Shown here in pieces: positions 1-64,000 of a stretch of 64,000 nt of DNA. The position numbers and the translations under genes were made by a program. The stretch covers positions 16,237 to 80,236 of the forward strand of contig SLJK01000032.1 of assembly GCA_007135125.1 (NCBI GenBank). Direction: 5' to 3'. Every line of letters starts with the position of its first letter. Positions within the stretch are counted from its first letter, which is position 1. The stretch comes from Syntrophomonadaceae bacterium. Lineage in GTDB: Bacteria > Bacillota > Dethiobacteria > DTU022 > UBA8154. Below the pieces are notes generated by a model, which worked only from the letters and a program-made list of their open reading frames with translations, was not told the DNA's origin and did no database searches.

Positions 1-159
1 GCTCTCGATCCTGACTCCAATAAGCTAATTACTTCGCGGATCTTGATCGATGCTACCACGCCCTACGAATGGGAAAACAAGCCCCAAGAAGTAGCCATGG
101 ACAGTGAGACCATGGAGAAAGTTCACTCTCGCTGGAAAGAGTACGGTTTTGACTTTTAA
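1..159 (+). CDS. UbiD-family (de)carboxylase, C-terminal fragment (5' truncated by window edge)
   Basis: Frame 1 reads ALDPDSNKLITSRILIDATTPYEWENKPQEVAMDSETMEKVHSRWKEYGFDF*. The W-x-KYGF C-terminal motif parallels the C-terminus of the complete UbiD paralog at 2937-4370 (…LANWEKYGFTK). Confidence 0.55.
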   Translation, partial: ALDPDSNKLITSRILIDATTPYEWENKPQEVAMDSETMEKVHSRWKEYGFDF

Positions 160-229
160 CGTCTTTCAGCATATTGTGTTAAAAGCCACTTATCCCCAAA
201 AAATGTTATATGAAAGGAGTTAACATCCA

Positions 230-772
230 ATGATGCAAAAAAATGTTGCTCAAGCTGTGGAGAAAGCAAAAAAAATTAAGCTTGTTGTTTTCGATGTCCA
301 TGGAGTATTAACTGATAATACGGTTATTTACGATGATGAAGGGAGGCGCTTACGGGCTTTTTGCCATGAGGATGGTTTTGGTTGTAATGCGCTGATGCTT
401 ATGGGTGTCGAGGTGGCCGTAATCACCAGGAAGTCAAAATCAGTAGCCGCCAGGATGGAAGATATCGGGATTAAACGGTTTTACCAAACCAAGGAAAAGA
501 TTGTCCAGTATGAACAACTACTAGAAGAACTTGGCATAACTGATGAAGAAGTTTGTTATGTGGGTGATGAAATTATTGATATCGGGGTAATGAAAAGAGT
601 TGGGTTTGCCGTAGCTCCTTCCGATGCAAAAACAATGGCTATGGATGTGGCGCACTGGGTTACCGAAAAAGCGGGGGGGAAAGGTGTAGCGAGAGAACTT
701 GCAGAGTTTATCCTGGAAGCACAGGGTAAATGGGGGACTTTCTGTGAAAAGGTAATGAGTAAAGGCTGGTAA
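230..772 (+). CDS. HAD-IIIA phosphatase, KdsC/YrbI-like (candidate PpcD-like phosphatase subunit)
   Basis: 180 aa. LVVFDVHGVLTD (DxDGV-type motif I), VITRKSK, YVGDEIID and GGKGVARE match KDO-8-P phosphatase-family motifs. RBS GAAAGGAG upstream. Confidence 0.8.
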   Translation: MMQKNVAQAVEKAKKIKLVVFDVHGVLTDNTVIYDDEGRRLRAFCHEDGFGCNALMLMGVEVAVITRKSKSVAARMEDIGIKRFYQTKEKIVQYEQLLEELGITDEEVCYVGDEIIDIGVMKRVGFAVAPSDAKTMAMDVAHWVTEKAGGKGVARELAEFILEAQGKWGTFCEKVMSKGW

Positions 773-912
773 CAATTCCCTTTTATGTAGGATAGTGTTT
801 AGGGTAAAATGTTAATTCTTGGAAGGGATTTTTATTTTATTGTCTTATAATACGATTAGTACAATGTGTTTTGGTTCTGGCTGGGGCCAGTTAGAAAAGG
901 GGCTAGTAGCTT

Positions 913-2856
913 ATGGATAAAAACAATCTCTCCTTTCCGTTTTTCGAACAGTCCTCCTCAGAGGACAACTGGTACGGGCAGGATCTGAACAGAGAAACGG
1001 AAAAACATAATAGTCAGTTACTTGCTTCGGGAGAGTCGAGAAGAGAGCTTCTTAAAGAACGTAAAAGGGTGATTCAGTGGAGGATATTAAATGAAGCCAC
1101 TGCCATCTTAAATTCTCAGCTGCACTCGGAAAGCCTTCCCCTTAAATTTATTAAATGTGCAAAGAAATTAGTCTCTGCCGGAGAGGCGCTCTTGGCTTTA
1201 AAAGAAGAAAAAGATGCGAGTCTGACTATTATTAAACATTACTCCACTACCGAGGGTTCTGGGGAAAAGCTGGTTGAAGAAAAATCCCAAAACCCTCAGG
1301 GTGCCATCAAGATTATTATGGAAAACGAAGAAGTTATTAATAGGAACTCATCGCAATTTCCTTCTCATGAACTTTACGGTTTTTATTCCATAAAAAAGAG
1401 TCTTCTGGGGATCCCGATCTATGCAAGCGGGAAAGTTATAGGTGCCCTTTTGATGGCCAACAAATGGGAAGAGGATTCTTTTACCCGTGACGACCAGGAG
1501 CTGCTGCTAATTTTAGGTGCCCAGCTGGGTATAGCCCTGGAAAACTCCAGGCTTTATGAAAAAACTGATGAGAAGCTGCAGGCAAAAGTGGAAGAGTTGG
1601 AACAGGTTAACGACCTTCTGACAAAAAAACATAAAGTGCTGGCTAAATCTTTGGAAATTCACAAGCAGTTAACCGATTTAGCTCTGCGAGGGGAGGGAAT
1701 AGAAGCTATCTGTAACACCCTGGTCTCCATTATTGGTTCACCAATTCAGGTTGAAGATTGTGCCTTTAATATTAAGGCAACGACCATGGAGCACTTAACC
1801 GGGGATTTTCTTAGTGGCAGGAACCTGGTAGATGGTTGTGGATATGAGCGACACTCAAATGAGCTTTTTAAAGGAAGAAAAGCGGTGGAAATTACCCTGG
1901 ATTCTAACACTACTCAATATATGGTCCCTATTATTGCAGGTCAGCAAGTCCTGGGGATCATAACCACGGTTTATGCAGATAGGTCTCTTGGCCAGCTAGA
2001 TAGGGTGGCTATGGAACAGGGAGCAACCATTATTGCCCTGGAAATGCTGAAGGAAAAAGCTGCCGTGGAGCAAACTCGACGCTTGCGGGAACACTTTTTG
2101 GAGCAGGTGCTGGAAAAAGATTATGAAAGCGAAGAGTGGGTGCATCATCGTGCTCTGCAGCTGGGATTTAATTTGAAGCATGCCTGCCAGGTGATGACAG
2201 TGGAGATCGAGCCCGGCCCAAAAGACAGGAGCCGGCCTGAACTATACCAGGAAATAAGGGAGTTCTATATAGACTCTACTACCAATGTTATTGTTATTAT
2301 CAAACATAATAGGGCCATAGTAATGCTCTCTTTCGACCCCCTGGAAGAGAAAGACGGGGTCAAACACCTTGCCGAATTGTTAAAGAAGTGGCTGGAGCAG
2401 TCGGTACAGGACGGCACCTGGTGGATTGCCCTGGGTACTATTTGCTATCAATTAGAAGACTGCGCTATTTCCTACCGAAAGGCAATTACAACTCTTGACA
2501 TTATGAAGGCTTTAAGGCTTACCCAAAAAATAGTTTCCAACGATAACCTGGGGATCTTTTCATTGATCGAAATTAACACCCAAAACTTTGCAGAATTCAC
2601 GCAAAGAACCCTGGGAGAGCTGTTGGATTATGATCAGAAGCATAAAACGCAGCTGGTGAGCACTTTAAACCTGTACTATAGACATAATGCTAATGTCCTG
2701 AAAGCATCCCGCCAGGGCTACCTGAATCCCAGCACCATGAAATACAGGTTGCGGAGAATACAGGAGATCACTGGTTTGGACTTAAAAGATGCCGATGTAG
2801 GCTTGCAGCTGCAGTTTGCTCTGAAATTAATGGAATTTGTTTGGTCAGATAGTTGA
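913..2856 (+). CDS. GAF-domain / PucR (CdaR)-family transcriptional regulator
   Basis: 647 aa. Central GAF-like block (…GIPIYASGKVIGALLMANKWEED…LGIALENSRLYE), a coiled-coil, and a C-terminal PucR-type HTH (…STMKYRLRRIQEITGLDL…). Confidence 0.7.
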   Translation: MDKNNLSFPFFEQSSSEDNWYGQDLNRETEKHNSQLLASGESRRELLKERKRVIQWRILNEATAILNSQLHSESLPLKFIKCAKKLVSAGEALLALKEEKDASLTIIKHYSTTEGSGEKLVEEKSQNPQGAIKIIMENEEVINRNSSQFPSHELYGFYSIKKSLLGIPIYASGKVIGALLMANKWEEDSFTRDDQELLLILGAQLGIALENSRLYEKTDEKLQAKVEELEQVNDLLTKKHKVLAKSLEIHKQLTDLALRGEGIEAICNTLVSIIGSPIQVEDCAFNIKATTMEHLTGDFLSGRNLVDGCGYERHSNELFKGRKAVEITLDSNTTQYMVPIIAGQQVLGIITTVYADRSLGQLDRVAMEQGATIIALEMLKEKAAVEQTRRLREHFLEQVLEKDYESEEWVHHRALQLGFNLKHACQVMTVEIEPGPKDRSRPELYQEIREFYIDSTTNVIVIIKHNRAIVMLSFDPLEEKDGVKHLAELLKKWLEQSVQDGTWWIALGTICYQLEDCAISYRKAITTLDIMKALRLTQKIVSNDNLGIFSLIEINTQNFAEFTQRTLGELLDYDQKHKTQLVSTLNLYYRHNANVLKASRQGYLNPSTMKYRLRRIQEITGLDLKDADVGLQLQFALKLMEFVWSDS

Positions 2857-2936
2857 ACATGTGCTGTGCTTCATTTGGAAGAAGGTAGTTAGAGGTATTA
2901 AGTTGAAATTAAAATATAAAGGAGGCTGTGCAAAAG

Positions 2937-4370
2937 GTGTATAAAGACAACCGAGAATTTATGAAAGCGCTGGAGGCTGCAGGAGAACTGGTTACCATTG
3001 ATCAGGAAGTGGACTGGGACATGGAAGCGGGAGCAATAGTCCGCAAGGTTTGTGAAGACAAGGCACCTTCTCCCCTGATGAACAAAATCAAGGATTACCC
3101 CGGGCATCGATACCTGGGAGCGCCCCTGGCAAACTACCGCAAGTTGGCCATAGCTATGGGCATGGATCCGGATAGCAGTATCCCTGAGATTGCTGCAGAA
3201 TACTTGGAGCGCACCAACAGAGAACCGGTAAAACCTGTTATTGTTGAAAAAGATCAGGCACCTTGCAAGGAAAATATTATTACAGGCGATGATGTTGACC
3301 TTTTTACTCTGCCTGCTCCCATGGTCCATGAAGGTGATGGGGGACGGTACCTGGCAACCTGGCATTTTGTGGTAACCAAGGACCCTGACAAGCAGGAAGT
3401 TAACTGGGGAATGTACAGGCAGATGGTTTATAATTCCAAAATAATGACCGGACCGCTATTTCCTTTTTCCGGTGGTGGCCAGGTTTTCCACGGGAAATAT
3501 GTTCCCCGCGGTGAGGCTATGCCTTTTGCTACTGTGATTGGCCCGGATCCCCTTGGTGCTATTGCGGGTTCCGCCCCCACAGCTATCCCTGAGCCGGAAT
3601 ATACGGGGCAGCTTTTGGGGAAACCTGTGGAACTGGTGAAATGTGAAACAGTGGATTTGGAAGTCCCCGCCAATGCCGAAATAATTATTGAGGGGTATAT
3701 TCTTCCTGATGTATCGATAGAGGAGGGACCTTTCGGTGAGTACACTGGTTACCGTACTTCTCCGAGAGATACTCGCACGGTTTACCAGGTAACTGCCATC
3801 ACCCATAGAAATGATCCCATAACCACCATTTCCAATATGGGTGTTCCCACCGACGAGGGGCAGCTTTTGCGTTCTTTCACCCTGGGTTTGGAAATGGATA
3901 GGATGCTTCGCAACCAGGGTATCCCTATAACGGGAGTGTATATGCTGCCCGAATCGACTCACCACCTGGTTGTAGTTGGAGTTAAGCCGCTTTATACTAA
4001 TATAGCGGCACAAATTGCTCAAACTGTTTTTGGTAGTTCGCTGGGTATGTGGTTCCATATGGTTGTGGTAGTAGATGATAAAACAGATATTTATAATTTC
4101 AACGAAGTTTTGCATGCCCTAAGTACTCGCTGTCATCCTGTAAACGGCATACATGTCTGGCAGGGAGTGGGGACACCCCTCTATCCTTTCCTCAGCGCGG
4201 CGGAAAGGAAGAAATCAGTAGGCCCTAAAGTTCTCTTTGACTGCACCTTCCCGTTGGACTGGGATCCATTAAGCGAGGTGCCCAGACTTGTTTCTTTCAA
4301 GACAGTTTATCCCCAGGAGATCCAGGACAAGGTTCTGGCCAACTGGGAAAAATATGGCTTTACAAAATAG
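2937..4370 (+). CDS. UbiD-family prFMN-dependent (de)carboxylase (phenylphosphate carboxylase alpha/beta-like)
   Basis: The ORF track starts at GTG 2928. GTG 2937 has better AGGAGG spacing and gives MYKDNREF…, typical of a UbiD N-terminus. About 478 aa, with UbiD-like blocks throughout (…GPFGEYTGYR…, …WHFVVTKD…). Confidence 0.8.
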   Translation: MYKDNREFMKALEAAGELVTIDQEVDWDMEAGAIVRKVCEDKAPSPLMNKIKDYPGHRYLGAPLANYRKLAIAMGMDPDSSIPEIAAEYLERTNREPVKPVIVEKDQAPCKENIITGDDVDLFTLPAPMVHEGDGGRYLATWHFVVTKDPDKQEVNWGMYRQMVYNSKIMTGPLFPFSGGGQVFHGKYVPRGEAMPFATVIGPDPLGAIAGSAPTAIPEPEYTGQLLGKPVELVKCETVDLEVPANAEIIIEGYILPDVSIEEGPFGEYTGYRTSPRDTRTVYQVTAITHRNDPITTISNMGVPTDEGQLLRSFTLGLEMDRMLRNQGIPITGVYMLPESTHHLVVVGVKPLYTNIAAQIAQTVFGSSLGMWFHMVVVVDDKTDIYNFNEVLHALSTRCHPVNGIHVWQGVGTPLYPFLSAAERKKSVGPKVLFDCTFPLDWDPLSEVPRLVSFKTVYPQEIQDKVLANWEKYGFTK

Positions 4371-4386
4371 TAAAGGAGGAAATATA

Positions 4387-4641
4387 ATGGCTCGCTATGA
4401 TGTTTTTATAAACAGCTTGGCAGATCTGCCTGAAGGAAAAGAGGTTCAACTTGCGATAAGGGATCTTTCGCCGGGAATTCATAAGTACTGCTATCAGGAT
4501 GTACTGGCCATGGTCTCTCCTGACCCCGAGAAATATGATGAAAAAATGCAGGTTCGTTATGGCAGGGGACAGGCACATCCACAACTATTCTCTATCAAAA
4601 TACAGGAGAATGTTGAAAGGATTCCGGAGCGATGGAGGTAG
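4387..4641 (+). CDS. small (85 aa) protein translationally coupled between two UbiD paralogs (candidate PpcC-like small subunit)
   Basis: The ORF track lists 4288-4641. The plausible start is ATG 4387, directly after the upstream stop and with RBS AAAGGAGGAAATATA. MARYDVFINSLADLPEGKEVQLAIRDL… The 3' end overlaps the next UbiD start by 10 nt. Confidence 0.5.
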   Translation: MARYDVFINSLADLPEGKEVQLAIRDLSPGIHKYCYQDVLAMVSPDPEKYDEKMQVRYGRGQAHPQLFSIKIQENVERIPERWR

Positions 4642-5999
4642 ACTTAAGAAGTTTTCTTCATACTTTAAAAGAAAATAAAGAACTTATAGAACTTGAGGAC
4701 GAAGTCAGCCCCCGTTACGAAGTTACTTCCATTTTCAAAGAGGTGCTGGGGGAGCAGGGAGGTCCGGCTGTCCTTTTGCACAATGTGAGCGGTTATCCCG
4801 GCCGGAAGTTGGCAGGGAACCTTTTGGCCAGCCGTGAAAAGATGGCTTTAGCCCTGGGGTGCCAGGTGGAAGATTTAAGGGACGCATATCTGAAAGGGCG
4901 CTTTGCTTCCCTGGAGCCTGTGCAGGTGCAAGGTAGTGCTCCGGCACAGGAAGAAACAGTGGCAGAAGAGATAGATCTTCTATCTCTTCTGCCCGCACCT
5001 ATTTTTCATCAGGGTGATGCCGGGCCTTACCTTACAGCAGGTGTGCTTTTGGCTAAAGATCCCGATACAGGGGTAATGAACAGTGGAATTCACAGGCTGC
5101 AACTAAAAGGCAAAACTAGGCTGGGGGTGTTTCTGGCTACACCGCCTCTGTCAAATTATTTCAAGAGATCTGAAGAAGAAGGTAAACCCCTGCAGGTGGC
5201 AGTAGCATTAGGTCTGCATCCAGCCGAGCTTTTAGCAGCAGCCGTTTCTCTTAAGGAGGGCATGAAAAGCAAGATTCATCTGGCCGGAGGTTTAGCCGGA
5301 CGAGGAATGCCGCTTACTCCAGCCAAAACCCTGGATATGATGGTGCCAGCCACGGCGGAAATTATCCTAGAGGGACATTTACTTCCTGGTATAAGAGAAG
5401 CAGAAGGACCTTTTGGAGAAAGTACCGGCTATTATTTTGAGGCGGAAAGCCCCATTTTGGAGATACAAGCGGTTACGTTTCGTAAGGATCCCATTCTTAC
5501 CGTTATTCCGCCCTGGGGAATCGAAACGGATATTATACTTGCAGTTTTTAGCGGAGCTGAACTGTGGAAGGAGCTGCACAGGGTTATTCCTGAAGTAAGA
5601 GATGTTACTTTTTTACCGGGCTCCCTCACTTTTCAGGGAGTTATCCAGGTGAGTGAATCACTTTCCAGGGAAAAAATAAGGCAACTGATTTACCTGGCTT
5701 TAAATTTGGATCGACGCCTGAAACACGTGATAGTGGTCGACGATGATGTGGATATTCATAGTTCTAGAGAGGTTTTATGGGCACTGGGGACTCGTTTTCA
5801 GGGCTCTACTGACCTCATTTGCCTCCCGGGCCTGGAAGGGTATGTTATTGATCCTTCCACCCAGGAAGGAGAAACAGCGAAACTTGGTTTTGATGCAACT
5901 GCACGACCGGAGGGGCCATATAGCAAGCGTTACCGGAGTCTTTCCCTTCCCCGGGAATCAATTTTAAAGGCAAAAAACATTCTGGAACAGAGGAGATGA
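4632..5999 (+). CDS. UbiD-family (de)carboxylase paralog
   Basis: 455 aa (MEVDLRSFLHTLKENKELIELEDEV…GPFGESTGYY…). Second complete UbiD paralog. Start overlaps the small ORF and the stop overlaps ubiX (ATGA). Confidence 0.8.
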   Translation: MEVDLRSFLHTLKENKELIELEDEVSPRYEVTSIFKEVLGEQGGPAVLLHNVSGYPGRKLAGNLLASREKMALALGCQVEDLRDAYLKGRFASLEPVQVQGSAPAQEETVAEEIDLLSLLPAPIFHQGDAGPYLTAGVLLAKDPDTGVMNSGIHRLQLKGKTRLGVFLATPPLSNYFKRSEEEGKPLQVAVALGLHPAELLAAAVSLKEGMKSKIHLAGGLAGRGMPLTPAKTLDMMVPATAEIILEGHLLPGIREAEGPFGESTGYYFEAESPILEIQAVTFRKDPILTVIPPWGIETDIILAVFSGAELWKELHRVIPEVRDVTFLPGSLTFQGVIQVSESLSREKIRQLIYLALNLDRRLKHVIVVDDDVDIHSSREVLWALGTRFQGSTDLICLPGLEGYVIDPSTQEGETAKLGFDATARPEGPYSKRYRSLSLPRESILKAKNILEQRR

Positions 6000-6610
6000 T
6001 GCCCGTGCGAATCGTAGTGGGTATATCCGGTGCGACTGGAGTGATCTACGGGATTAGGATCATGGAAATACTCAAGGAGCTTGAAGTGGAAACTCACCTG
6101 ATAATATCCGATGCAGGTAAGAAAAACATTGAGCTGGAAACCGGGTACGAAGTGGCCAGAGTTGAAGCGCTGGCGACAGAAGTTCATGATATATGTAACG
6201 TAGGTGCTTCTATTTCCAGTGGTTCTTTTAAAACCCATGGTATGATTGTTGCTCCCTGTTCTATCAAGAGCCTTTCTGCTATTGCTAATTCTTTCAATAA
6301 TAACCTGCTTATCAGGTCGGCAGATGTTACTTTAAAGGAAAAAAGAAAGCTGGTTATGATAGTAAGGGAGACGCCCTTGCACGTAGGTCATTTGCGGCTT
6401 ATGACAATGGTGGCGGAGGCAGGGGGAGTGCTGCTACCTCCAATGCCTGCTTTTTATAATCACCCTGAAACATTAGAAGATATGATTGACCAGACGGCGG
6501 GAAAAGCTCTGGACCAGTTCGGCATTGAGCATAACCTCTTTAACCGTTGGTACGGTACCGATTCGGCCAGAAGAAGAAACAAAGAAGCTTTAAAAAGGGG
6601 TTTGTTGTAA
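5996..6610 (+). CDS. ubiX: flavin prenyltransferase UbiX (prFMN synthase)
   Basis: 204 aa. IVVGISGATGVIYGIRIMEIL…MIVAPCSIKSLSAIANSF…RETPL is a classic UbiX/Pad1 flavoprotein. The start may be ATG 5999. Confidence 0.85.
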   Translation: MMPVRIVVGISGATGVIYGIRIMEILKELEVETHLIISDAGKKNIELETGYEVARVEALATEVHDICNVGASISSGSFKTHGMIVAPCSIKSLSAIANSFNNNLLIRSADVTLKEKRKLVMIVRETPLHVGHLRLMTMVAEAGGVLLPPMPAFYNHPETLEDMIDQTAGKALDQFGIEHNLFNRWYGTDSARRRNKEALKRGLL

Positions 6611-6614
6611 ACTC

Positions 6615-7139
6615 ATGGAAGAAATTATCGAAAGCAAGGAAATCTTTAACGGAAAAATTATCCGTGTCCGCCTGGATAAAGTAAGACTTCCCGATGGAAA
6701 GGAAAGTCAAAGGGAAATTGTGCAGCTCGGCGGCGCTGTAGCTATGGTGCCAGTTGATGAGAAAGGAAATATTTATTTCGTTAGACAATATAGAAAGCCC
6801 ATTGAAAAAGTTTTACTTGAAATACCGGCAGGGCGACTTGAACCGCCAGAAATTCCTGAGGATTGTGCTCGCCGGGAATTAGCAGAAGAGATCGGTTTGT
6901 GGCCGGATAAAATTAATAAACTTTCAGATTTCTTTTCCTCGCCTGGTTTTTCCAACGAGAATATCACTATATTTTTGGCCAGGAATTTGAGGAAGAGCAA
7001 AATGCGTCCGGATGAAGGAGAGTTTATTGATGTGGTATTATATCCTTTCTCTAAAGCATTAGCCATGATTAGTAGTGGAGAGATTCAGGACGGTAAAACA
7101 ATTGCGGGACTCCTGTTGGCCCATTATTTTCTGCAGTAG
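6615..7139 (+). CDS. NUDIX hydrolase (ADP-ribose pyrophosphatase NudF-like)
   Basis: 174 aa. Nudix box GRLEPPEIPEDCARRELAEEIGL (Gx5Ex7REUxEExGU). Confidence 0.8.
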   Translation: MEEIIESKEIFNGKIIRVRLDKVRLPDGKESQREIVQLGGAVAMVPVDEKGNIYFVRQYRKPIEKVLLEIPAGRLEPPEIPEDCARRELAEEIGLWPDKINKLSDFFSSPGFSNENITIFLARNLRKSKMRPDEGEFIDVVLYPFSKALAMISSGEIQDGKTIAGLLLAHYFLQ

Positions 7140-7212
7140 TAGTAATAGAAGAAGGTATTTTTCAATAGCGGTATCAGGTATATTTCAATATCTAAGAGTA
7201 AGAGGACTTTGG

Positions 7213-7250
7213 GGTATCTTTGTAGAATAGATACCTCACTTATTTTTTTA
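7213..7250 (+). terminator. rho-independent terminator after NUDIX gene
   Basis: Stem GGTATCT / AGATACC with a 9-nt loop, then a TATTTTTTTA U-tract. Confidence 0.5.
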
Positions 7251-7280
7251 TACCATATTTTATGGTAAGGGAGTGAACTT

Positions 7281-8384
7281 ATGGAAAAAATTTCGAAACG
7301 CCCCTGTTTAGATCAAATTACTCCTTATGTGCCCGGAAAACCTATTGAGGAGGTGGAAAGGGAGCTGGGGATAAAAGGAGTTATTAAATTAGCTTCCAAT
7401 GAAAATCCTCTTGGCCCTTCTTCTTTGGCTCAGGAGGCTATAAAGGAGTTTGCGCCTGAGGTAGGCATGTATCCTGATGGAAATTGCTTTTATTTAAAAG
7501 GAGAATTAGCCGATTATCTTGGGGTAACAGAAAAGAACATTGTTATGGGAAATGGAGCTGATGATCTTATCACCCTGGCCGGTCTTGCTTACTTGAACCC
7601 AGGGGATGAGATTATAATGGCGCAGCCCACTTTCTCACAATACGGATTTTCTGCCAGGCTTATGGATGCTATCCCGGTCAAAGTTCCGTCCCAGGATTTC
7701 CGTCATGACTTGAATGCTATAGCTGCAGCTATTACTGACAAGACGAAGATAATTTTTATCTGTAATCCCAACAATCCTACGGGCACCATTGTTACCAGGG
7801 AAGAGATGGAGACTTTCATTAAAAAGATCCCCACGAGTGTCCTGGTGGTTATTGACGAAGCATACTATGAATATGCCAGTGACCCTAAATATCCGCAGAG
7901 CATTGAGTTATTAAAAGAGGGTTATAATGTCTTTATCCTACGTACTTTTTCTAAGATATTCGGACTGGCTGGCTTGCGAGTAGGCTATGGATTGGCCCCG
8001 GAAAATGTTGTTACTGATATCAATACGGTTCGTGAACCTTTTAACGTAAATGCCATTGCCCAGTATGCTGCCAGGGCGGCGCTGAAAGACAAAAAACATG
8101 TCGAGGAAGGGCGCAGGATTAACGAGGAGGGCAAGATATACCTGGCAGAAGAATTTGAGCGCCTAAACCTTTTCCATCTTCCCACAGAAGCAAATTTTGT
8201 TTTTGTAGATGTAGGTGTGGATTCCCGCAAGCTTTTCCCGGTAATGTTGAAAAAAGGTGTTATTGTAAGAACAGGAGATATTTTTGGATATCCTGAGTTT
8301 ATCAGGTTAACTATTGGCACCCAGGAGCAAAATCGCCGTTTTATCAAAGCTTTTGAGGAGAGCATTAAAGAACTGCAAGGTTAG
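7281..8384 (+). CDS. hisC: histidinol-phosphate aminotransferase
   Basis: 367 aa. …LASNENPLGPS…, …FSKIFGLAGLRVGY… is PLP class-II aminotransferase and HisC-like throughout. RBS GGGAG. Confidence 0.85.
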   Translation: MEKISKRPCLDQITPYVPGKPIEEVERELGIKGVIKLASNENPLGPSSLAQEAIKEFAPEVGMYPDGNCFYLKGELADYLGVTEKNIVMGNGADDLITLAGLAYLNPGDEIIMAQPTFSQYGFSARLMDAIPVKVPSQDFRHDLNAIAAAITDKTKIIFICNPNNPTGTIVTREEMETFIKKIPTSVLVVIDEAYYEYASDPKYPQSIELLKEGYNVFILRTFSKIFGLAGLRVGYGLAPENVVTDINTVREPFNVNAIAQYAARAALKDKKHVEEGRRINEEGKIYLAEEFERLNLFHLPTEANFVFVDVGVDSRKLFPVMLKKGVIVRTGDIFGYPEFIRLTIGTQEQNRRFIKAFEESIKELQG

Positions 8385-8471
8385 ATAGTGTATACACAGG
8401 ACAGGGGTGGTTTCTTTTCAAGATTTTATCCTGCTATGATTGTGTTAATACATTTAAGTGAAATATTTCTA

Positions 8472-8514
8472 AGCTTCCAGTCAAAAAGTGCTTCCTGGAG
8501 GCTTTTCTTTTTTA
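8472..8514 (+). terminator. putative intrinsic terminator downstream of hisC
   Basis: AGCTTCCAG…CTGGAGGCT stem (one G-U) followed by TTTTCTTTTTT. The loop is rather large at 14 nt. Confidence 0.35.
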
Positions 8515-8549
8515 TTACAGCGCATGTAGTAAGAGGAATGATGTTAGTG

Positions 8550-8579
8550 TTGCAGATAGTACAAAAAAAAGTATATAAT
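8550..8579 (+). promoter_or_regulatory. sigma-A-type promoter for tsaE operon
   Basis: TTGCAG, an 18-nt spacer, then TATAAT, 20-30 nt upstream of the tsaE start. Confidence 0.4.
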
Positions 8580-8600
8580 AAAAGTTGATAGCAGGGGTGA

Positions 8601-9083
8601 GTGCCAGTGATTATTTTGGAGAGTCACAGTCAGGAACAGACCAGGAAGATAGGGCGTTTTCTGGGTGAGCGCATTCTTTCCGGAACCGTAATTACCTTGA
8701 ATGGCGAGCTGGGTGCAGGCAAAACTGTGCTGGCCAAAGGGGTAGGAGAAGGCCTGGGCATTAAGAAAGCCATTACCAGCCCTTCTTTTGTATTGATGAA
8801 TATCTATCATGGACGATTTAATTTCTATCATTTTGATTTTTACCGCCTGGAGGAAGAAGAAGAATTATGGGAATTAGGGCTGGAAGAATATTTTTATGAT
8901 GAAGGAGTAGTACTGGTGGAGTGGGCAGACAAATTTATAGACAGTCTTCCTGCTACCAGGCTTGATATTTGTATTGAAAAATCTAAAGATAACCTTGAAA
9001 ACGGCCGTATTCTTTATTTTATACCTCAGGGAAAATTTGATTTAACTGTATTGGAGGAGTTGGAAAGCCAGTGTTTTTGTTAG
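8601..9083 (+). CDS. tsaE: tRNA t6A37 biosynthesis ATPase TsaE (YjeE)
   Basis: Walker A GELGAGKTVLAKG, then …FYHFDFYRL…W.LGLEEY…. GTG start (8601 or 8607). Confidence 0.8.
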   Translation: MPVIILESHSQEQTRKIGRFLGERILSGTVITLNGELGAGKTVLAKGVGEGLGIKKAITSPSFVLMNIYHGRFNFYHFDFYRLEEEEELWELGLEEYFYDEGVVLVEWADKFIDSLPATRLDICIEKSKDNLENGRILYFIPQGKFDLTVLEELESQCFC

Positions 9084-9778
9084 CCATTGATACAACTACA
9101 CCAGTTTGCTCTGTGGCTTTAGGAGACGAAGATAAGCTTTGGGGAGAATATACCCTAAATTTAAAAAACACCCATTCTCAAAAGCTAATGCCTCTTCTTG
9201 TGTCTCTCTTTCAGGAAACAAGAATAGATAAAGATATGTTACAGGGCATTGCAGTGACTACCGGCCCGGGGTCTTTTACCGGTATTCGTATAGGAATGGC
9301 CACCGCAATGGGGCTTGCACAGGGATGGGGAAAACCGCTTGTAAGTGTTATGACTCTGGATGCCCTGGCAGAAGTTGGAGCTTACTATCCCATACTTATC
9401 TGTCCGCTGCTTGATGCCCGAAAAGGCCAGGTATATACTGCTCTGTATCGAGGAGAAAAAGGAAGGGCTCGCATGCTTGAACCTGCTTCAGCCTGTTTCG
9501 CCGACGATCTTTTAGTTCATCTGGAATCATATAAAGAAAAGATTCTTTTTCCGGGCGATCCCCTGGAAAGGACCAGGGAAAAATTTAAAGCTTCCCTGGG
9601 AGAAAAGTACCTGGAGTTTCCTTTATTATTATTGTCCAACAGGGCTTCCCTGGTTCTTAAAAAAGGTATACAAAACTGGAAGGAATTGGGCCCGGAATCT
9701 CCATACGCTTTAAGGCCATATTACCTTCGGCTTCCTGAAGCAGAAAGACGTTTCAAGGAGCAAAAGAAAGGGGAGTAG
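9071..9778 (+). CDS. tsaB: tRNA t6A37 biosynthesis protein TsaB (YeaZ)
   Basis: MFLLAIDTTTPVCSVALG…GPGSFTGIRIG… is an inactive Kae1/YgjD-family paralog. Overlaps the tsaE end by 13 nt. Confidence 0.85.
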   Translation: MFLLAIDTTTPVCSVALGDEDKLWGEYTLNLKNTHSQKLMPLLVSLFQETRIDKDMLQGIAVTTGPGSFTGIRIGMATAMGLAQGWGKPLVSVMTLDALAEVGAYYPILICPLLDARKGQVYTALYRGEKGRARMLEPASACFADDLLVHLESYKEKILFPGDPLERTREKFKASLGEKYLEFPLLLLSNRASLVLKKGIQNWKELGPESPYALRPYYLRLPEAERRFKEQKKGE

Positions 9779-9784
9779 CAGTAG

Positions 9785-10228
9785 TTGCAGTTGGTGATCT
9801 GCCAAATGGAAGAGGATGATTTGGAACAGGTTATTCATATTGAGAAGGAGTCTTTCCGATGTCCATGGTCGCTAAGTTCTTTTCAGAGTGAAATGGGCGT
9901 GAACAAGTACTCCTATTATATTGTAGCCAAAAAGAAGGCAGATAATCTGGTAGTCGGATATACAGGAACGTGGATACTTTTTGAAGAAGCTCATATCACA
10001 ACCCTGGCTGTGCATCCAGATTTCCGCCAGAAAGGAATAGCAGCTATTTTGCTGGAGCATTTGTTAAGTAAATTTAGAAACGTGGGGGTCACCTATATAT
10101 TTTTGGAAGTGAGGAGCTCCAATTATTCCGCCCAAAAGCTTTATGAAAAGTATAGTTTTGCCATAGCCGGGAAACGAAAAAGGTACTATGATGATGAGGA
10201 CGCCATTATAATGGTAAAGCATTTTTAG
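9785..10228 (+). CDS. rimI: ribosomal-protein-alanine N-acetyltransferase RimI (GNAT)
   Basis: 147 aa GNAT (…AVHPDFRQKGIAAILLEHL…) in the canonical tsaB-rimI-tsaD position. TTG start with RBS AAAGGGGAG. Confidence 0.8.
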   Translation: MQLVICQMEEDDLEQVIHIEKESFRCPWSLSSFQSEMGVNKYSYYIVAKKKADNLVVGYTGTWILFEEAHITTLAVHPDFRQKGIAAILLEHLLSKFRNVGVTYIFLEVRSSNYSAQKLYEKYSFAIAGKRKRYYDDEDAIIMVKHF

Positions 10229-10244
10229 GAAGAGGTGCTGTTAA

Positions 10245-11267
10245 ATGTTAAGCAAAACTGTTATCCTGGGCCTGGAAACAAGTTGCGATGACACAGCTGC
10301 AGCGGTAGTTGCTAACGGGCGGAATATTTTAAGTAACGTGGTCTCGTCCCAGGACAGTTTGCATCATCGTTTTGGAGGAGTGGTGCCGGAGGTAGCCTCA
10401 AGGCGCCACCTGGAAATTATTAACCCTCTTATAGACGAAGCCATGAGTAAAGCAGGTATTAGCCTCCAGGAAATAGATGGAATAGCGGTATCTTATGGAC
10501 CAGGCCTGGTTGGTTCTCTTCTGGTAGGGGTATCAATAGCTAAAGCTCTATCTTATGCCCTGGATATTCCATTGATACCTGTTAATCACCTGGAAGGACA
10601 TATTTATGCAAATTTTTTAACCGGGTCCATCATTACTTTTCCTCTTGTCTGCCTGGTAGTTTCCGGGGGGCATACTTCACTTCTTTATGTGGAAGGTCAT
10701 GGCAAAATTGAAGTACTTGGAAAGACACGGGATGATGCAGCAGGAGAAGTCTTCGATAAAATTGCCAGGGCTCTGGACCTGGGATTTCCCGGAGGACCAG
10801 TTATCGAGCGTCACGCCCAGCAGGGGGATTCGTCTGTTCTTTCTTTTCCGCGGGCCTTGATGGGAGAAGATGGAAAGATGGATTTTAGTTTCAGCGGAGT
10901 TAAGACTGCTGTATTGAATTACATTCGCATGGAGCAAGAGAAGGGTTCCAGGACAGACATTTATGCCCTCTCCGCTGCTTTTCAGGATGCAGTGGTGGAG
11001 GTGCTGGTGGATAAATCTTTTATGGCTGCCCGGCAAAAGGAGGCCAAACAATTCTTGCTGGCCGGCGGGGTTGCTGCCAACGGTGAGCTTAGAAGAAGAC
11101 TGCGCGTTAAACTGGAAGCGGAAGGGATAGAGGTTGTTGCACCTCCTGTGGAGCTGTGTACCGATAATGGAGCTATGGTTGCTGCTGCCGGGTATTATTA
11201 CCTGAGAAGAGGTATTCGGGCCAATTGGGATTTAAACGCAGTGCCCAGCCTGGAAGTTGGCCAATAA
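10245..11267 (+). CDS. tsaD: tRNA N6-adenosine threonylcarbamoyltransferase TsaD (Gcp/Kae1/YgjD)
   Basis: MLSKTVILGLETSCDDTAAAVV…NHLEGHIYANFL…VSGGHTS…GVAANGELR is the universal Kae1/TsaD signature. Confidence 0.9.
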   Translation: MLSKTVILGLETSCDDTAAAVVANGRNILSNVVSSQDSLHHRFGGVVPEVASRRHLEIINPLIDEAMSKAGISLQEIDGIAVSYGPGLVGSLLVGVSIAKALSYALDIPLIPVNHLEGHIYANFLTGSIITFPLVCLVVSGGHTSLLYVEGHGKIEVLGKTRDDAAGEVFDKIARALDLGFPGGPVIERHAQQGDSSVLSFPRALMGEDGKMDFSFSGVKTAVLNYIRMEQEKGSRTDIYALSAAFQDAVVEVLVDKSFMAARQKEAKQFLLAGGVAANGELRRRLRVKLEAEGIEVVAPPVELCTDNGAMVAAAGYYYLRRGIRANWDLNAVPSLEVGQ

Positions 11268-11296
11268 TATTTTTTTATGTTACCTGATGTAAAAAC

Positions 11297-11381
11297 TGTG
11301 GATAGAATACTTAGAGGCGCTTAAAATGAGGGTTTTTCTGTGGATAAACCTGTGGATACTGTGAATACTTTTTGTGGAAAA
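11297..11381 (+). promoter_or_regulatory. cluster of four co-oriented DnaA boxes (TGTGGATAA-type)
   Basis: TGTGGATAg (11297-11305), TGTGGATAA (11339-11347, perfect reverse complement of TTATCCACA), TGTGGATAc (11351-11359) and TGTGGAaAA (11373-11381). Confidence 0.5.
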
Positions 11382-11561
11382 TAGTTGTCTCGTGTTGAAA
11401 CATATTATAGGCAGGGATAATATCAGCTTCAGTAATGTGACATAATTCTTTTTTTGTTAGTTGCGGAACGTACCCTCAGGGTGCCGGTATTTTTGCTATA
11501 ATTATTTATGACAACCGGTGGCGCAGTATTTATCTTAGTGTTACGAAAGGAAGGAGATTGT

Positions 11562-12965
11562 TTGCTGCATACTTTTCAGACGGTTCATTTCATAGGTATC
11601 GGTGGCTACGGAATGAGTGCCCTTGCTTATATCTTACTTCGCTCTGGATATGTGGTGCAGGGTTCTGATATAAAGATGTCTACACTGGTTAAGTCTCTGG
11701 AAAATTCAGGAGCAAAGATCTTTAGAGGTCATAGCCCGGCCCATATAGACGGTGCAGATCTTGTAGTTTATTCCACTGCTATTCCTGCAGATAACTCTGA
11801 ACTGGCTGCTGCCAGGGGAAAGAGCCTTACGGTTTGGCATCGATCAGAACTTTTAGCTGCTTTGCTGAATACAGGTTGTGGAATAGCGGTCGCTGGTGCC
11901 CACGGAAAAACTACAACTTCTGCTATGCTCTCCTTGATTTTGGAAAAAGGAGGGTTAGATCCTACCGCTCTTGTTGGCGGCGAAGTGCCTTCTTTTAATG
12001 GGAATGCGCGTTTAGGGAGCAGTAATATTATTGTAGCGGAGGCATGTGAAAGCGATCATTCTTTTTTACGATATAAGCCTTATCTGGCGTTGATAACTAA
12101 CATTGAAGCTGACCACCTGGAACATTATGAAGGTAATTTTCAATATCTTTTGGAAGGTTACCGGCAATTTATTAATAATGTTAAAAGAGAGGGTACTCTT
12201 ATTTATTGTGGTGATGATCCTTTTTTAATGGAGATGCAGGCATTATTGCCCCCTAACTCCCTTTCGTACGGTCTGTCTCAAAGTGTAGATTTTAGAGGAG
12301 AGCTGTTGGAGTTGCAAGAAATGGGTTCACGCTTCGCTGTTTCTTGCAAGGGCGAACATAAAGGAAATCTGGTTTTGAATATACCAGGTTCTCATAATGT
12401 TCTTAACGCTCTTGGGGCTGCAGCAGCAGCCTTTGTTCTCGGTGTGGACTTCAAAGCTGTACAGGAGGCGCTGTATACTTTTACAGGTGCGCGAAGAAGG
12501 TTTGAAAAAATTGGTGAAGAAAATGATATCCTGGTAATAGACGATTATGCCCATCATTCCACAGAAGTCAGGGTTACCCTGGAAGCTGCGAGACGCAGCG
12601 GCAGAAGAGTGATCTGCGTTTTTCAACCGCATCGTTATACGCGTACCAGCTTTCTATGGAATGAGTTTGTCGAAGCTTTTAATGATGCTGATATACTTAT
12701 GCTGTCGGAGATCTACGGTGCAGGCGAAGAACCTCTGGAAGGGGTTAACTCCGGTGAGCTCGGCCTGCAGATCAGCGAAAGAACGCAGAAAAACGTTTAT
12801 GTGGCGAAGACAGGTGAAGAGCTGCTGCAGCGCCTCATAAAGGTTGCTGTGAAAGGAGATATTGTTTTAACAATGGGCGCAGGAGATATCTGGCAGGTTG
12901 GTAGGAATTATTACCAGTATTTGCTAAGAAATAGCAGTATTCATGCCATGGAGGACCAGGGTTAA
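11562..12965 (+). CDS. murC: UDP-N-acetylmuramate--L-alanine ligase
   Basis: HFIGIGGYGMSALA, …AGAHGKTTTSAML… and a Mur ligase C-domain. The ORF opens at 11508. In-frame TTG 11562 with AAGGAG 6 nt upstream is the likely start (about 467 aa). Confidence 0.8.
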   Translation: MLHTFQTVHFIGIGGYGMSALAYILLRSGYVVQGSDIKMSTLVKSLENSGAKIFRGHSPAHIDGADLVVYSTAIPADNSELAAARGKSLTVWHRSELLAALLNTGCGIAVAGAHGKTTTSAMLSLILEKGGLDPTALVGGEVPSFNGNARLGSSNIIVAEACESDHSFLRYKPYLALITNIEADHLEHYEGNFQYLLEGYRQFINNVKREGTLIYCGDDPFLMEMQALLPPNSLSYGLSQSVDFRGELLELQEMGSRFAVSCKGEHKGNLVLNIPGSHNVLNALGAAAAAFVLGVDFKAVQEALYTFTGARRRFEKIGEENDILVIDDYAHHSTEVRVTLEAARRSGRRVICVFQPHRYTRTSFLWNEFVEAFNDADILMLSEIYGAGEEPLEGVNSGELGLQISERTQKNVYVAKTGEELLQRLIKVAVKGDIVLTMGAGDIWQVGRNYYQYLLRNSSIHAMEDQG

Positions 12966-13011
12966 AAGGCTTGAAAATGAAAACTATGTCGGTAAGGCAA
13001 GTATATAATGG

Positions 13012-13869
13012 GTGGGGAAAAGGGGTCCGAAAAGTTTGTTAAACAATAGTTTTATACATTTTAGCGGGATAGGCACAAAAACAGAGACAAAGCTGTGGGA
13101 ACAAGGAATTTATGATTGGGATGGTCTGGAGGGTGCTGTACGAAAAAACAGGTGGAAGGGCAGGAATTCACCCAGCTTGTTGGGGGAGGTTGAAGAGTCG
13201 CGGAAGAGGCTCGAGGAGGGGAACGCTGTTTTTTTTGCCCAACGGACACCTGGCAGGGAGCACTGGCGACTATTGGGGGAGTTTCGTGAACAGACGGCTT
13301 TTTTAGATATCGAAACAACTGGGCTGGGTTTTTCCCAGGATTATATAACGACCATTGCGCTGTATGACGGTAGGAATATTTATTATTACGTTTGGGGTGA
13401 AAACCTGTACCAGTTTGCAGAAGATATAAAAAATTACGGCCTTGTGGTAACTTATAACGGCAAGCTTTTTGATGTACCTTTTATTGAGAGGTATTTAAAT
13501 ATACACCTGGAGCTTGCCCATATCGATTTGCGTTATATTCTCCATGCATTGGGGTACAGGGGAGGCCTTAAAGGGTGTGAACGGCAGATGGGTATTGGGC
13601 GTGGTGACCTTGATGGTGTGGATGGTTATATGGCTGTACTTCTCTGGCGGGAATACCGAAAGAAAAAGGATGTTCGCGCCCTGGAAACGCTGCTTTCCTA
13701 TAATATAGAAGATGCGGTTAATTTGGAAAAATTAGCCTGCTGTGCTTACAATATGCTGCTTGAAGCTACCCCTTTTAAAGAGAAAACGTTGGCCCCTCCC
13801 GGGGGATGTACTGTTCCATTCAGCCCCTCCAGGGAAATTATTTCCAGGCTTTCCCGCCAGTTGAGGTGA
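13012..13869 (+). CDS. RNase H-like-fold predicted exonuclease (YprB/COG3359-like) with N-terminal HhH-like motif
   Basis: FSGIGTKTETKLWEQG (HhH-like), then FLDIETTGL…YNGKLFDVPF…YNIEDAVNLEKL (DEDD/RNaseH-like acidic motifs). The start could be TTG 13036. Confidence 0.5.
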   Translation: MGKRGPKSLLNNSFIHFSGIGTKTETKLWEQGIYDWDGLEGAVRKNRWKGRNSPSLLGEVEESRKRLEEGNAVFFAQRTPGREHWRLLGEFREQTAFLDIETTGLGFSQDYITTIALYDGRNIYYYVWGENLYQFAEDIKNYGLVVTYNGKLFDVPFIERYLNIHLELAHIDLRYILHALGYRGGLKGCERQMGIGRGDLDGVDGYMAVLLWREYRKKKDVRALETLLSYNIEDAVNLEKLACCAYNMLLEATPFKEKTLAPPGGCTVPFSPSREIISRLSRQLR

Positions 13870-13932
13870 GGTTCAGCTTGAGGACTAATACATATAAGTC
13901 AGGTTTTTGGGGAGCTGGTTTAATAAGTAGTA

Positions 13933-15177
13933 TCAAGTAGTTTTAAAAATTGCCTCTGGCTCTGTATAATCCCTGGGGGAGGTGAAAAATTTTTTGTGTA
14001 GGCAGATACACTTTAGTTTTTTTCCCCTGGTAATAGTTCCGTTGTTACTCCCCAGCCCCAATATGCGGGTTCCGTTTTGTACCGCGATTCGCAGGATTTC
14101 CAGGGGGGAAAGCCCGGCCTGGTGAAAGAAAAGCAGTTCCTGATGATATCCAGCTTCCCATGTTACGCCGGGGGATCCCGTATCTGTTCCAATCCCCAGT
14201 GATACCCCCAGTTGTTGCGCTTTTTTTATGGCAGCGAGCTGTTCCTGCATAATATCTTGCAGCAATTCTCTTTCCGGTGATTTTTGTTCTTTTTTGTATA
14301 ATTTAAGTGCCGCTCCCACCGGCGCGACCGTGGGGACCCATGAGACTTTTCTTTCAGCCATTAATTCCAGGGTCTTTTCTTGAAGGAAATAGCCATGTTC
14401 TACTGAATGAACTCCTGCTTCCACCGCCATACGTACAGCATTATCCGAACTGGCATGGACCATTACCGGCAACCCTTTTTTTTCTGCTTTTTGTACGATT
14501 GCTCGCATTTCTTCAGCGGAGAATTGCAAAGCTCCTACTTTGCCTTTGCGGTGAAAACTAACCAGACCGGTTAGTACTACTTTTAATTGTGAGGCGCCCT
14601 CATCTTTGAGGCTGTTGATTAATTCTTCTGCCTCGTGCAGGTTATTAACTCCTTCGCCCCCCAGACCACTGCCGTAGCAACCCCGGCGGTACAGGGCTTT
14701 TCCGCAGCCAATTACCTGGGGATAGGCTGCTTTTTGGGGAACACTATAGTTTGGCAAGCTGTCCCCGGTTACCCGGAGGGAAGTGCCCCGATAATCACCT
14801 CCGTCCCGCAGGGCAACTAAACCGTTATTTGCAGCGATGCGGAGCCGTTTTTCCAGCACCTCTGCCGGAACCGGAGCAGTGAGACTTTTAAAACCATTTA
14901 TACCGTCCAGGGCCAGGTGGACATGGCAGTCCACAAAGCCGGGTATCAACAACCATTCGGAAGGCAGGGAAATGACTCTCCAGTCGGTGGGAGACCTGAA
15001 CTGTTCTCCTCTTTTCAGTACGCTGACCTGCTGTATCCTGTTGTTGCGCAAGTAAATGGCTACCCGGGCGCTTTTTTCACCCGCAGAGGGGCGAACCTCT
15101 TTGTCCAAGAAGAAGGTTACTGCTTCGGTCTCTATGATGACTTTCTCTTTTGCGGGTAAAATATACTGTTCCATCAA
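13933..15177 (-). CDS. amidohydrolase-family metal-dependent hydrolase
   Basis: 414 aa. LIPGFVDCHVHLALDG (HxH metal motif), …VHSVEHG…, GTDTG is a TIM-barrel amidohydrolase (imidazolonepropionase/chlorohydrolase-like). Confidence 0.7.
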   Translation of the reverse strand: MMEQYILPAKEKVIIETEAVTFFLDKEVRPSAGEKSARVAIYLRNNRIQQVSVLKRGEQFRSPTDWRVISLPSEWLLIPGFVDCHVHLALDGINGFKSLTAPVPAEVLEKRLRIAANNGLVALRDGGDYRGTSLRVTGDSLPNYSVPQKAAYPQVIGCGKALYRRGCYGSGLGGEGVNNLHEAEELINSLKDEGASQLKVVLTGLVSFHRKGKVGALQFSAEEMRAIVQKAEKKGLPVMVHASSDNAVRMAVEAGVHSVEHGYFLQEKTLELMAERKVSWVPTVAPVGAALKLYKKEQKSPERELLQDIMQEQLAAIKKAQQLGVSLGIGTDTGSPGVTWEAGYHQELLFFHQAGLSPLEILRIAVQNGTRILGLGSNNGTITRGKKLKCICLHKKFFTSPRDYTEPEAIFKTT

Positions 15178-15238
15178 TGCCTCCAGAGTGCTTAGATCTG
15201 CAGTGATTCTGCATAGAATTTCTGGTATTAATATCCTT

Positions 15239-16921
15239 TTAGGGTAGGGGCTTGAAGGTAGATATGTGTCCTCCCAGGGACTCTACTGTTTCTCCTTCAA
15301 CCAATATTTGCACGGCGTTTATCTCTTGCAATTGTGTCAGGGTTTGCACGATAGAATTCACCAGTACACTTTCTGCTTCACTGCCATAGCTTGCCTCAGC
15401 TATCGCTGAGGAAAAGTCCACGTAAGCTACGGCGTTTTCCACGTGTACTCCCAGCAATTCTGTATCTTCCGGGATAATCCTGCTGAGCTCCGGTTTCTCC
15501 GGGCCTTGAAGAAGTGCCTTTACAAGCTCTTGTGGTTCGGGCGGGGATTCAAAGCTTCTCTTTTCTTTTTCTAACCGGAAGCTGGTGTCCGTAATCTCCA
15601 TGTAGTACAGGGTATATTCCCCTGCCTCGGTTTGTGCAGTTTTAGCGGAAACCGCTTCCCAATTTATCTTGCTGCCGGCCACTTCTTCTAGAGTTTTTTC
15701 CAGTTGAAACGTTTCCCTGGTACTAACAATGAATATTTCGGCGTCGCTTTTAATCCACCTGGCGACATTACTTTCCCCGCTATATAGTTCAAACACGTTT
15801 TGAACGCCTTCGTCCACTTCCACCCTATCATTATCCAGTGTCCCTTGTTCACCACCAGCCATAAAATGGGGCTCATTGGGGGTAGTTGTATAATAGATGT
15901 CCAAAAAGTCTTTTCCACTTTCTCCCCTAAAGCGGAGCACATAGTCAAAAAAAGGCTCGTCCAAAAGACCTGCTTGTATCAATTCCATATCCGCAGGAGC
16001 AGCTGCAAGTGCTTGCCCAACTTCAGGCCATCCGTCTTTCACCTCTTCTAAAGAGATGGCCTGGTTTAGCTCTTCGACCTCTATTCCCGCTGGGAGTTCC
16101 CAGGCAAAACTATCTTCTTCCAGGGCAGGGTTAATCTCCAGCTCTTTGAACTCTACGGTCAAACTGGAGCCGTCCGGGTGGTTTAGAACTTTGCGCAAAG
16201 GCAGGTTAACAGATTCGTCTATCCACATCTGGTGAAAATCTTCGTCCCCGGGGAAGCGGTATTCCAGAACGGTTGTGTTACGCTCGAAAATTTTTTCTTT
16301 ACCCAGCACATTAATTTCTGCGGCTTCTTCTAATTCCCATACAGCAGTGCCGATATGGTAGCGCCACAGTTCTCTCTCCGGAAAAAGGTTATCTACCGTA
16401 ATTTTTGTGGGCCCGATAATTGCCAGTTTTTCTCCGTCGCTCAGATAATGTCTCTCCGAATTATTCCAGATGTGAAAGGCAGAATATTGTAGTGGTTTTT
16501 GATATTTTATCTCTATTGTTTCTAAAAACTCTGTTTCTCCTTCTCGTTCTGATCTTATCTCCACCACTCCCTTGTAACTATGCAGCTCTTCGTAAGCCTC
16601 TACAACGGCATGAACAATGTTCCCGTCGTTTATACCGGTTAGGTTGAACAGGTTCAGCCCCAATACCAGGAGGATAGCTGCCGCTGCGGCTACTGCTCCT
16701 TTAAAGGAGCGTGAACGAAAAAATGCAGCTGTGGTGTTGTATTTCCACGCTTTTTTTATTCTTTTTACAGCCCTTACAGTTTCAAACATTTTTTCCAGTT
16801 CTGCATCTTTTTCTGTTTCTTTTCCTTGCTCCTGGCGACGATAAAAAGCAGGTTTCTGCTCGTTTCGCAGATTATCTATGAATTCATCGATATATTCTTC
16901 ATGTCGATTCTCATTCATCAA
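15239..16921 (-). CDS. membrane-spanning anti-sigma factor with extracytoplasmic GerMN-like domain
   Basis: 560 aa. Short cytoplasmic N-terminus, one TM helix (AAAAAILLVLGLNLFNL), a large extracellular region, and a C-terminal block LVKALLQGPE…LGVHVENAVAYVDFS…QILVEGETVESLGGH (GerMN-type). Start overlaps the sigma gene stop. Confidence 0.55.
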   Translation of the reverse strand: MMNENRHEEYIDEFIDNLRNEQKPAFYRRQEQGKETEKDAELEKMFETVRAVKRIKKAWKYNTTAAFFRSRSFKGAVAAAAAILLVLGLNLFNLTGINDGNIVHAVVEAYEELHSYKGVVEIRSEREGETEFLETIEIKYQKPLQYSAFHIWNNSERHYLSDGEKLAIIGPTKITVDNLFPERELWRYHIGTAVWELEEAAEINVLGKEKIFERNTTVLEYRFPGDEDFHQMWIDESVNLPLRKVLNHPDGSSLTVEFKELEINPALEEDSFAWELPAGIEVEELNQAISLEEVKDGWPEVGQALAAAPADMELIQAGLLDEPFFDYVLRFRGESGKDFLDIYYTTTPNEPHFMAGGEQGTLDNDRVEVDEGVQNVFELYSGESNVARWIKSDAEIFIVSTRETFQLEKTLEEVAGSKINWEAVSAKTAQTEAGEYTLYYMEITDTSFRLEKEKRSFESPPEPQELVKALLQGPEKPELSRIIPEDTELLGVHVENAVAYVDFSSAIAEASYGSEAESVLVNSIVQTLTQLQEINAVQILVEGETVESLGGHISTFKPLP

Positions 16922-17444
16922 AATAACCCCCTTCTTGCAGTTTAGTTTTTAATGCCTGCACTGCTCTAAACTGCAGGCTTCTTACAGCGCCGGGTTTACG
17001 TCCCATTTTCATTGCCACTTCTTCCACTGACCATCCTTCTATAATTCGATAGGTTAAAACTTTTTTGTAGTCATGGCTAAGCTCCTGCAATGCTTGTTGA
17101 ACCATCAGTCTTTCTTCCACCTCCTGGCGCTGTTGAGGAATGTCCCACCCTTTTTCCCGGAGCTCTTCGACCGAAAGAGAACCAGGCCTTCTTCCCCTTT
17201 TTCGCCAGAGGTCGGTAAGCAGGTTGCGGGCAGAAGTAAAAAGGTATGCTTCTATCTTATCGTGTTCTATGTTATCATTACCTGTCTGGCGAAAGACTTT
17301 ATGAAAAGTTTCCTGGGTCAGTTCTTCAGCTTCTTCCTTGTTTTGTACTTTGTAATAAAAAAAACGGTACAGTCGTGGCCAGAACTCTTTTGCTCGCAAA
17401 TTTAATTCTTCCTGAATACTTGCAGCAGCTTGCTTCATCGACAA
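16911..17444 (-). CDS. ECF (group IV sigma-70) RNA polymerase sigma factor
   Basis: 177 aa with sigma-70 region 2 (…FWPRLYRFFYYKV…EAEELTQETFHKV…) and region 4 (…EGWSVEEVAMKMGRKPGAVRSLQFRA…). Confidence 0.8.
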   Translation of the reverse strand: MSMKQAAASIQEELNLRAKEFWPRLYRFFYYKVQNKEEAEELTQETFHKVFRQTGNDNIEHDKIEAYLFTSARNLLTDLWRKRGRRPGSLSVEELREKGWDIPQQRQEVEERLMVQQALQELSHDYKKVLTYRIIEGWSVEEVAMKMGRKPGAVRSLQFRAVQALKTKLQEGGYFDE

Positions 17445-17490
17445 TTCACCTCGATACCGCGCGATATCGTATTATTCATTCTAATATAAA

Positions 17491-17516
17491 AGACGATCAA
17501 GTTGCCTTTTCGTTAC
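17491..17516 (-). promoter_or_regulatory. candidate autoregulated ECF-type promoter (AAC-N16-CGTC)
   Basis: Minus strand reads GTAACG, 15-16 nt, then CGTCT, about 40 nt upstream of the sigma start. Confidence 0.3.
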
Positions 17517-17671
17517 GAACACGGGTAGATTTATCGAAACAAGTACAGTTTTTACTTGAATTAAGGGGTAATATTATGTAGACTGGATTAATAAAGGCCA
17601 GAGAATGCCTTTAGTTTGCTTAAAGAAGTTATTCATGTCTATGAAATGGTTTTGAGGGGTTGAGTTAATGT

Positions 17672-18529
17672 ATGCCAAAAAAAGATGATGGTTTTATCTC
17701 AGAAAGTGAATATCCAGACGAAGAAACTTTGCGGGAGCTAAATGAGCTGTATCATGACGAAAAACTACCTGGGGATGATTCCAATCTTCGCAAGGGCAGA
17801 TCCCTTCTTATAAAACTTGCAGCTGTGATTATTGCGCTTGGTGTTATGGCTTTTTTCCTGGGCGGGACTTTAAGAGTTTTGCAGATGCCTTCCCTGGAAT
17901 TTTTGGAGAGCTCCAGGAAGCTAAGTCAAGATCCGGCGATCAGTGAATGGCAGGAGGCCGTGGTGCAGGTGCGAACCGCAGCCGGAATCGAGATTGTTAC
18001 TGCTGGACGAAGCGGGCGAAAGGGAAGCGGTTTTAATATCAGCGAAAGCGGCCATATTATAACCAACTGTCATCTGTTGGAAGGTGCTGACTCTGTAAGT
18101 GTCTTTTTCCCTGAGCAAGGAAGCCGCCGCGCTGTCAACTGGTTTTGTGCCGAAGATGATGATCTGGCAATAATCTCACTGGAGGGAGAGGGACTGCCTT
18201 ATGTGGATCTTAGCCGGGGTCCACAACCGGAGATCGGTGACCGGCTGATCATTATCGGGAACCCTTTGGGTTTTTCGGGAACGGTGATGCAAGGTGAGCT
18301 CTCCGGCTACGGCAGATTTTCTGCCTCTGGAGAGGCAGTGTTAGAGATCAAAGCGCCTATTCAGGCGGGTAGTAGTGGAAGCCCGGTTTTTGATGGGGAA
18401 GGAAAAGTTGTGGGAGTGGTTTTCGCGTCCCTGGCAGGTACTGAAGAAGGCGAAAGTAAGGGCCTGGCAGTACCTGTTTCCAGAGTTCATTCCCTTTTGG
18501 AGGAAAACTATGAAAATGTTTTTAAATAA
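17672..18529 (+). CDS. membrane-anchored trypsin-like (S1) serine protease, no PDZ
   Basis: N-terminal TM, then catalytic triad context …ITNCHLL… (His), …DDDLAIISL… (Asp), …GSSGSPVFDGEGKVVGV… (Ser). Confidence 0.75.
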   Translation: MPKKDDGFISESEYPDEETLRELNELYHDEKLPGDDSNLRKGRSLLIKLAAVIIALGVMAFFLGGTLRVLQMPSLEFLESSRKLSQDPAISEWQEAVVQVRTAAGIEIVTAGRSGRKGSGFNISESGHIITNCHLLEGADSVSVFFPEQGSRRAVNWFCAEDDDLAIISLEGEGLPYVDLSRGPQPEIGDRLIIIGNPLGFSGTVMQGELSGYGRFSASGEAVLEIKAPIQAGSSGSPVFDGEGKVVGVVFASLAGTEEGESKGLAVPVSRVHSLLEENYENVFK

Positions 18530-19554
18530 GCCGAGACGGTATTTAGCACATAATTGATATCGCGGTCATTTATATCTTTATGTATAACCATGCGAATAAG
18601 GTCTTTGCCGAAAGGAATAGCTTGTATGCCATGAGACTCCAGATGCTGCAGAAAATCTTCCGTATCTGCCTTTCCTTCTTTTAAGCTGAGTAGGATGATG
18701 TTTGTAGGAGGAGGAAAAGGGTCTACTTTCAGGTGATTTAGGTTGGCAAGGCCCTGGGCCAGTGTAAGAGCGCGACGGTGGTCTTCTTTTAAAAGGGGGA
18801 TATTTTGCAGAGAAGCAAAGCCGGCGGCGGCCAGGATCCCTGCCTGGCGCATACCTCCCCCCAGTAGTTTTCTGTATCTCCTGGCTGATTCTATAAAAGG
18901 AGCAGGCCCGGCCAAAATAGAACCTATTGGGGCACCAAGTCCCTTGGATAAGCAGAACATCACAGAATCACAGCAGCGAGTAAACTCTGTAACAGGGCGA
19001 TCTAGGGCGATTGAGGCATTGAATATTCGTGCTCCGTCCAGGTGAACATGCAGCCTGGTTTCTTGTGCAGCCTGGTAATAGCTTTGTAGTTCATCCGGCC
19101 TTAATACGGTTCCACCCTGGCGGTTATGTGAGTTTTCAAGGCAGAGTAGCCTTGCCGGCGCAAAATGTTGGTCAGGCGGCCTTACAGCTTGTAGCACTTT
19201 TTCCGGTCCTCCGGAGCAGTGCAGATCAGCTACTGGCCAAAACTGCACCCCTCCAACCACGGAACTTCCCCCAGCTTCGTAATAAAAAATATGTGATTCT
19301 GCATCAAGGATCACCGCATCTCCCCTGGAGGTATGAGCCAGCACGGCGGCCAGGTTTCCCATGGTCCCCGAGGGCATAAAGACTGCCAAGTCTTTTTCGA
19401 CCAGTTCCGCGGCATTTTTCTCCAAGAGCTTAACAGTTGGATCATCCCCAAACACATCGTCTCCCAAAGGAGCCTCAACCATAGCTTTTTTCATTGCTGC
19501 ATCTGGAAGCGTAACCGTGTCGCTTCGCAGATCAATTTTTTGAGCAGGCGTCAT
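18508..19554 (-). CDS. ltaE: low-specificity L-threonine aldolase
   Basis: MTPAQKIDLRSDTVTLP…SGTMGNLAAVLAH…FCLSKGLGAPIGS… The track start (19578, MEYKE…) lies on the RBS AAGGAGAG itself, so the second ATG is used. Confidence 0.8.
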   Translation of the reverse strand: MTPAQKIDLRSDTVTLPDAAMKKAMVEAPLGDDVFGDDPTVKLLEKNAAELVEKDLAVFMPSGTMGNLAAVLAHTSRGDAVILDAESHIFYYEAGGSSVVGGVQFWPVADLHCSGGPEKVLQAVRPPDQHFAPARLLCLENSHNRQGGTVLRPDELQSYYQAAQETRLHVHLDGARIFNASIALDRPVTEFTRCCDSVMFCLSKGLGAPIGSILAGPAPFIESARRYRKLLGGGMRQAGILAAAGFASLQNIPLLKEDHRRALTLAQGLANLNHLKVDPFPPPTNIILLSLKEGKADTEDFLQHLESHGIQAIPFGKDLIRMVIHKDINDRDINYVLNTVSAYLKTFS

Positions 19555-19756
19555 AATTAAGCTCTCCTTATATTCCAACTAAAATTAGCAAACAAACATG
19601 GAAGATTTACTCATCTGTTCTATTCAATTTGCGTTGTTCAAAATCCTGCCACGCTCTAGTATCCTTCCATAGTATTACAGGAAACATTCTCATTATTAAA
19701 ATGTTTAATAACCTTTAATAATAAGGACATTTTGGGAAAATATTCTTTTTTCCAGG

Positions 19757-19785
19757 TTGACTTATGGGCTCCCTTTGGGTAAAAT
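19757..19785 (+). promoter_or_regulatory. sigma-A-type promoter upstream of cysK
   Basis: TTGACT, a 17-nt spacer, then TAAAAT. Confidence 0.35.
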
Positions 19786-19850
19786 AAACTTATTCTAACT
19801 AATTCTATTAAATTAATAGGAATTACAAAGACAACTACAGGAAGCGGGGT

Positions 19851-20783
19851 ATGAAAATGAATATTGCTCGCAACGTTTCACAGTTGGTAGGTGGTACACC
19901 TCTGGTATATTTGAATCGTGTAACAGAAGAGGGTGCAGCAGCGGTAGCGGCCAAGCTAGAATCTTTTAATCCCGGCGGGAGCGTAAAGGACCGTATCGGT
20001 TTAAGCATGATTGAAGCTGCGGAGCGGGACGGCTTGATTAAGAAAGATACGATAATCCTGGAACCAACCAGCGGCAATACAGGCATTGCCCTGGCCATGC
20101 TTGCGGCGGCTAAAGGTTACCACTGTGTGTTAGTTATGCCCGATACCATGAGCCAGGAGCGCAGAAGCCTTCTTAAAGCCCTGGGAGCGGAACTGGTTTT
20201 AACACCTGGAGCGGAGGGTATGAAAGGGGCTATTAAAAAAACTGAAGAGATGGCGGCTGCTGATGACAGGCACTTTATTCCGCAGCAGTTTTCCAATCCT
20301 GCTAACCCGGAGGTACACCGCCAAACCACAGCAGAAGAGATCTGGAAAGATACTGATGGAACTGTTGATATTTTTGTTGCTGGAGTAGGTACAGGGGGCA
20401 CAGTAACTGGTGTGGGAGAGGTACTTAAGAAACGCAAGCCTGATTTGAAGGTCGTTGCCGTGGAGCCGGCAGAATCTCCGGTCTTGGGGGGAGGCAAACC
20501 CGGACCTCATCGTATTCAGGGCATCGGAGCGGGTTTTATTCCGGAAGTGCTTGACATTTCCGTGATCGACGAGGTGATACAGGTGCCTGATAAACTTGCT
20601 CTCGAAACTTCCCGGAGACTTCACGGGGAAGAAGGGCTGCTGGTTGGTATTTCATCAGGTGCCGCTTGTCAAGCAGCCTTGCAGGTTGTTGCCCGTCCTG
20701 AGAACAAGGGTAAGCTGGTAGTTGTAGTTTTTCCGGACCTGGCCGAAAGGTATATCTCTACGGCTCTTTTTAGTGTGGATTAA
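19851..20783 (+). CDS. cysK: cysteine synthase A (O-acetylserine sulfhydrylase)
   Basis: …[15 protein letters not shown]…, …[12 protein letters not shown]…, GTGGT is the PLP fold-II CysK signature. Confidence 0.9.
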
Positions 20784-20829
20784 AAATAGTGAACCAACAT
20801 TTTATAATCGGTTTTATGAAGGATAGAAG

Positions 20830-21879
20830 GTGATGATTGTGGTACCTCTGGAGGAGGGCAGCTGGGAACGCTATTCGCGGCAGATACTTTTTAGCCCTAT
20901 TGGTAGGGAAGGGCAAAAAAGTTTTCTTAAGAGCAGGGTGGCTATTATAGGTTTAGGAGCACTGGGCACTGTTTCTGCAGGCAGCCTTGCCAGGGCGGGA
21001 ATTGGATTCTTAAAGCTGGTCGATAGAGATTTTGTAGAAGAATCCAATTTGCAGAGACAGATGCTTTTTGATGAAGAAGATGCCAGGAATGCTTTGCCCA
21101 AAGCGCTAGCGGCTCAGCAAAAGATAAGTAAAATAAATTCTGAAATAAGCTGCCAGGCCCTGATAGAAGATGTTAATTATGGAAATGTGGAAGGAATAAT
21201 TAAAGATGTTGATCTTGTTCTGGATGCCACAGATAACTTCGAAATCAGGTATTTGATAAATGAAGCGTGTGTGAAGCATAATATTCCCTGGATTTATGGA
21301 GCTTGCCTGGCCAGTTCGGGTTATACTTTTACTATATTACCGGAAGAGACAGCCTGTCTGGCCTGTTTTATTGGCAAAGTACCTCCTCCACCCGGCTCAG
21401 GTTTAACTTGCGATACAGCAGGTATTATTAGCCCTGCTGTTAATATTGTAGCTTCCTTGCAGGTTGCCGAGGCCATGAAATTGCTCAGTGGGAATAAGGA
21501 GGCCCTGCAAAAGAACGCCCAATTTTTCGACCTGTGGGAGAATCATTTTATGGAATTGGAAATACAAAGGAACGAAGAATGTGCTGTATGTGCGAAAAGG
21601 GAGTTTCACCTGCTCTCCGGCAAGAACCAACAGGGCACTACTTACCTTTGTGGACGTGATGCTGTGCAGCTACTCCCTTCAGCGCCTCAAAAGCTTTCTT
21701 TGAAAACCATGGAAAAGAAATTGGCACCTTTAGGCGACGTATTTGCCACCGATTTTTTATTGAAATTTAACGATGGAAAGCATGAGATGGTTATTTTTCC
21801 TGACGGGCGTGCTATGATTAAAGGCACCTCAGATCTTAAATTGGCGCGCACCCTTTATGCACGTTATTTGGGCAACTGA
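20830..21879 (+). CDS. ThiF/MoeB/HesA-family E1-like adenylyltransferase with extra ~100-aa C-terminal domain
   Basis: YSRQILF…VAIIGLGALGT…LVDRDFVEESNLQRQ and the CxxC…CxxC pair (ACLAC, CAVC). C-terminal domain of unknown type (…DFLLKFNDGKHEMVIFPDGRAMIKG…). Confidence 0.7.
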   Translation: MMIVVPLEEGSWERYSRQILFSPIGREGQKSFLKSRVAIIGLGALGTVSAGSLARAGIGFLKLVDRDFVEESNLQRQMLFDEEDARNALPKALAAQQKISKINSEISCQALIEDVNYGNVEGIIKDVDLVLDATDNFEIRYLINEACVKHNIPWIYGACLASSGYTFTILPEETACLACFIGKVPPPPGSGLTCDTAGIISPAVNIVASLQVAEAMKLLSGNKEALQKNAQFFDLWENHFMELEIQRNEECAVCAKREFHLLSGKNQQGTTYLCGRDAVQLLPSAPQKLSLKTMEKKLAPLGDVFATDFLLKFNDGKHEMVIFPDGRAMIKGTSDLKLARTLYARYLGN

Positions 21880-21925
21880 TATCTAGTGTAAATTATTTCG
21901 GTTGCCTGTTTTGGAGGGAAGAGTA

Positions 21926-23071
21926 GTGCTTTATCTTGACAATGCAGCGACTTCTTATCCCAAACCTGAAGAAGTTTACCGAGCAATGGATTATTTTTTG
22001 CGTAATCAGGCAGCTAATCCCGGGCGTGCAGCTTTCAGGATGGCGGTAGAGGCTGAAAGGCTTATAACCGATACCAGGTTACTGCTAAAGGATTTTTTTA
22101 ACCTTCCCAGGCCCGAACAGGTAGTATTCACCCTGAATTGTACTGAAGCATTAAATATAGTTCTTAAAGGGCTTCTTAACCCTGGGGCCCATGTTATAAC
22201 CAGCGGTTTAGAGCATAATTCGGTTAGCAGGCCTCTTAACAGGCTCAAAGTAGATGGAGTAGACTTTTCCATTGTTAATGCTGCTCCTGACGGATTAATT
22301 AACCCGGAAGAAATTGCCAAATTAATTCGTCACGACACACAGCTTATTGTGCTTACACATGCTTCCAATGTACTGGGAACTATTGAACCTGTGAAAGAGA
22401 TTGGAGAAATTGCTGCCGAAAAGGGAGTATTGTTTCTCCTCGATGCGGCTCAAACTGCAGGAGCGATTCCTCTAGATATGCAGGATTTGAAGATAAGTAT
22501 TCTGGCTTGTTCCGGACATAAAGGGTTAATGGGGCCTCCGGGAACCGGTGTTCTGGCTATTAGGGATGATGATCTAGAGATTGCTTCATTAAAGGAGGGT
22601 GGGACGGGTAGTTTTTCCGAAGAACCCTTTCAACCTTCATATTACCCTGACCGTTTGGAAGCGGGAACTCCTAATACAGTGGGAATAGCGGGTCTAAAGG
22701 CCGGTGTAGAGTTTATAAAAAAGGAAGGGTTAGAAAGCATAAGAGAACACGAAGTAAATTTATTGAAGCTGCTCCTGGAAGAGCTTTCCAATATTCCTAA
22801 TGTTACTCTTTACGGCACAACAGAGGCAGATAAACGGACAGGGTTAGTATCTTTTAATATTGAAGGTTGGGACCCACAGGATGCAGCGGCGGTGCTGGAG
22901 ACACGGTTTGAGGTAGCCTGCAGAGCGGGATTGCATTGTGCCCCGTGGGCTCATCGTTTCAACGAGACTTATCCTGACGGGGCTATACGTTTTGGTATAA
23001 GTTATTTTAATACTGAAAGCGAAATTAGAACAGCACTGGATGCTGTGGGCACGTTAGCAAAGGCTTTTTAA
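21926..23071 (+). CDS. cysteine desulfurase (class V aminotransferase, NifS/IscS-like)
   Basis: VLYLDNAATSYPKP…, …SGHKGLMGPPGTG… (Lys-PLP), …GLHCAPWAH… GTG 21926 with GGAGGG RBS preferred over the track start 21902. Confidence 0.8.
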   Translation: MLYLDNAATSYPKPEEVYRAMDYFLRNQAANPGRAAFRMAVEAERLITDTRLLLKDFFNLPRPEQVVFTLNCTEALNIVLKGLLNPGAHVITSGLEHNSVSRPLNRLKVDGVDFSIVNAAPDGLINPEEIAKLIRHDTQLIVLTHASNVLGTIEPVKEIGEIAAEKGVLFLLDAAQTAGAIPLDMQDLKISILACSGHKGLMGPPGTGVLAIRDDDLEIASLKEGGTGSFSEEPFQPSYYPDRLEAGTPNTVGIAGLKAGVEFIKKEGLESIREHEVNLLKLLLEELSNIPNVTLYGTTEADKRTGLVSFNIEGWDPQDAAAVLETRFEVACRAGLHCAPWAHRFNETYPDGAIRFGISYFNTESEIRTALDAVGTLAKAF

Positions 23072-23100
23072 CAATACTATTAGAAAGGGGAAAATTAATT

Positions 23101-23550
23101 ATGCAGCTTTCTACAAAGGCACGTTATGCGACAAGGGCCATGATTGAGCTGGCCCTGGAGTTTGGAACAAATCCTCTTCAATTAAAGGAAATTGCCAGGA
23201 GGCAGGATATTTCTGAAAAGTACCTGGAACAAGTGCTTTTACCTTTGCGGACCAGAGGATTTATTTACACTCTTAAGGGAAGCAAAGGGGGTTATTGTTT
23301 GGCGGTTACTCCCCAGGACGTCACTCTCTATGATATTATTCAGACGGTAGAAGGTTCTATTGCGCCAGTTCACTGTGTTGAAAACAAAGAAATATGTGCA
23401 AGGATTGACAAATGTGCCATGCGAAACTACTGGAGCAGGTTAAAGGATAAAATCACTGAAGAGCTTCAGAAAACAACTCTTGCCGATTTGGCACAAGAGC
23501 AAAAAGAAAAAGAAGGGGAAGTAGGAGAAAAACTAGATTACCAGATTTAA
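23101..23550 (+). CDS. Rrf2-family transcriptional regulator with 3-Cys motif (IscR-like)
   Basis: MQLSTKARYATRAMIELAL… (Rrf2 wHTH) and C-x6-C-x5-C (HCVENKEICARIDKC), consistent with an Fe-S-ligating Rrf2. Confidence 0.8.
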   Translation: MQLSTKARYATRAMIELALEFGTNPLQLKEIARRQDISEKYLEQVLLPLRTRGFIYTLKGSKGGYCLAVTPQDVTLYDIIQTVEGSIAPVHCVENKEICARIDKCAMRNYWSRLKDKITEELQKTTLADLAQEQKEKEGEVGEKLDYQI

Positions 23551-23562
23551 ATTGTGGTAATG

Positions 23563-23608
23563 AAAAGGCTTTTACCTGCCAAATTGTTTTTAGCAGTAAA
23601 AGCCTTTT
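23563..23608. terminator. bidirectional terminator between convergent Rrf2 and dctP genes
   Basis: Perfect 13-bp stem AAAAGGCTTTTAC / GTAAAAGCCTTTT with a 20-nt loop. U-tracts are available on both strands. Confidence 0.45.
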
Positions 23609-23679
23609 TAAGTCAGCTGTTTATTATTTGGAAATTACTGGACTAACTAAGCAGTTTCAAAGCGCGTTTATTAACAGCT

Positions 23680-24765
23680 TTATCCTTCATAATCGCCGTA
23701 TTCTTCTGAGAATCTTGCGTCCAGTTCACGTACGGTGTTAATAATTTCTTCGCCGTGCAGCCCCCTTGCTTCGGCGTCTCCGATCCAGTTTTCAACAATG
23801 GGTTCGATGCGTCCTCTCCATCGTTCTTCTTCGCCGGGGTCGAGTTCAAAAACTTCAATTCCATGTTCTTCGATACCAAACTCCAGTCCTCGTTCAGTAT
23901 GCTCTGTTCTCAGCTTACCATATTCGTACGCATATTCTTTGCTCATTTCCTCGATGGTTTCTTGAATATCCGTGGGAAGTGCATTCCAGGTCTCCAGATT
24001 CATCACTTTCATGAAAACGATGTTGTAGAGAAAGGGAGTTTTGGTGACATAGTCCAGGACTTCAGCCAACCTGAATCCTTTAAGAGTGTCAGTGGGAGCA
24101 AGAATGCCATCCAGTAGTGCAGAATCAAGTGCCAGATATGATTCGGACATGGGCATTGATACCGGTGTTACGCCAAGTGCCTGCATGGGTGCAACCGTTC
24201 CTCCTACAACCCTCATTTCTTTTTCTTCAATAGCTTCCAGGGTGTTGCCGGGCTCCTCCCTGGTCATAATGTCACCGGGACCTGTAGCCCAGAAAAAAAG
24301 CACCTTAACATCGTCATATTCGTCTATAAGCTCTTTCTCCTTCAATGTCTTATAACCCTCGTTCACAGTGAGGGAGGCCACCAGGGCGTTATCATTTTGA
24401 TAGCCGGGCAGCTCAAAGGCTTCGGTTACCGGGAATATTCCCGGTGTATAGGCCGGGCATGTTGTCCCGATATCTGCCGAGCCATCTACAACACCTTCAT
24501 AGATTTCAGTAGCTCCCAGGAGAGCTTCACCGGGCTGTATGGTTATTTTTACTTTTCCGTCGGTTCGCTCTTCCAGGTCCCTTGCCCATACCTCGTGTCC
24601 TTCAGTTACCTGGAAATCTGTCCCTGGCCAAAAAGTGGCAAATTGCAACTCAATTACTTCATCCGGATCGGTTGCCGGTGGCTCATCAGCAGCACAACCA
24701 GTGAAAACAGGCAAAGTTGACATTATTGCTGTGACTAGTATAAAACCAAGAAGCTTGCTTTTCAT
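23680..24765 (-). CDS. TRAP transporter substrate-binding protein (DctP family), lipoprotein
   Basis: Signal peptide plus lipobox (…VFTGC). The DctP-like fold is highly similar (~60% by eye) to the paralog at 26801-27940. Confidence 0.75.
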   Translation of the reverse strand: MKSKLLGFILVTAIMSTLPVFTGCAADEPPATDPDEVIELQFATFWPGTDFQVTEGHEVWARDLEERTDGKVKITIQPGEALLGATEIYEGVVDGSADIGTTCPAYTPGIFPVTEAFELPGYQNDNALVASLTVNEGYKTLKEKELIDEYDDVKVLFFWATGPGDIMTREEPGNTLEAIEEKEMRVVGGTVAPMQALGVTPVSMPMSESYLALDSALLDGILAPTDTLKGFRLAEVLDYVTKTPFLYNIVFMKVMNLETWNALPTDIQETIEEMSKEYAYEYGKLRTEHTERGLEFGIEEHGIEVFELDPGEEERWRGRIEPIVENWIGDAEARGLHGEEIINTVRELDARFSEEYGDYEG

Positions 24766-24831
24766 CCACTATACCCTCCTTGCAAGATCTTCAGCTAGGA
24801 TTGCTGAAAATACAATGTTTTTATGATTATT

Positions 24832-26139
24832 TTATATCCTTGCCATTTCAGGTAGAAAGAGTGCAATTTGCGGAAAAGCAAACAATAGTGCAATACACAC
24901 TACAATGGCAATAAGGAACGGCCAGGTACCTTTAAAAATCTCCATGACATCTATATCTCTGGCTACCCCCGCCACTACATATACATTAGCTCCTACCGGG
25001 GGTGTAATAACTCCCATGCCAAGTGCTAAAACGACAATAACCCCAAACCAAATAGGGTCATACCCCAGGGTAACAGCAACAGGGTAAAAGATAGGTGTGG
25101 TCATTAGAATAAGGGCCAGGGCATCGATGAAAAGCCCTAAAATAAGGTAAACCACTAAAACAAGAATCAGAACAAAAGTGGGAGAAAAGGGAGCTTCTAC
25201 AGCCATAGTAGCAACAAAGGCAGGGAGCCCGGTAATACCCAGGAAGCGTCCGTAAATAAAGGCAGCTCCCGTGAGAAAAAGGACCATGGCCGATAAGCGT
25301 ACCGCGTCAGCCGTTGAGCTGATAAAACCTTGCCAGGATAGTGTCCTTCGGACCAGCGATACTATAAGAGTTGCAAAAGCGCCTATACCTCCGGCTTCGG
25401 TAGGAGTAAAATATCCTAAAAATAGCCCACCCATTACGGCGATAAAAATTACAACAACTTCCATTCCTCCTGAAAAAAGTGCCTTAAGTTTATCAATTGA
25501 GGAAATTTTAGGTCCGGCAGGGGCGGCGGAAGGATCACGCAAAGCTATAAAATAAACCGTTAGCATGAATAAGAACATTAACAGGAGACCGGGGAAGATA
25601 CCGGCCAGAAAAAGCTGGGAGATGGAGGTCCCCGTTGAAACACCGTAAAGGATAAAAATGACGCTGGGAGGGATCATTACTCCAAGAATGGCTGCTGCGG
25701 CAATGGTGGCGGTAGAGAGAGTGCGTCTGTACTCAAACTTGGTCATTTCCGGGAGGGCCACGGCGGTCATGGTAGCAGCGGTAGCCGTGGTAGAGCCGCA
25801 GATAGCACCAAAAGCTGTACAGGCTGCTATGGTGGCCATGGACAAACCGGCCGGAAAGCCACCGATTACTTTATAAGTGGCATCATATATCCTACTGCTG
25901 AGCCCGGAGTAAAAAGCTATAAAACCCATCCACATAAAGAGAGGAACTACAATAAGCGAATAAGAAGCAAAATTGGAGTACATGGTCTGGGCCGAGATAG
26001 ACAGGGCAGCTGTAATATTAGTAAGGTAGGCATAGCCAGCCATTCCAATTACCAGCATTACAAAGGCGATTGGCAGGCGGAGAAAAAGCAGCACGAATAG
26101 AATTATTATGGAAATAAATGCTACATACAATGGATCCAT
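24832..26139 (-). CDS. TRAP transporter large permease DctM
   Basis: 435 aa, about 12 TM, with a typical DctM composition. Confidence 0.85.
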   Translation of the reverse strand: MDPLYVAFISIIILFVLLFLRLPIAFVMLVIGMAGYAYLTNITAALSISAQTMYSNFASYSLIVVPLFMWMGFIAFYSGLSSRIYDATYKVIGGFPAGLSMATIAACTAFGAICGSTTATAATMTAVALPEMTKFEYRRTLSTATIAAAAILGVMIPPSVIFILYGVSTGTSISQLFLAGIFPGLLLMFLFMLTVYFIALRDPSAAPAGPKISSIDKLKALFSGGMEVVVIFIAVMGGLFLGYFTPTEAGGIGAFATLIVSLVRRTLSWQGFISSTADAVRLSAMVLFLTGAAFIYGRFLGITGLPAFVATMAVEAPFSPTFVLILVLVVYLILGLFIDALALILMTTPIFYPVAVTLGYDPIWFGVIVVLALGMGVITPPVGANVYVVAGVARDIDVMEIFKGTWPFLIAIVVCIALLFAFPQIALFLPEMARI

Positions 26140-26633
26140 TATTGCTCACTCCCCTTTACAGCTAAATTAATTGCTTTAAGAAAATCTCTAAGCAGAACGA
26201 TGGCGAGAATAATAAAACCGATACCGACCAGAAAAATAATGGGGTAAATAGGAATCTGCAGATGACCGGTGTAATAACCTCTTTCCATCATCCTCAAGGC
26301 ATAAATAATTGTCCGCCAGGCTAATAAAGAGGAGAAAAAAACGGCTAAGAGCATGGTAAAGGTATCTATAATGCCCTGTACACGTAAAGGAAACTTCCTC
26401 ACCAGTACGCTCACGAAGATATGCCCTTTCATATGCTGGCAGTAAGCTACAGCCATACCGATGAGGACAGCTCCCAAAATTTCTGTCATTTCCACGGTGC
26501 CAGGAATGGGCCTCCAAAATGCGCGTATGATTACGTTGCCTGAAATGAGAAGCATTACCGCTACCAGTGCAATTTGGCTTATATGAGATATTTGCCAGGA
26601 AACAGTGCCCACAAATTTGTCCAAAAACCTCAT
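26139..26633 (-). CDS. TRAP transporter small permease DctQ
   Basis: 164 aa, 4 TM, immediately upstream of and overlapping dctM. Confidence 0.7.
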   Translation of the reverse strand: MRFLDKFVGTVSWQISHISQIALVAVMLLISGNVIIRAFWRPIPGTVEMTEILGAVLIGMAVAYCQHMKGHIFVSVLVRKFPLRVQGIIDTFTMLLAVFFSSLLAWRTIIYALRMMERGYYTGHLQIPIYPIIFLVGIGFIILAIVLLRDFLKAINLAVKGSEQ

Positions 26634-26800
26634 TTATTTCTGCCTCCTTGTAACATATGTATGGACAGCAAGAGTGTTTATAGAGAAGGCACCGCTGTCT
26701 CATGTCTTAAACTAAGACAGCAGATGCCTTCTCTTCAAGCTCTGGTTAAACAAGGAGCAGCAATTATTAATATATCAATTGCACTCTTGTTAGTTTAAAA

Positions 26801-27940
26801 TCAGTTAAAATAGTCGCCATACTCAGCAGAGTATTTTTCCTGGAGGTCCTTAACTGTTTGCAGGATTTCCTCGCCGGGCAGGCCTTGATCATTAAGACCC
26901 TCCACGTAGCCGTCCTGGACTGGCTCGATCGCTTCCATCCATCTTTCTACTTCATTAGCGTCGAGTTCGATTATTTCATGACCGAATTCATCCACGGCAA
27001 ATTCCTGACCAAACAATGTATGCTCGGTTCTTAGCACTCCATATTCATAGACGTACTTTTCGTTCACTTCGTCAAAAATCTGTTGTACTTCGGCGGGGAA
27101 AGAGTTCCATGTGTCCTGGTTCATGACTTTTATAAACGTAATGTTGTAGAGGAAAGGTGTCTTGGTGATGTAGTTGGTTACCTCGGCCAGCATAAATCCT
27201 TGAAGGGTATCGGTAGGGGCAAGGATTGCCTCCACGATTCCCTGGTCCAGGGCCAGGTATGATTCGGACATGGGCATGGTAGTGGGGGTTCCTCCCAGCG
27301 CCTCTATCACGGGGACCGAACCGCCGGCTGCCCTTGTTTCCATGCCCTGGTAATCGTCCAGCGTGTGGACAGGAGACTGCGAAATGATATCCCCGGGTCC
27401 CGTGCTCCAGAAATGCATGACCTTTACATCTTCATATTCCTGCGTAACCAGGTCATAAGTTTCAAAAGCATCCTGAATAACCATGGAGGAAACCAGGGCG
27501 TTGTCGTTAGGGAAGCCAGGGAGCTCAAAGGTTTCTGTGACAGGGAATACCCCCGGAGTGTAAGAAGGGCAGGTAGAGCCCAGATCGGCAGCTCCGTCGG
27601 CTACACCTTCATATATTTCCGTTGCTCCCAGCAAAGCGCCCGCGGGGTGCCAGTTGAAGTCGATGGTGTGGTTGGTTTCCGATTCTACACGATCTTTTAT
27701 CTCCTGTGCCCAGACTTGGTGTCCATCTGCAACCTGAAAGTCTTCACCAGGCCAGAAAGTAGCAAATTCCATGGTAAAATGTTCTCCTTCTGCATCAGGA
27801 TCTGCAGGCTCGGCAGGTTCATCCGGCTCATCTACGTCAGGATCCGGAGCGGGTGCAGGTTCATCAGGAGCACAACCCACAAATGCAAACATGGATACCA
27901 TCGCTATGGCTAATAACAGAATAAACAACTTTCTTTTCAT
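26801..27940 (-). CDS. TRAP transporter substrate-binding protein (DctP family) paralog, lipoprotein with P/D/E-rich linker
   Basis: Lipobox …FVGC, then APDEPAPAPDPDVDEPDEPAEPADPDAEGE linker, then a DctP fold. Confidence 0.75.
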   Translation of the reverse strand: MKRKLFILLLAIAMVSMFAFVGCAPDEPAPAPDPDVDEPDEPAEPADPDAEGEHFTMEFATFWPGEDFQVADGHQVWAQEIKDRVESETNHTIDFNWHPAGALLGATEIYEGVADGAADLGSTCPSYTPGVFPVTETFELPGFPNDNALVSSMVIQDAFETYDLVTQEYEDVKVMHFWSTGPGDIISQSPVHTLDDYQGMETRAAGGSVPVIEALGGTPTTMPMSESYLALDQGIVEAILAPTDTLQGFMLAEVTNYITKTPFLYNITFIKVMNQDTWNSFPAEVQQIFDEVNEKYVYEYGVLRTEHTLFGQEFAVDEFGHEIIELDANEVERWMEAIEPVQDGYVEGLNDQGLPGEEILQTVKDLQEKYSAEYGDYFN

Positions 27941-28284
27941 TCAATTGACCCTCCTTCAAAGTTTTAAAAAAATAAACAACCCCTCTTGTAATACCCGACG
28001 CCGACTTTTTATCACCACCTTTCTTATGAATACGTTACTAAAATAGTTACAGTGAAAATCACTACAGTCAACTATCCCTTGGAACATTCTGAAAATAATC
28101 TATGTTAACTCTATCACAAATAATTTATGGAATCAAGCCATTTTTCATGTACTAAAAATGGACAAATGAAAAATTCCAGGAAATTAAGTGGGATACGAAA
28201 AAATATTTCGCCTACTGTAGTTATTTATAACAAATATTGCAAATATATAACTATCCCTAATACTTGCCAGCTGTGGCTTGATCT

Positions 28285-28428
28285 TTAAAGTAAGTATCGA
28301 GAAACCAGGAAAAGGATTATTCCAATTAGAAGAAGGGTAAGCCCCAGCCTGACGATGAGCATGACTCCTTTAATAAACAATATTAGAATAATCAAGGCTG
28401 CCAGTATTAGTAACGGTACGTAAAGCAT
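28285..28428 (-). CDS. hypothetical 47-aa two-helix hydrophobic peptide (not in ORF track)
   Basis: MLYVPLLILAALIILILFIKGVMLIVRLGLTLLLIGIILFLVSRYLL*. RBS GGGGAGGAA overlaps the SDR stop. Confidence 0.25.
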   Translation of the reverse strand: MLYVPLLILAALIILILFIKGVMLIVRLGLTLLLIGIILFLVSRYLL

Positions 28429-28442
28429 CACCGGTTCCTCCC

Positions 28443-29210
28443 CTATACCGTCATTGAGCCTCCATCTACCATAATAGTTTCTCCTGTAATATAACTGGAT
28501 GCCTCCGAGGATAAAAATAATACCGGATGAACGATTTCAGACGGTTCGGCAATTCTGCCCAGGGGAATATTGTTGATTATATTATCGTAGTTTTCTTGGT
28601 TGGACCAGAAAGGTTTGCTGAAATGGGTTTTTACCATGGCCGGCGCCACAGCATTAACCTGGATATTATACGGAGCTAGTTCTGAGGCCAGCACTTTGGT
28701 AAGCATTTCTAAACCGGCTTTTGCTATACCGTAAATTCCCATTCCGGCAGAAGCTTTTCGTGATGCTATGGAAGAGATATTAATAATTTTGCCGCTTTGT
28801 TGTTCTTTCATGATCTCGGCAGCTTTTTTTGAACAGAGAAACGTTCCTCCCAGGTTTGTCTCTACGATTTTTTGCCACAGGGAATAGTCAGTTTCTAATG
28901 TAGATGGAGTAACCAGATTCATACCCACATTATTGACAAGGACGTCAAGACGTCCAAACTTTTCCAGGGTAGCCCTGAAAAGTTTGGCTACATCTTCTTC
29001 CCTGGCAATATGTGCGGTCATCGCCAGTACATTATCTTTATTGTCAAGGCCTTCCAGGACAGCCTCTATTCCTTCTTTCTTTCTGCCGCAGAAAGCCACC
29101 TTTGCTTTTTGTTCTAACAGCGTCTTTACCATCTCCAGGCCAATACCCCTGGTTCCCCCGGTTACTAAAAACACTTTATTTTCCAGGCCATACCAACAAT
29201 TAGAAGGCAT
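28443..29210 (-). CDS. short-chain dehydrogenase/reductase (FabG-like)
   Basis: TGGTRGIG Rossmann motif, NNVG, S…YxxxK (IYGIAKAG) catalytic motif. Confidence 0.8.
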   Translation of the reverse strand: MPSNCWYGLENKVFLVTGGTRGIGLEMVKTLLEQKAKVAFCGRKKEGIEAVLEGLDNKDNVLAMTAHIAREEDVAKLFRATLEKFGRLDVLVNNVGMNLVTPSTLETDYSLWQKIVETNLGGTFLCSKKAAEIMKEQQSGKIINISSIASRKASAGMGIYGIAKAGLEMLTKVLASELAPYNIQVNAVAPAMVKTHFSKPFWSNQENYDNIINNIPLGRIAEPSEIVHPVLFLSSEASSYITGETIMVDGGSMTV

Positions 29211-29403
29211 CCAAAACTCCTTTCGTTAACCGCATCTTCTCAAAACATTTTGTCTTTTTTATAAAGATTCTCTTAAGTAATAAAAATTCCTTCCCTTGCG
29301 AAAATATTTATAAGGGAAAATATGTCAAGGTTAACAAATATTTTTAGACACAAAAATTGAAACGATCCTTGTCGGGTTAGTTACATCCTTGGGCGAGTTA
29401 GGG

Positions 29404-29432
29404 TTGATTTTTTTACAAAAAAATAATATAAT
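29404..29432 (+). promoter_or_regulatory. sigma-A promoter for tRNA-Arg(CCT)
   Basis: TTGATT, a 17-nt spacer, then TATAAT, about 30 nt upstream of the tRNA 5' end. Confidence 0.4.
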
Positions 29433-29467
29433 ACCTGCAGCGTTGATAGGCTTCTTTACACAGGTGA

Positions 29468-29543
29468 GCACCTGTAGCTCAGGGGATAGAGCACCGGATT
29501 CCTAATCCGGGTGTCGGAGGTTCGATCCCTCCCAGGTGCACCA
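29468..29543 (+). tRNA. tRNA-Arg (anticodon CCT), CCA encoded
   Basis: 76-nt cloverleaf folded by hand: acceptor GCACCTG/CAGGTGC, anticodon stem CCGGA/TCCGG, loop TTCCTAA, T-loop TTCGATC. Confidence 0.8.
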
Positions 29544-29585
29544 TTTTTATGGCTAAACTTTTTTGCTTGGCAGCTAAATTAATAA

Positions 29586-29621
29586 AAGGATGCTTCCTAA
29601 GAAAGGAAGCATCCTTTTATT
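29586..29621. terminator. intrinsic terminator between tRNA and thiolase (bidirectional)
   Basis: 12-bp stem AAGGATGCTTCC / GGAAGCATCCTT, a 7-nt loop, flanked by A-run and T-run. Confidence 0.5.
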
Positions 29622-29681
29622 AAAAAGAGTTATTTTTCGAAAACCCGGTTAAATACAAATTGATTGTTTACTGCATAATGA

Positions 29682-30878
29682 TTAACCGGTTACCTTAACA
29701 ATGAGGCTGGCACCTGTGTCGCCGGCGGCACATCCGGTAAAGAGCCCGTAACCACCGCCCACTATGACTAATTCTTCGATCATTTCAGCAATACATCGAC
29801 CGGCAGTAGGTCCCTGCGGGTGCCCGAATATCATAGAGCTGCCATAGTTATTGAAGCTCATGGGGTCTAATCCCATTTTTTTGGACATATATACATCATT
29901 AGCAGCAAAAGGGTTGTGTGTTTTTATAACTTTTATATCTTTCAGGGCAAGCCCAGCATTTTTCAGTGCATTTTCCGCTGCCGGCACAGGGGCAGCAGCC
30001 ATAAACCCTTTATCTACCCTGGTGAATCCATAGGAGACAACCTGTATCTCTACGTTTTTGTCCGCACTTAATTCCTGTGCTTTTTCTTTGGTGGTAACGA
30101 TAAAACCACAGTTGCCATCGGCAGGATGGGTTTGGACTCCAGAACTGTGCACGCCGTCTGGTAGGAACGCTTTAAGGGAAGCAAGCCCTTCTTTAGTTCT
30201 TGGTGTGACTCCTTCGTCGGCTTCCAGGGTGCCCCTTTTCTTCCTGCTGATCTTATATTCCACGGGAAACATATAACGTTTCTGGAATTCGCGGTCGTTA
30301 GCGAGAGATTCCTGGTACTGCTCGTAACGACGAAGGGCAACTTCATCACAGAGTTCCTTGGTAATTCCTTCAATTGAGCAAGCAGTATTCTCCGCTGTTT
30401 TGATCATGGGGAGTCCTACCCAGGGGTCGGCATTGAAGTTATCCATCATCCAGTTTTCAGAGATTACTTCGCCACCCGGGCCCAACGGGTTAGGCCAAAC
30501 CGTATGAGGTCCGTTGGAGCAACGGTCTGTCATAAGACAGAAAGCCAGGTTAAGGTTTCCTGTTTCCACGTTCATGGCTGCATAATTGAGACATGTGGTA
30601 GATGTGGAGCAAGCTTGAGAAATATGCAAAGCAGGAACCTGTTCTGCCCCCAGCATGCCGCCGGCCCAGGTGGATGCATAAAATGTGTGCAGCTGCCCTA
30701 TTGTTTTTCCAAAAACAACGTAATCGATCATTGCCGGATCAAAACTCTTTGAGTCAAGCCACCGCTTGGCAGTGACTGCCCCCAGCTCGATAGCATTGTC
30801 ATTTTGCAGGCTGCCCTGCCAGCGTGCGAATGGTGAGCTGAAGTAGCCACGGAATGGAATAAACGCTTTTTCATACAT
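29682..30878 (-). CDS. thiolase-family acyl-CoA acetyl/acyltransferase
   Basis: …QACSTSTTCLNYAA… (active-site Cys), C-terminal …GCAAGDTGASLIV… The track ORF extends to 30995. ATG 30878 with RBS AAGGAGG is the likely start (MYEKAF…). Confidence 0.8.
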   Translation of the reverse strand: MYEKAFIPFRGYFSSPFARWQGSLQNDNAIELGAVTAKRWLDSKSFDPAMIDYVVFGKTIGQLHTFYASTWAGGMLGAEQVPALHISQACSTSTTCLNYAAMNVETGNLNLAFCLMTDRCSNGPHTVWPNPLGPGGEVISENWMMDNFNADPWVGLPMIKTAENTACSIEGITKELCDEVALRRYEQYQESLANDREFQKRYMFPVEYKISRKKRGTLEADEGVTPRTKEGLASLKAFLPDGVHSSGVQTHPADGNCGFIVTTKEKAQELSADKNVEIQVVSYGFTRVDKGFMAAAPVPAAENALKNAGLALKDIKVIKTHNPFAANDVYMSKKMGLDPMSFNNYGSSMIFGHPQGPTAGRCIAEMIEELVIVGGGYGLFTGCAAGDTGASLIVKVTG

Positions 30879-30931
30879 TGAATGAAACCTCCTTGATAAT
30901 AATTCAACTACTCCCGAATTTAGTCGGTGGT

Positions 30932-30945
30932 AGTTTGATTTGCTG
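30932..30945. promoter_or_regulatory. perfect 14-bp palindrome GCTGCTTAAGCAGC (candidate operator) upstream of thiolase
   Basis: Self-complementary 14-mer 54-67 nt upstream of the thiolase start codon. Confidence 0.25.
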
Positions 30946-31282
30946 CTTAAGCAGCCCCAAATTATGCAACCGCAAAAATATCTAACCTCATACAAACAAA
31001 AAATGATACAGCTTATCCGCGCATGTTGTCCCCGCTATGGATTGTACACCTCCTTTTTGTGCATGATTGGAAAAAGTGATGCCGGTATCCGATAAACAGC
31101 TATTCAATGAATATTTCAACTTCCTCTTTGTATATTCGCCATAAATAATGCTTTCCCTGCCAGCTGCACTTCAAAAAGGTTTATCAATAATTAACGGTCT
31201 GCTACAAAAAAAATCAAAGATAAGAGGAATGGGGTCGACAGGTGCAGAAAAATAGATAAAGCAAAGAAAGGGGGATTGGTTA

Positions 31283-32941
31283 ATGATAACAATGAAAGCT
31301 GAAGAAGGCAGGCAGTTATGTGAAGAAAAAATATTTCCGCGAAACTTTACCAGGTTTGGTTTAGATGTGAACCCTATTGTGTCTTTTGCAAGTGGCTTTT
31401 TTGTAGTAGTCTTTTCCTTGTTTGCACTTTTAAATTTAGATCTGGCAAGCAGGTTGTTTGAAGCCATGAATGAAGCCATTGTAACGAATTTTGACTGGGT
31501 TTTCATTTTATCCAGTAATTTTTTTATCATAGTTTGCCTGTTCCTGGCCTTATCCAGGTTGGGCACGGTTAGAATTGGAGGTGTTCATGCCCAGGTAGAG
31601 TTTACCAATTTTGCCTGGTATTCGATGCTGCTTTCTGCCGGTATGGGCATAGGCTTGATGTTTTGGGCAGTGGGTGAACCCCTGCATCATTTTGCTAATA
31701 CTCCTCCTATCTTTGGCAGCCCTGAGGCAGCCCACACCTCTTTGGCGACCACTTTTTTCCACTGGGGATTACATCCCTGGGGGATATATGCTTTAATGTC
31801 TCTGGGACTGGCATTTTTTGCCTTTAATAAACAGTTACCCTTATCTTTGCGGTCTGTTTTTTATCCTTTGCTGAAAGATAAAATTTGCGGCCCTCTGGGG
31901 GACTTAATTGATACTTTTGCGGTGTTGTCGGTACTGTTTGGGCTGGCTACCTCCTTGGGACTTGGCATTCAGCAGATCAACAGTGGACTGGATTACATGA
32001 CTGGAGTCGGCTTCTCGGTAAGCATACAGATAATTTTAATAGCTTTAATAACTTTGATTGCTATTATTTCTGTTTTGGCAGGTATTGATAAAGGTATTAA
32101 GTTTTTGGCTACCCTTAATATGAAAATTGCCCTTGTTTTTATGGTAATTATTTTCCTTTTGGGTCCGACAGGTTATATACTGCGTCTTTTTTCCAATTCT
32201 CTGGGCTTATACATTGGCAATATTGTGGCAGACTCGTTTTATATAGCTGTGGGTGATGGTTCGTGGCAGGGTAGTTGGTCAATTTTTTATTTGGCCTGGT
32301 GGATTTCCTGGTCACCTTTTGTGGGGATGTTTATTGCCCGGATTTCCAAAGGGAGAACAGTGCGGGAGTTAATTCTGGGGGTCCTAATTGTTCCTTCATT
32401 GCTCTCCTTTTTTTGGCTCTCTGTGTTTGGAGGAACGGCTATATCAATAGATCAGGCTATGGGTGGCTCCCTTTTTGAGGTGGTCCGGGATGATCTTCCC
32501 GTGGCGCTCTTTGAGATGATTAGCTTTTTAAGTGTGCCGGTGTTGGCGGATCTGGCGAGGATGGCCATGTTTATTCTGGCTACAGTTCTTGTAATCGTCT
32601 ATTTTATAACCTCTTCCGATTCAGGTTCTCTGGTGGTAGATAAGATGACTTCTGGCGGGAAGATCAATACCCCGGCCAAACAGCGGGTTTTCTGGTGTTC
32701 CCTGGAAGGATTGATTGCCGCAGTGCTGCTTATAATCGGCGGGGAACAGGCCCTGGAAGCTTTGCAAACCGCGGTAATAAGTGCAGGACTTCCTCTCTCT
32801 ATTATACTGGTTGTTATGACCATTTCGCTTGTAAAAGGGCTGGAAGCTGCACATACTAAACAAATGTGGGTTTTAGATGCTAAAAGGTTTGAAAGGTTTA
32901 TTCATGCACGTTCCGAGGAGGAGGAAACGGAAGGTGAATAA
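31283..32941 (+). CDS. BCCT-family (betaine/carnitine/choline) transporter
   Basis: 552 aa, 12 TM, with the BCCT signature …WGLHPWGIYALMSLGLAFFAFNK…. Confidence 0.85.
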   Translation: MITMKAEEGRQLCEEKIFPRNFTRFGLDVNPIVSFASGFFVVVFSLFALLNLDLASRLFEAMNEAIVTNFDWVFILSSNFFIIVCLFLALSRLGTVRIGGVHAQVEFTNFAWYSMLLSAGMGIGLMFWAVGEPLHHFANTPPIFGSPEAAHTSLATTFFHWGLHPWGIYALMSLGLAFFAFNKQLPLSLRSVFYPLLKDKICGPLGDLIDTFAVLSVLFGLATSLGLGIQQINSGLDYMTGVGFSVSIQIILIALITLIAIISVLAGIDKGIKFLATLNMKIALVFMVIIFLLGPTGYILRLFSNSLGLYIGNIVADSFYIAVGDGSWQGSWSIFYLAWWISWSPFVGMFIARISKGRTVRELILGVLIVPSLLSFFWLSVFGGTAISIDQAMGGSLFEVVRDDLPVALFEMISFLSVPVLADLARMAMFILATVLVIVYFITSSDSGSLVVDKMTSGGKINTPAKQRVFWCSLEGLIAAVLLIIGGEQALEALQTAVISAGLPLSIILVVMTISLVKGLEAAHTKQMWVLDAKRFERFIHARSEEEETEGE

Positions 32942-33004
32942 GACAGGGTTATTTGTTTCCAGGACTTATATTACTATAAAAATTAATTGGGAGGTTTGGA
33001 TAAA

Positions 33005-33778
33005 ATGCCTAGTTGCCAGGTAAAAGGAGTAGAAATAAGCTATCTGGAAGTTGGCCAGAAGTCAAGTTCGCTTAAAAACCTCATTTTTATCCACGGAGCC
33101 GGGGGAAATTCGGGGCGCTGGATAAACCAAATTGAACAACTTGGGAAACAGCACCCTGAACGATATTATGCTATTGCACCAGATCTACCCGGTCATGGTC
33201 AGTCTGGCGGGGAGGCTTGCGGGCAGATTTTTCTTTACCGGGAATGGATAAAGGAAATTGCTGAGGCTGTGGGAATGGGCAGGATAGTAGTTGTGGGACA
33301 TTCTATGGGCGGAGCTGTTGCGCTGGACTTTGCCTTGAAATACCCTCAGTTTGCTGCAGGGCTAATTATTATCGGTTCCGGAACCCACTTTGAAATTGGC
33401 CAAACCCAGCTGGAAGCTTATAGAAGGGGAGAATATACCATGGAACAGGTACGTGCCAGTTTTGCCTCATCTTCACCAACACACCTTGTGCAGAAAATAT
33501 TTCAAGACGCCCGGCAGAGTGATCCCTGGGCGCGCTATCTGGATTTTTTGGCCTGCGACCGCTTTCAGGTGGAAGATCTTCAAAATATTGTTGTTAAAAC
33601 ACTTATCATCTGTGGTGCTGAAGATATTAATACCCCGCCAATACTTTCTGAGCAACTGGCGGATAAGATAAACGGTGCTGAATTGCGTATAATTGACAAT
33701 GCAGCTCACCAGGTTATGCTGGAACAGCCGGAGATTGTTAATAAGCATATCATCCACTTTTTAGAAGAAAAACAGTAG
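33005..33778 (+). CDS. alpha/beta-fold hydrolase
   Basis: …VGHSMGGAVAL… (GxSxG nucleophile elbow) and HG oxyanion motif (FIHGAGGN). Start at ATG 33005 with GGGAGG RBS. The track opens at TTG 32987. Confidence 0.75.
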   Translation: MPSCQVKGVEISYLEVGQKSSSLKNLIFIHGAGGNSGRWINQIEQLGKQHPERYYAIAPDLPGHGQSGGEACGQIFLYREWIKEIAEAVGMGRIVVVGHSMGGAVALDFALKYPQFAAGLIIIGSGTHFEIGQTQLEAYRRGEYTMEQVRASFASSSPTHLVQKIFQDARQSDPWARYLDFLACDRFQVEDLQNIVVKTLIICGAEDINTPPILSEQLADKINGAELRIIDNAAHQVMLEQPEIVNKHIIHFLEEKQ

Positions 33779-33810
33779 CATCCTTATCAGCTTTTTGCTG
33801 AGGGGAAAGA

Positions 33811-35184
33811 TCAGCGCTGCTCTAAAGGGATATAGCTGCTCTTGGGCATAACGTTTTTATAGGCGGGGCGGATGATTTTTCCGCCACTTACTATTTCTTC
33901 TATCCTGTGGGCCGACCATCCGGGAATTCTGGACATGGCAAAAATTGGCGTAAATAACTCCACGGGGATGTTTAACATTTGATAAACAAATCCGGAAAAA
34001 AAGTCTACATTTACAGGAATAGGTTTATCAATGTTCAGTTCTTCAGCAATTACCCGGGGAGCTATTTTCTCGATAACACTGTATAACATGTATTCCTCGT
34101 CCATACCTTTTTCATGCGAAAGTTCCCTGGCTTTTTCTTTTAATAGAAGTGCCCGCGGATCGGAGAGGGTATAAACAGCATGTCCTATACCGTATATTAA
34201 CCCTTTTCCATCAAAAGCCTTTTTCCGAATAATTTTAACCAGGTAATCTTCAATCTCTTTTTCATTGTTCCAGCTATGGACATGCTTTTTAATATCTTCA
34301 ATCATATTGATTACCTTAATATTTGCTCCGCCGTGTTTGGAACCTTTTAGAGCTCCTATAGCTGCCGCAATTACCGAGTATGTGTCCGTATCTGTCGAGG
34401 AAATTACATGGGTTGTAAAAGCCGAGTTGTTTCCCCCGCCGTGCTCGGCATGTAGAATCAGGGTGAGGTCAAGTATTTCTGCTTCCAGTTTGCTATATTG
34501 GTTGTCAGGTCTGATCATGTGCAAAAAATTTTCAGAGGGACTCAAGTCTTTTTGAGGTTTATGAATATATAAGCTCTTGTCACCAAAGAAGTGTGCCCTG
34601 GCTTGGTACCCGTAAGCAGCCATTGTCGGGAAACGCGCAATAAGTTCAATGGACTGCCTGAGAACGTTTGCAACACTGGTTTCTTCCGCTTCTTCGTCAT
34701 AGGAATAGGCGACCAATACACTTCTGGCAAGCTTGTTCATGATATCTTTGCTGGGCGCTTTTAAAATCATATCTTCGTTGAAACCGGCGGGAAGAGTTCT
34801 GCTTTCTCCCAGTAATTCTCTAAAATGTTTGAGCTCTGTGGCATTCGGCAATTTACCAAATAACAGCAGAAAGCAAATATCATCAAAGCCGTGCCTCTGC
34901 TCTTCCTGGAAACCTCTTACCATGTCCTTAATCTCAACACCACGGTAGTACAGCTTTCCTTCCTGGGGTACTATTTCCCCTTCGTCCAGAATGTAGGCGC
35001 GTACTTCTCCGATTTCTGTGAGACCTATTAAAACTCCGGTGCCGTCGCTGTTTCTTAAGCCCCGCTTGGTATTATATTTTTCGTATAATTGCGGGTTAAT
35101 ATAGCTGTTTCTTTCCGCTGTGCTGGCTAATTCGGTAAATAGATCATGCTTGAAAAGGTCAGTATTGGGCTGGTTGGTTTCCAT
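33811..35184 (-). CDS. citrate synthase-family enzyme
   Basis: …LHAEHGGGN… and …GIGHAVY… are citrate/2-methylcitrate synthase signature histidines. RBS AAGGAGAAAAATAAA. Confidence 0.8.
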   Translation of the reverse strand: METNQPNTDLFKHDLFTELASTAERNSYINPQLYEKYNTKRGLRNSDGTGVLIGLTEIGEVRAYILDEGEIVPQEGKLYYRGVEIKDMVRGFQEEQRHGFDDICFLLLFGKLPNATELKHFRELLGESRTLPAGFNEDMILKAPSKDIMNKLARSVLVAYSYDEEAEETSVANVLRQSIELIARFPTMAAYGYQARAHFFGDKSLYIHKPQKDLSPSENFLHMIRPDNQYSKLEAEILDLTLILHAEHGGGNNSAFTTHVISSTDTDTYSVIAAAIGALKGSKHGGANIKVINMIEDIKKHVHSWNNEKEIEDYLVKIIRKKAFDGKGLIYGIGHAVYTLSDPRALLLKEKARELSHEKGMDEEYMLYSVIEKIAPRVIAEELNIDKPIPVNVDFFSGFVYQMLNIPVELFTPIFAMSRIPGWSAHRIEEIVSGGKIIRPAYKNVMPKSSYIPLEQR

Positions 35185-35215
35185 TTTATTTTTCTCCTTG
35201 GCATACAGAAATATA

Positions 35216-35243
35216 CCAAGCCTGTAAATATTTACAGGCTTGG
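35216..35243 (-). terminator. hairpin (13-bp perfect stem) downstream of the acidic SurA-N-like gene
   Basis: CCAAGCCTGTAAA / TTTACAGGCTTGG. Weak U-tract. Confidence 0.35.
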
Positions 35244-35298
35244 TAGTTAGCCCCGGTTATGTTTTTACAAAAAACGAATCCCCATAAGCAAATTGGTC

Positions 35299-36177
35299 TT
35301 ATTGCACTGGCATTTGCATCTGCTGCTGCATTTGTTGTAATTCGTACATCTCTCGTAACTCTTCTTCGGAAAAAATCAGTTCTTCGGGATCAAGATTTTC
35401 ATCTAAATAATTTTCCAGGTAGGTCTGGGTAGGCAGATGTTTGACAATCTCTTCTTCCAATTCCTCCCTGGTTATACCTCTTGCTTCCATCTGGTGCTCC
35501 AGCATCTCTTCTCCACCGAATTGTTGGGCAATTTGCTGATACTGTTCCTCAATGTCTGCATCACTTACAGTGATATCCTCTTTTTCTACTCTTTGCTTTA
35601 ATACAACCTGGGTAATAAGGTTTTCCAGAATTTGTTCTCTTTGCTGTTCTATCATAGCAGAGATTTCATCGCTTTCAGTATCCATTCCTTGCATTTCCAT
35701 CTGCTGTATTTGTTCTTGTTCTATTTCCAACAATTCCTCTTTTTTGATCTCTTCGCCGTTAACTGTTGCTATAGCGGCTTCTTCATCACCCTGGCCGATT
35801 ACTTCCAGGAATTTTTCAATTTCACTCTCTGCTTTAAGCTCTTCCAGGTGCTGCAGCAGTAGTTCTTGTTCTTTCTGCTGTGTTAACTGTTCCTCCAGGT
35901 AAGGCCTGGCTTCTTCAAAACCATCTACCTCTTCCTCGCCGTTCAAGGCAATTTCTTCTTCATCGTTTACTACAATTTCTTCTTCACCATTTCCTGCCAT
36001 TCCGAATATATCAGGCGTATAGTTAATGAAATATGCGCCAAATGCTAATCCTACCGCTAGAGCAATAGCAGCGATAATGATTGCTTTTTTATTCGATGAG
36101 TTTTCCTTTTTCTCCTCACTTGGTTTGTCGCTATCTTCATTATCGGTTATGCCATTATTTTCATTTTCAGTATCCAT
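35299..36177 (-). CDS. membrane-anchored, highly acidic E/Q-rich protein with SurA-N-terminal-like chaperone domain
   Basis: ATG 36177 has RBS GGGAGG; the track opens at 36258. One TM (AIIIAAIALAVGLAFGAYFI), then a long E/Q/D-rich coiled region. C-terminal …TVSDADIEEQYQQIAQQFGG…RGITREELEEEIVKHL… resembles the SurA/PrsA N-domain. Confidence 0.45.
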   Translation of the reverse strand: MDTENENNGITDNEDSDKPSEEKKENSSNKKAIIIAAIALAVGLAFGAYFINYTPDIFGMAGNGEEEIVVNDEEEIALNGEEEVDGFEEARPYLEEQLTQQKEQELLLQHLEELKAESEIEKFLEVIGQGDEEAAIATVNGEEIKKEELLEIEQEQIQQMEMQGMDTESDEISAMIEQQREQILENLITQVVLKQRVEKEDITVSDADIEEQYQQIAQQFGGEEMLEHQMEARGITREELEEEIVKHLPTQTYLENYLDENLDPEELIFSEEELREMYELQQMQQQMQMPVQ

Positions 36178-36443
36178 GATGACCTCCCACCCTGATTTTA
36201 TAACCAACTTGATTAACCATTGGATACCCATTGTAACAGAGTTTATTTTGTTAATCAATAGGCCTAATTGCCTCAGAAAAAAAGTACTCGAAATTACTTC
36301 GTTGCCTTATAATTAAAAAGTACTCCGAAAAAGTGGCGTATTGTCTCATGCCAAAACTTATCTTTTCATTGACAGTAAACAGGGGCTGTGTTAACTTATG
36401 CACAAATCTAGCAAAGCGAACTTTGTAAAGAAGGGAATAACTG

Positions 36444-38264
36444 GTGCCTAAATATTTCAAAATTATCTTTTTATTACTGGTTTTTATAATTGCGTTGGCA
36501 GTTTTTTGCTTATTACTTTTCTCTCCTGAGTTTTTGAAAAAAACTTTTTTTGAAGGACAGCCGCAAACATACACCGAAGAGGATATTGATAAAAGGCGTT
36601 ACCCCGAGTCCTCTGAAATAGTGCAGGAGCTATTTAAGCTGGAAAAACTTCTCGAAAAACCTATTCCCGAAAACGAAGAAAGCCTGCTTGCTTTTGCAGA
36701 TCGGGAAGATGCTATCGGTTACACTGCAGCACTGGCGTTGGCCCGTTTTTATGCTGAGGACGGGCGGGATGCCAGGCCACTTTTCCTAAAAGCCCTTAAT
36801 CTGTACAAGACTACCAATGTAGAAAAAGAATTGGCTGCCTATCTTAAAGAAATGGGTTATGAGGAAGAGGCCAGGGCAAAATATTATCAACTGCTGCCTG
36901 ATAGTGATGCTAAGGACAATCTGCTTAAACTTGGCGTTACTCCTTTAGATATTAGCTACTCACTATATGATGGTGCGCATTTTAGGGAACTGGCAAGCTT
37001 TTTGGAGCCTTATCTGGACGATTTTGAGATTGAAGAACTGCGTTATTTGCTTGCAGCTGCTCTTGTCAATACAGGAGAATATGCAAAAGCGCTCCCCCTA
37101 TTAGAAGATTTAATGCAGGCAGATGCATTGTTTCTGGAGACAGACAATGAAGCAGATAGGCGCAGTATCGAATGGTATTATGCTCGCACTCTGGAAGCGG
37201 TAGGGGAAACTGCAAAGGCACTTTCCTTGTATGAAGAAATTGGCCGGGAAGGCAGCTACCGTAAGGGAATAATCTATAATGCTAGAGATAATAAAGCGGA
37301 TGCAGCGGAAGCTTTTAGTACTTCTCCAGAACAAGCGGGACGGTGGTGGGGCGCAAGGTTGTGGGAAGAATTGGGGCAAACTCAACAGGCACTCCCTATT
37401 TACATGCAGCTGGCCCGCGAAGAAGGTTATGTGCAAGATGATGCTGCTTATAGGGCTTATCTGCTTCTTTCCAGGGACGAAGACCCCCGGGCCGATGAGT
37501 TTTTAGAATATCTTGCTGCAGAGCCGGCATGGCTGACCAGATTAGGTAAAGAGCCCCTTTGGGAGACAAAGGAACCTTTGCCACCGGTAAATCCTTCTTT
37601 TATTAGTAGAGCAGAAGCATACCGGGAACATGGAAGAGACGAAATGGCTGCTTTGGAATTGGCTATTGGGGAAGCACTTGCTTCACCGAAAGAGTTTCTG
37701 GCTCTTGGAAATTGGCATCTGCAGCAGGAAAATTATTTTAAAGCGGTGAGATTAGGAATAGAGTTATTAGAGGAGCATCCCTGCCCTGAGAGTTATCGGC
37801 TCGCTTTCCCCAGACCTTATAAGGAAGAGGTGGAAAAAGCAGCGGAAGAATACCGACTTGCTCCCCATCTTATTTGGGCGGTAATGCGTGAAGAAAGCCA
37901 TTTTCGGCCTGCCGTAATTTCGCCGGCAGATGCAAGAGGTTTAATGCAGGTGATGCCTTCCACTGGTCAGGATATTGCCGAGCGTGAGGGAATGGAAATA
38001 AGCTTGACAGACCTTTTTGATCCGGAACTGAACATCAAGTTCGGGGCTTGGTACCTTCGTGCTATGCTGGACAGTTTCGATGAAGACTATGATAGAGCTT
38101 TAGCGGCTTATAATGCCGGGCCCAGTAATGTACGGCGGTGGGGCAGTAGTCCTTTGGGGGAGGAGGATGGCGGTTTTCCTACAGCTATAACTTATAGAGA
38201 AACGAGGCAGTATGTTACCAGGGTAATGAATACTTTCCTGACCTACGACTGGCTTTATAATTGA
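36444..38264 (+). CDS. lytic transglycosylase (SLT domain) with N-terminal TPR-like repeats, membrane-anchored
   Basis: C-terminal …ESHFRPAVISPADARGLMQVMPSTG…AYNAGPSNVRRW is the SLT family-1 catalytic Glu context. N-terminal TM. Confidence 0.8.
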   Translation: MPKYFKIIFLLLVFIIALAVFCLLLFSPEFLKKTFFEGQPQTYTEEDIDKRRYPESSEIVQELFKLEKLLEKPIPENEESLLAFADREDAIGYTAALALARFYAEDGRDARPLFLKALNLYKTTNVEKELAAYLKEMGYEEEARAKYYQLLPDSDAKDNLLKLGVTPLDISYSLYDGAHFRELASFLEPYLDDFEIEELRYLLAAALVNTGEYAKALPLLEDLMQADALFLETDNEADRRSIEWYYARTLEAVGETAKALSLYEEIGREGSYRKGIIYNARDNKADAAEAFSTSPEQAGRWWGARLWEELGQTQQALPIYMQLAREEGYVQDDAAYRAYLLLSRDEDPRADEFLEYLAAEPAWLTRLGKEPLWETKEPLPPVNPSFISRAEAYREHGRDEMAALELAIGEALASPKEFLALGNWHLQQENYFKAVRLGIELLEEHPCPESYRLAFPRPYKEEVEKAAEEYRLAPHLIWAVMREESHFRPAVISPADARGLMQVMPSTGQDIAEREGMEISLTDLFDPELNIKFGAWYLRAMLDSFDEDYDRALAAYNAGPSNVRRWGSSPLGEEDGGFPTAITYRETRQYVTRVMNTFLTYDWLYN

Positions 38265-38833
38265 GGGTTTTTTATCTTTTGAAGTTCTTTGGCGGCAATC
38301 TCCTTTGCCAGATCCGTAAAAAACCAATGCTTGATAAATTGTTGCAGCATTTTCCGGTATTCTACCCGCTCTATTGCGAAACGTTCAGCATCAATGGAAA
38401 AGCCTTCTGGAGAAAAACGGAAAAGCTTGTCGGCATCTTTAACGATTTTCTCCTCCAGGGAGATTGCCTTTTCGCTGGAATCATGGCTTTCGATAATCCG
38501 GCATATTTCCAATCTGTTCTCTTCTTTTACAGAGGTTTGTTTCAATAGCCTGGCGGCAATTTTTGCACCTTCCACTTCGTGAATACGCCGGATATTTTCA
38601 TCAATTTTTCTTGGTCCGAACGCTAACAAGTGTTGTTCTGTGGGAACGGCACTCCAGCCCACATCGTGCAGGATGATAGCAGGCATAACAATTTCTGGAT
38701 CTCCGCCCAGTTTTTCCAATAATTGCTGGGCAAAATTATAGCAGATTTCTGTATGCACCTGGTTGTGCCTGACAGTTAAATAAGGTTTTGCCAGCTCGAA
38801 GAGTTCATTCCATTTATCATCATCATAGGACAT
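38255..38833 (-). CDS. HD-domain metal-dependent phosphohydrolase
   Basis: …ILHDVGW… (HD motif) with additional H…D residues. It follows the CoA ligase gene 18 nt downstream and is likely co-transcribed. Confidence 0.7.
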   Translation of the reverse strand: MSYDDDKWNELFELAKPYLTVRHNQVHTEICYNFAQQLLEKLGGDPEIVMPAIILHDVGWSAVPTEQHLLAFGPRKIDENIRRIHEVEGAKIAARLLKQTSVKEENRLEICRIIESHDSSEKAISLEEKIVKDADKLFRFSPEGFSIDAERFAIERVEYRKMLQQFIKHWFFTDLAKEIAAKELQKIKNPQL

Positions 38834-38850
38834 AGTTTTTCTCCTTTATT

Positions 38851-40431
38851 TCATAAGGAGCGGAGCTTGAAGCGCTGTATTTTGCCGGTGGTGCTTTTCG
38901 GCAATTCGGCAGCTATTTCGATCCAACGTGGATACTTGTACTTGGCCAGCCTTTCCAGAACCCAGTTTTTTAGCTCCTCCTCCAGATTTTCCACCCTCTC
39001 ATGACTTTCGCGGAGTACTACAAAGGCTTTCGGCTTTATCAGGTTGTTTTCGTCAGCTTGCCCTATTACAGCAGACTCAAAGACAGCTGGGTGACTGTTA
39101 AGGCAATTTTCAATTTCCACCGGAGATACCCAAATCCCGCCGACTTTTAACATATCGTCAGACCTTCCTGCACACCAGTAGTATCCATCTTCATCCACGT
39201 AAAATTTGTCTCCCGTATTTATCCATTCCCCCTGCATGGTTATGCGTGTTTTTTCGCGTTTACGCCAGTATTGCTGAGCTGCGCTGTCACCTTTAACCAG
39301 CAGTGTCCCTATTTCACCCTGGGGCACTTCGTCTCCCTGGTCATCTACCAACTTCAATTCATATCCCGGAACCGGTTTGCCGGTGGAACCTGGTTTTATT
39401 TCGCCGGGACGGTTGGAGAGGAAGATATGAAGCATTTCACTCGACCCCATGCCGTCTAAAATATCTATCCCAAAACGTTTTTTCCAGCGGTGGTAGAGAT
39501 CCTCCGGCAGCGCTTCCCCTGCTGATACACATATTCTTACAGAAGATAATTCGTGGTTTCCGTTAGGGTCAGGGGTTGTTCCTGTTTCCTGATCTTGATG
39601 TTCTTTATACTTCAACATCTGCCCATAAAGGGTGGGAACACCGAAAAACACCGTGGGGCGGTAATATTCCAGGTTTTTGAAAACATTTTCCGGTGAAGGG
39701 GGACGAGAGTCCAGGACGGCGGAAGCTCCTACAGAGAGAGGGAAGTACATACCATTTCCCAAACCGTAGGCAAAAAACAGCCTGGCCGGGGAATAGCAGA
39801 TATCTTCTTCAGTCAATTCCAGCACCTCTTTTGCATAATTATTAGAGGTAACGACCATGTCATACTGGGAATGAATGGCTCCTTTTGGAGGTCCTGTAGA
39901 ACCTGAGCTGTAAAGCCAGAAACCTACATCATCTTTAGTTGTGCGTGCGGTTTTGAGCATGGTAGGGGCCTGCCTGTACTTTTGCTTGAAAGGAATATGA
40001 GCCCCATTAATCTCCGAGATGACTATTAGATCACGCAAATAATATAATTCTCCCTTAATGTTTTGTACAACGGGCTGCATTTCATCAGAAATTACGAGTG
40101 CTCGCACACGGCTGTCGTTAAGATAATATTCGTAATCTTCAGGGGTGAGCATGGTGTTAACCGGTATGGGCACCGCCCCAATTTTAATAGCCCCCCAAAA
40201 TACTGCGTAAAATTGTGGAACATCCAGCATGATAATAAGTATTTTGTCGTCGATTCTCAGGCCGAGTTCCCTAAATCCATTGGCAGTCTTATTTGCCATT
40301 TTGTGGATATCATTATAAGAATAATTGCGGTGTGCCGTATAAACGGCGACTTTATGTCCCCGACCCTGCCTGATGTTACGATCCAAAAAATAGTCAGCGG
40401 CATTAAAAAATTCCTGTTCTACCCCATGCAC
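38851..40431 (-). CDS. aromatic acid-CoA ligase of the benzoate/4-hydroxybenzoate-CoA ligase (BadA/HbaA/BclA) family
   Basis: Block-by-block match recalled from BadA: FWLYSSGSTGPPKG, RLFFAYGLGNGMYFP, SSEMLHIFLSN, DMLKVGGIWVSP, LAKYKYPRWIEIAAELPKSTTGKIQRFKLR. Confidence 0.85.
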   Translation of the reverse strand: MHGVEQEFFNAADYFLDRNIRQGRGHKVAVYTAHRNYSYNDIHKMANKTANGFRELGLRIDDKILIIMLDVPQFYAVFWGAIKIGAVPIPVNTMLTPEDYEYYLNDSRVRALVISDEMQPVVQNIKGELYYLRDLIVISEINGAHIPFKQKYRQAPTMLKTARTTKDDVGFWLYSSGSTGPPKGAIHSQYDMVVTSNNYAKEVLELTEEDICYSPARLFFAYGLGNGMYFPLSVGASAVLDSRPPSPENVFKNLEYYRPTVFFGVPTLYGQMLKYKEHQDQETGTTPDPNGNHELSSVRICVSAGEALPEDLYHRWKKRFGIDILDGMGSSEMLHIFLSNRPGEIKPGSTGKPVPGYELKLVDDQGDEVPQGEIGTLLVKGDSAAQQYWRKREKTRITMQGEWINTGDKFYVDEDGYYWCAGRSDDMLKVGGIWVSPVEIENCLNSHPAVFESAVIGQADENNLIKPKAFVVLRESHERVENLEEELKNWVLERLAKYKYPRWIEIAAELPKSTTGKIQRFKLRSL

Positions 40432-40530
40432 GGTTTAAACGCCTCCTCTTTGCGCCAAGAGAGAATATTTAGAAACTTCTGTTTGATAAAAAAGCGACTC
40501 TCCATCTAAAAGAGCCGCCTGCCTTAATGG

Positions 40531-40605
40531 TGGTACGCCCGCAGGGATTCGAACCCCGACTTCAGGCTCCGGAGGCCTGCGTGATATCCCTTTCACCACG
40601 GGCGC
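40531..40605 (-). tRNA. tRNA-Arg (anticodon CCG), CCA encoded
   Basis: 75-nt cloverleaf on the minus strand: acceptor GCGCCCG, anticodon loop CTCCGGA, T-loop TTCGAAT. Confidence 0.8.
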
Positions 40606-40616
40606 AGGGTATTTTT

Positions 40617-40645
40617 ATGATATCATCGACTTCGAAAAAAGTCAA
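40617..40645 (-). promoter_or_regulatory. sigma-A promoter for tRNA-Arg(CCG)
   Basis: Minus strand reads TTGACT, a 17-nt spacer, then TATCAT, about 10 nt upstream of the tRNA. Confidence 0.35.
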
Positions 40646-40820
40646 ACTTACGAGTTAGGGAGACAGAGTAATAAGCAAAGAAGAGCAAGATGGAGAAGGT
40701 TCGAAGATTGCTTGGCAGGGTAAGGTGATACCGTGAAAAAATATTCCATCCCCGGGCAGGAGATCCGTATTTTCACATGGAACTATTGATAATCGCCAAA
40801 AAGAAGGGAAGGCATCTTAT

Positions 40821-42116
40821 TTGTTATTTCCAGAAAGCAAAACGGTACCGATTAATATTAATACGCATATTTTGCCAACTACCAAGTTCAAGACCATTAT
40901 TATAACCGTATTTATCCAGCAAATATTGGATAAAGAGCTTGCTGCCAGAACAGCTCTTATACCGGCGGTGCTGGAAAGGGGGACCAGTGGTTGCCCAACT
41001 TACCGTGACTTGAGAAAGCGTTTGGAAGAATTGTACGGAGCTGAGCTTACCGCAGATGTTTCTAAAAAGGGCGAAAAACATGTTCTGACCTTTTCCCTGG
41101 AGGTTATTAATGACAAGTTTGTGCCGGGGGAAAAGCTGTTGCGCCGGGGATTGGAATTGTTAAAAGATGTTCTTGCTGATCCGCTGCTGGAAAATGGGAC
41201 TTTTAAAAGCAGCTATGTTGAACAGGAAAAGCGACAACTGGAAAAAGAGATCAACAGTTTGATCAATGACAAAATCAGTTATGCTTTAGAGCGCTGTATC
41301 CAGAACATGTGTTACAGTGAGAGGTTTGGGGTTTTTAAATATGGCGCTGTATCTGATTTAGAAAAGATTACACCGGAGACACTTTATCAGTACTATGTCA
41401 ATCTACTTGCTGAAAATCCTATCGATATTGTCATAGTGGGGGAGGTAGAACCAGAAAAAACTTACTCACTGGTTGAAGATATTTTTTCTTTTTCAAGGTC
41501 TTCCCGGTTAAAAGAGATACCCCCTGCAGAGGCAAAGAACGTTCCGGCAGAAATTCGCTATTTTCAGGAAAAGCTTCCGGTAAACCAGGGCAAGCTTAAC
41601 TTGGGCTATCGTACTAACTTTGCTTATAGCGACGATGAATATCTGGCCCTCTTGTTTTACAACGGTATTTTGGGAGGGTTTCCCCATTCAAAGCTGTTTC
41701 AAAATGTCAGGGAAAAAGCCAGCCTGGCTTATTATGTCTTTTCCCGTTTGGAAAAGCACAAGGGTATTCAGCTGATTGGTTCTGGCATAGATGTTGAAAA
41801 TTATGAACTAGCCTTGGAGATTATTGAAAAACAGGTGGAGCTTGTTAGGCATGGAGAGATTTCCCAAGAAGAGATGGAGAATACCAGAATAGGCCTTATT
41901 AACCAGTATAAAACAATAGGTGACAGTCCATATAATTTGGTGAATTTTTTCCTGGATGGTTTGGTAGGTGAAAGTGCAAAAGGGCTGGAATATTACATAG
42001 AGGGCTTGCAAAGTGTAAAGAAAGATGATGTAGTAGAAATAGCCCAAAAAGTATATCTGGATACCGTTTATTTTTTGCGCTCTCCGGATGGCGAAGAAAG
42101 GGGCGAAACAGTATAA
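40821..42116 (+). CDS. M16-family peptidase-like protein, non-catalytic subunit (no HxxEH)
   Basis: 431 aa with an M16 fold but lacking the zinc motif. Stop overlaps the start of the next M16 gene (TAAATG). The start (TTG 40821) is uncertain. Confidence 0.65.
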   Translation: MLFPESKTVPININTHILPTTKFKTIIITVFIQQILDKELAARTALIPAVLERGTSGCPTYRDLRKRLEELYGAELTADVSKKGEKHVLTFSLEVINDKFVPGEKLLRRGLELLKDVLADPLLENGTFKSSYVEQEKRQLEKEINSLINDKISYALERCIQNMCYSERFGVFKYGAVSDLEKITPETLYQYYVNLLAENPIDIVIVGEVEPEKTYSLVEDIFSFSRSSRLKEIPPAEAKNVPAEIRYFQEKLPVNQGKLNLGYRTNFAYSDDEYLALLFYNGILGGFPHSKLFQNVREKASLAYYVFSRLEKHKGIQLIGSGIDVENYELALEIIEKQVELVRHGEISQEEMENTRIGLINQYKTIGDSPYNLVNFFLDGLVGESAKGLEYYIEGLQSVKKDDVVEIAQKVYLDTVYFLRSPDGEERGETV

Positions 42117-43415
42117 ATGCAGTTTAAGGTTAAGGAAAATAAAGGCCTGGGGGAAAAAGTATATCATACCGTTCTAAATTCCGGGCTATCTCTCTTTGTA
42201 TTACCCAAGCAGAGTTTTAGTAAAAAATACGCCATTTTTTCTACCAGATTTGGTTCAATTGATAACAGTTTTTCCCTAGAAGGAAACGGTGAAAAACATT
42301 TGAAGGTGCCTGATGGTGTGGCTCATTTCCTGGAACACAAGCTTTTTGACCAGGAGGATGGCAACGCTTTTGATCATTTTGCTGCTTACGGAGGTTCTCC
42401 TAACGCTTATACCAGTTTTACGCAGACCACATATCTTTTTTCCTGTACAGACTTTTTCCCGGAAAACTTTAACTTGCTGCTGGATTTTGTGCAAAGCCCT
42501 TATTTTACTGAAGAAAGTGTGGCAAAAGAACAGGGAATCATTCAGCAGGAGATACGTATGTACCAGGATAATCCAGACTGGCGTGTTTTTTTCAATCTTT
42601 TAGAGTCTCTTTACAGTGAACATCCTGTCCGTAACGATATAGCCGGAAGCGTGGAAAGCATTAGTTTTATAACCAAGGATATTTTATATACCTGTTACAA
42701 CACTTTCTATCATCCTTCCAACATGGCAATTTTTGTAACAGGTGACCTTTCTCCGCAGGAGGTTCTGGCACTTGTGGAGAGGAACATGGCTGGAAAGAGC
42801 TTTTCTCAGCCTGAGAACATACAAAGAGATTATCCCATGGAACAACCGGAAGTCCAACGTAAAGAAGTCTCCCAGGAGCTTTCCGTTTCTCAACCTATTA
42901 TCAATATCGGGTTTAAGGATACATATAATTACCTGGACGGTAAAGAGCTTCTCTTCCGCGATTTGGCCTGTGAGCTGATGCTGGAATTGATCTTTGGGAA
43001 AAGTGAGTCATTTTATAACCGCCTTTACGATGAGGAAATTATTGATGATCTTTTCTCTGCTGATTATATAGCTGAGTGTACTTATGGTTATACTCTCATA
43101 AGTGCCAGGACAAATGATCCTGACAGGCTTCACCATGAAGTTCTAATGGAGATAGAGCAGGTTAGAAAAAGGGGATTAAATGAGGAAGATTTTAACAGGC
43201 ATAAACGTAAGTTAAGAGGAGAGCTACTGCGAAGCTTTAATTCTTTAGAATTTATCGCAAATAATTATCTAGCTTATAAATTCCGAGGAATAGAGTTTTT
43301 TGATATTGTTGATCTCCTCCAAGATATCACCCTTGAGGATCTGGAAAAAATGTTGGCCGAACATTTACAAGAGAAATACCATGCTATATCTGTTATCAAA
43401 CCATATTCCGGTTAA
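42117..43415 (+). CDS. M16-family zinc peptidase (insulinase-like), catalytic subunit
   Basis: HFLEH (HxxEH zinc motif) at the N-terminus, 432 aa. Forms a YmfF/YmfH-like pair with the preceding gene. Confidence 0.8.
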   Translation: MQFKVKENKGLGEKVYHTVLNSGLSLFVLPKQSFSKKYAIFSTRFGSIDNSFSLEGNGEKHLKVPDGVAHFLEHKLFDQEDGNAFDHFAAYGGSPNAYTSFTQTTYLFSCTDFFPENFNLLLDFVQSPYFTEESVAKEQGIIQQEIRMYQDNPDWRVFFNLLESLYSEHPVRNDIAGSVESISFITKDILYTCYNTFYHPSNMAIFVTGDLSPQEVLALVERNMAGKSFSQPENIQRDYPMEQPEVQRKEVSQELSVSQPIINIGFKDTYNYLDGKELLFRDLACELMLELIFGKSESFYNRLYDEEIIDDLFSADYIAECTYGYTLISARTNDPDRLHHEVLMEIEQVRKRGLNEEDFNRHKRKLRGELLRSFNSLEFIANNYLAYKFRGIEFFDIVDLLQDITLEDLEKMLAEHLQEKYHAISVIKPYSG

Positions 43416-43528
43416 AAAGTATACAAGGCACTGAAAATGCTGTATTTACAAGGTAAGCAATGTTTGCAGGGTATTAATTATTAAAGTCCAAACACTTCGT
43501 TGTACTTTGTAGGAGGAGGATGCTTTAG

Positions 43529-44383
43529 ATGAGAAAAGTTGGCATTATAACGGACAGCGCTGCGGATTTGCCACCTGAGGTTTTGCAAGAGCAGAAGATC
43601 AAGGAAATTCCTTTGAAAATTACCTTTGGAAGGGAAATTTTTCGAGACGGCATTGACCTATCTCCCGCTGAATTTTACAATAAAATGGAAGAATCAACAG
43701 AAATGCCTACTATCTCCTCTCCCAGTGCCAGGGAATTTTTGGAGGCCTTTGAACGTTTGAAGGAGGAAGGATACGATGGGGCTGTTTGTATAATTGCCAG
43801 TAATAATATCGTCAAGGTTTTTAATGCGGCCTGTGAGGCTAGAGATCTGGCCCTTCCCTTTCCTGTTATGGTTGTAGAAAGTCATGCCGCCACAATGAAC
43901 CAGGGCTTCCTGGTATTGGAAGCTGCACGAGCTGCAGACCAGGGATTTGCTATCGGAGAAATTGTAGAACGCCTGTGGCAAATTCGTCCGCACATCCGCT
44001 TCTGGGGAGTGGTTAGTGTTTTGCATTTTATGGTTCGAGCTTGTAAGATAAGCAAGGGTTCTGCTTTTATGCGAGCTTTATTCAACGTTAAACCGATCAT
44101 TACCATTGATGAGGAAGGGGCAGTTGATTCGGTGGACAAGGTGAGGTCTTTCCAGCAGGGGATGGCATATCTGCTGCGCGAGATAGAAAAGGAAACGTCA
44201 CGTGATGGCAAGCTTCACGTGGCAGTTTTACATGCGGGCGAAAAAGAAAAAGCCGAAAGCCTGCTGGAAGAGATCTCCAGCAGGCATGACTGTTTTGAAA
44301 AATATTTGTGTGATCTTACGCCAGCTATCGGTAGCTTTACTGGGCCCGGGGTCGCCGGGGTAAGCTATTATATTGAAAAGTAA
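43529..44383 (+). CDS. DegV-family fatty-acid-binding protein
   Basis: MRKVGIITDSAADLP…, …ISSPSA…, …SGS… is the DegV/EDD fold signature. Confidence 0.85.
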   Translation: MRKVGIITDSAADLPPEVLQEQKIKEIPLKITFGREIFRDGIDLSPAEFYNKMEESTEMPTISSPSAREFLEAFERLKEEGYDGAVCIIASNNIVKVFNAACEARDLALPFPVMVVESHAATMNQGFLVLEAARAADQGFAIGEIVERLWQIRPHIRFWGVVSVLHFMVRACKISKGSAFMRALFNVKPIITIDEEGAVDSVDKVRSFQQGMAYLLREIEKETSRDGKLHVAVLHAGEKEKAESLLEEISSRHDCFEKYLCDLTPAIGSFTGPGVAGVSYYIEK

Positions 44384-44399
44384 ATATGGAGCTGAGACG

Positions 44400-45794
44400 A
44401 TGAACTTAGATGCCAATCTGTTTTCAGTAGATGAAACTCTTGAATTAAGGAGAAAAGAAGTTGTAGGGCTATATAAAAAATATGTACATCATGGTAGAGC
44501 TTCTTCACAGGCGCTGCTTAATTTGGATACTAATTTTGTAAAAGCTGAAGACTGTATAGTTTGGGACGAGGATGGACGTGAGTACCTGGATTTTGTGGGA
44601 GGTTATGGTTCCTTAAATCTGGGGCACAATCACCCTGCAGTTTTAGGAGCTTTACGCAAAGTCGAAGACGCGCCTGTGATGATGCAGTCTGCTCTCTCCA
44701 AGTTTGCCGCAGTGCTTGCTCATAATCTCGCCCAGATCACACCTGGGGCCTTGCAGAATTGTTGGTTTTGCAGTACCGGAACAGAGGCAGTTGAAGGTGC
44801 TCTTAAGTTGGCCCGCCTTTATACGGGTAAAAAAAACATTATATACTGCCAGGGAGGTTTTCATGGCAAAACCCTGGGCTCTCTTTCCGTAACGGGTAAG
44901 AAAAACTACCAGCAGCCTTTTGAACCTCTGGTTCCTGGCTGCATTTCTATTCCATTTGGGGATCACGAAGTCCTTGAAAAGGTCTTACAAGAACATGAAG
45001 CTGCAGCTTTTATCGTGGAACCTATTCTTGGTGAAGGCGGTATTATTCTTCCTCCTGACGGATATTTGAAAGAGGTGCGGCGGTTATGCAGCAGGTATGA
45101 AACTCTTTTTATTCTGGATGAGATCCAAACCGGATTGGGCCGCACGGGGACACTTTTTGCCTGTGAGCATGATGAGATTGTTCCTGATGTTATGGTCTTA
45201 TCTAAGTCGCTGGGTGGTGGGGTTGTCCCCATTGGGGCTTATATTACCACAGCCCCCATCATGAAGAATGCTTATGGCAGCAGCATAGAAAAAATTACTA
45301 TGCTGACCAGCACTTTCGGCGGTAACACTCGCAGTACAGCTGCGGCCATTGCAGCCGTAGAAACTATTGTCAGAGAAAAACTCCCGCAACAGGCTGCCGA
45401 AAAAGGTTCCTACTTTTTGAATAAATTACAGGGCTTACAGGAGAAGTATGATATTATAAAAGAAGTAAGAGGCAGGGGACTTTTAATTGGGTTAGAGTTG
45501 GCCCAGGAAGGGGGTTTGCTGGATTATCTTTCTGCAGGCTCTCTTAAAAAGCTTTCCAGCGAATATCTTTCATCGATGGTTGGAGCAGAACTGCAGGCAA
45601 AGTATGGAATAATAACCTTGTTTACTACCAATAACCCTAACGTGCTCAGGTTGGAACCACCCTTAACAGTTACTTATGAACAGTTAGATCAAGCAGTAGA
45701 TGCTTTTGACAAACTTTTTTCCAGGTATAAAAGTTTCCTAAAAATTGCATTTAGAAGCAGTAGAAGTGCAATCTCTTCTTTTTTCCGGAAGTAA
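44400..45794 (+). CDS. class-III PLP aminotransferase (acetylornithine/GABA/omega-aminotransferase family)
   Basis: …STGTEAVEGALKLAR…, …FILDEIQTGLGRTGTLFACEH… (Lys in …VLSKSLGGG). ATG 44400 with GGAG RBS preferred over the track start 44373. Confidence 0.8.
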   Translation: MNLDANLFSVDETLELRRKEVVGLYKKYVHHGRASSQALLNLDTNFVKAEDCIVWDEDGREYLDFVGGYGSLNLGHNHPAVLGALRKVEDAPVMMQSALSKFAAVLAHNLAQITPGALQNCWFCSTGTEAVEGALKLARLYTGKKNIIYCQGGFHGKTLGSLSVTGKKNYQQPFEPLVPGCISIPFGDHEVLEKVLQEHEAAAFIVEPILGEGGIILPPDGYLKEVRRLCSRYETLFILDEIQTGLGRTGTLFACEHDEIVPDVMVLSKSLGGGVVPIGAYITTAPIMKNAYGSSIEKITMLTSTFGGNTRSTAAAIAAVETIVREKLPQQAAEKGSYFLNKLQGLQEKYDIIKEVRGRGLLIGLELAQEGGLLDYLSAGSLKKLSSEYLSSMVGAELQAKYGIITLFTTNNPNVLRLEPPLTVTYEQLDQAVDAFDKLFSRYKSFLKIAFRSSRSAISSFFRK

Positions 45795-45857
45795 CTCAAG
45801 CGGATTTTCCGTTGTTTTCTTCCCCTGGCATAACTTAGGAAAGGGGTTAATACAATA

Positions 45858-47315
45858 ATGGGTACAAATGAAAAAGAATTTGTTAAGGAGATTACTCCTC
45901 GCAACGAAGATTTTTCTCAATGGTACCTGGACATCGTCTTGAAGTCAGAGATGATGGATTATGCACCTGTAAAGGGTTGTATGGCTATTCGTCCCTATGG
46001 TTATGCCATCTGGGAAAATATCCAGCAACTGCTGGACAGGCGCATTAAAGCTACAGGCCATGAGAATGCATATTTCCCTCTTTTTATTCCAGAGTCACTG
46101 CTGCAGAAAGAAGCTGAGCATGTGGAAGGATTTGCTCCGGAAGTGGCCTGGGTTACTCATGGTGGAGGCGAGAAGCTAACAGAACGTCTGGTGGTAAGAC
46201 CTACCTCGGAAGCAATTATTTGTCAAATGTATTCCCGGTGGATTCAATCCTGGAGAGATCTTCCTCTGCTTATTAATCAGTGGTGCAACGTGGTGAGATG
46301 GGAAAAGAATACACGCCCCTTTTTAAGAACTTCCGAATTTTTATGGCAAGAAGGCCATACGGTGCACTGCACTGAGGTGGAAGCGGAAGAAGAAGCTCTT
46401 AAAATGCTTGGGGTTTATAAGGAGTTTGCGGAGACAGAACTGGCTATTCCTGTTATTTCAGGTCTCAAATCGGAACGGGAAAAGTTTGCCGGGGCAATGC
46501 GAACCTATACTATTGAAGCTCTTATGGCTGATGGAAGAGCCTTACAGGCAGGAACATCGCATAACCTGGGGCAGCATTTTGCAAAAGTGTTTGATATCCA
46601 GTTTCTGGATAAAGATGATGAGTTGAAGTACCCCTGGCAAACTTCATGGGGAGTTTCAACCAGGCTTATAGGAGCACTTATTATGGTTCATGGGGATGAC
46701 CGTGGACTGAAACTCCCCCCCCGCGTGGCTCCTTTGCAAATAGTGGTAGTACCAATTTTTACTAAAAAAGGTCGAGAAGAAGTACTGCAAAAGGCGAAAG
46801 AAATTACAGCTTTACTGGGGGAGAACTTTCGCGTTAAGCTTGACGAACGCGAAGGCTATTCTCCCGGGTGGAAATTCAATGAGTGGGAGATGAAAGGTGT
46901 TCCGCTTCGTTTAGAAATAGGCCCTAAAGATCTACAGAACGACGGAGTAACAGCGGTGAGAAGAGAGACAGGTGAGAAAAGCTTTATACCGGAAAAAGTG
47001 CTTGCGGAGAGGATTCCCGAGCTGTTGGAAGAGATTCAGGGGGAGCTTTTACGGCAGGCCCAGCAGTTTCGAGAAGAAAAGACGCATTTGGTTTCCGATT
47101 ATACAGAATTTAAAAGGATTCTGGAAGAAGAACGGGGTTTTCTGCTGACACACTGGTGTGGGGATCCTTCTTGTGAGGAAAATATAAAGGAAGAAACAAA
47201 ATCCACGATTAGGTGTTTGCCCTTTGAGGTAAGCGGCAAGATTAGTAAAACGGGGCCCTGTGTCAGGTGTGGGAAAGAAGAAGGAGCCCCTGTTTATTTT
47301 GCCCGGGCCTACTGA
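45858..47315 (+). CDS. proS: proline--tRNA ligase, archaeal/eukaryotic-type (class II, type III ProRS)
   Basis: …MAIRPYGYAIWENIQ… (motif 1), …NQWCNVVRWE…, …FLRTSEFLWQEGH… (motif 2), …GTSHNLGQ… (motif 3), C-terminal Zn ribbon …CVRCGKEE…. Confidence 0.9.
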   Translation: MGTNEKEFVKEITPRNEDFSQWYLDIVLKSEMMDYAPVKGCMAIRPYGYAIWENIQQLLDRRIKATGHENAYFPLFIPESLLQKEAEHVEGFAPEVAWVTHGGGEKLTERLVVRPTSEAIICQMYSRWIQSWRDLPLLINQWCNVVRWEKNTRPFLRTSEFLWQEGHTVHCTEVEAEEEALKMLGVYKEFAETELAIPVISGLKSEREKFAGAMRTYTIEALMADGRALQAGTSHNLGQHFAKVFDIQFLDKDDELKYPWQTSWGVSTRLIGALIMVHGDDRGLKLPPRVAPLQIVVVPIFTKKGREEVLQKAKEITALLGENFRVKLDEREGYSPGWKFNEWEMKGVPLRLEIGPKDLQNDGVTAVRRETGEKSFIPEKVLAERIPELLEEIQGELLRQAQQFREEKTHLVSDYTEFKRILEEERGFLLTHWCGDPSCEENIKEETKSTIRCLPFEVSGKISKTGPCVRCGKEEGAPVYFARAY

Positions 47316-47332
47316 TCGATTAATTATCAAAA

Positions 47333-48493
47333 TTGCTTTATAGGAGGTGTTTTCGGCCTGTTTTTGCAGGTCGCGCTTTTATGAAAAGCAAAGTTTATTT
47401 TTCAGAAAGAAGGTCGACGTCCGGTCGCAAAAGTTTGGCTGTAAAATTGGGCAAGCTGTTTGACCGTTTGGGTTATAAAGATGTGATGGAAAAAGGTGAA
47501 TTGGTGGCGGTTAAGCTCCATTTTGGCGAACGAGGTTTGACTACGTTTATTAATCCGGTCTTTGTCCGTGTTGTTGTAGAGCGGCTCCTTAAAAAAGGCC
47601 TAAAACCTTTCCTGACCGATACAAACACTCTTTATATTGAAAGCAGGCACAATGCTGTTGACCATCTGCAAACAGCTGTGCGTCATGGCTTTGGTTTTGC
47701 CACAACAGAGGCCCCAATTATTATTGCCGATGGGCTAAGAGGCCTTGATTCTAAAGACGTTTCTCTTTCAGGAAAGCACTTTGAGACGGTAAAGATAGCT
47801 CAGGCCATCCTGGATGCTGATAGTATGGTAGTTCTTTCCCATGTAAAGGGTCATGTCATAAGTGGGTTTGGAGGGGCCCTTAAAAATTTAAGCATGGGCT
47901 GCAGCAGCAGGGCCGGCAAACATATGATGCATGCTGATATGGTGCCGGAAGTGCAGGAGGATAAGTGCAGGGGAGATGCTGTCTGTGTACACCACTGCCC
48001 TGCTCACTGCATAACTATGGTAAACAAAAAGGCTGTGATAGATAAGGAACTGTGTATCGGTTGCGGAGAATGCGTAGCAGCATGTCCTCATGAAGCTATT
48101 AAAGTCGATTGGACTGAAGATGGAAATCTCATGCAGGAGAGAATGGCTGAGTTTGCCTTAGGAGCAGTGCAGGATAAAAGAGATAAGTGCTGTTTCATTA
48201 ATTTTTTAATGGATATTACTCCCCACTGTGATTGTCACGATTGGAGTGACAGCCCTTTTGTTCCCGATATCGGTATTTTAGCTTCTTGTGACCCTGTAGC
48301 CATTGATCAGGCTTCAGTGGACATGATAAATGACCAACATGGCCTTGCCAATTCCAAGTTGAGCGGAAGTTACTTGCAGGGAGAAGATAAGTTTGCCAAC
48401 CTGTTTCCAGGATGTGACTATACCAGGCAGCTGGCGCATGCCGAAAATATGGGGCTTGGTAGCAGGGAATACGAACTCATAAAGGTCGGATGA
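47333..48493 (+). CDS. DUF362-domain protein with two 4Fe-4S ferredoxin motifs
   Basis: CVHHCPAHC… and CIGCGECVAACP are CxxCxxCxxxCP clusters embedded in a DUF362-like scaffold. The start may be ATG 47381. Confidence 0.65.
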   Translation: MLYRRCFRPVFAGRAFMKSKVYFSERRSTSGRKSLAVKLGKLFDRLGYKDVMEKGELVAVKLHFGERGLTTFINPVFVRVVVERLLKKGLKPFLTDTNTLYIESRHNAVDHLQTAVRHGFGFATTEAPIIIADGLRGLDSKDVSLSGKHFETVKIAQAILDADSMVVLSHVKGHVISGFGGALKNLSMGCSSRAGKHMMHADMVPEVQEDKCRGDAVCVHHCPAHCITMVNKKAVIDKELCIGCGECVAACPHEAIKVDWTEDGNLMQERMAEFALGAVQDKRDKCCFINFLMDITPHCDCHDWSDSPFVPDIGILASCDPVAIDQASVDMINDQHGLANSKLSGSYLQGEDKFANLFPGCDYTRQLAHAENMGLGSREYELIKVG

Positions 48494-48496
48494 TAG

Positions 48497-49423
48497 TTGA
48501 ATAATGAGCTGCAGTCAAACGCAGTGCAGCGATACCGCCAGGGGAAAAAGGCCCTCATTTTAAATATCTTGATAAATTTATCACTTGCTCTTTTTAAAGG
48601 CATTATTGGGTTTTTTGCCCGCAGTCAGGCCATGATCGCTGATGCTTTTCATTCCTTTGGGGATCTTTTGGTAAACCTGGTGGTGTTGGCCGGGCTAAAG
48701 ACTGCGTACAAACCGGCTGACGAGGGCCACCCATATGGGCATGGTAAAGCAGAGACTTTGGCCCAAAACGTTGTCGGACTGTTAATCATTGCTACCGGCG
48801 GATATCTTATTGTTAGTTCTTTTCTTTCTTTAAGGGATGAACTGTTGGAACCTCCAGCGTCTTTTGCCCTGGTAGCTGCTGTTGTCTCCATCGTGGTGAA
48901 AGAATTTCTTTTTCGTTATATGTGGAAGTTGGGCAAAAGGGTTAATTCTCGGGCGTTGTTGGCTAATGCCTGGGATCATCGAAGTGACGTGCTTTCGTCA
49001 ACCGCCGCCCTGGTCGGAATCGGTGGAGCACGGGCGGGTGCTTATATGGGTTACCCCCCCTTATATTACCTGGACCCCTTGGCCGGCGTTATTGTATCAG
49101 TCCTGATCGTATATATGGGAGTTGGGATTATGCGTGATGCCGGCAACGAGCTGATGGATGCGATGTGCTCACCGGAAACAATGGAGGAGATTTGTGCTGC
49201 GGCCATGGAAGTTCCACGCGTAAACGAAATACACCAAATTCGCGCCAGGAGCAGCGGTCCCTGTCTTCTGGTGGAGATGGATATAGGTATTGATGGAGGC
49301 CTTAGTGTGGAAGAAGGCCATAAGGTTGCCCATGAAGTGGAAAATAAATTGTTTCAAGTGAGAAATGATATTCTTACCCTTACAGTTCATATTGGGCCCA
49401 GCAAAAGAACGGAGAACAGATAA
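48497..49423 (+). CDS. cation diffusion facilitator (CDF) family metal efflux transporter
   Basis: …ADAFHSFGDLL…, …NAWDHRSDVLSS…, 6 TM plus a C-terminal cytoplasmic domain are CzcD/FieF-like. Confidence 0.8.
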   Translation: MNNELQSNAVQRYRQGKKALILNILINLSLALFKGIIGFFARSQAMIADAFHSFGDLLVNLVVLAGLKTAYKPADEGHPYGHGKAETLAQNVVGLLIIATGGYLIVSSFLSLRDELLEPPASFALVAAVVSIVVKEFLFRYMWKLGKRVNSRALLANAWDHRSDVLSSTAALVGIGGARAGAYMGYPPLYYLDPLAGVIVSVLIVYMGVGIMRDAGNELMDAMCSPETMEEICAAAMEVPRVNEIHQIRARSSGPCLLVEMDIGIDGGLSVEEGHKVAHEVENKLFQVRNDILTLTVHIGPSKRTENR

Positions 49424-49577
49424 GTATTATTTCTGAATTTTTGCGAAAAGGCTGCAGCTCATGACTTTTTTCCAAATTATGCTTTTGGTAGCAGGATTAT
49501 TATTCTTGGAAGGAGAATATTTTTTTGTAGTTTTTGTATAAGGTGCTAACAGATAGAAAAGGTTTAAAAAGGAGGTT

Positions 49578-50075
49578 ATGGTTTTGTGCCAGTGCCAGGA
49601 AGCGGCAACTTCTGTGGAAGAGAACTTTGAGTATGAGAAAGTAGAAAGTCTGTTGCAGGATTACCTGGATAAGAAGGGGGTCATGGTCCCCATTTTACAG
49701 GCAATCCAGGAAGAATTTGGCTACCTCCCACGACCAGCCCTGGAATATGTGGCAAAAAGACTGCGTATACCGGTGAGCAAGGTTTTTGGGGTAGCCACTT
49801 TTTATGCGCAATTTCATCTTGAACCCAGGGGTGAAAATATTATCCGGCTTTGTCGTGGAACTGCTTGTCACGTCAGGGGAGTAGCTAAAGTAGCTGACAA
49901 GATGCAGGAGCATCTTGGTGTCGATGTGGGTGGTACTACGCCAGATATGAAATTTACTTATGAAGAGGTGGCTTGTATTGGTGCGTGTGGCTTAGCGCCG
50001 GTAATGATGATCAACGACCGGACCTTTGGAAAGTTGGAGCCGGATAAATTAAAGGGTATCCTGGAGCAGTTTTAA
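49578..50075 (+). CDS. NuoE/FdsG-like [2Fe-2S] thioredoxin-fold subunit of NAD-linked formate dehydrogenase
   Basis: …LCRGTACHVRG… …ACIGACGLAPVM… carries the four-Cys 2Fe-2S motif of NuoE/HndA. Confidence 0.85.
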   Translation: MVLCQCQEAATSVEENFEYEKVESLLQDYLDKKGVMVPILQAIQEEFGYLPRPALEYVAKRLRIPVSKVFGVATFYAQFHLEPRGENIIRLCRGTACHVRGVAKVADKMQEHLGVDVGGTTPDMKFTYEEVACIGACGLAPVMMINDRTFGKLEPDKLKGILEQF

Positions 50076-50123
50076 TTTGCCCGGCAGAGATTGAAATGTA
50101 TGCAATAAGGGGAGGGACGTTAG

Positions 50124-50303
50124 ATGGAAAGGTTTATAGATCCTTGCTGTAAGGAATGTTTTAATAGCAAAGATAATCGCTGCGACCAGTTTGTTGAATG
50201 CTGTCTAACAGGACCCCTTTGCCATGATAGCGAAGAATGTGCGGCAAAGAGAAGGGCCATAGTCGAAAAACTTGCTCATAGTCCGGGCTACCTGGAGCAA
50301 TAA
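50124..50303 (+). CDS. hypothetical Cys-rich 59-aa protein (8 Cys) between nuoE- and nuoF-like genes (not in ORF track)
   Basis: MERFIDPCCKECFNSKDNRCDQFVECCLTGPLCHDSEECAAKRRAIVEKLAHSPGYLEQ*. Strong RBS AAGGGGAGGG 6 nt upstream. It ends 28 nt before the GTG start of the NuoF-like gene. Confidence 0.3.
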   Translation: MERFIDPCCKECFNSKDNRCDQFVECCLTGPLCHDSEECAAKRRAIVEKLAHSPGYLEQ

Positions 50304-50331
50304 TCCAAGGCAGGTGGAAGGAGGGAAACAA

Positions 50332-52116
50332 GTGTACGAAAAACAAATTTTAATCTGTGCCGGGACAGGATGTATATCTTCCGGTGCCTACGAGGTCAAA
50401 GAAGCGCTGGATAATGAGCTGCAAAAGAATAATATGGAAGACAAAGTGCGTGTTATTCTTTCGGGATGTCACGGGTTTTGTGAAAAAGGTCCCCTGCTTA
50501 TCGTCTATCCGGAAGATATTTTCTATTGTGAAGTTACCGGGGAGGATATGCCTGAACTGGTAGAACAACATTTGGTTAATGGCAACATAGTGGAAAGGCT
50601 GCTTTATAAAGATCCCAATACGGAGCAAATTGTCAGCAATCACGAAGAGATTCTTTTTTACAGCAAGCAAAAAAGATTGGTGCTGCGCAACTGTGGGGTT
50701 ATAGATCCGGAGAATATTGACGAATATATCATTCGCGGCGGGTATCAAGGACTGAAAAATGCCCTGGATAAGGATCCTTCAGAGGTGGTGGAGATGATAA
50801 AAAACTCTGGCCTCAGGGGGCGCGGTGGGGCAGGCTTCCCCGCCGGCATGAAGTGGGAATTTGCTTATCGCAGCCAGGGCGATAAAAAGTATGTGGTCTG
50901 TAATGCTGACGAAGGTGATCCCGGAGCTTTTATGGACCGCAGTACGCTGGAAGGTGACCCCCATGCAGTACTGGAGGGCATTATGATTGCCGGTAAGGCC
51001 ATTGGTAGTGATGAGGCTTATATTTACGTTCGGGCCGAGTATCCGCTGGCTATTAAGCGCTTAAGAACTGCCATTGCCCAGGCAGAGGAATATGGGCTTA
51101 TTGGGGAAAATATTTTGAATAGCGGTTTCAACTACAAGGTTAATATAAAAGAGGGAGCCGGAGCCTTCGTTTGTGGGGAAGAAACGGCTCTATTAGCTTC
51201 CATTGAGGGAGAACGCGGGATGCCACGTCCCCGTCCCCCTTTTCCAGCTGTAAAGGGACTTTGGGGTAAACCTACCTGTATTAATAATGTCGAAACCCTG
51301 GCCAACGTGCCTCTCATTATGCGCAAAGGAGTGAAATGGTTTACTTCTGTCGGCACCGAAGGAAGCAAGGGAACTAAAATTTTTGCTCTCACCGGTAAGG
51401 TTAACAATACCGGGCTTTGTGAGGTGCCCATGGGTATAACGTTGCGTGAAGTTGTCTTTGATATTGGCGGAGGTATCCGCGGGGGCAAGAAATACAAGGC
51501 TGTTCAGATAGGTGGTCCTTCAGGAGGTTGTATACCGGAGTCACTTTTGGATCTGCCTATTGATTTTGATTCTCTTACCCAGGCAGGAGCTATGATGGGT
51601 TCTGGTGGCCTGGTGGCCATGGACGAGGAAACCTGTATGGTAGATCTTGCCCGATATTTCCTATCTTTTACCCAAAATGAATCTTGCGGTAAATGCACTC
51701 CGTGCCGTGAAGGCACCAAGCGCATGCTGGAGATTTTAGAGCGTATTACTGAGGGAAAAGGGGAGGCTGAAGATATCTCTCGCCTCGAGAAAATCGCTGT
51801 AACTGTTAAAGACAGTTCTCTTTGTGGATTGGGACAGACGGCGCCAAATCCTATACTTACCACGCTGAGGTATTTCCGGGATGAATACGAAGCACATATC
51901 TATGACCGCAGATGTCCGGCCGGGATGTGCAAGGAACTGCTCAGTTACTATATAGACCCAGAAATCTGTAACGGGTGCCGTGCCTGTACCAAGGTCTGCC
52001 CCGTTGAGGCTATAACGGGCGAAAAAAAGGAACCTCACGTAATTGATGAGGAAAAATGTATTGCGTGCGGTGCCTGCCTGGATCGTTGTAAATTTGGAGC
52101 TGTAAAGACAAAGTAA
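50332..52116 (+). CDS. NuoF/FdsB-like NAD(H)-binding FMN/Fe-S subunit with N-terminal 2Fe-2S domain and C-terminal 2x[4Fe-4S]
   Basis: GTG 50332 with AGGAGGG RBS; the track opens at 50272. …GRGGAGFPAGMKWEF… (NADH/FMN site), …ESCGKCTPCREG… (N3 cluster), C-terminal CNGCRAC…CIACGAC. Confidence 0.85.
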   Translation: MYEKQILICAGTGCISSGAYEVKEALDNELQKNNMEDKVRVILSGCHGFCEKGPLLIVYPEDIFYCEVTGEDMPELVEQHLVNGNIVERLLYKDPNTEQIVSNHEEILFYSKQKRLVLRNCGVIDPENIDEYIIRGGYQGLKNALDKDPSEVVEMIKNSGLRGRGGAGFPAGMKWEFAYRSQGDKKYVVCNADEGDPGAFMDRSTLEGDPHAVLEGIMIAGKAIGSDEAYIYVRAEYPLAIKRLRTAIAQAEEYGLIGENILNSGFNYKVNIKEGAGAFVCGEETALLASIEGERGMPRPRPPFPAVKGLWGKPTCINNVETLANVPLIMRKGVKWFTSVGTEGSKGTKIFALTGKVNNTGLCEVPMGITLREVVFDIGGGIRGGKKYKAVQIGGPSGGCIPESLLDLPIDFDSLTQAGAMMGSGGLVAMDEETCMVDLARYFLSFTQNESCGKCTPCREGTKRMLEILERITEGKGEAEDISRLEKIAVTVKDSSLCGLGQTAPNPILTTLRYFRDEYEAHIYDRRCPAGMCKELLSYYIDPEICNGCRACTKVCPVEAITGEKKEPHVIDEEKCIACGACLDRCKFGAVKTK

Positions 52117-52136
52117 CCGGTAAAGGAGGGACTGAA

Positions 52137-54812
52137 ATGCTTTCATTAACAATAAATGGTCATGAAGTAAAAGTGGAACCGGGTAGTACCATCCTGCAGG
52201 CAGCTGAAAAGCTGGGTATATTTATACCGACTTTTTGTTATGATCCGCAGCTTGCCCAGGTGGGTGCTTGTCGTATCTGCGTAGTAGAAGTGGAGAAGGC
52301 CCGTGCTTTGGTGGCTTCTTGTTGCACTCCTGCTGCAGATGGCATGATTGTGCATACGGATAGCGAGCGTGTTTTAGCTGCCCGCCAGGCTAACTTGAGC
52401 CTGCTGTTGGCCAATCACCCCCTGGACTGTCTTACCTGTGAAAAAACTGGCGAGTGTAAGCTGCAGGATTACTGTTACCTCTACGGGGTAGACGAAAGTG
52501 ATTTTGTCGGTGCGCAGAAAGACTATGATCTGGATGATACCAATCCTTTTTATATAAGGGACATGAATAAGTGCATCCTGTGCGGTCTCTGTGTGCGTAT
52601 CTGTTATGATGTTAATGGAGCTGGTGCTATTGAATTTATAAACAGGGGTTTTGACTCTAAGGTTACTCCTGCTTTTGACGATCCGATGGAGTATTCTTCC
52701 TGTGTTTTTTGCGGAATGTGTGTGGATTCCTGTCCTGTAGGTGCTCTTATTCCGAAGGAGAGTATTCGACAGGCCCGTCCCTGGGAACTGAAAAGCGTAA
52801 AAACCATCTGTCCGTACTGTGGCACCGGTTGTGGTTTAGAGCTTTTGGTAAAAGACAACAAAGTAGTTAAGGTTAGGGGAGATTTATCTAATCCTGTTAG
52901 CCGGGGACAGACCTGTGTTAAAGGTCATTTCGGGATCGATTTTCTGGACAGTCCGGACCGTTTAAAGACACCCCTGGTTAAAAAGAACGGTGAATTTAGG
53001 GAGACTACCTGGGAGGATGCCTTGGAGCTGGTAGCTGCCAAACTCAAGGAGGTAAAGCCCACAGAAGTGGCAGGCTTGGCGTCGGCAAGGGCTACCAATG
53101 AAGAAAACTATCTTTTCCAGAAGCTTATCCGGTCACTAGGCAGTAATAGTGTAGACCATTGTGCCCGGCTTTGACATGCACCTACTGTAGCCGGTCTGGC
53201 TACATCTTTTGGCAGCGGTGCTATGACCAACAGTATTAGTGAGATAGAAGATGCTCAAGCGCTTTTTGTCATTGGCTCGAATACTACCGAGACCCATCCC
53301 GTTATCGGTTACAGGATTAAGATGGCAAAAAATAAAGGTGCTTCACTTATCGTAGCCGATCCCAGGCATATTGATTTAGCCGACTATGCTGATGTTTTTT
53401 TGCAGATGCGCCCGGGAACCGACGGGGCACTTCTTAACGGACTATTGAACGTAATTGTAGACGAAAGTCTGATTGACAAGGCTTTTATCGAGAAGAGAAC
53501 AGAGGGTTTCGAGGAGTTAGTGGCAGCTGTTAAAAAGTATACTCCAGAATACGTGGAAGGGATTACGGGCGTGCCTGCCGCTGATATTCGCAAGGCTGCA
53601 AGGTTATATGGCACTGCGGAAAATGCTGCTATCTGTTATACCATGGGTATTACCCAGCATGTGGAAGGGACAAATAATGTGTTGGCTATAGCTAACCTGG
53701 CCATGGCCTCAGGTAACCTGGGCAAACCTCACAGCGGTGTGAATCCTTTAAGGGGACAGAATAATGTCCAGGGGGCCTGTGACATGGGAGCGTTACCTAA
53801 TGTTTTTACCGGTTATCAGCGGGTTGATATGGATGCCCAACGAGAGAAATTTGAGAAGGCTTGGGGAGTCGCTCTTAACTCAACTCCCGGCTATACTGTA
53901 ACCGAGGTTATGGATGCTGTTTTGGATGGGAAGGTTAAATTTATGTATGTTATGGGCGAAAATCCTTCTCTAAGCGATCCTAACCTTCATCATGTGGACG
54001 AAGCTCTGACTGAGGTAGATTTTTTAGTAGTCCAGGATATTTTCTTGACAGAGACAGCACAAAAAGCCGACGTGGTATTACCGGCAGCTGCTTTTGCCGA
54101 AAAAGAAGGCACTTTTGTAAATACTGAACGGCGTGTACAGCTTATCCGCCAGGCGGTTACAGCTCCAGGAGAAGCCAAACCTGACTGGGTAATTCTGACG
54201 GAATTGGCCCAAAGACTTGGATTGCCCTGGAAATATGAAAGCGCAGAAGATGTCTTCCGTGAAATAACGGATCTGACCCCCAGTTATGCCGGGATTAGTT
54301 ATCAGCGCCTGGAAAATGAAGGTGGGCTGCAGTGGCCCTGTCCGGAAGAGGGACACCCCGGTACATCCATCTTGCACAAGGATGTTTTTGCAAAAGGTAA
54401 GGGTGTATTTACGCCGGTAGAGTATTCTCCACCGGCAGAAGAACCATGCCAGGAGTACCCCCTTATTCTCACTACGGGGAGGGACCTTTACCATTATCAC
54501 ACTGGTTCTATGACCAGACAAAGCAAAGGACTTGCCGCGTTCAGGCCGATGGAGAAAGCCCAGGTAAATCCTGAAGATGCGAAAGCATTGGGGCTGGAGG
54601 AAGGTGACGCTATCAAGATTACTTCCAGAAGAGGAGAAGTAACGGCCAGATCTACTATAACAGAAATTGTACCTCCTGGTGTGGTTTTCATGACTTTTCA
54701 CTTTCATGAATCTGCGGTAAACCTTTTAACCTGCTGCGAAGCGATAGATCCCGTGGCCAAGATTCCCGAGCTTAAAACATGTGCTATCAAACTGGAAAAA
54801 GCAGCTTTGTAA
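52137..54812 (+). CDS. fdhA: formate dehydrogenase catalytic subunit, molybdo/tungstopterin, selenocysteine-containing (in-frame UGA at 53172-53174)
   Basis: Track ORFs 52137-53174 and 53223-54812 are in the same frame and bridged by …VDHCARL-U-HAPTVAGLA… This is the canonical Sec position of formate dehydrogenase. The N-terminus has 2Fe-2S and 4Fe-4S motifs; the C-terminus has MopB domains. Confidence 0.85.
53176..53221 (+). promoter_or_regulatory. SECIS-like hairpin immediately 3' of the Sec UGA
   Basis: TGTAGCC-GGTCT-GGCTACA (7-bp stem, GGUCU apical loop), nested in outer GCACC…GGTGC pairing. It begins 12 nt after the UGA. Confidence 0.5.
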
Positions 54813-54840
54813 CAGTAATTGAAGCATTGGTAAGTTTATT

Positions 54841-54876
54841 AAGGCCCCCTTCAGTTTAGCAGAGGGGGCCTTTTAG
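54841..54876 (+). terminator. intrinsic terminator after fdhA
   Basis: AAGGCCCCC / GGGGGCCTT stem with a 14-nt loop, then TTTT. Confidence 0.55.
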
Positions 54877-54929
54877 TAACCTGGGTTCAAAGGATTCTTT
54901 ATGTTTTAAAAAGAGAGGGGTTTTTAAGA

Positions 54930-55712
54930 ATGAAATACAAGAAAATATCAGTAGTAGATAATCAAGGTATAGTAACCTTAACCCTGGAACGTCCGGAAGT
55001 ATTTAATGCCCTGGATGAACTTTCGGTACAGGAAATCAAGGAAGCTGTTTACCGCAGCGCTGAAAAAAGTGATTTAAGAGGTTTAATCATCACGGGCAGG
55101 GGGGAAAAGGCTTTCTCGGCGGGGGCAGACCTAAAGAGCCTCAGCTCCTTGAGTGCTGTAGAGTATTATAATTCCCTGGAGGATGCTCTGGAGGTACTTG
55201 AAAAAATATGGACTATGAAGGTGCCTACTGTTGCAGCTATTAATGGCCTGGCTTTGGGTGGAGGGTGTGAGCTTGCACTGGCCTGTGATTTTAGAATTGC
55301 TGTTCCAGAAGCGCGTATTGGTCTTCCCGAACTTAATCATGCTCTTTTACCCGGGTGGGGTGGAGTACACTTAATGTCACGCATTCTGGGCAGGGCCAAA
55401 ACTTTGGAACTGGTTTTAACCGGTGAACCTGTAAAGGGTGATAAAGCCTTGGAAATAGGGTTGGTGACAAAGATCGCTCCCAGGGAGCGGTTGCTTGAAG
55501 AAGCAGAGACTCTTATCAATAAAGTTGGCGAAAAGGGTCCTATTGCCATCAAACTGGTGAAGGAGATAGTGAATAATTACCAGGACACCGATATCAAAAA
55601 AGCTTTTTTCCACGAAGCTTTATGCAGCATGGCAGCTTTTGTCTCTGAGGATGCCCGCGAGGGTATAAAGGCATTTTCCAGCAACGAAAAACCGTTCTTT
55701 AAAGGTAAGTAA
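54930..55712 (+). CDS. enoyl-CoA hydratase/isomerase (crotonase) family
   Basis: …FSAGADLK…, …AAINGLALGGGCELALACDFRIA… is the crotonase oxyanion-hole signature. Confidence 0.85.
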   Translation: MKYKKISVVDNQGIVTLTLERPEVFNALDELSVQEIKEAVYRSAEKSDLRGLIITGRGEKAFSAGADLKSLSSLSAVEYYNSLEDALEVLEKIWTMKVPTVAAINGLALGGGCELALACDFRIAVPEARIGLPELNHALLPGWGGVHLMSRILGRAKTLELVLTGEPVKGDKALEIGLVTKIAPRERLLEEAETLINKVGEKGPIAIKLVKEIVNNYQDTDIKKAFFHEALCSMAAFVSEDAREGIKAFSSNEKPFFKGK

Positions 55713-55791
55713 AAAATGTCAGGAACCCGGCAGTGGGATTGCCATTTTTAGCCGAATCATACTCTGGGGATAAAAAACATTTAAGCTTAAC

Positions 55792-56100
55792 TTATTCTCC
55801 TTCTTTCTGTAAGCGTTGGTTTTGATCCTTCAGCCGTTCTATTTCTTCTAACAACTCCAGAATAACGGCGGCACCGGTCAGATTTATTCCCAGTGTCCGC
55901 CGCAGTCGCAGCACCTTAAAGATACGGTGGACCTGATCTGAGCGTATTTGGGTTCCCCGGGCCTCAATAATCCCTGTTTCTACAAGTTTTTGAAACAGGT
56001 CTAATGGAATACTCAGCCTATTAATATCTATCCAGCGATATTCTTCTTCGGAGATTTCTGCGTCGAAACAGAAAAGCTCAATGCTGTATCTTCTCATCAC
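55792..56100 (-). CDS. MerR-like chaperone-modulator protein (CbpM-like)
   Basis: 102 aa immediately downstream of the DnaJ-homolog gene. Size and arrangement match cbpA-cbpM. Confidence 0.55.
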   Translation of the reverse strand: MMRRYSIELFCFDAEISEEEYRWIDINRLSIPLDLFQKLVETGIIEARGTQIRSDQVHRIFKVLRLRRTLGINLTGAAVILELLEEIERLKDQNQRLQKEGE

Positions 56101-56112
56101 TTACACCCCCAC

Positions 56113-57159
56113 TTAACGATGAACTTGGGCCAGTTTCTGATAGAGTTCTTCTTCCTCGGGACTTATTTCTTGAGGCAGATCTACCACAATCCGTAAATAC
56201 AGGTCTCCCCTGCTTCCATCTTTTTTGGGAAGGCCTTTATCGCGCAGCCTTAGTTTCTGCCCTGTATGACTGCGAGGTGGAATATTGACACGCATAGTTC
56301 CGTCTAATGTGTTAAAGGGCACTTTTTCTCCCAGCGCTGCTTGCCAGGGGTAAACTTTTAGGTCTGCTTCCAGGTCATCTCCTTTTACATTGTAGACTTT
56401 ATGGGGAAGTATTTTTATCTTTAGGTAGAGATCTCCCTGTTCTCCACCGGGCTCGGATTCTCCACCTTGACCTTTAAGGCGAATTTTCTTGCCGTCCCTC
56501 GCATCACGCGGAACTTTCAGCTTGATATTTTTCATCTTGGGGACCTGGCCAGTTCCTCCACAGTAGTTACAGAAGTTTCTTCCTATATGGCCGGCTCCGC
56601 TACATTTATCACAAAGGTCCTGCATGGAAAACTGGATTTGCTTTTCACGCCCATGGTATATTTCCTCCAAAGTAACCTGCAGCTCAGCTTCTACATCTAA
56701 ACCTCGTTGGGGGCGGCGTGTTCTTCCTGCGCCAGTCATGTCTTCTGCATTGAAGCCCGCACCTCCAAAAAAAGCCTCGAAAAAGTCACTGAAACTGCTG
56801 GCTCCGCCACGATCTCCTCCAAAGCTAAAGGTATAATCCTCAAAACCACCTTGCTGGCTTCTTCTTCTGCTATCCGAGGCGCGGAAACCGGAAGAGTCCC
56901 GATAAGCGTTAAAGTCATCACCGTGTTCCCAGTTGGCACCCAGGCGGTTGTATTTTTCTCGTTTTTCCGGGTCGCTGAGCACTTCGTACGCTTCGTTGAT
57001 TGATTTGAATTGCTCTTCCGCTTCCTCTTTTTTCTCGGGTGGCTGGAGATCGGGGTGATGTTTGCGTGCCAGTTTGCGGTAAGCGTTTCGTATATCTTTT
57101 TCAGTTGCGTTACGGTCCAGTCCCAAAACTTTGTAATAATCTTGGTATTTCACTGCCAT
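56113..57159 (-). CDS. cbpA: DnaJ-family co-chaperone (CbpA-like), J-domain plus G/F-rich region plus partial Zn-finger
   Basis: MAVKYQDYYKVLGL…KDIRNAYRKLARKHHPDL (J-domain, HPD), G/F-rich tract, CxxCxGxG x2. ATG 57159 with GGGGTG RBS; the track opens at 57282. Confidence 0.8.
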   Translation of the reverse strand: MAVKYQDYYKVLGLDRNATEKDIRNAYRKLARKHHPDLQPPEKKEEAEEQFKSINEAYEVLSDPEKREKYNRLGANWEHGDDFNAYRDSSGFRASDSRRRSQQGGFEDYTFSFGGDRGGASSFSDFFEAFFGGAGFNAEDMTGAGRTRRPQRGLDVEAELQVTLEEIYHGREKQIQFSMQDLCDKCSGAGHIGRNFCNYCGGTGQVPKMKNIKLKVPRDARDGKKIRLKGQGGESEPGGEQGDLYLKIKILPHKVYNVKGDDLEADLKVYPWQAALGEKVPFNTLDGTMRVNIPPRSHTGQKLRLRDKGLPKKDGSRGDLYLRIVVDLPQEISPEEEELYQKLAQVHR

Positions 57160-57318
57160 TTTATTCACCCCACTTACTATATCCTTTTTGACAGACCCCA
57201 CGATATTATGATTATATAAAAATTGTGCTTCAAAAACAATACTTGCCAGTTTTAGTAAAAATATGCGGGCAACCCTTAGCACATTCCGTTAGTATTCTTT
57301 ATTTACCATCGCAAGCTG

Positions 57319-58671
57319 TTAAAGAGCATATTTTTGTCCCAAGCGTCCGGCCAGAACAACAGGATGCAAGACTGGCCAGAAGGGGGGAGCATAAGAAAGG
57401 TCCATGGTAAAAGCATCTTTAACCGTTTTCTCGTAGGAGATAAGTGCTGCATAAGTGTCTATAGTTTTCACAGCTTCCAGCGGCCCTGCCAGTTGGGCTC
57501 CCAGTATGCGACCGTCCCCACGGTTAACGATCAAGACTGAATACAAGTCTTCAGTTCCAGGGTAGTAGCGTACTTTGGTGCCTGAAGTAAACTCATAGCG
57601 AACAGGGTCAAATCCGCTTTCCCGTGCATCTTCCAGGATGAGGCCTGTGCGGGCGATCCCCAGGTCAAAAAATTTGGTTATGGCGGTTCCTATAATTCCG
57701 GGAAATTGTTCCCTGTTTCCGCAGATATTTAGACCGGATATAAAGCCCTCTTTGTTGGCTTTTGGTGCCAGAGGTACATAAGTAGGCTTACCCGTGATGA
57801 GGTTTGTTCCCTCGGCACAGTCACCTGCTGCATAAATATAATCAAAGTTCGTTTGTAGATAGCGGTTTACTTTTACAGCGCCCTTTATGCCTAGTTCAAT
57901 GGAAGTGTTTTTTAAGAAGTCAGTGTTGGGTTTTACACCGGTAGCTACCAGCACGAAATCATAAAGCAGCTCGTCTGTTTCAGTTGTTACAACTACCCCT
58001 GAATTTACTTCTTCAACTTTTTTTACAGAACTGTTTAAATTAAGCACAATCCCTTTTTGCTGCATTTTGTCCTTGATGAGGTCGGAGATTTTTTGATCAA
58101 AGGTTTTGGCCAGATCTTTTCGCCTGTGAATCAAGTGTGTTTCCAGACCACGCTCTTGGAAAGCTTCCAGCATTTCGACAGCGATATATCCTCCTCCGAT
58201 AACGGCACATTTCCGCGGCTTATTCTTTTCTAGAAAAGCGTTTATCTTCTGCATATCATAAAGGTTTCTAATGGTGAAAACTTTTTTTGAACTAAAAATG
58301 TTTAACCCTTCTGTAATGGGAAGAGTGCCTGTTGCCAGCAGAAGGTACTCAAAAGTTTCTTTTATTTCACCTGTGCTTGATCTTATATGAAGTTCCTTTT
58401 GCACAGGGTCAACACTTATAACCTCATGGTCAAGCCTCAGGTCAATTTTTCTTTCCCGGACAGCCTTTTCCGGACTTAGTTCCAGCAGATCTTCAAAGCG
58501 GGGAACAGTTCCCGCAATATGATACGGCATACCGCATCCTGCAAAGGAGATATACTCTCCTTTTTCCAGCACAATTGCTTCCCACTCCGGTTTTTGCCTT
58601 TTTATCTGGCTGGCAGCAGTCATACCTGCTGCATTTCCTCCCACAATGACTACTTTACTCATATTATCCAC
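57319..58671 (-). CDS. CoA-disulfide reductase / NADH oxidase-family FAD-dependent pyridine nucleotide-disulfide oxidoreductase
   Basis: VVIVGGNAAGMTAA (FAD), …SFAGCGMPY… (single redox-active Cys typical of CoADR/Nox), second Rossmann …AVIGGGYIAVE…. Confidence 0.8.
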   Translation of the reverse strand: MDNMSKVVIVGGNAAGMTAASQIKRQKPEWEAIVLEKGEYISFAGCGMPYHIAGTVPRFEDLLELSPEKAVRERKIDLRLDHEVISVDPVQKELHIRSSTGEIKETFEYLLLATGTLPITEGLNIFSSKKVFTIRNLYDMQKINAFLEKNKPRKCAVIGGGYIAVEMLEAFQERGLETHLIHRRKDLAKTFDQKISDLIKDKMQQKGIVLNLNSSVKKVEEVNSGVVVTTETDELLYDFVLVATGVKPNTDFLKNTSIELGIKGAVKVNRYLQTNFDYIYAAGDCAEGTNLITGKPTYVPLAPKANKEGFISGLNICGNREQFPGIIGTAITKFFDLGIARTGLILEDARESGFDPVRYEFTSGTKVRYYPGTEDLYSVLIVNRGDGRILGAQLAGPLEAVKTIDTYAALISYEKTVKDAFTMDLSYAPPFWPVLHPVVLAGRLGQKYAL

Positions 58672-58807
58672 CTCGGTTTTTGAGATTCAACGGTTTTAAT
58701 TAAAGGAGCAATGTGCTATTTGTGAATATTATATTGTAAAGTATAGCAGTAATTACCATTGAGTTCAACCTGCTTAATAGAGTTTCTCCACCTTGAGTTG
58801 GAAATCG

Positions 58808-58836
58808 TTGACACTTATAAGTGAGTAGGATAAGAT
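58808..58836 (+). promoter_or_regulatory. sigma-A promoter upstream of ferritin
   Basis: TTGACA, a 17-nt spacer, then TAAGAT. Confidence 0.4.
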
Positions 58837-58866
58837 AAACACAACAAATTCTAAGGGGGTAGTGAC

Positions 58867-59376
58867 ATGTTATCTGATAAGCTGCAAAGCGAATTAAATG
58901 AACAGATCAAGTATGAATTTTTTTCAGCTAATTATTACCTGGCTATGGCTGCGTATTGTGCAGCAGAAGGATTTAACGGGTTTGCCAATTTTTTTATAGT
59001 CCAGGCAGAAGAGGAGCGCTTTCATGCCATGAAATTTTTTAATTTTATTAATGAAATGGATGGAAGAGCCCTTATGAAAGCTATGGATGAGCCCAAAAAT
59101 GAATATAGCTCCTTGGAAGAGATCTTTACACTGGCATTTAAGCATGAAAAATTTGTTACAGGCAGGATTTACTCCTTGATGGACCTGGCCATCGAAGAGA
59201 AAGAGCATGCAACTATCAGCTTTTTGAGATGGTTTGTTGATGAGCAAGTAGAAGAGGAGGCCTCCATGAGCGATCTTTTAAATAAAGTAAAACGGTTAGG
59301 TGAAAAAGGAGAAGGTATCTATATGCTTGACAAAGAGCTTTCACAAAGGACTTTTACGGCTCCCTCCGCAGAATAA
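58867..59376 (+). CDS. ftn: non-heme ferritin
   Basis: …EQIKYEFFSANYYLAMAAY…QAEEERFHAMKF… carries the ferroxidase-centre Glu/His ligands of bacterial Ftn. Confidence 0.9.
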   Translation: MLSDKLQSELNEQIKYEFFSANYYLAMAAYCAAEGFNGFANFFIVQAEEERFHAMKFFNFINEMDGRALMKAMDEPKNEYSSLEEIFTLAFKHEKFVTGRIYSLMDLAIEEKEHATISFLRWFVDEQVEEEASMSDLLNKVKRLGEKGEGIYMLDKELSQRTFTAPSAE

Positions 59377-59429
59377 TAGAGTTTATAATGTTAAGCATTC
59401 CACATTATAAAATTATATTCCATAATATA

Positions 59430-59459
59430 TTGACAGGTTTAATTTCTGTTGCTATAATA
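59430..59459 (+). promoter_or_regulatory. sigma-A promoter of the glutamate-synthase-like operon leader
   Basis: TTGACA, an 18-nt spacer, then TATAAT. Confidence 0.4.
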
Positions 59460-59567
59460 ATGATTACAGATTACAAAAGTACTGCTTTTTTCTTAAATTT
59501 CGGGCAGTTACGTTAATTTTAGATGGTGGAATGTAACTTTTCAGTTATAAAGTGATGCGGGCAAAGG

Positions 59568-59612
59568 CGCCCAACAGAGGCTGTTACTTGTGGCCCTGGT
59601 GGGCGTTTTTTT
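59568..59612 (+). terminator. intrinsic terminator inside the 5' leader (candidate attenuator)
   Basis: CGCCCAACAG / CTGGTGGGCG (9/10 bp) with an 18-nt loop, followed by T7. It lies about 110 nt downstream of the promoter -10 and 45 nt upstream of the ATG at 59657. Confidence 0.5.
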
Positions 59613-59656
59613 ATATACTCTTATTGATCAAATAATTGCGCAAGGGGTGATGGGGG

Positions 59657-60796
59657 ATGTGTGGAATCGCCGGGCTTATCAGCCGAAAAAAAGTAAAAGA
59701 AAACGGAAACCGCATCAGAAAAGCTATCGTGCTGCAGAACGACCGGGGAAATGGGCTGGGGGCCGGTTATGCAGCGTACGGCATTTATCCTGAATATGCC
59801 GAGCTTTATGCACTGCATGTTATGGCGGATAACTATTCCTCCATACTGGAAGTAAAGGAGTATTTGCAGCGTTACTTTGAAGTGCATATTATGGAAGATA
59901 TTCCCCTATGGAACAAGAAAATTGTCAACCATCCGTTGTGTAAACGTTTCTTTGTTAAGCCCCAAAGTTCACTTTTAACAGAATCTGTTGAAGAAATAAA
60001 TGAAGATGGCTTTACCATCGAGAAGGTTATGGAATTAAATGGTTCTTTTGATAACGCTTTTATTTTTTCTAGCGGGAAGAATATGGGGGTTTTCAAGGGA
60101 GTGGGAACTCCTGCAGATATTTATGATTTTTTCTGCCTGGATGATTACGAGGGCTATATTTGGTTGGCTCATAATCGCTTTCCTACTAATACTCCAGGTT
60201 GGTGGGGAGGGGCCCACCCTTTCAATTTGTTGAGATATTCCATAGTCCATAATGGAGAAATTTCTTCTTATGGGATTAACAAGCGCTATCTGGAAAGTTT
60301 CGGGTATGTATGCCGTATGCAGACAGACAGCGAAGTAGTTGCCTATCTATTGGACCTGCTGATTAGACGTCATGGCCTATCTGTTCACGAGGCAGCCACG
60401 GTTTTGGCGCCACCTTATTGGACAAGTATAGGGAGATTGGAAGATGAAGAGTCGCGTGACCGTAGGTTGGCTTTAAAGGTTGTCTATGAATCCGCTATGC
60501 TTAATGGACCTTTTGCTATATTAGCAGCTTTTGACAACGGCATGATAAGCTTGACAGATAACACCAAACTGCGCCCCATGACGGTAGCTGCAGAAGGAGA
60601 ATACAGTTATTATGCAAGCGAGGTTTCAGCTCTTTATGAGATGGAAGAAAATCCTACCCATGTTTATACCCCCCGGGCAGGCCAATCCCATGCGGTTTTT
60701 TTAGATGAAGCCAGTGGAAACGGGGGCAAGAAATCTTATCCTAACGAAAACGAAAATTTTTCGGCATCACCAGCAAAAGGAGGTAGCAAGGGATGA
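59657..60796 (+). CDS. class-II (Ntn) glutamine amidotransferase domain protein, archaeal-type GltB N-domain
   Basis: MCGIAGL… (Cys1 nucleophile directly after Met), …AHNRFPTNT…, …HNGEI… are GATase-2 hallmarks. Confidence 0.85.
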   Translation: MCGIAGLISRKKVKENGNRIRKAIVLQNDRGNGLGAGYAAYGIYPEYAELYALHVMADNYSSILEVKEYLQRYFEVHIMEDIPLWNKKIVNHPLCKRFFVKPQSSLLTESVEEINEDGFTIEKVMELNGSFDNAFIFSSGKNMGVFKGVGTPADIYDFFCLDDYEGYIWLAHNRFPTNTPGWWGGAHPFNLLRYSIVHNGEISSYGINKRYLESFGYVCRMQTDSEVVAYLLDLLIRRHGLSVHEAATVLAPPYWTSIGRLEDEESRDRRLALKVVYESAMLNGPFAILAAFDNGMISLTDNTKLRPMTVAAEGEYSYYASEVSALYEMEENPTHVYTPRAGQSHAVFLDEASGNGGKKSYPNENENFSASPAKGGSKG

Positions 60797-62313
60797 ACAA
60801 TTCAGGTAGCATTCCATCTCCAGGCTTGCGGTCAATTTTTCGTCCCCGTTTCAACATGGACCTTTGTGATGGATGTGGTATATGTGCCCAGGAATGCTCT
60901 TTCAACGAGATACGCATGGAAACCAGGGGAGGCAAAAAAATCCCTATGGCCAACAGTTCTTCCTGTGGGGCATGTCATCGTTGTGAATATACCTGCCCAA
61001 GGAATGCTATAACTATTGAAGAGAACAATTTGCACCTCAGGTCTCACGGGGTATGGGATAGAAATGCTGTCCAGCGTGTACACCTGCAGTCTACTTCCGG
61101 GTCGGTGGTGCTTACTGGGTTGGGGGCTGATACGGATATTCCGGTTTATTTTGATCGCTTGCTTTTCAACGCTTGCCAGGTAACCAACCCTTCCATAGAT
61201 CCACAACGTGAACCTATGGAAACCGTTACCTACTTGGGACAGAAATATCAAGCTATTGGTGAGATAGATGATCTTAGAAGTTTCCATAATTCCCTGATTC
61301 GCTTGAGTTTGCCCCTGGTCTTTGCCCCCATGTCCTATGGGAGCGTTAATTTAAACCTGCAATTGGCCATGGCCCGTGTTGCGAAAAAGAAGAATATGCT
61401 TTGGTATTCCGGGGAAGGAGGCCTGCATAAGGAACTACTTCCCTATAGCGATTACGCGGTTTTGCAGGTAGCTTCGGGCCGTTTTGGAGTAAGTCCGGAA
61501 TATTTACAGGCAGGCCGGGCCTACCAGATAAAGATAGGGCAGGGAGCCAAACCGGGGATTGGAGGTCATCTGCCGGGAGAAAAGGTTTTGGAGGGTATTT
61601 CAGAAACCAGGATGATTCCTTTGGGCAGTGATGCCATATCTCCGGCTCCTCAGCATGATATCTATTCCATTGAGGATCTGCGCCTGCTGATATATGCCCT
61701 CAAGGAAGCCAGCGGCTATAAGCCGGTATGTGTAAAGATTGCTGCGGTGCACAACGTTGCTGCCATTGCAAGCGGGATCGTTAGGGCCGGGGCTGACATG
61801 GTCTACCTGGACGGCTACCGGGGTGGCAGCGGGGCTACTCCTGCGATAGTCAGAGATAATGTTGGCATTCCTATAGAGCTGGCGCTGGCTGCTGTAGACC
61901 AACGCTTAAGAGAAGAAAGGATAAGGCACCAGGCTTCCCTTGTGGTAGCCGGCGGTATTCGCAGCAGTGCAGATGTTATGAAAGCTATTGCCCTGGGGGC
62001 AGATGCGGTAGCAATTGGGACAGCCTGTTTGATAGCCTGTGGCTGTCATGTTTGCCAGAGGTGCAGCAGCGGCAAGTGTCCCTGGGGAATCACCACGAAT
62101 GATCCGGTGCTTTCTAAGCGGCTGGATGTGGACTGGGCTGAAGAGAGGCTAACCAACCTGGTAGAAGGATGGCACCACGAAATGCAAGAAATCATGGGGC
62201 TAAATGGTATTTATGATATAGGCTCTTTTAGAGGCAACAGATTGATTTTGGAGGGGGTGGATCTACATGACCGAGAACTATCTGTCCTTGGGGTCAAACA
62301 CGCCGGTGAATAA
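60793..62313 (+). CDS. glutamate-synthase central (FMN-binding) domain protein with N-terminal 2x[4Fe-4S] ferredoxin
   Basis: CDGCGICAQEC…CGACHRCEYTCP, then a GltS FMN domain (…GEGG…, …IKIGQGAKPGIGGHLPG…, …YLDGYRGGSGA…, …AGGIRSSADV…). Confidence 0.85.
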   Translation: MNNSGSIPSPGLRSIFRPRFNMDLCDGCGICAQECSFNEIRMETRGGKKIPMANSSSCGACHRCEYTCPRNAITIEENNLHLRSHGVWDRNAVQRVHLQSTSGSVVLTGLGADTDIPVYFDRLLFNACQVTNPSIDPQREPMETVTYLGQKYQAIGEIDDLRSFHNSLIRLSLPLVFAPMSYGSVNLNLQLAMARVAKKKNMLWYSGEGGLHKELLPYSDYAVLQVASGRFGVSPEYLQAGRAYQIKIGQGAKPGIGGHLPGEKVLEGISETRMIPLGSDAISPAPQHDIYSIEDLRLLIYALKEASGYKPVCVKIAAVHNVAAIASGIVRAGADMVYLDGYRGGSGATPAIVRDNVGIPIELALAAVDQRLREERIRHQASLVVAGGIRSSADVMKAIALGADAVAIGTACLIACGCHVCQRCSSGKCPWGITTNDPVLSKRLDVDWAEERLTNLVEGWHHEMQEIMGLNGIYDIGSFRGNRLILEGVDLHDRELSVLGVKHAGE

Positions 62314-64000
62314 TGAAAAACAACAAAGAAAAACAGTAGAAATAGATGCCAGGGAGCTCTACTATAAAGAACTGAACAACCAGATCCGTGAATTGGCCCG
62401 GCAGGGTGTGCGCCATATTATTTTAAAAAATGTGCGCGGTCAACGGTACCTGGGTTCCGCCCTGACTTATGAAGATCTTTACCTTGAGATCTACGGTATC
62501 CCGGGAGAGGACCTTGGTTTTAATTTAAATGGTCCGACTTTGGAGGTATACGGTCATGCCCAGAATGCTGCTGCCAATACTATGGATAGTGGCAAAATAA
62601 TTGTTCACGGGTTGGGTGGAGATGCCCTGGCCTATGGTATGAGAGGTGGCACTCTTTTTATTAGAGATGATGTGGGGTATCGGGTAGGAATTCACATGAA
62701 AGAGTATCAACACAAAATTCCCGCTGTTGTTATCGGAGGCACGGCGGGTGATTATCTGGGAGAATACATGGCCGGAGGCACGATTTTGCTGCTCAACAGA
62801 GAGAATCGTGAGGATATGATCGTTGGCAGTTCTGAGAAGACCCTGGCGACCGGTATTCATGGAGGAGCAATGTATATCTTTGCTACTAAAATACCTGAGT
62901 ACATGTTGGGTATAGGGGCCTGTTTAGTGCCGCCGGAAGAAGCAGACCGGGAAAAGGTGGAACCCCTGGTGCAGGAATATTGCAGGTATTTTCAGATAGA
63001 GCAAGATTCCCTCCTAAATAGAGAGCTGCTTAAAATTGTAGCAGTAGGAAGCCGACCTTTTGCCCGTTTTTATTTCCCCTCCTATCCTTTTAACACGGGA
63101 CAGAAGCCGGAACATTTCCAGAAAACTTCTCCCTGCGAGTATAATTGCCCTGCGGGGGTTCCCACCGGCAGATTTTTGGGTCATCTTCGCCAGGGAGAGA
63201 TAAAAGAAGCTATTAGGCTTTTAGATGAAGTTACTCCGCTTCGCTACAGCTGCTGTGGCTTTATCTGCCCCCACCTTTGCCTGGAGAGCTGTACCAGGCG
63301 CCAGGTTGATTTTCCCGTTCGTACCGCTGAGTTGGCCAGGCATTTCAAAAGTGATCTGGATGTAGAGCTGGTAAGCGCCCCAAAATCAGAAAAGATTGCA
63401 GTTATCGGTGCGGGACCGGCAGGTTTAAGCTCGGCCTACCAGTTGGCTCGCCGTGGTTATAAGGTGACAGTTTTTGATGAAGGGAAGCGTCCTGGAGGGA
63501 AACTTTTCCAGGCAATTTCTCGCACCAGGCTGCCCCTGGAAGACCTTGAACATGATTTGCAGAGGATTGCCAAGCTGGGAGTGGAATTTGTCATGAATAC
63601 CCATATAGATTTTAAAGCCATGCATAAGCTGCTGCATGACTATAACCATGTCATCGTAGCTGTAGGTGCCCATAAATCGATACTTCCTCCCATTAAGGGG
63701 AAGGAACACCTTTGGCCGGGCTTGGATTTTTTGAAAAAATTTAACTTGCGCCCTTCCGCCCAGGTGCTGGCTTTGCCGGAGAAAGGTGATAAAATAGTGG
63801 TTATAGGTGGTGGTGATGCTGCCATTGATGGACTGGAAGCTCTTTTTGAGTTAGGAGTGTTAGGAAAGGATATCACTGTTTTAGATATTCAGAAGCCTTC
63901 TGCTCACCCGGAAGAACGCCGCAAAATGGAAGCCAGAGGAGTTTCTTTTATCTATCCCCGCTTTATGCAGGAAGCCGCATCTGACGGTGCTTTGGTAAGA
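62267..64000 (+). CDS. GltB C-terminal (GXGXG) domain fused to GltD-like FAD/NAD(P)-binding oxidoreductase; 3' end beyond window (absent from ORF track)
   Basis: Frame 2 is open from 62246 to the window end: …IVHGLGGDALAYGMRGGTLFIRDDVGYRVGIHMK…VIGGTAGDYLGEYMAGG… (GXGXG), then Cys-rich linker …CPAG…CCGFICPHLC…, then …IAVIGAGPAGLSSAYQLARRGYKVTVFDEGKRPGGK… (GltD-like). The start ATG 62267 (RBS GGAGGGGG) is uncertain; GTG 62306 is an alternative. Confidence 0.7.
   Translation, partial: MTENYLSLGSNTPVNNEKQQRKTVEIDARELYYKELNNQIRELARQGVRHIILKNVRGQRYLGSALTYEDLYLEIYGIPGEDLGFNLNGPTLEVYGHAQNAAANTMDSGKIIVHGLGGDALAYGMRGGTLFIRDDVGYRVGIHMKEYQHKIPAVVIGGTAGDYLGEYMAGGTILLLNRENREDMIVGSSEKTLATGIHGGAMYIFATKIPEYMLGIGACLVPPEEADREKVEPLVQEYCRYFQIEQDSLLNRELLKIVAVGSRPFARFYFPSYPFNTGQKPEHFQKTSPCEYNCPAGVPTGRFLGHLRQGEIKEAIRLLDEVTPLRYSCCGFICPHLCLESCTRRQVDFPVRTAELARHFKSDLDVELVSAPKSEKIAVIGAGPAGLSSAYQLARRGYKVTVFDEGKRPGGKLFQAISRTRLPLEDLEHDLQRIAKLGVEFVMNTHIDFKAMHKLLHDYNHVIVAVGAHKSILPPIKGKEHLWPGLDFLKKFNLRPSAQVLALPEKGDKIVVIGGGDAAIDGLEALFELGVLGKDITVLDIQKPSAHPEERRKMEARGVSFIYPRFMQEAASDGALVR

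Follow-up and report, generated by a model that had tools for sequence, protein, structure and literature searches.

The presence of several UbiD-family genes at one end of a 64-kb stretch of DNA (the window) raises the question of whether they encode a phenylphosphate carboxylase (Ppc), the enzyme with which anaerobic bacteria carboxylate phenol, as the first-pass annotation had proposed, or another member of the UbiD superfamily of prenylated-FMN (prFMN)-dependent (de)carboxylases, which share the catalytic motif E(D)RE (PMC8379154). The genes concerned lie in positions 1-7139, with all ORFs on the plus strand and at or near the coordinates first assigned to them, in the order given below; a more distant gene discussed later is listed last.

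1..159, plus strand: 3' end of ppcB (last 52 codons and stop), phenylphosphate carboxylase beta subunit, UbiD family
230..772, plus strand: ppcD, delta subunit, 180 aa, KdsC/YrbI-type HAD phosphatase
913..2856, plus strand: regulator with GAF, GGDEF_2 and PucR-HTH domains, 647 aa, between ppcD and ppcA
2937..4370, plus strand: ppcA, alpha subunit, UbiD family, 477 aa
4387..4641, plus strand: ppcC, gamma subunit, 84 aa, PF09662 Phenyl_P_gamma
4632..5999, plus strand: ppcX, third UbiD-family protein, 455 aa
5996..6610, plus strand: ppcY/ubiX, flavin prenyltransferase making prFMN
6615..7139, plus strand: NudF/ADP-ribose-pyrophosphatase-type Nudix hydrolase, 4 nt after ubiX
38851..40431, minus strand: benzoate-CoA ligase family gene (TIGR02262, 651 bits; cut-off, 375)

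The nearest named relatives of the housekeeping protein ProS placed the host in Dethiobacteria/Bacillota. Two contigs of the same population (L081 and L086; 99.85% DNA identity to the window) extend upstream and carry ppsB, ppsA, and a full-length ppcB directly 5' of the window's cluster, so that the phenylphosphate synthase genes themselves fall outside the window.

Both large carboxylase subunits were recognized by models specific for Ppc. PpcA scored 722.3 bits against TIGR02723 (equivalog cut-off, 564.6), and its close homologues carry the NCBI name phenylphosphate carboxylase subunit alpha. Its gene is best started at the GTG at position 2937, 10 nt after AAGGAGG, which is a better fit than the GTG at position 2928 and agrees with the public gene call. 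The only NCBIfam match of the ppcB fragment was to TIGR02724 (phenyl_P_beta, model positions 422-472). This fragment is 100% identical to the C terminus of the 471-aa PpcB on L086, which scored 740.2 bits against the same model (equivalog cut-off, 468.95). UbiD_N, UbiD, and UbiD_C domains were found in both complete paralogs, PpcA and PpcX. R161 and the E263-G-P-F-x-E268 stretch are invariant across alpha, beta, and PpcX, with R and E-G-P-F-G-E retained in PpcA; the agreement of R161, E263, and E268 with the E(D)RE motif (PMC8379154) places all three proteins in the UbiD superfamily. A C-terminal W-x-KYGF motif had been ascribed to all three paralogs. The beta fragment and alpha do have a W-x-x-Y-G-F tail (WKEYGF and WEKYGF, respectively); PpcX lacks it and ends in ...ILEQRR. 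Solved structures of Ppc were absent from the PDB sequence matches.

The small ORF, previously given as 85 aa, encodes a protein of 84 aa. It scored 86.8 bits against PF09662 Phenyl_P_gamma (gathering score, 25) and 92.5 bits against TIGR02725, below the stricter equivalog cut-off of 135.55. The gene is served by a AAAGGAGG ribosome-binding site of its own, and its end overlaps the ppcX ATG by 10 nt.

The assignment of the delta subunit rests on its position as well as on its sequence. The best NCBIfam match of PpcD was TIGR02726 phenyl_P_delta (162.5 bits), below the cut-off of 281.95, and the sole model whose cut-off it cleared was the wider YrbI subfamily model TIGR01670 (139 versus 107 bits). 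A KDO-8-phosphate phosphatase (KdsC) was considered and rejected, as PpcD missed the cut-off of the KdsC equivalog NF007019 (157.6 versus 208 bits) and has D-V-H-G rather than D-x-D-G as HAD motif I. This motif (F-D-V-H-G-V) retains the nucleophile, Asp22, and has His24 at Asp+2 in place of the canonical second Asp; in the alignment to Escherichia coli KdsC (2r8e), LDVDGV corresponds to FDVHGV. The same D-x-H motif occurred in 117 of the 120 closest PpcD homologues, whose public names are mostly generic HAD or KdsC. The His at Asp+2 is thus, judging from these sequences, the mark of a large and under-annotated delta clade, and delta subunits reported as "missing" may have been overlooked for this reason. 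The Asp+2-to-His change might leave the departing phenolate unprotonated for carboxylation.

Gene order provided a further line of evidence. The genes follow one another as ppcB-ppcD-ppcA-ppcC-ppcX-ppcY, an arrangement that matches the canonical Aromatoleum/Thauera-type cluster and recurs in about 80 genomes; of 80 related loci, nearly all have ppcD between ppcB and ppcA. In line with the first-pass annotation, the small ORF and the phosphatase were thus co-conserved with the UbiD genes across these loci. Identities to the Aromatoleum anaerobium proteins were 55% for PpsA, 42% for PpsB, 65% for PpcB, 49% for PpcD, 64% for PpcA, 44% for PpcC, 46% for PpcX, and 64% for PpcY. PpsA, which contains a PEP-utilisers domain, passed the PpsA-like model NF006152 (864 versus 723), and PpsB contains a PPDK_N domain; upstream of the cluster, no homologue of the CBS-domain protein PpsC was found.

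For this locus, the analysis directly shows to which families the proteins belong, which subunits are encoded, how the gene order compares with other genomes, and which catalytic motifs are kept, and the core reading of a four-subunit phenylphosphate carboxylase with UbiX in a Gram-positive bacterium was borne out by the alpha and beta cut-offs, the gamma Pfam match, the ppcD slot, and the upstream ppsAB genes. The cluster is very probably the Gram-positive version of the phenylphosphate carboxylase gene set, in an uncultured soda-lake host of the class Dethiobacteria (Bacillota), and we are similarly confident that the region is the part of an island for anaerobic phenol activation that encodes the carboxylase.

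Of the other readings, the one that survives best keeps the same architecture and assigns it another substrate: aniline via phenylphosphoamidate, catechol, hydroquinone, or cresol, instead of phenol. Homology does not pin down the precise substrate, because related Pps/Ppc-like enzymes act on aniline in Desulfatiglans anilini (PMC7500099), and the low identities of PpsB and PpcD to their Aromatoleum counterparts, together with the distinct D-x-H clade of the delta subunit, would fit such a shift. However, alpha and beta exceed equivalog cut-offs trained on phenylphosphate carboxylase, PpsA exceeds its own, and the aniline cluster of D. anilini has only beta-type subunits without alpha, gamma, and delta, whereas the complete four are present here (PMC7500099). 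We regard a different substrate as unlikely.

PpcX is the center of a second alternative, in which the system works physiologically in reverse, decarboxylating 4-hydroxybenzoate to phenol, or PpcX, UbiX, and an LpdD-like chaperone form an independent reversible hydroxyarylic-acid decarboxylase beside ppc. PpcX passed only the generic model TIGR00148. Its next-best specific model was VdcC (296 bits), L086 carries an LpdD-family gene at a distance of about 13 kb upstream of the cluster, and PpcX and PpcY have been speculated to be 4-hydroxybenzoate decarboxylases (PMC5946492). The VdcC score, however, is far under the cut-off of 650, a VdcD-type small subunit is not present, and the adjoining genes for ATP-consuming PpsAB make sense only for carboxylation. 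A VdcBCD-type decarboxylase was likewise rejected for the cluster at large, as alpha, PpcX, and beta scored 253, 296, and 274, respectively, against NF041204 (cut-off, 650) and the small ORF matched only Phenyl_P_gamma. Furthermore, the PpcX orthologue directly follows ppcC in Aromatoleum and most other loci, and the fixation of this position across phyla argues for a role tied to Ppc. Decarboxylation is accordingly a distinctly improbable function. The third UbiD paralog had been flagged as unusual; it is instead the canonical PpcX, which precedes PpcY/UbiX in Aromatoleum and in the majority of loci, and the pair has already been named (PMC5946492). We infer that PpcX is a conserved companion UbiD and not an orthologue of Ppc alpha or beta. 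Its closest solved structures are 6h6v and 6h6x (274 bits).

A direct carboxylase of an unactivated aromatic, similar to the benzene/naphthalene carboxylases of the AbcAD type, would have the UbiD superfamily, a small partner subunit, and UbiX in common with the cluster, and such clusters are known from Gram-positive Peptococcaceae (PMC5852087). Against this stand the Ppc equivalog cut-offs reached by alpha and beta, the adjoining pps genes, and, in the gene context, the collinearity with the Aromatoleum phenol cluster and the absence of an adjacent benzoate-CoA ligase gene, unlike in abcDA-bzlA. The resemblance to benzene and naphthalene carboxylase clusters pointed out earlier holds at the superfamily level only, as HMM equivalogs and synteny point to Ppc, and we consider this reading extremely improbable. 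Equally little speaks for a UbiD/UbiX pair of menaquinone or ubiquinone biosynthesis: some sources auto-annotate homologues as "4-hydroxy-3-polyprenylbenzoate decarboxylase," but the genomic context is pps/ppc and the three paralogs scored 133-235 against 788 (PRK10922) and 180-281 against 495.9 (TIGR03701), so that all stay below the cut-offs of the quinone-biosynthesis models, as they do for the vanillate decarboxylase model, in favor of the first-pass annotation.

With phenylphosphate carboxylase as the preferred reading, the remaining genes were considered as its accessories. PpcY is a UbiX by both models (NF004685, 259.8 versus 188 bits; TIGR00421, 246.6 versus 108.9), and its start forms an ATGA overlap with the end of ppcX. 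The Nudix gene, the last in positions 1-7139, was absent from the first-pass annotation. NudB, NudF, NudI, and NudJ dephosphorylate DMAPP to DMAP (PMC12359138), and the product of this gene is a candidate DMAPP-to-DMAP phosphohydrolase feeding UbiX; it could also be no more than a housekeeping enzyme. In 27 betaproteobacterial ppc loci, including that of Aromatoleum, a Zn-ribbon Nudix gene unrelated to that of the window lies downstream of ubiX; given this parallel, the window's Nudix may supply DMAP for prFMN. Such non-orthologous Nudix types after ubiX in Bacillota and Betaproteobacteria would mean independent recruitment. Upstream of the cluster are a riboflavin kinase fused to a HAD domain, IDI-2, and the LpdD-like gene, and the island may be self-sufficient for prFMN, with ubiX, a DMAP-making Nudix, and these neighbors close by.

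The regulator has the makeup of the PucR/CdaR family, with HTH_30 (PF13556; 58.8 bits), GGDEF_2 (53.6 bits), and N-terminal GAF domains. Homologues adjoin ppc genes only in Bacillota loci, with identities of 92% (L001), 65% (L005), 61% (L017), and 25% (L010). The benzoate-CoA ligase family gene, loosely linked at a distance of about 32 kb, may encode a 4-hydroxybenzoate-CoA ligase that would act one step further along the pathway; its substrate is not readable from the sequence. Genes for 4-hydroxybenzoyl-CoA reductase and benzoyl-CoA reductase were not identified among the window ORFs examined.

Collectively, these findings suggest the following route. PpsA and PpsB would phosphorylate phenol with ATP to phenylphosphate, which PpcABCD would convert with CO2 to 4-hydroxybenzoate and phosphate. 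The KdsC-like delta subunit is predicted to accept the phosphoryl group on Asp22 and release phenolate, which the alpha-beta-gamma core of two UbiD-fold subunits and the 84-aa gamma would carboxylate at the para position. Enzymes of this kind are characterized by a requirement for K+ and a divalent metal and by 14CO2 exchange in the alpha-beta-gamma core. UbiX would provide the prFMN cofactor from DMAP that the adjacent Nudix probably makes from DMAPP, PpcX would stand beside Ppc as its companion, and the GAF-PucR protein is a likely effector-sensing activator. Which substrate is used, whether Ppc depends on prFMN, and what the Nudix, PpcX, and the regulator do are deduced here from sequence. 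It is also possible, at somewhat less than an even chance, that the cluster represents a distinct "anaerobe-type" four-subunit Ppc, defined by the D-x-H delta, a prFMN-self-sufficient island, and GAF-PucR control of the whole island; in the literature searched, no description of the D-x-H delta or of such an island was found.

Published work on strict anaerobes describes subunit sets that are incomplete or scattered (PMC7500099). The complete Thauera-type four-subunit Ppc, including gamma, is now extended to uncultured Dethiobacteria of haloalkaline sediment, which points to possible phenol carboxylation in the sediments of soda lakes, a setting poor in free CO2. Lying close together, the genes for UbiX, the Nudix, IDI-2, the riboflavin kinase, and the LpdD-like chaperone are in effect a parts list that could help to reconstitute Ppc with its presumed prFMN cofactor.

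The closest known system is the phenol cluster of Thauera aromatica and Aromatoleum, ppsABC-ppcBDAC-ppcX-ppcY, the subunit roles of the Thauera enzyme having been summarized previously (PMC7500099). Both clusters have the same four subunits in the order B-D-A-C followed by PpcX and PpcY, a W-x-x-Y-G-[FI] tail on alpha and beta, and, in the vicinity of ubiX, genes for a Nudix protein and a CTP-dependent riboflavin kinase. They differ in that ppsAB is divergent here and co-directional there, PpsC was not found here, delta motif I is D-V-H-G here and D-V-D-G there, and the Nudix belongs to another subfamily, while the riboflavin kinase here is HAD-fused and lies upstream with IDI-2 and the LpdD-like gene. 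A GAF-PucR gene is inserted between ppcD and ppcA, whereas for Aromatoleum a one-component regulator, PheR, has been proposed (PMC10715001). The regulator inside the operon, the D-V-H-G delta, and the Nudix gene after ubiX are the lineage-specific features. In Geobacter metallireducens and D. anilini, the gamma gene is reported to be missing and alpha, beta, and delta to come from scattered loci (PMC7500099); here, all four subunits are contiguous. The Pps and Ppc route via phenylphosphate is shared with these strict anaerobes, as is an anaerobic lifestyle inferred from the taxon. The putative benzene carboxylase AbcAD-BzlA of Peptococcaceae (culture BF; PMC5852087) resembles the cluster in its Gram-positive host, UbiD-family large subunit, small partner, and nearby UbiX, and differs in lacking pps genes and a KdsC-like phosphatase and in having a ligase gene. 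The reversible hydroxyarylic-acid decarboxylases VdcBCD, ShdBCD, and LpdBCD combine a UbiD C subunit bearing E(D)RE with UbiX as B and small accessory proteins (PMC8379154; PMC10865409), a composition echoed here; in contrast, no paralog of the window reaches the VdcC cut-off, the small ORF is Phenyl_P_gamma and not the Zn-binding VdcD, and carboxylation would be driven by prior phosphorylation. The system itself is known, and the cluster is readily recognized as one of its members, set apart by a few traits of its lineage.

The island at window positions 1-7139 carried eight genes in one direction, as read from the ORF list and direct translation, including a Nudix hydrolase gene that was absent from the first-pass annotation.

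Genes of the island (window coordinates, strand, description)
1-159, +, UbiD protein fragment, final 52 codons; the C-terminus of the phenylphosphate carboxylase beta model is its only NCBIfam match
230-772, +, HAD protein, 180 aa; the top NCBIfam model is delta
913-2856, +, regulator, 647 aa, with GAF, GGDEF_2 and PucR-HTH domains
2937-4370, +, UbiD protein, 477 aa (alpha); GTG at 2937, with AAGGAGG 10 nt before it
4387-4641, +, 84-aa ORF (gamma) with its own AAAGGAGG site; its stop overlaps the following ATG by 10 nt
4632-5999, +, UbiD protein, 455 aa (PpcX); generic UbiD model
5996-6610, +, UbiX, entered through an ATGA overlap; above its model cut-offs
6615-7139, +, Nudix hydrolase, 174 aa, 4 nt past ubiX

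The first complete UbiD protein scored 722 bits with the NCBIfam equivalog for phenylphosphate carboxylase alpha (cut-off, 564.6). The HAD protein reached 162.5 bits with the delta model, below the cut-off of 282 and with KdsC nearly equal, and the 84-aa ORF matched the gamma model alone, at 92.5 against a cut-off of 135.55. The same ORF exceeded the gathering score of Pfam Phenyl_P_gamma (86.8 vs 25) and was 44% identical to PpcC of Aromatoleum anaerobium. Identities to the other A. anaerobium proteins were 64% for PpcA, 65% for PpcB, 49% for PpcD, 46% for PpcX, 64% for PpcY (UbiX), 55% for PpsA and 42% for PpsB; the UbiD paralogs of the window were mutually only 28 to 32% identical. With alpha above its equivalog cut-off and a gene order collinear with Aromatoleum, the earlier reading of a phenylphosphate-carboxylase-type system is supported, and on sequence grounds the system is a member of that family. 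Readings as a quinone-biosynthesis UbiD, a menaquinone decarboxylase or VdcC were rejected, as all paralogs fell far under the cut-offs and the context also spoke against them; a benzene-carboxylase reading was likewise rejected on HMM cut-offs and gene context. Close homologues (81% identity) bear phenylphosphate carboxylase names at NCBI; an exact-sequence cluster look-up returned source names for none of the window proteins, and no Ppc structure was among the sequence matches in the PDB. A C-terminal W-x-KYGF motif had been assigned to every paralog; it was found in the fragment (WKEYGF) and the first complete UbiD protein (WEKYGF) and is missing from the third.

The missing part of the beta gene was recovered from the same population. 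Exact alpha and delta proteins were found on several public metagenome or MAG contigs, and loci L081 and L086, taken from a 102-kb ENA contig, differed from the window by 16 to 17 mismatches over 10.8 to 14.4 kb; together with the matching loci L082 and L087 from NCBI GCA_007126665.1, they are one population. On L081/L086, ppcB is full length (471 aa; TIGR02724, 740 vs 469) upstream of window position 1, and the product of window 1-159 is 100% identical to its end. Divergent ppsA (PEP-utilisers domain; NF006152, 864 vs 723) and ppsB (PPDK_N) lie upstream. The nearest named relatives of the window's ProS were Dethiobacteria/Bacillota MAGs at 71 to 77% identity, and the closest ppc loci came from a Dethiobacter alkaliphilus MAG and from MAGs labelled Syntrophomonadaceae, whose isolate names include T1Sed10 and CSSed. 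The Gram-positive lineage given at first pass is therefore correct. From the isolate names and the known habitat of D. alkaliphilus (PMC5609068), we infer a soda-lake origin.

A scan with one genome per species yielded 80 loci, in which ORFs were called and labelled by BLASTP. The order ppsA-ppsB-ppsC-ppcB-ppcD-ppcA-ppcC-UbiD-UbiX was seen throughout Rhodocyclales, including Aromatoleum, and variants of this order turned up in Desulfobacterota, Chloroflexota, Actinomycetota and Bacillota. The inserted regulator alone breaks the collinearity of the window with it. The small ORF and the phosphatase were thus co-conserved with the UbiD genes across the 80 loci, and the converse, which had been named as grounds for abandoning the reading, fails decisively. 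The third paralog, described at first pass as unusual, is in fact the canonical companion UbiD after ppcC. Two further arrangements were observed. A UPF0261 gene (PF06792/PF23189) lay directly upstream of ppcB in L005 (6598-7797), L006 (682-1899) and L007 (2-1135), and such Dethiobacter-type loci showed no ppsAB up to 10 kb away. Several loci from Desulfobacterota also carried the UPF0261 gene next to pps/ppc, the loci with UPF0261 beside ppc/pps being L011, L012, L018 and L045 besides L005-L007. The UPF0261 protein may serve phenol phosphorylation, either as an accessory or as an alternative component. A tandem ppcD-like pair between ppcB and ppcA was present in L011, L015, L018 and L045 (Desulfobacterota and an unclassified MAG), the second copy reading D-I-H-G and the first lying off the motif pattern used.

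The closest solved structures to PpcX were 6h6v and 6h6x (274 bits), which we take to be Pelotomaculum HmfF. In HmfF, His H297 sets furan specificity (PMC7976604). Since a Thr of PpcX aligns with this position, orthology to the furandicarboxylate decarboxylase was set aside and its function was not transferred. The alignment was ambiguous around the metal-ligand Glu, and PpcX may act as a decarboxylase, in cofactor handling or as an extra subunit. Within the ppcX coding sequence, an inverted repeat whose 15-bp arms match perfectly around a 3-nt loop (window 4961-4993; GGCAGAAGAGATAGA-TCT-TCTATCTCTTCTGCC) spans the peptide AEEIDLLSLLP, and the surrounding 42 nt fold at -26 kcal/mol. As a regulatory element this hairpin was dropped: it is unconserved in the closest relatives, L002 and L003. 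It is also polymorphic within the population, with one synonymous mismatch in variant L091.

According to PMC7500099, the Ppc alpha-beta-gamma core carries out carboxylation with CO2, and full activity requires all four subunits. The arginine of the UbiD E(D)RE motif, which is defined by Fdc1 numbering (PMC8379154), and the E-G-P-F-x-E glutamates were invariant in the alignment of alpha, beta and PpcX. This invariant motif and the linked ubiX fit a prFMN-dependent core, with a cofactor that we infer for Ppc. Given the subunit mechanism, the catalytic motif and the linked ubiX, PpsAB would convert phenol to phenylphosphate and PpcABCD would convert phenylphosphate to 4-hydroxybenzoate; a member of the benzoate-CoA ligase family encoded at 38851-40431 (TIGR02262, 651 vs 375) is a candidate CoA ligase for the next step. 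Among the window ORFs examined, of which only a subset was scanned by family models, no 4-hydroxybenzoyl-CoA or benzoyl-CoA reductase was found.

Elsewhere in the window, genes for a TRAP transporter and its two DctP-type binding proteins adjoin those for an SDR and a thiolase (23680-27940 and 28443-30995, both on the minus strand), and an enoyl-CoA hydratase lies at 54930-55712; these were regarded as generic acyl-CoA metabolism, and none could be linked to the aromatic pathway. At 52137-54812 (+), two same-frame ORFs are split by a lone TGA (53172-53174) in VDHCARL*HAPTVAGL. This TGA resembles the codon for selenocysteine in a formate dehydrogenase alpha-subunit gene, and the ORFs are therefore read as a single gene, ahead of which genes that appear NuoE/NuoF-like by eye occupy 49578-52116.

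Compared with E. coli KdsC (2r8e), the delta subunit reads FDVHGV vs LDVDGV, so that the nucleophile Asp is kept and the general acid/base at Asp+2 is His. Across the 80 loci, D-[VI]-D delta subunits occurred in Betaproteobacteria, Rhodospirillales and Chloroflexota, and D-[VI]-H in Bacillota, Desulfobacterota, one actinomycete and one Kiloniellaceae MAG. The latter form was found in 117 of the 120 best database matches to delta, among which the D-[VI]-H-G clade reaches Bacillota, Desulfobacterota, Thermoleophilia and others. The commonest source names for D-x-H delta proteins were "HAD-IIIA family hydrolase," "HAD hydrolase family protein" and "KDO 8-P phosphatase"; "KdsC family phosphatase" was given to a few and "phenylphosphate carboxylase subunit delta" once. 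Because public names are almost always of the HAD or KdsC/KDO-8-P phosphatase kind, recognition of the delta subunit in anaerobes is probably incomplete. As a speculation, the Asp+2 His might avoid protonation of the phenolate leaving group.

Only four loci, all from Bacillota (L001, L005, L010 and L017), had a GAF-PucR homologue beside ppc genes, and no report linking PucR regulators to phenylphosphate metabolism was found in the searchable literature. A promoter and terminator scan of window 1-7400 gave no enrichment over shuffles (8 vs 11.5; 6 vs 8.2), and 10-mers shared among intergenic regions of the window yielded no convincing operator. Outside the window, the ppsA-ppcB intergenic region (L086 7955-8370) held three exact copies of the palindrome TTAGCTAA and one TTAGCTAT variant; 0.4 copies of TTAGCTAA are expected in L086, and a search of the 64-kb window gave none. 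The final copy lies directly against a TTGACA box (CCCCTAAATTAGCTATTGACA), and near-identical elements precede ppcB in L017 and UPF0261-ppcB in L005. These repeats and the box form a predicted promoter and candidate operator for the GAF-PucR regulator.

An LpdD-family protein, a type-2 IPP isomerase (TIGR02151, 340 vs 281), a CTP-dependent riboflavin kinase-HAD fusion and a 186-aa ORF matching nothing in Pfam, NCBIfam or the PDB are encoded upstream at L086 996-4254. The same set, with a PpcX-like UbiD, is clustered beside ppc in the Dethiobacter locus L005, and the 186-aa ORF and riboflavin kinase also occur together in L015 (Desulfobacteraceae). This block resembles a module for the supply and maturation of prFMN; LpdD is a chaperone binding prFMNH2 (PMC10865409). 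Of the 57 loci whose flanks were long enough, 28 had a Nudix-box ORF no more than 2.5 kb downstream of ubiX and 47 had a riboflavin kinase within the same distance; these counts are non-independent because most of the loci come from related Betaproteobacteria. E. coli NudB, NudF, NudI and NudJ convert DMAPP to DMAP, UbiX's substrate (PMC12359138, citing Wang et al. 2018), and a benzene culture of Peptococcaceae is reported to have a polycistronic UbiD-UbiX-NUDIX transcript (PMC5852087). The Nudix and riboflavin kinase context, the role of LpdD and the upstream isomerase together suggest a dedicated prFMN supply line. Alternatively, the window Nudix could be a housekeeping enzyme, as hisC and tsaEBD come next. 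Among the remaining Bacillota loci only L017 shares this Nudix, and there ubiX and Nudix are adjacent with a 366-aa ORF beyond; this adjacency may be inherited synteny rather than independent evidence.

Relative to the known family, the D-x-H form of delta, the regulator of PucR type and the arrangement for cofactor supply merit a note. In Aromatoleum, ubiX is followed by a CTP-dependent riboflavin kinase, a Zn-ribbon Nudix and a PNPOx-like protein; in A. anaerobium (L074 13740-15221), the kinase is archaeal-type, a PaaK-like ligase comes after these genes, and the PNPOx-like protein (PF01243, 29.8 bits vs 28.1) might serve to handle flavin or prFMN. Both systems thus place a Nudix after ubiX, but that of the window is of the NudF/ADP-ribose pyrophosphatase type and that of Aromatoleum is Zn-ribbon, without BLASTP similarity between them (E = 2.1). 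Finally, gamma has been said to be missing in Geobacter and D. anilini and deemed Thauera-only (PMC7500099), whereas the gamma gene is present in this island and in the other PpcA-containing loci of anaerobes.

Follow-up and report, generated by a model that had tools for sequence, protein, structure and literature searches.

Gene Organization of the Probable Phenylphosphate Carboxylase Locus

The window analyzed here, a 64,000-nucleotide stretch of a contig from a Syntrophomonadaceae bacterium, opens within a gene cluster on the forward strand that is ordered ppcB-ppcD-[GAF/PucR regulator]-ppcA-ppcC-ubiD-ubiX-nudix; the corresponding cluster of Aromatoleum aromaticum reads ppsA-ppsB-ppsC-ppcB-ppcD-ppcA-ppcC-ubiD-ubiX-RFK-nudix. 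The open reading frame under study (positions 230 to 772, + strand) starts with ATG, is preceded by AGGAG 10 nt 5' of the start codon and encodes a protein of 180 aa, which is predicted to be a delta subunit of the ppcD type, belonging to the 'DxH' subclade of capless HAD phosphatases with a KdsC fold. The 3' end of ppcB, encoding the UbiD-family beta subunit of phenylphosphate carboxylase, occupies positions 1 to 159 (+); this 52-aa fragment matches only TIGR02724, and the gene starts approximately 1.26 kb upstream of the window. At full length (471 aa, L001), ppcB reaches 740 bits (cut-off 469), and its product is 64% identical to that of A. aromaticum ppcB.

Downstream of ppcD lies a transcriptional regulator combining GAF, GGDEF-like and PucR-HTH domains (913 to 2856, +; Pfam GAF, GGDEF_2, HTH_30). 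A regulator between ppcD and ppcA is found only in this lineage, being absent from that position in L007-L013, and one of like architecture lies upstream in L091. The alpha subunit, also of the UbiD family, is encoded by ppcA (2928 to 4370, +, with the start placed at 2937 in public gene calls; TIGR02723, 722 bits, cut-off 565), the product of which is 62% identical to its A. aromaticum counterpart. The phosphatase gene is thus located between two UbiD paralogs, of PpcB and PpcA type, as the initial annotation had described. The 84-aa gamma subunit encoded by ppcC (4387 to 4641, +) is recognized by PF09662 (86.9 bits, cut-off 25), scores 90.7 bits on TIGR02725, under the cut-off of 135.6, and shares 47% identity with its A. 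aromaticum equivalent; PpcC as a protein query gave only 10 close matches.

A third, VdcC-like UbiD paralog (4632 to 5999, +; TIGR00148, 302 bits) overlaps ppcC by 10 nt, holds the same place as the post-ppcC UbiD gene in Aromatoleum and is 46% identical to its counterpart in that cluster (L093). It is followed by a UbiX flavin prenyltransferase (5996 to 6610, +; NF004685, 260 bits; 63% identity to the L093 gene), the enzyme that provides the UbiD subunits with prFMN, and by a Nudix hydrolase (6615 to 7139, +; PF00293), which possibly supplies the prFMN precursor. A NUDIX gene also comes after ubiX in the Aromatoleum cluster, with an RFK gene in between. Additionally, the cluster holds a type-2 IPP isomerase, a riboflavin kinase-HAD fusion and an LpdD-type chaperone.

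Two divergent genes resembling those for phenylphosphate synthase lie outside the window, 2.7-5.6 kb upstream of ORF 230-772: a 614-aa PEP-utilizers protein is 54% identical to Aromatoleum PpsA, and a 356-aa PPDK_N protein is 42% identical to PpsB. No ppsC (CBS-domain) gene was found within 10 kb upstream of ORF 230-772, and the window yielded no identifiable 4-hydroxybenzoate-CoA ligase or reductase. A promoter and terminator scan of positions 1 to 7400, uninformative in that it returned fewer sites than shuffled controls, placed no terminator in the stretch from ppcB through ppcD to the regulator.

On the wider contig, the features that had been read as pointing to a monoderm spore-former (GerMN anti-sigma, DegV and t6A operon order) are all present, as a Germane and ECF sigma pair, DegV and TsaE-TsaB-RimI-TsaD. 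The statement that no kdsA or kdsB is adjacent extends to a span of ~82 kb, from 10 kb upstream of ORF 230-772 to 8.5 kb past the window end, in which no KdsA, KdsB, Lpx, WaaA, Lpt or outer-membrane Pfam families occur among the called genes.

Family Assignment and Predicted Fold

The 180-aa protein matches KdsC chains in the PDB over its full length (E = 3e-36 to 4e-27) and scores 139 bits, above the cut-off of 107, on TIGR01670, the subfamily-level model for KdsC/YrbI (YrbI family, capless C0 HAD). Its AF2 model (pLDDT 96.2) superimposes in Foldseek on E. coli YrbI/KdsC with a TM score of 0.86-0.91 and an rmsd of ~1.1 Å. Combined, these results uphold the earlier description of the gene as a KdsC-type homolog. 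Among the PDB chains, none matched the delta subunit as PpcD, and the nearest solved structures are all KdsC-type. Relatives of the canonical PpcD type also match the TIGR01670 model.

At the equivalog level, the protein falls below both available cut-offs, scoring 157.6 bits on the KdsC model NF007019 (cut-off 208), on which E. coli KdsC scores 354 bits, and 162.5 bits on the PpcD model TIGR02726 (cut-off 281.95), on which other DxH members score 124-162 bits. Since the PpcD and KdsC scores are nearly equal and their order is reversed in other members of the DxH clade, HMM scores alone cannot assign the protein. Pairwise identity was 49% to A. aromaticum PpcD versus 42% to E. coli KdsC, so that the alignment agrees with the resemblance to PpcD proposed in the initial annotation.

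Active-Site Residues and the DxH Variant

The protein had been credited with all HAD-IIIA KdsC motifs, which proved incorrect because the residue at Asp+2 is His. Motif I reads F-D22-V-H24-G-V, placing His24 (codon CAT, 299-301) at the Asp+2 general acid/base position; motif IV reads G-D113-E114-I-I-D117, versus GDDxxD, and motif II reads T-R-K-S-K, versus T-G/A-R. The key residues are the nucleophile Asp22, His24, Thr66, Lys90, Asp113-Glu114, Asp117 and a C-terminal K-G-W tail. His occupies Asp+2 in 99% of 127 DxH clade members, in contrast to Asp in 100% of 112 canonical PpcD sequences and in all 74 KdsC-type (DxD) sequences compared. The D-x-D form of motif I is that of the Aromatoleum and Rhodocyclales proteins. 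Glu114, the flap residues His46 and Asn53, the R-K-S-K of motif II and the K-G-W tail co-vary with His24, and H46, N53 and R67-K70 are specific to the DxH clade. His at Asp+2 was also considered as a signature of PpcD in general and was ruled out, as canonical PpcD carries Asp (A. aromaticum P0173 sequence and H24D probe); the in-silico H24D change raised the TIGR02726 score by 2.6 bits.

Compared with canonical PpcD (Thauera aromatica / A. aromaticum, TIGR02726), the DxH protein shares the ppcB-ppcD-ppcA-ppcC-ubiD-ubiX position, the capless KdsC-type HAD fold and the nucleophile, Thr, Lys and Mg-binding residues, whereas it differs in having His rather than Asp at Asp+2, DE rather than DD in motif IV, T-R-K-S-K rather than T-S-K-K-S in motif II, His46 and Asn53 rather than Ile and Val in the flap, and an 11-residue C-terminal extension with the conserved K-G-W end. 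With KdsC it has in common the fold, the nucleophile Asp, the Lys and the motif IV Asp residues, but at the positions of E. coli Asp34, Arg78, Arg63 and Asp126 it carries His, Lys, Asn and Glu, respectively; Asp34, Arg78 and Asp126 are invariant or near-invariant among the 74 KdsC-type sequences and correspond to His24, Lys68 and Glu114 here. K68, C109 and W168 are common to the DxH protein and canonical PpcD, but not KdsC. Biswas et al. (2009) reportedly assigned functional roles to R63, R78 and the tail in KdsC; these roles find only indirect backing in PDB titles, such as 'YrbI lacking the last 8 residues' for 3I6B.

The general HAD motif set is present in the DxH clade, in which D22, T66, K90, D113 and D117 are 99-100% conserved, a pattern that argues for retained phosphoryl transfer. 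One member of the clade, P0118, carries DVPGV and a degenerate motif IV (GSQVTE); judging from these motifs it is very probably without catalysis, yet the gene persists.

Phylogeny and Gene Neighborhoods

In a neighbor-joining tree of 74 sequences, canonical PpcD and the DxH clade group together with 98/100 bootstrap support, apart from 44 KdsC-type (DxD) sequences. The KdsC proteins of the diderm Firmicutes Selenomonas (L069) and Veillonellaceae (L073), which are DxD and adjoin kdsD/lptB, fall outside this clade. Inside it, neighbor-joining support is weak (66% for DxH monophyly and 44% for P0120 as sister). P0120, a metagenomic delta subunit of DxD type, stands closest to the DxH clade among the DxD sequences in the tree; it is 49% identical to the window protein and adjoins a ppcB-like gene that encodes a 471-aa UbiD. 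Unlike the window protein, P0120 retains the Asp+2 aspartate and a DD motif IV and is without the K-G-W tail; it scores 209.6 bits on TIGR02726, above the window protein.

The neighborhoods of KdsC homologs were compared at 80 loci in GTDB genomes, comprising 7 DxH loci (close relatives) and 73 DxD loci (more distant). All seven DxH loci have ppcB upstream and ppcA downstream, whereas a UbiD neighbor occurs at 0/73 DxD loci (hypergeometric p ~3e-10). Conversely, kdsD/lptA/lptB neighbors are seen at 65/73 DxD loci versus 0/7 DxH loci. A further example is the DxH locus L091, which carries ppcB, delta, ppcA and ppcC together with a PpsA-like gene, a GAF-PucR regulator and genes of the CoA ligase type (AMP-binding) and the molybdenum hydroxylase type (Ald_Xan_dh_C/MoCoBD domains).

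The DxH clade comprises more than 120 sequence clusters and is seen chiefly in MAGs with the labels Bacillota/Clostridia, Deltaproteobacteria, Deferrisomatales and Thermoleophilia, as opposed to Betaproteobacteria. Labels on its cluster records include 'Bacillota', 'Clostridia', 'Thermincola' and 'Moorellales'. One DxH locus originates from a Thermincola MAG with the isolate label NRBC_bin_10V2, which we take to denote a nitrate-reducing benzene-degrading enrichment.

Proposed Role in Phenol Carboxylation and Alternative Explanations

Four independent lines of evidence, namely gene order, phylogeny (the 98% bootstrap clade), identity (49%) and neighborhood statistics (7/7 versus 0/73), support the PpcD-type reading advanced in the initial annotation: the product of ORF 230-772 is very likely the delta subunit of phenylphosphate carboxylase, which catalyzes the second step in the anaerobic breakdown of phenol. 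The initial annotation further held that a complete KDO/LPS pathway in the genome would make this gene an ordinary kdsC; such a pathway would not contradict the PpcD reading, however, because diderm phenol degraders, Aromatoleum among them, have PpcD in the same gene order.

According to the passages of PMC6114531 and PMC7500099 that cite Schuhle & Fuchs (2004), Thauera aromatica cannot carboxylate phenylphosphate without the delta subunit, in whose absence alpha-beta-gamma catalyze no more than CO2 exchange; a passage in PMC6114531 additionally describes the canonical delta by itself as hydrolyzing phenylphosphate very slowly. These biochemical properties are known from T. aromatica only. In the proposed scheme, phenol would first be phosphorylated by a phenylphosphate synthase (PpsA/PpsB-like), after which Asp22 of the delta subunit, with Mg2+ bound, would take the phosphoryl group of phenylphosphate and free an enzyme-bound phenolate. 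The alpha-beta-gamma core, consisting of two UbiD-type subunits and the 84-aa gamma with prFMN from the adjacent UbiX, would then para-carboxylate the phenolate to 4-hydroxybenzoate, and hydrolysis of the aspartyl-phosphate would come last, rendering carboxylation irreversible. His24, perhaps paired with Glu114, may still activate water for dephosphorylation, and it would not have to protonate the good aryl-oxide leaving group, so that the reactive phenolate would stay unprotonated.

Given the loss of Asp+2, the delta subunit could instead be catalytically impaired and mainly structural or regulatory, serving as a phenylphosphate-binding or docking module. The slow hydrolysis attributed in that passage of PMC6114531 to even the canonical delta is consistent with such a role, as are the replacement of Asp+2 in 99% of the clade, the change of motif IV from DD to DE and the persistence of P0118. 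This explanation is nonetheless unlikely: conservation of Asp22, Thr66, Lys90, Asp113 and Asp117 reaches 99-100% across the clade, His is well able to act as a general base, and carboxylation needs P-O cleavage, for which the cluster contains no other phosphatase of KdsC fold.

A similarly unlikely explanation is that the cluster, with its delta subunit, acts on a different activated aromatic in place of phenol, such as cresyl, catechyl or hydroquinone phosphate, or phenylphosphoamidate from aniline. The delta and gamma subunits (49% and 47% identity) are far more diverged from the canonical proteins than alpha and beta (62-64%), H46, N53 and R67-K70 in the flap and active site are peculiar to the clade, and the Thermincola MAG NRBC_bin_10V2, presumably of benzene-degrading enrichment origin, holds a DxH locus. 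However, PpcA and PpcB score above equivalog-level thresholds derived from phenylphosphate carboxylase, and the gene order is that of a phenol cluster. Ppc-like UbiD subunits are used for aniline by Desulfatiglans anilini, but that system is without gamma and delta subunits (PMC7500099).

It is very improbable that the gene is an ordinary kdsC of a diderm Firmicute, encoding a KDO-8-phosphate phosphatase and lying among UbiD genes by chance. The subfamily model TIGR01670 (139 versus 107 bits), the best PDB matches, which are KdsC enzymes, and the labels that members of the clade bear in public sources ('KDO 8-P phosphatase' or 'KdsC family phosphatase') would be expected of such a protein, but the KdsC equivalog score is too low (157.6 versus 208 bits), Asp+2 is His as opposed to Asp in 74/74 KdsC-type sequences, and the KdsC-conserved R78 is Lys. 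The genomic context likewise speaks against it, with kdsD/lpt neighbors at 0/7 DxH loci, no kdsD/lptCAB context here and no KDO/LPS gene in ~82 kb of contig, and in the tree the protein lies outside the KdsC sequences, including the DxD proteins of L069 and L073 that are encoded beside kdsD/lptB and excluded from the 98% PpcD clade. Finally, a phosphatase that is no carboxylase subunit but feeds cofactor precursor to UbiX/UbiD, for example through DMAPP/DMAP handling or FMN turnover, is scarcely credible even in a cluster with UbiX, Nudix, type-2 IPP isomerase, riboflavin kinase-HAD fusion and LpdD-type chaperone genes, as the delta gene always lies between ppcB and ppcA and not beside ubiX, is orthologous by position to the canonical delta that a passage of PMC6114531 gives as required for phenylphosphate carboxylation in Thauera aromatica, and is accompanied by the Nudix and RFK-HAD genes as other candidates for precursor supply.

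Conclusions and Implications

Current knowledge is not overturned by the assignment of ORF 230-772 as a phenylphosphate carboxylase delta subunit, as the system is a textbook phenylphosphate carboxylase; on sequence grounds, the DxH branch is a delta-subunit variant without prior description in a known system, and of modest interest as such. The clade, which falls under both NCBIfam equivalog cut-offs (PpcD and KdsC), appears in public records as 'HAD-IIIA hydrolase', 'KDO 8-P phosphatase' or 'KdsC family phosphatase'. A clade mislabelled in this way can mislead LPS/diderm inference in Firmicute MAGs as well as aromatic-degradation pathway calls. In the data examined, motif I D-V-H-G together with a ppcB/ppcA neighbor separates the DxH delta subunits from KdsC.

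More speculatively, and with rather low probability, the DxH delta could represent a mechanistically distinct form of phosphoryl handling, employed by the phenylphosphate carboxylases of strict anaerobes that live on limited energy. The altered site may comprise His24, possibly with Glu114, together with the flap residues His46/Asn53 and the K-G-W tail, and it may release the leaving group as unprotonated phenolate straight into the UbiD active site. As a strictly conserved natural Asp+2 to His variant, accompanied by Glu114, the flap and the tail, the DxH delta offers ready mutational targets for the study of leaving-group protonation. In a bolder version, slowed hydrolysis of the aspartyl-phosphate may allow the phosphoryl group to be passed to an acceptor other than water; if this were true, some of the ATP invested in activating phenol would be recovered.

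Family, fold and active site of the ORF product

The open reading frame at 230-772 on the forward strand, which we read as encoding a PpcD-type delta subunit of phenylphosphate carboxylase, starts with ATG, specifies 180 amino acids and has an AGGAG box 10 nt 5' of its start. Its product belongs over its full length to the KdsC/YrbI branch of the HAD superfamily, confirming the KdsC-type homology proposed in the initial annotation. KdsC-type structures were matched with E = 3e-36 to 4e-27 (phmmer versus PDB sequences), the alignment to E. coli KdsC (2R8E) covered residues 7-168, and the YrbI subfamily model TIGR01670 (NCBIfam) was passed with 139 bits against a cut-off of 107. Additionally, an AlphaFold2 model built from 106 sequences (mean pLDDT 96.2) superposed on E. 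coli YrbI/KdsC with a TM of 0.86-0.91 and an rmsd of about 1.1 A. All top PDB matches were KdsC-type, and no PDB chain matched the protein as a PpcD.

The further claim that all KdsC motifs are present did not hold, as motifs I, II and IV deviate. Motif I reads F-D22-V-H24-G-V-L-T where E. coli KdsC has D32-V-D34-G, and the HAD Asp+2 position is therefore occupied by His; motif II is T66-R-K-S-K rather than T-G/A-R, and motif IV is G-D113-E114-I-I-D117 rather than G-D-D-x-x-D. Asp+2 is the general acid/base of HAD enzymes. Mg2+ is bound by its backbone carbonyl and the substrate phosphate is contacted by its side chain (PMC10541634). Among the 120 nearest protein clusters (49-100% identity), 118 have the variant D-[VI]-H-G, hereafter the DxH clade, as distinct from DxD proteins, which carry Asp at this position.

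A column-wise comparison was made of 74 KdsC-type, 112 canonical PpcD-type and 127 DxH sequences. All KdsC-type and canonical PpcD-type sequences (100%) have Asp at position 24, and 99% of the DxH sequences have His there. Co-varying, DxH-specific residues conserved to at least 92% (E. coli residues in brackets) are His46 (V56), Asn53 (R63), Arg67-Lys68-Ser69-Lys70 (G77-R78-K79-A80), Glu114 (D126), Gly119 (P131) and Pro130 (V142); Val153, Leu157 and a C-terminal extension ending in Lys-Gly-Trp, which canonical PpcD lacks, are also clade-specific. Lys68 (R78 in KdsC), Cys109 and Trp168 are common to both PpcD types and not to KdsC. Asp22 (the nucleophile), Arg75, Lys90, Asp113, Asp117 and Arg155 are universal across the groups, and Thr66 is at least 90% conserved in the PpcD-family alignment. 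Use of His at Asp+2 as a signature of PpcD as a whole was rejected: an in silico H24D change raised the score on the PpcD model TIGR02726 from 162.5 to 165.1 bits, with KdsC models shifting likewise, the reverse change in E. coli KdsC lowered the TIGR02726 score of that protein from 139.2 to 136.4 bits, and motif I of Aromatoleum aromaticum PpcD is L-D-V-D-G-V-M-T.

One homolog (P0118, 51% identity) has D-V-P-G as motif I and G-S-Q-V-T-E as motif IV, with neither His nor Asp at position +2 and without the first Asp of motif IV, and from its sequence is probably a catalytically dead delta subunit. This protein lends some plausibility to a non-catalytic delta subunit in the window as well; however, the nucleophile and Mg ligands are near-invariant, which argues for catalysis, and a non-catalytic role is considered unlikely.

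Gene cluster and comparison with Aromatoleum aromaticum

As the initial annotation had suggested, the ORF lies between UbiD paralogs; ppcB is on its 5' side and ppcA on its 3' side. The 471-aa ppcB (TIGR02724, 740 bits, cut-off 469) begins upstream and ends at 1-159 of the window, where the 52 codons of 1-156 encode a UbiD protein C-terminus whose sole match is TIGR02724, the phenylphosphate carboxylase beta model. Downstream of the ORF are a 647-aa GAF/GGDEF-like/PucR-HTH regulator (913-2856), ppcA (2928-4370; TIGR02723, 722 bits, cut-off 565), ppcC (4387-4641; Pfam PF09662, 86.9 bits, cut-off 25), a third UbiD paralog (4632-5999), UbiX (5996-6610) and a Nudix hydrolase (6615-7139). Overlaps of 10 nt between ppcC and the third ubiD (4632-4641) and of 4 nt between this ubiD and ubiX (5996-5999) suggest translational coupling of the three genes. 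Within the coding sequence of this ubiD, at 4961-4993, a terminator scan flagged, on the minus strand, a near-perfect palindrome of 33 nt (GGCAGAAGAGATAGAAGATCTATCTCTTCTGCC; 15 pairs with a 3-nt loop).

Upstream of the window, a divergent gene pair encodes a 614-aa PEP-utilizers protein and a 356-aa PPDK_N protein, which match phenylphosphate synthase alpha and beta in size and domain type (subunit sizes from D. anilini; PMC6114531). Between ppsA and ppcB, about 2.3-2.5 kb upstream of the ORF (contig positions L001:7475-7696), lies a 73-aa reading frame that looks like a gene remnant, its only match being to the N-terminal third of acetate-uptake transporters (GPR1/FUN34/YaaH). Beyond the pps-type pair, the contig encodes an LpdD-type chaperone (PF21758), a type-2 IPP isomerase (TIGR02151, 340 bits) and a CTP-dependent riboflavin kinase/HAD-IA phosphatase fusion. 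Together with an unannotated 186-aa protein, UbiX and the Nudix hydrolase, these are candidates for a possible prFMN-supply module around the carboxylase genes (L001:996-4254 and window 5996-7139); an RFK and a Nudix gene likewise follow ubiX in Aromatoleum.

The Aromatoleum aromaticum delta subunit (P0173) was found by searching with P0120, the nearest DxD relative of the DxH clade. Its locus, ppsA-ppsB-ppsC(CBS)-ppcB-ppcD-ppcA-ppcC-ubiD-ubiX-RFK-nudix, shares its gene order with the window cluster, with identities of 54% (PpsA), 42% (PpsB), 64% (PpcB), 49% (PpcD), 62% (PpcA), 47% (PpcC), 46% (UbiD) and 63% (UbiX). This makes the ORF the positional ortholog of ppcD. A different aromatic substrate for the cluster is considered unlikely. 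The clusters differ in that the pps genes are divergent in the window cluster and co-oriented in Aromatoleum, and in that the CBS-type ppsC (phenylphosphate synthase gamma) found between ppsB and ppcB in Aromatoleum has no counterpart within 10 kb upstream (L001:1-10000). The regulator is of the GAF-PucR rather than the sigma-54 XylR type and, unlike in Aromatoleum, sits between ppcD and ppcA; in 7/7 related GTDB loci ppcA directly follows ppcD, so the insertion is confined to the window lineage. The same domain architecture recurs in a regulator (27% identity) upstream of a further DxH cluster (L091), which comprises this GAF-PucR gene, a molybdenum hydroxylase-type gene, a PpsA-like gene, ppcB, delta, ppcA, ppcC and an AMP-binding CoA ligase-type gene, a set that would span the route from phenol to benzoyl-CoA.

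Distinguishing PpcD from KdsC

The ORF product scored 162.5 bits on TIGR02726 (cut-off 282) and 157.6 bits on NF007019 (KdsC; cut-off 208), an order reversed in other clade members; the choice between KdsC and PpcD is beyond the reach of HMM scores and is decided by neighbourhoods, phylogeny and identity. A scan with one genome for each GTDB species yielded 80 loci. D-V-H-G was present in the seven that were at least 51% identical (by record title a Bacillota MAG, a soda-lake Syntrophomonadaceae MAG, a Thermincola MAG, Kiloniellaceae, two Deltaproteobacteria and Deferrisomatales). In each of the seven, ppcB lies directly upstream and ppcA directly downstream; ppcC comes after ppcA in six (L013 ends within ppcA), and kdsD or lpt genes occur in none. 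All 73 loci with 48% or less identity have D-x-D; none has a UbiD neighbour, and kdsD, lptA and/or lptB adjoin 65 of them. The probability of this split is about 3e-10 (hypergeometric).

In a neighbour-joining tree (74 sequences non-redundant at 72%, 172 columns, 100 bootstraps), 13 canonical DxD PpcD-type sequences, P0242 and 16 DxH sequences formed one clade with 98% support, outside which fell all 44 KdsC-type (DxD) sequences, with the diderm Firmicutes Selenomonas (L069) and Veillonellaceae (L073) among them. Monophyly of the DxH group had 66% support, with P0120, whose gene adjoins a 471-aa UbiD gene, as sister at 44%. The ORF product is 49% identical to A. aromaticum PpcD versus 42% to E. 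coli KdsC. The PpcD-type subunit suggested in the initial annotation was thus the correct reading. The reported lack of adjacent kdsA and kdsB was also upheld, as no KDO, lipid A, Lpt or Bam families occur in the Pfam lists of the called genes between 10 kb upstream of the ORF and 8.5 kb beyond the end of the window (the single ORF missing from these lists is a thiolase). A true KdsC is very unlikely. The presumed monoderm status is not needed for the PpcD reading because diderm phenol degraders such as Aromatoleum have ppcD in the same gene order. A cofactor-precursor phosphatase is scarcely credible, as the fixed ppcB-delta-ppcA position does not fit.

Proposed mechanism

For the Thauera aromatica enzyme, the literature describes exchange of CO2 with 4-hydroxybenzoate by the alpha-beta-gamma subunits, and phenylphosphate carboxylation is restored once the 18-kDa delta subunit is added; delta alone hydrolyses phenylphosphate very slowly, and is described as converting it to a phenolate intermediate that alpha-beta-gamma then carboxylate (PMC6114531; PMC7500099). 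By orthology, the ORF product most likely takes the same role. From the observed fold, conserved catalytic residues, orthology and phylogenetic placement, we infer a chemistry in which Asp22 would attack the phosphorus of phenylphosphate, the prFMN-dependent UbiD core would receive phenolate, and hydrolysis of the acyl-phosphate would follow. His24, possibly paired with the co-varying Glu114, may act as base in the hydrolytic half-reaction. The leaving group, an aryl oxide with a pKa of about 10, would need no acid catalysis and would be useful only if kept deprotonated.

Biswas et al. reportedly found in 2009 that a hairpin in KdsC tetramers caps the neighbouring active site and that the C-terminal tail modulates the activity of E. 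coli KdsC. PDB 3I6B is the tail-less form of this enzyme. His46 and Asn53 presumably occupy positions in this capping hairpin; the clade-specific flap and tail residues therefore probably alter substrate access or the docking onto the core.

Wider window and implications

The same contig is present in ENA ERZ27301262 and in NCBI GCA_007126665.1, GCA_003563065.1, GCA_007122375.1 and GCA_003555065.1; we take the NCBI accessions to be soda-lake sediment MAGs, and a closely related record (L008) has the sediment-type isolate label T1Sed10_2. Elsewhere in the window, a short-chain dehydrogenase, a thiolase, an AMP-binding CoA ligase and an enoyl-CoA hydratase (scattered over 28443-30995, 38851-40431 and 54930-55712) could serve downstream aromatic or fatty-acid CoA metabolism; the window showed no 4-hydroxybenzoyl-CoA reductase. 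A BCCT-family transporter (PF02028; 31283-32941) is predicted to be of the betaine/choline type, and a NuoE/NuoF-like and molybdopterin oxidoreductase set at 49.5-54.8 kb may represent an NAD-linked formate dehydrogenase.

As a system, this is the anaerobic phenol pathway of the textbooks, and in that respect nothing out of the ordinary. Judged from the alignments and tree, the delta subunits of Bacillota/Deltaproteobacteria-type clusters are a separate, well-conserved subclade with His at the general acid/base position and a co-varied active site, of which a limited literature search found no description. Current family models and public annotations miss or mislabel these proteins: members are named 'HAD-IIIA family hydrolase', 'HAD hydrolase family protein', 'KdsC family phosphatase' or 'KDO 8-P phosphatase', and only one is labelled PpcD in public records. 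Through such labels, members of the clade (P0004-P0119, P0232 and P0253) could falsely suggest KDO/LPS synthesis in MAGs of Firmicutes.

Follow-up and report, generated by a model that had tools for sequence, protein, structure and literature searches.

A predicted non-origin DnaA assembly site downstream of tsaD in a Dethiobacteria genome and its linkage to tsaD in Bacillota

Within the 64-kb stretch of bacterial DNA analysed here (the window), we found a cluster of five DnaA boxes at 11297-11381, 85 bp in all, that begins 30 bp past the stop codon of tsaD and is probably a high-affinity non-origin DnaA assembly site (DBC), the positional ortholog of DBC[gcp-ydiF] of Bacillus subtilis and a redundant buffer of initiation. 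The kind of element is already known, and the first-pass annotation of this DNA, which had pointed to the gcp-ydiF cluster, named the right counterpart: the two clusters occupy the same place behind the same operon, and intermediate lineages of Bacillota also carry a cluster there. We annotate the segment as a predicted DnaA-binding site of this known kind, not as an origin and not primarily as a murC operator. Conservation of the gcp-ydiF cluster within Bacillaceae has been known since 2007 (PMC2533591). What appears to be new is that the cluster is conserved more broadly than in Bacillaceae, that it does not depend on the downstream gene, that its boxes are recurrently phased and that Dethiobacteria have an invertible form flanked by an inverted repeat. 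In the literature searchable without a subscription, we found no paper combining "tsaD" with "DnaA box" and none extending the gcp cluster beyond Bacillaceae.

All five boxes point the same way, the consensus TTATCCACA being read on the minus strand. Read on the plus strand, box 1 (11297-11305) is TGTGGATAG, box 3 (11351-11359) is TGTGGATAC and box 5 (11373-11381) is TGTGGAAAA, each matching the consensus at 8/9 positions, and box 2 (11339-11347), TGTGGATAA, is a perfect 9/9 match. Our box scan thus bore out the earlier description of four co-oriented boxes, one perfect and three at 8/9, in 85 bp, and it added a fifth co-oriented box absent from that description, box 4 (11360-11368; TGTGAATAC, 7/9), which abuts box 3. 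Box 3 in turn comes 12 bp after box 2, and box 1 is set apart from box 2 by a 33-bp spacer (11306-11338) whose length is conserved and whose sequence is not. With this spacer, boxes 1 and 2 are 42 bp apart from start to start, or four helical turns, and the layout in the window reads box, 42 bp, box, 12 bp, box, 9 bp, box.

Such a concentration of boxes is not expected from the composition of the window. Boxes with no more than one mismatch number 21 in the 64 kb, compared with an average of 15.6 after shuffling, and four of these 21 fall inside the 85 bp of the cluster; elsewhere the maximum is one box per 100 bp, and there is no second cluster in the window. When the window was simulated 300 times with a first-order Markov model, the fullest 100 bp contained a single box in 215 runs, two boxes in 84 and three boxes in one, and four boxes were reached in none (0/300). 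By a Poisson estimate, 17 background boxes per 64 kb correspond to 0.023 expected per 85 bp, so that four or more boxes have a probability of about 1e-8 per position and about 7e-4 per window, with co-orientation not yet demanded. We assign a segment to the DnaA-box clusters when at least four boxes with at most one mismatch to TTATCCACA lie in about 100 bp of intergenic DNA, above chance, and this is what we find here.

The cluster follows the 3' end of a t6A operon, tsaE-tsaB-rimI-tsaD (8601-11267, plus strand), which is composed of tsaE (8601-9083; Pfam TsaE match), tsaB (9071-9778; Pfam TsaD-family match), rimI for a RimI-type acetyltransferase (9785-10228; Pfam GNAT match) and tsaD itself (10245-11267; Pfam PF00814, E = 7e-97). 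Behind it, on the same strand, lies murC (11562-12965), a member of the UDP-N-acetylmuramate-L-alanine ligase family with Pfam Mur_ligase, Mur_ligase_M and Mur_ligase_C matches. Its TTG start at 11562, which is in frame with a longer open reading frame starting at ATG-11508, was placed by homology, by the gene calls of relatives and by a ribosome-binding site, GGAAGGAG, at 11549-11556. Since murC starts at this TTG, the tsaD-murC intergenic region is 294 bp long (11268-11561), and the length of 240 bp given before is wrong. Between the boxes and murC, on the plus strand, are an extended -10-like element, TGaCATAAT (11438-11446), and a terminator-like hairpin with a T-run, directly followed by a second predicted extended -10-like element, TGcTATAAT (11494-11502); the hairpin proper spans 11470-11484, and hairpin and element together span 11470-11502. 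TGnTATAAT-like elements occur at the matching place in relatives. The closest genomes are Dethiobacteria MAGs, with TsaD proteins 73-95% identical to that of the window.

Selection on the boxes is visible in a footprint alignment of eight relatives whose TsaD is 69-83% identical to the window's. Mean pairwise identity among these relatives is 0.88 in box 1, 0.94 in box 2, 0.88 in box 3 and 0.82 in box 4, and it falls outside the boxes to 0.46 in the 33-bp spacer, 0.40 in the 3-bp gap and 0.29 after box 5. Box 5 is looser, with an identity of 0.57 and a position that shifts by 1-3 bp. Box 4 takes the form TGTGGATTA, an 8/9 match, in three loci (L086, L087 and L002). Purifying selection on the boxes is thus shown.

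Moreover, the distances between boxes recur. Among adjacent co-oriented boxes of 12 representative lineages, including B. subtilis, spacings pile up at 9 bp (eight times), 12 bp (four times), 20-22 bp (seven times) and 40-43 bp (nine times), and among the 25 gaps that measure 15 bp or more, 16 correspond to two or four turns of the helix. A Rayleigh test with a 10.5-bp period gives R = 0.575 and p of about 3e-4, a value that is somewhat optimistic because the lineages are related. The 40-43 bp step is present in 10 of the 12 lineages, B. subtilis included (41 bp), and the preferred spacings of 9, 12, 21 and 42 bp fit helical phasing. The layout of the window is found again nearly exactly in Thermosediminibacter, Thermovorax and a Tepidanaerobacteraceae MAG, whose TsaD proteins are only about 53-54% identical, and a second recurring layout, TGTGGATAATGTGGATAA-3bp-TGTTAATAA, is shared by seven loci (L003, L004, L006, L020, L025, L039 and L219).

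These results bear on whether the boxes could be chance similarities or sites for another DNA-binding protein, or the segment an RNA element or a small open reading frame, all of which we consider extremely improbable. DnaA binding is proven in B. subtilis only and is predicted from the boxes in the window organism, which leaves such readings some room; however, the enrichment statistics speak against chance, the conservation is specific to the boxes, and a proven DnaA site occupies the corresponding position in B. subtilis. Likewise, the intergenic region has no Rfam match at gathering score (relaxing the threshold to E <= 5 gave only a meaningless scaRNA match) and no excess RNA folding (z = 0.13), and no credible open reading frame covers it. 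We rejected a small protein, finding only open reading frames of 20-30 aa without ribosome-binding sites. In some relatives a 61-aa gene has been annotated across the boxes; it is a gene-caller artefact, since the DNA is identical with and without the call.

The cluster shares its box consensus and its closely spaced, co-oriented boxes with oriC arrays, and we nevertheless rejected a replication origin at this place. No dnaA or dnaN gene was found among the window open reading frames scanned against Pfam, no DnaA-trio array or AT-rich unwinding element was seen by eye after box 5, and the sign of the GC skew does not switch at the cluster. The skew is positive on the plus strand throughout the window, on both sides of the cluster, suggesting that tsaD probably lies on the leading strand and that no origin is nearby. 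In metagenome contigs, a scan with the two-box pattern TGTGGATAANNNTGTGGATA gave at least 120 matches, of which, among the matches listed, 18 adjoin dnaA and none adjoins tsaD; this sample is tiny and not restricted to Bacillota, and it is uninformative on specificity for tsaD.

The association of the cluster with tsaD extends well beyond the window's clade. Scanning TsaD relatives, one genome per species, at 80 loci and scoring a cluster as at least three boxes within 700 bp 3' of tsaD (pairs, at least two boxes), we found a cluster in 13/24 Bacillota loci, or 16/24 with at least two boxes, and in 0/51 non-Bacillota loci (Fisher p = 2e-8). The result is unchanged when scored with the actinobacterial consensus TTGTCCACA, and the 676 kb of flanking DNA examined contain no cluster away from the tsaD 3' region. 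The distribution is patchy, the cluster being missing in 8-11 of the 24 Bacillota loci and in L220. In keeping with the conserved site that the first-pass annotation had suspected, boxes are retained in the orthologous intergenic regions of relatives (13-16 of 24 Bacillota loci) and, in the eight aligned relatives, are more conserved than the spacers. The carriers belong to Dethiobacteria, Bacilli and several orders of Clostridia (Halanaerobiales, Thermosediminibacterales, Eubacteriales and others): they include Dethiobacteria, Syntrophomonadaceae and Peptococcaceae MAGs, Alkaliphilus, Carboxydocellales, Tepidanaerobacteraceae, Thermosediminibacter, Thermovorax, Syntrophomonas zehnderi, Desulfovirgula and one Bacillota MAG of 70% GC, with Anoxybacter fermentans (Halanaerobiales), Desulfohalotomaculum tongense and six more Dethiobacteria-type loci as additional carriers.

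In contrast to tsaD, which stays, the gene downstream of the cluster differs in almost every lineage and is often convergent. It is murC in the window's clade and, elsewhere, a paaK-like (phenylacetate-CoA-ligase-like) gene, a DUF512 radical-SAM gene or a subtilase gene; other contexts have a bioY-like gene, then ydiF, of the ABC-F type, in the convergent orientation that it also has in B. subtilis, and further downstream open reading frames are 5-FTHF (5-formyl-THF) cyclo-ligase-like and lgt-like, both named by eye from their translations, or acetyltransferase-like. Even the operon is arranged differently in Thermosediminibacter-type genomes, where rimI-tsaB-tsaE converge on tsaD and boxes take up all 104 bp that separate tsaD from the oncoming rimI, as in L013. 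Because the cluster stays while the downstream gene is not constant, the element belongs with tsaD and not with murC: it is probably inherited as a unit with the tsaD 3' end. The comparative data thus argue that both the site and its linkage to tsaD are under selection.

It had been suggested from the window alone that DnaA might regulate the downstream murC. DnaA at the boxes would then activate or repress the murC promoter or promoters and tie the synthesis of cell-wall precursors to replication status. The order tsaD, boxes, murC is indeed kept in all nine Dethiobacteria-type loci, conserved extended -10-like elements (TGaCATAAT and TGnTATAAT) stand between boxes and murC, the first of them facing murC as a putative promoter, and DnaA is a transcriptional regulator at sda, ywlC and yydA in B. 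subtilis. However, in other clades the genes that follow the tsaD-linked cluster are unrelated or convergent, the B. subtilis cluster has a 3' end on either side, the nearest -10-like element of the window is about 60 bp past the last box, and in two loci (L088 and L089) the box module is inverted with the gene arrangement kept. With the downstream gene varying or convergent and the module inverted in two taxa, we disfavour a conserved role in which DnaA controls murC and consider it, as an account of the element, rather improbable; regulation of murC may be an add-on specific to this clade.

The promoters of dnaA, sda, ywlC and yydA in B. subtilis carry clusters of the same boxes and are bound by DnaA; however, at these genes the boxes overlap the regulated promoter or sit right beside it, whereas the boxes behind tsaD are located at a 3' end and have no constant downstream gene. 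A conserved association of boxes with a promoter was not found, and we rejected membership in the class of DnaA-regulated promoters (sda/ywlC/dnaA type). Also rejected was a promoter in the 33-bp spacer, where the window has TGGATA-17-TAAAAT, a pattern that is not conserved in relatives.

The preferred reading, a non-origin DnaA assembly site, draws on what is known of gcp-ydiF. By ChAP-chip, Ishikawa et al. [quoted passage not shown] In vitro, gcp-ydiF binds ATP-DnaA with a Kd of 0.15 uM, has ten sites and shows a 16-fold preference for ATP- over ADP-DnaA at 55 nM (Smith and Grossman 2015, PMC4447404). Okumura et al. (2012) reported that deletion of the gcp-ydiF cluster alone leaves the ori/ter ratio at 0.99 of wild type, that deletion of six clusters raises it to 1.37, with early initiation, and that putting the gcp-ydiF cluster alone back into the six-fold deletion gives 1.35, with no rescue (PMC3245932). 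On non-origin clusters, a 2026 review cites only this six-fold deletion result (PMC13220808).

We compared the window with the B. subtilis locus (L090) directly. In both, the cluster lies directly 3' of tsaD, and the window order tsaE-tsaB-rimI-tsaD corresponds to ydiB-ydiC-ydiD-gcp; both have several boxes that deviate from the consensus at one position at most and that mostly share the orientation of tsaD, as well as abutting 9-bp box pairs and a phased step of 41-43 bp, and in most lineages the cluster is not located at a promoter. In L090 the cluster occupies a 225-bp region after tsaD, in which three reverse boxes beside the tsaD stop codon are followed by five forward boxes, including an abutting pair and a 41-bp step, and then by a terminator hairpin shared with ydiF. 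The differences are in number and surroundings: B. subtilis has 8-10 sites, the window five, all co-oriented, and B. subtilis has convergent ydiF as neighbour and a terminator hairpin after the cluster, whereas in the window murC runs the same way as tsaD and an inverted repeat restricted to the clade flanks the boxes. Thus, the two clusters share position, box content and phasing, and the exact order of boxes differs. Lying at two 3' ends, gcp-ydiF is the odd one among the B. subtilis clusters, and the linkage to tsaD, kept while the downstream gene was repeatedly replaced, gives a comparative handle on this orphan observation.

For the non-origin assembly site, we propose that ATP-DnaA would be anchored on the strong boxes, with boxes 2-5 forming a head-to-tail array at a 9-13 bp step and box 1 presented four helical turns upstream on the same face of the DNA. 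Cooperative oligomerisation of DnaA, in a geometry suggested by these spacings, could then yield a stable nucleoprotein complex that keeps a share of ATP-DnaA, and in Bacillus also of DnaA-associated factors, from oriC. The complex would be one of several redundant buffers of initiation potential, and the element would function in either orientation. A pure titration role is, in our analysis, weakly supported even in B. subtilis, given the ratio of 0.99 after single deletion and of 1.35 versus 1.37 after re-insertion. Moreover, a generic sink would need no place beside tsaD, and that the cluster is so strictly linked to tsaD hints at a function in cis beyond that of a generic DnaA sink.

Such a cis function would make the cluster part of the tsaD operon, either as a DnaA roadblock or insulator at its 3' end or as a DnaA site that is reset by read-through from tsaD, a reading we regard as unlikely. 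The cluster remains beside tsaD in at least nine different downstream contexts, and its boxes are co-oriented with tsaD in most lineages. In seven loci (the window, L085, L010, L013, L019, L025 and L219), it begins 0-30 bp past the stop codon, with no terminator hairpin seen by eye between the two; in L013 the convergent gap of 104 bp is filled wholly by boxes, and in B. subtilis the terminator hairpin comes after the cluster. However, in L003, L005, L006, L008 and L020 a terminator-like hairpin or a small open reading frame appears, by eye, to stand between tsaD and the cluster, box orientation is not fixed, and in B. subtilis expression at gcp/ydiF was too weak for tiling arrays to show effects there (PMC2533591).

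A precedent for read-through comes from Escherichia coli datA, which has neither sequence nor positional homology to the window cluster. Its datA locus stimulates hydrolysis of DnaA-bound ATP in an IHF-dependent manner. A datA-type element has an IHF site between boxes; the 33-bp spacer of the window shows no conserved sequence, and both IHF and datA are reported to be absent from B. subtilis (PMC13220808). According to PMC10950094, datA is likewise a non-origin DnaA-box cluster that lowers initiation potential, and it is located just downstream of a translation-related transcription unit, a tRNA operon, whose read-through affects it.

Taken further, the tsaD-linked cluster could be an ancient cis-element, as old as the Bacillota, with a function tied to the t6A operon rather than that of a generic sink, a proposal that we advance tentatively and hold to be on the unlikely side. 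The t6A link is suggestive because ywlC, which is tsaC, the other dedicated t6A gene, is a direct target of DnaA in B. subtilis, where it is repressed (PMC2533591). If the proposal holds, the cluster could be a transcription-gated DnaA reservoir, analogous to datA and its tRNA read-through, from which growth-rate-dependent read-through of tsaEBD strips DnaA and onto which DnaA is reloaded; in reverse, DnaA at the 3' end could tune the output of tsaD. The 42-bp phased layout would then reflect a defined higher-order DnaA complex, and the module flanked by an inverted repeat in Dethiobacteria might flip.

This flanking repeat surrounds the box module in 9/9 Dethiobacteria-type loci, with arms 159-163 bp apart, and was found in none of the other cluster-bearing lineages. 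In the window, the left arm (11275-11283) is TTATGTTAC, of the general form TTATGTnAC and 9 bp long, and the right arm (about 11437-11446, plus strand) is GTGACATAA, of the general form GTnACATAA, which overlaps the TGaCATAAT element. Mean pairwise identity of the left arm is 0.90, compared to 0.45 for the bases beside it. L088 and L089 carry the whole segment between the arms in reverse, with the orientation of tsaD and murC kept; the tsaD strand retains its positive GC skew in both, so that the module has flipped relative to tsaD and to the direction of the fork. A fixed orientation of the module relative to replication was rejected on the same ground.

A programmed switch, in which the segment of about 170 bp between TTATGTnAC and GTnACATAA flips by site-specific recombination and alters local regulation, would account for the fixed distance of the repeat in all nine loci and for an interior found in both orientations, in taxa that lie apart in the neighbour-joining tree. 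We consider this very unlikely, since one or two accidental repeat-mediated inversions suffice, the repeat is absent from the other cluster-bearing lineages and no recombinase domain was found among about 48 scanned open reading frames of the window. Consistent with this, the repeat that marks a programmed invertible element of the fimS type is present here, whereas the combination of both orientations within one species with a recombinase was not found, and we rejected that class. In the bootstrapped neighbour-joining tree of five concatenated proteins, the two reversed taxa are not grouped, with a support of 20-61% that is too weak to demand more than one inversion, and a single inversion may therefore have occurred. 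In one reversed species, eight contigs, each from a different sample, agree letter for letter in the intergenic region and all (8/8) have the same orientation, which gives no sign of active switching, although assemblies show the majority state only and may hide minor subpopulations. Judged from the two reversed loci, the box module appears to work, or at least to be tolerated, in either orientation.

The DnaA-box module between tsaD and murC is bracketed by a 9-bp inverted repeat, whose left arm (TTATGTnAC) lies at 11275-11283 and whose right arm (GTnACATAA) lies at 11437-11445. This bracketing is found at all nine Dethiobacteria-type loci, with the arms 159-163 bp apart, and at two of the nine (L088 and L089) the segment between the arms is reversed. 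A further 8/9 box, GGTGGATAA, is located inside the tsaD coding sequence at 11006-11014; it is co-oriented with the cluster and precedes it by about 290 bp.

Downstream of the module, the longest murC ORF begins at ATG 11508. However, a ribosome-binding site, GGAAGGAG (11549-11556), and the gene calls in relatives point to TTG 11562 as the start instead, and with this start the tsaD-murC intergenic region measures 294 bp. Two extended -10-like elements upstream of murC, TGaCATAAT at 11438-11446 and TGcTATAAT at 11494-11502, are conserved in relatives, and between them lies a terminator-like hairpin (11470-11484) with a T-run. Judged from this sequence arrangement, the hairpin could be the terminator of the tsaD operon, with the murC promoter directly after it. 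Of the GTDB genomes, the closest is a Dethiobacteria MAG whose murC seemingly falls into two ORFs (L001, 5377-6774; 183 and 161 aa), a split that could reflect either a frameshift or an assembly error.

Elsewhere in Bacillota, the t6A genes of Thermosediminibacter, Thermovorax, and a Tepidanaerobacteraceae MAG (L010, L013, and L019) are arranged in convergent units, with tsaD facing rimI-tsaB-tsaE. DnaA boxes fill the whole convergent gap of about 104 bp in these three loci (e.g., L013, 4996-5101), and no terminator hairpin was seen in it by eye. In the complete 3.56-Mb genome of Anoxybacter fermentans (CP016379.1, 84788-91801), about 89 kb separate the tsaD cluster from the start of the record, and DUF512 and then groES-groEL come downstream of the cluster, which would be origin-proximal if this record begins at dnaA.

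Of the six non-origin regions that DnaA binds in B. subtilis, two border genes of a single pathway, ywlC (= tsaC) and gcp (= tsaD), both required for t6A37 in tRNA, and a third adjoins trmE/gidA, likewise involved in tRNA modification (PMC2533591, PMC10221552). We found no paper on a link between DnaA-bound regions and tRNA-modification genes in this species.

Elsewhere in the window, at 913-6610, the gene for a PucR/GAF-type regulator precedes two genes for UbiD-family decarboxylases and one for a UbiX-like flavoprotein; together these probably form an aromatic-acid decarboxylase cluster. At 52137-54812, adjoining NuoF-like Fe-S genes (50272-52116), only an in-frame TGA (53172-53174; translated context ...HCARL*HAPTVAGL...) stands between two neighboring same-frame ORFs with formate dehydrogenase-type molybdopterin domains, and this pair most likely encodes a single selenocysteine-containing formate dehydrogenase alpha subunit.
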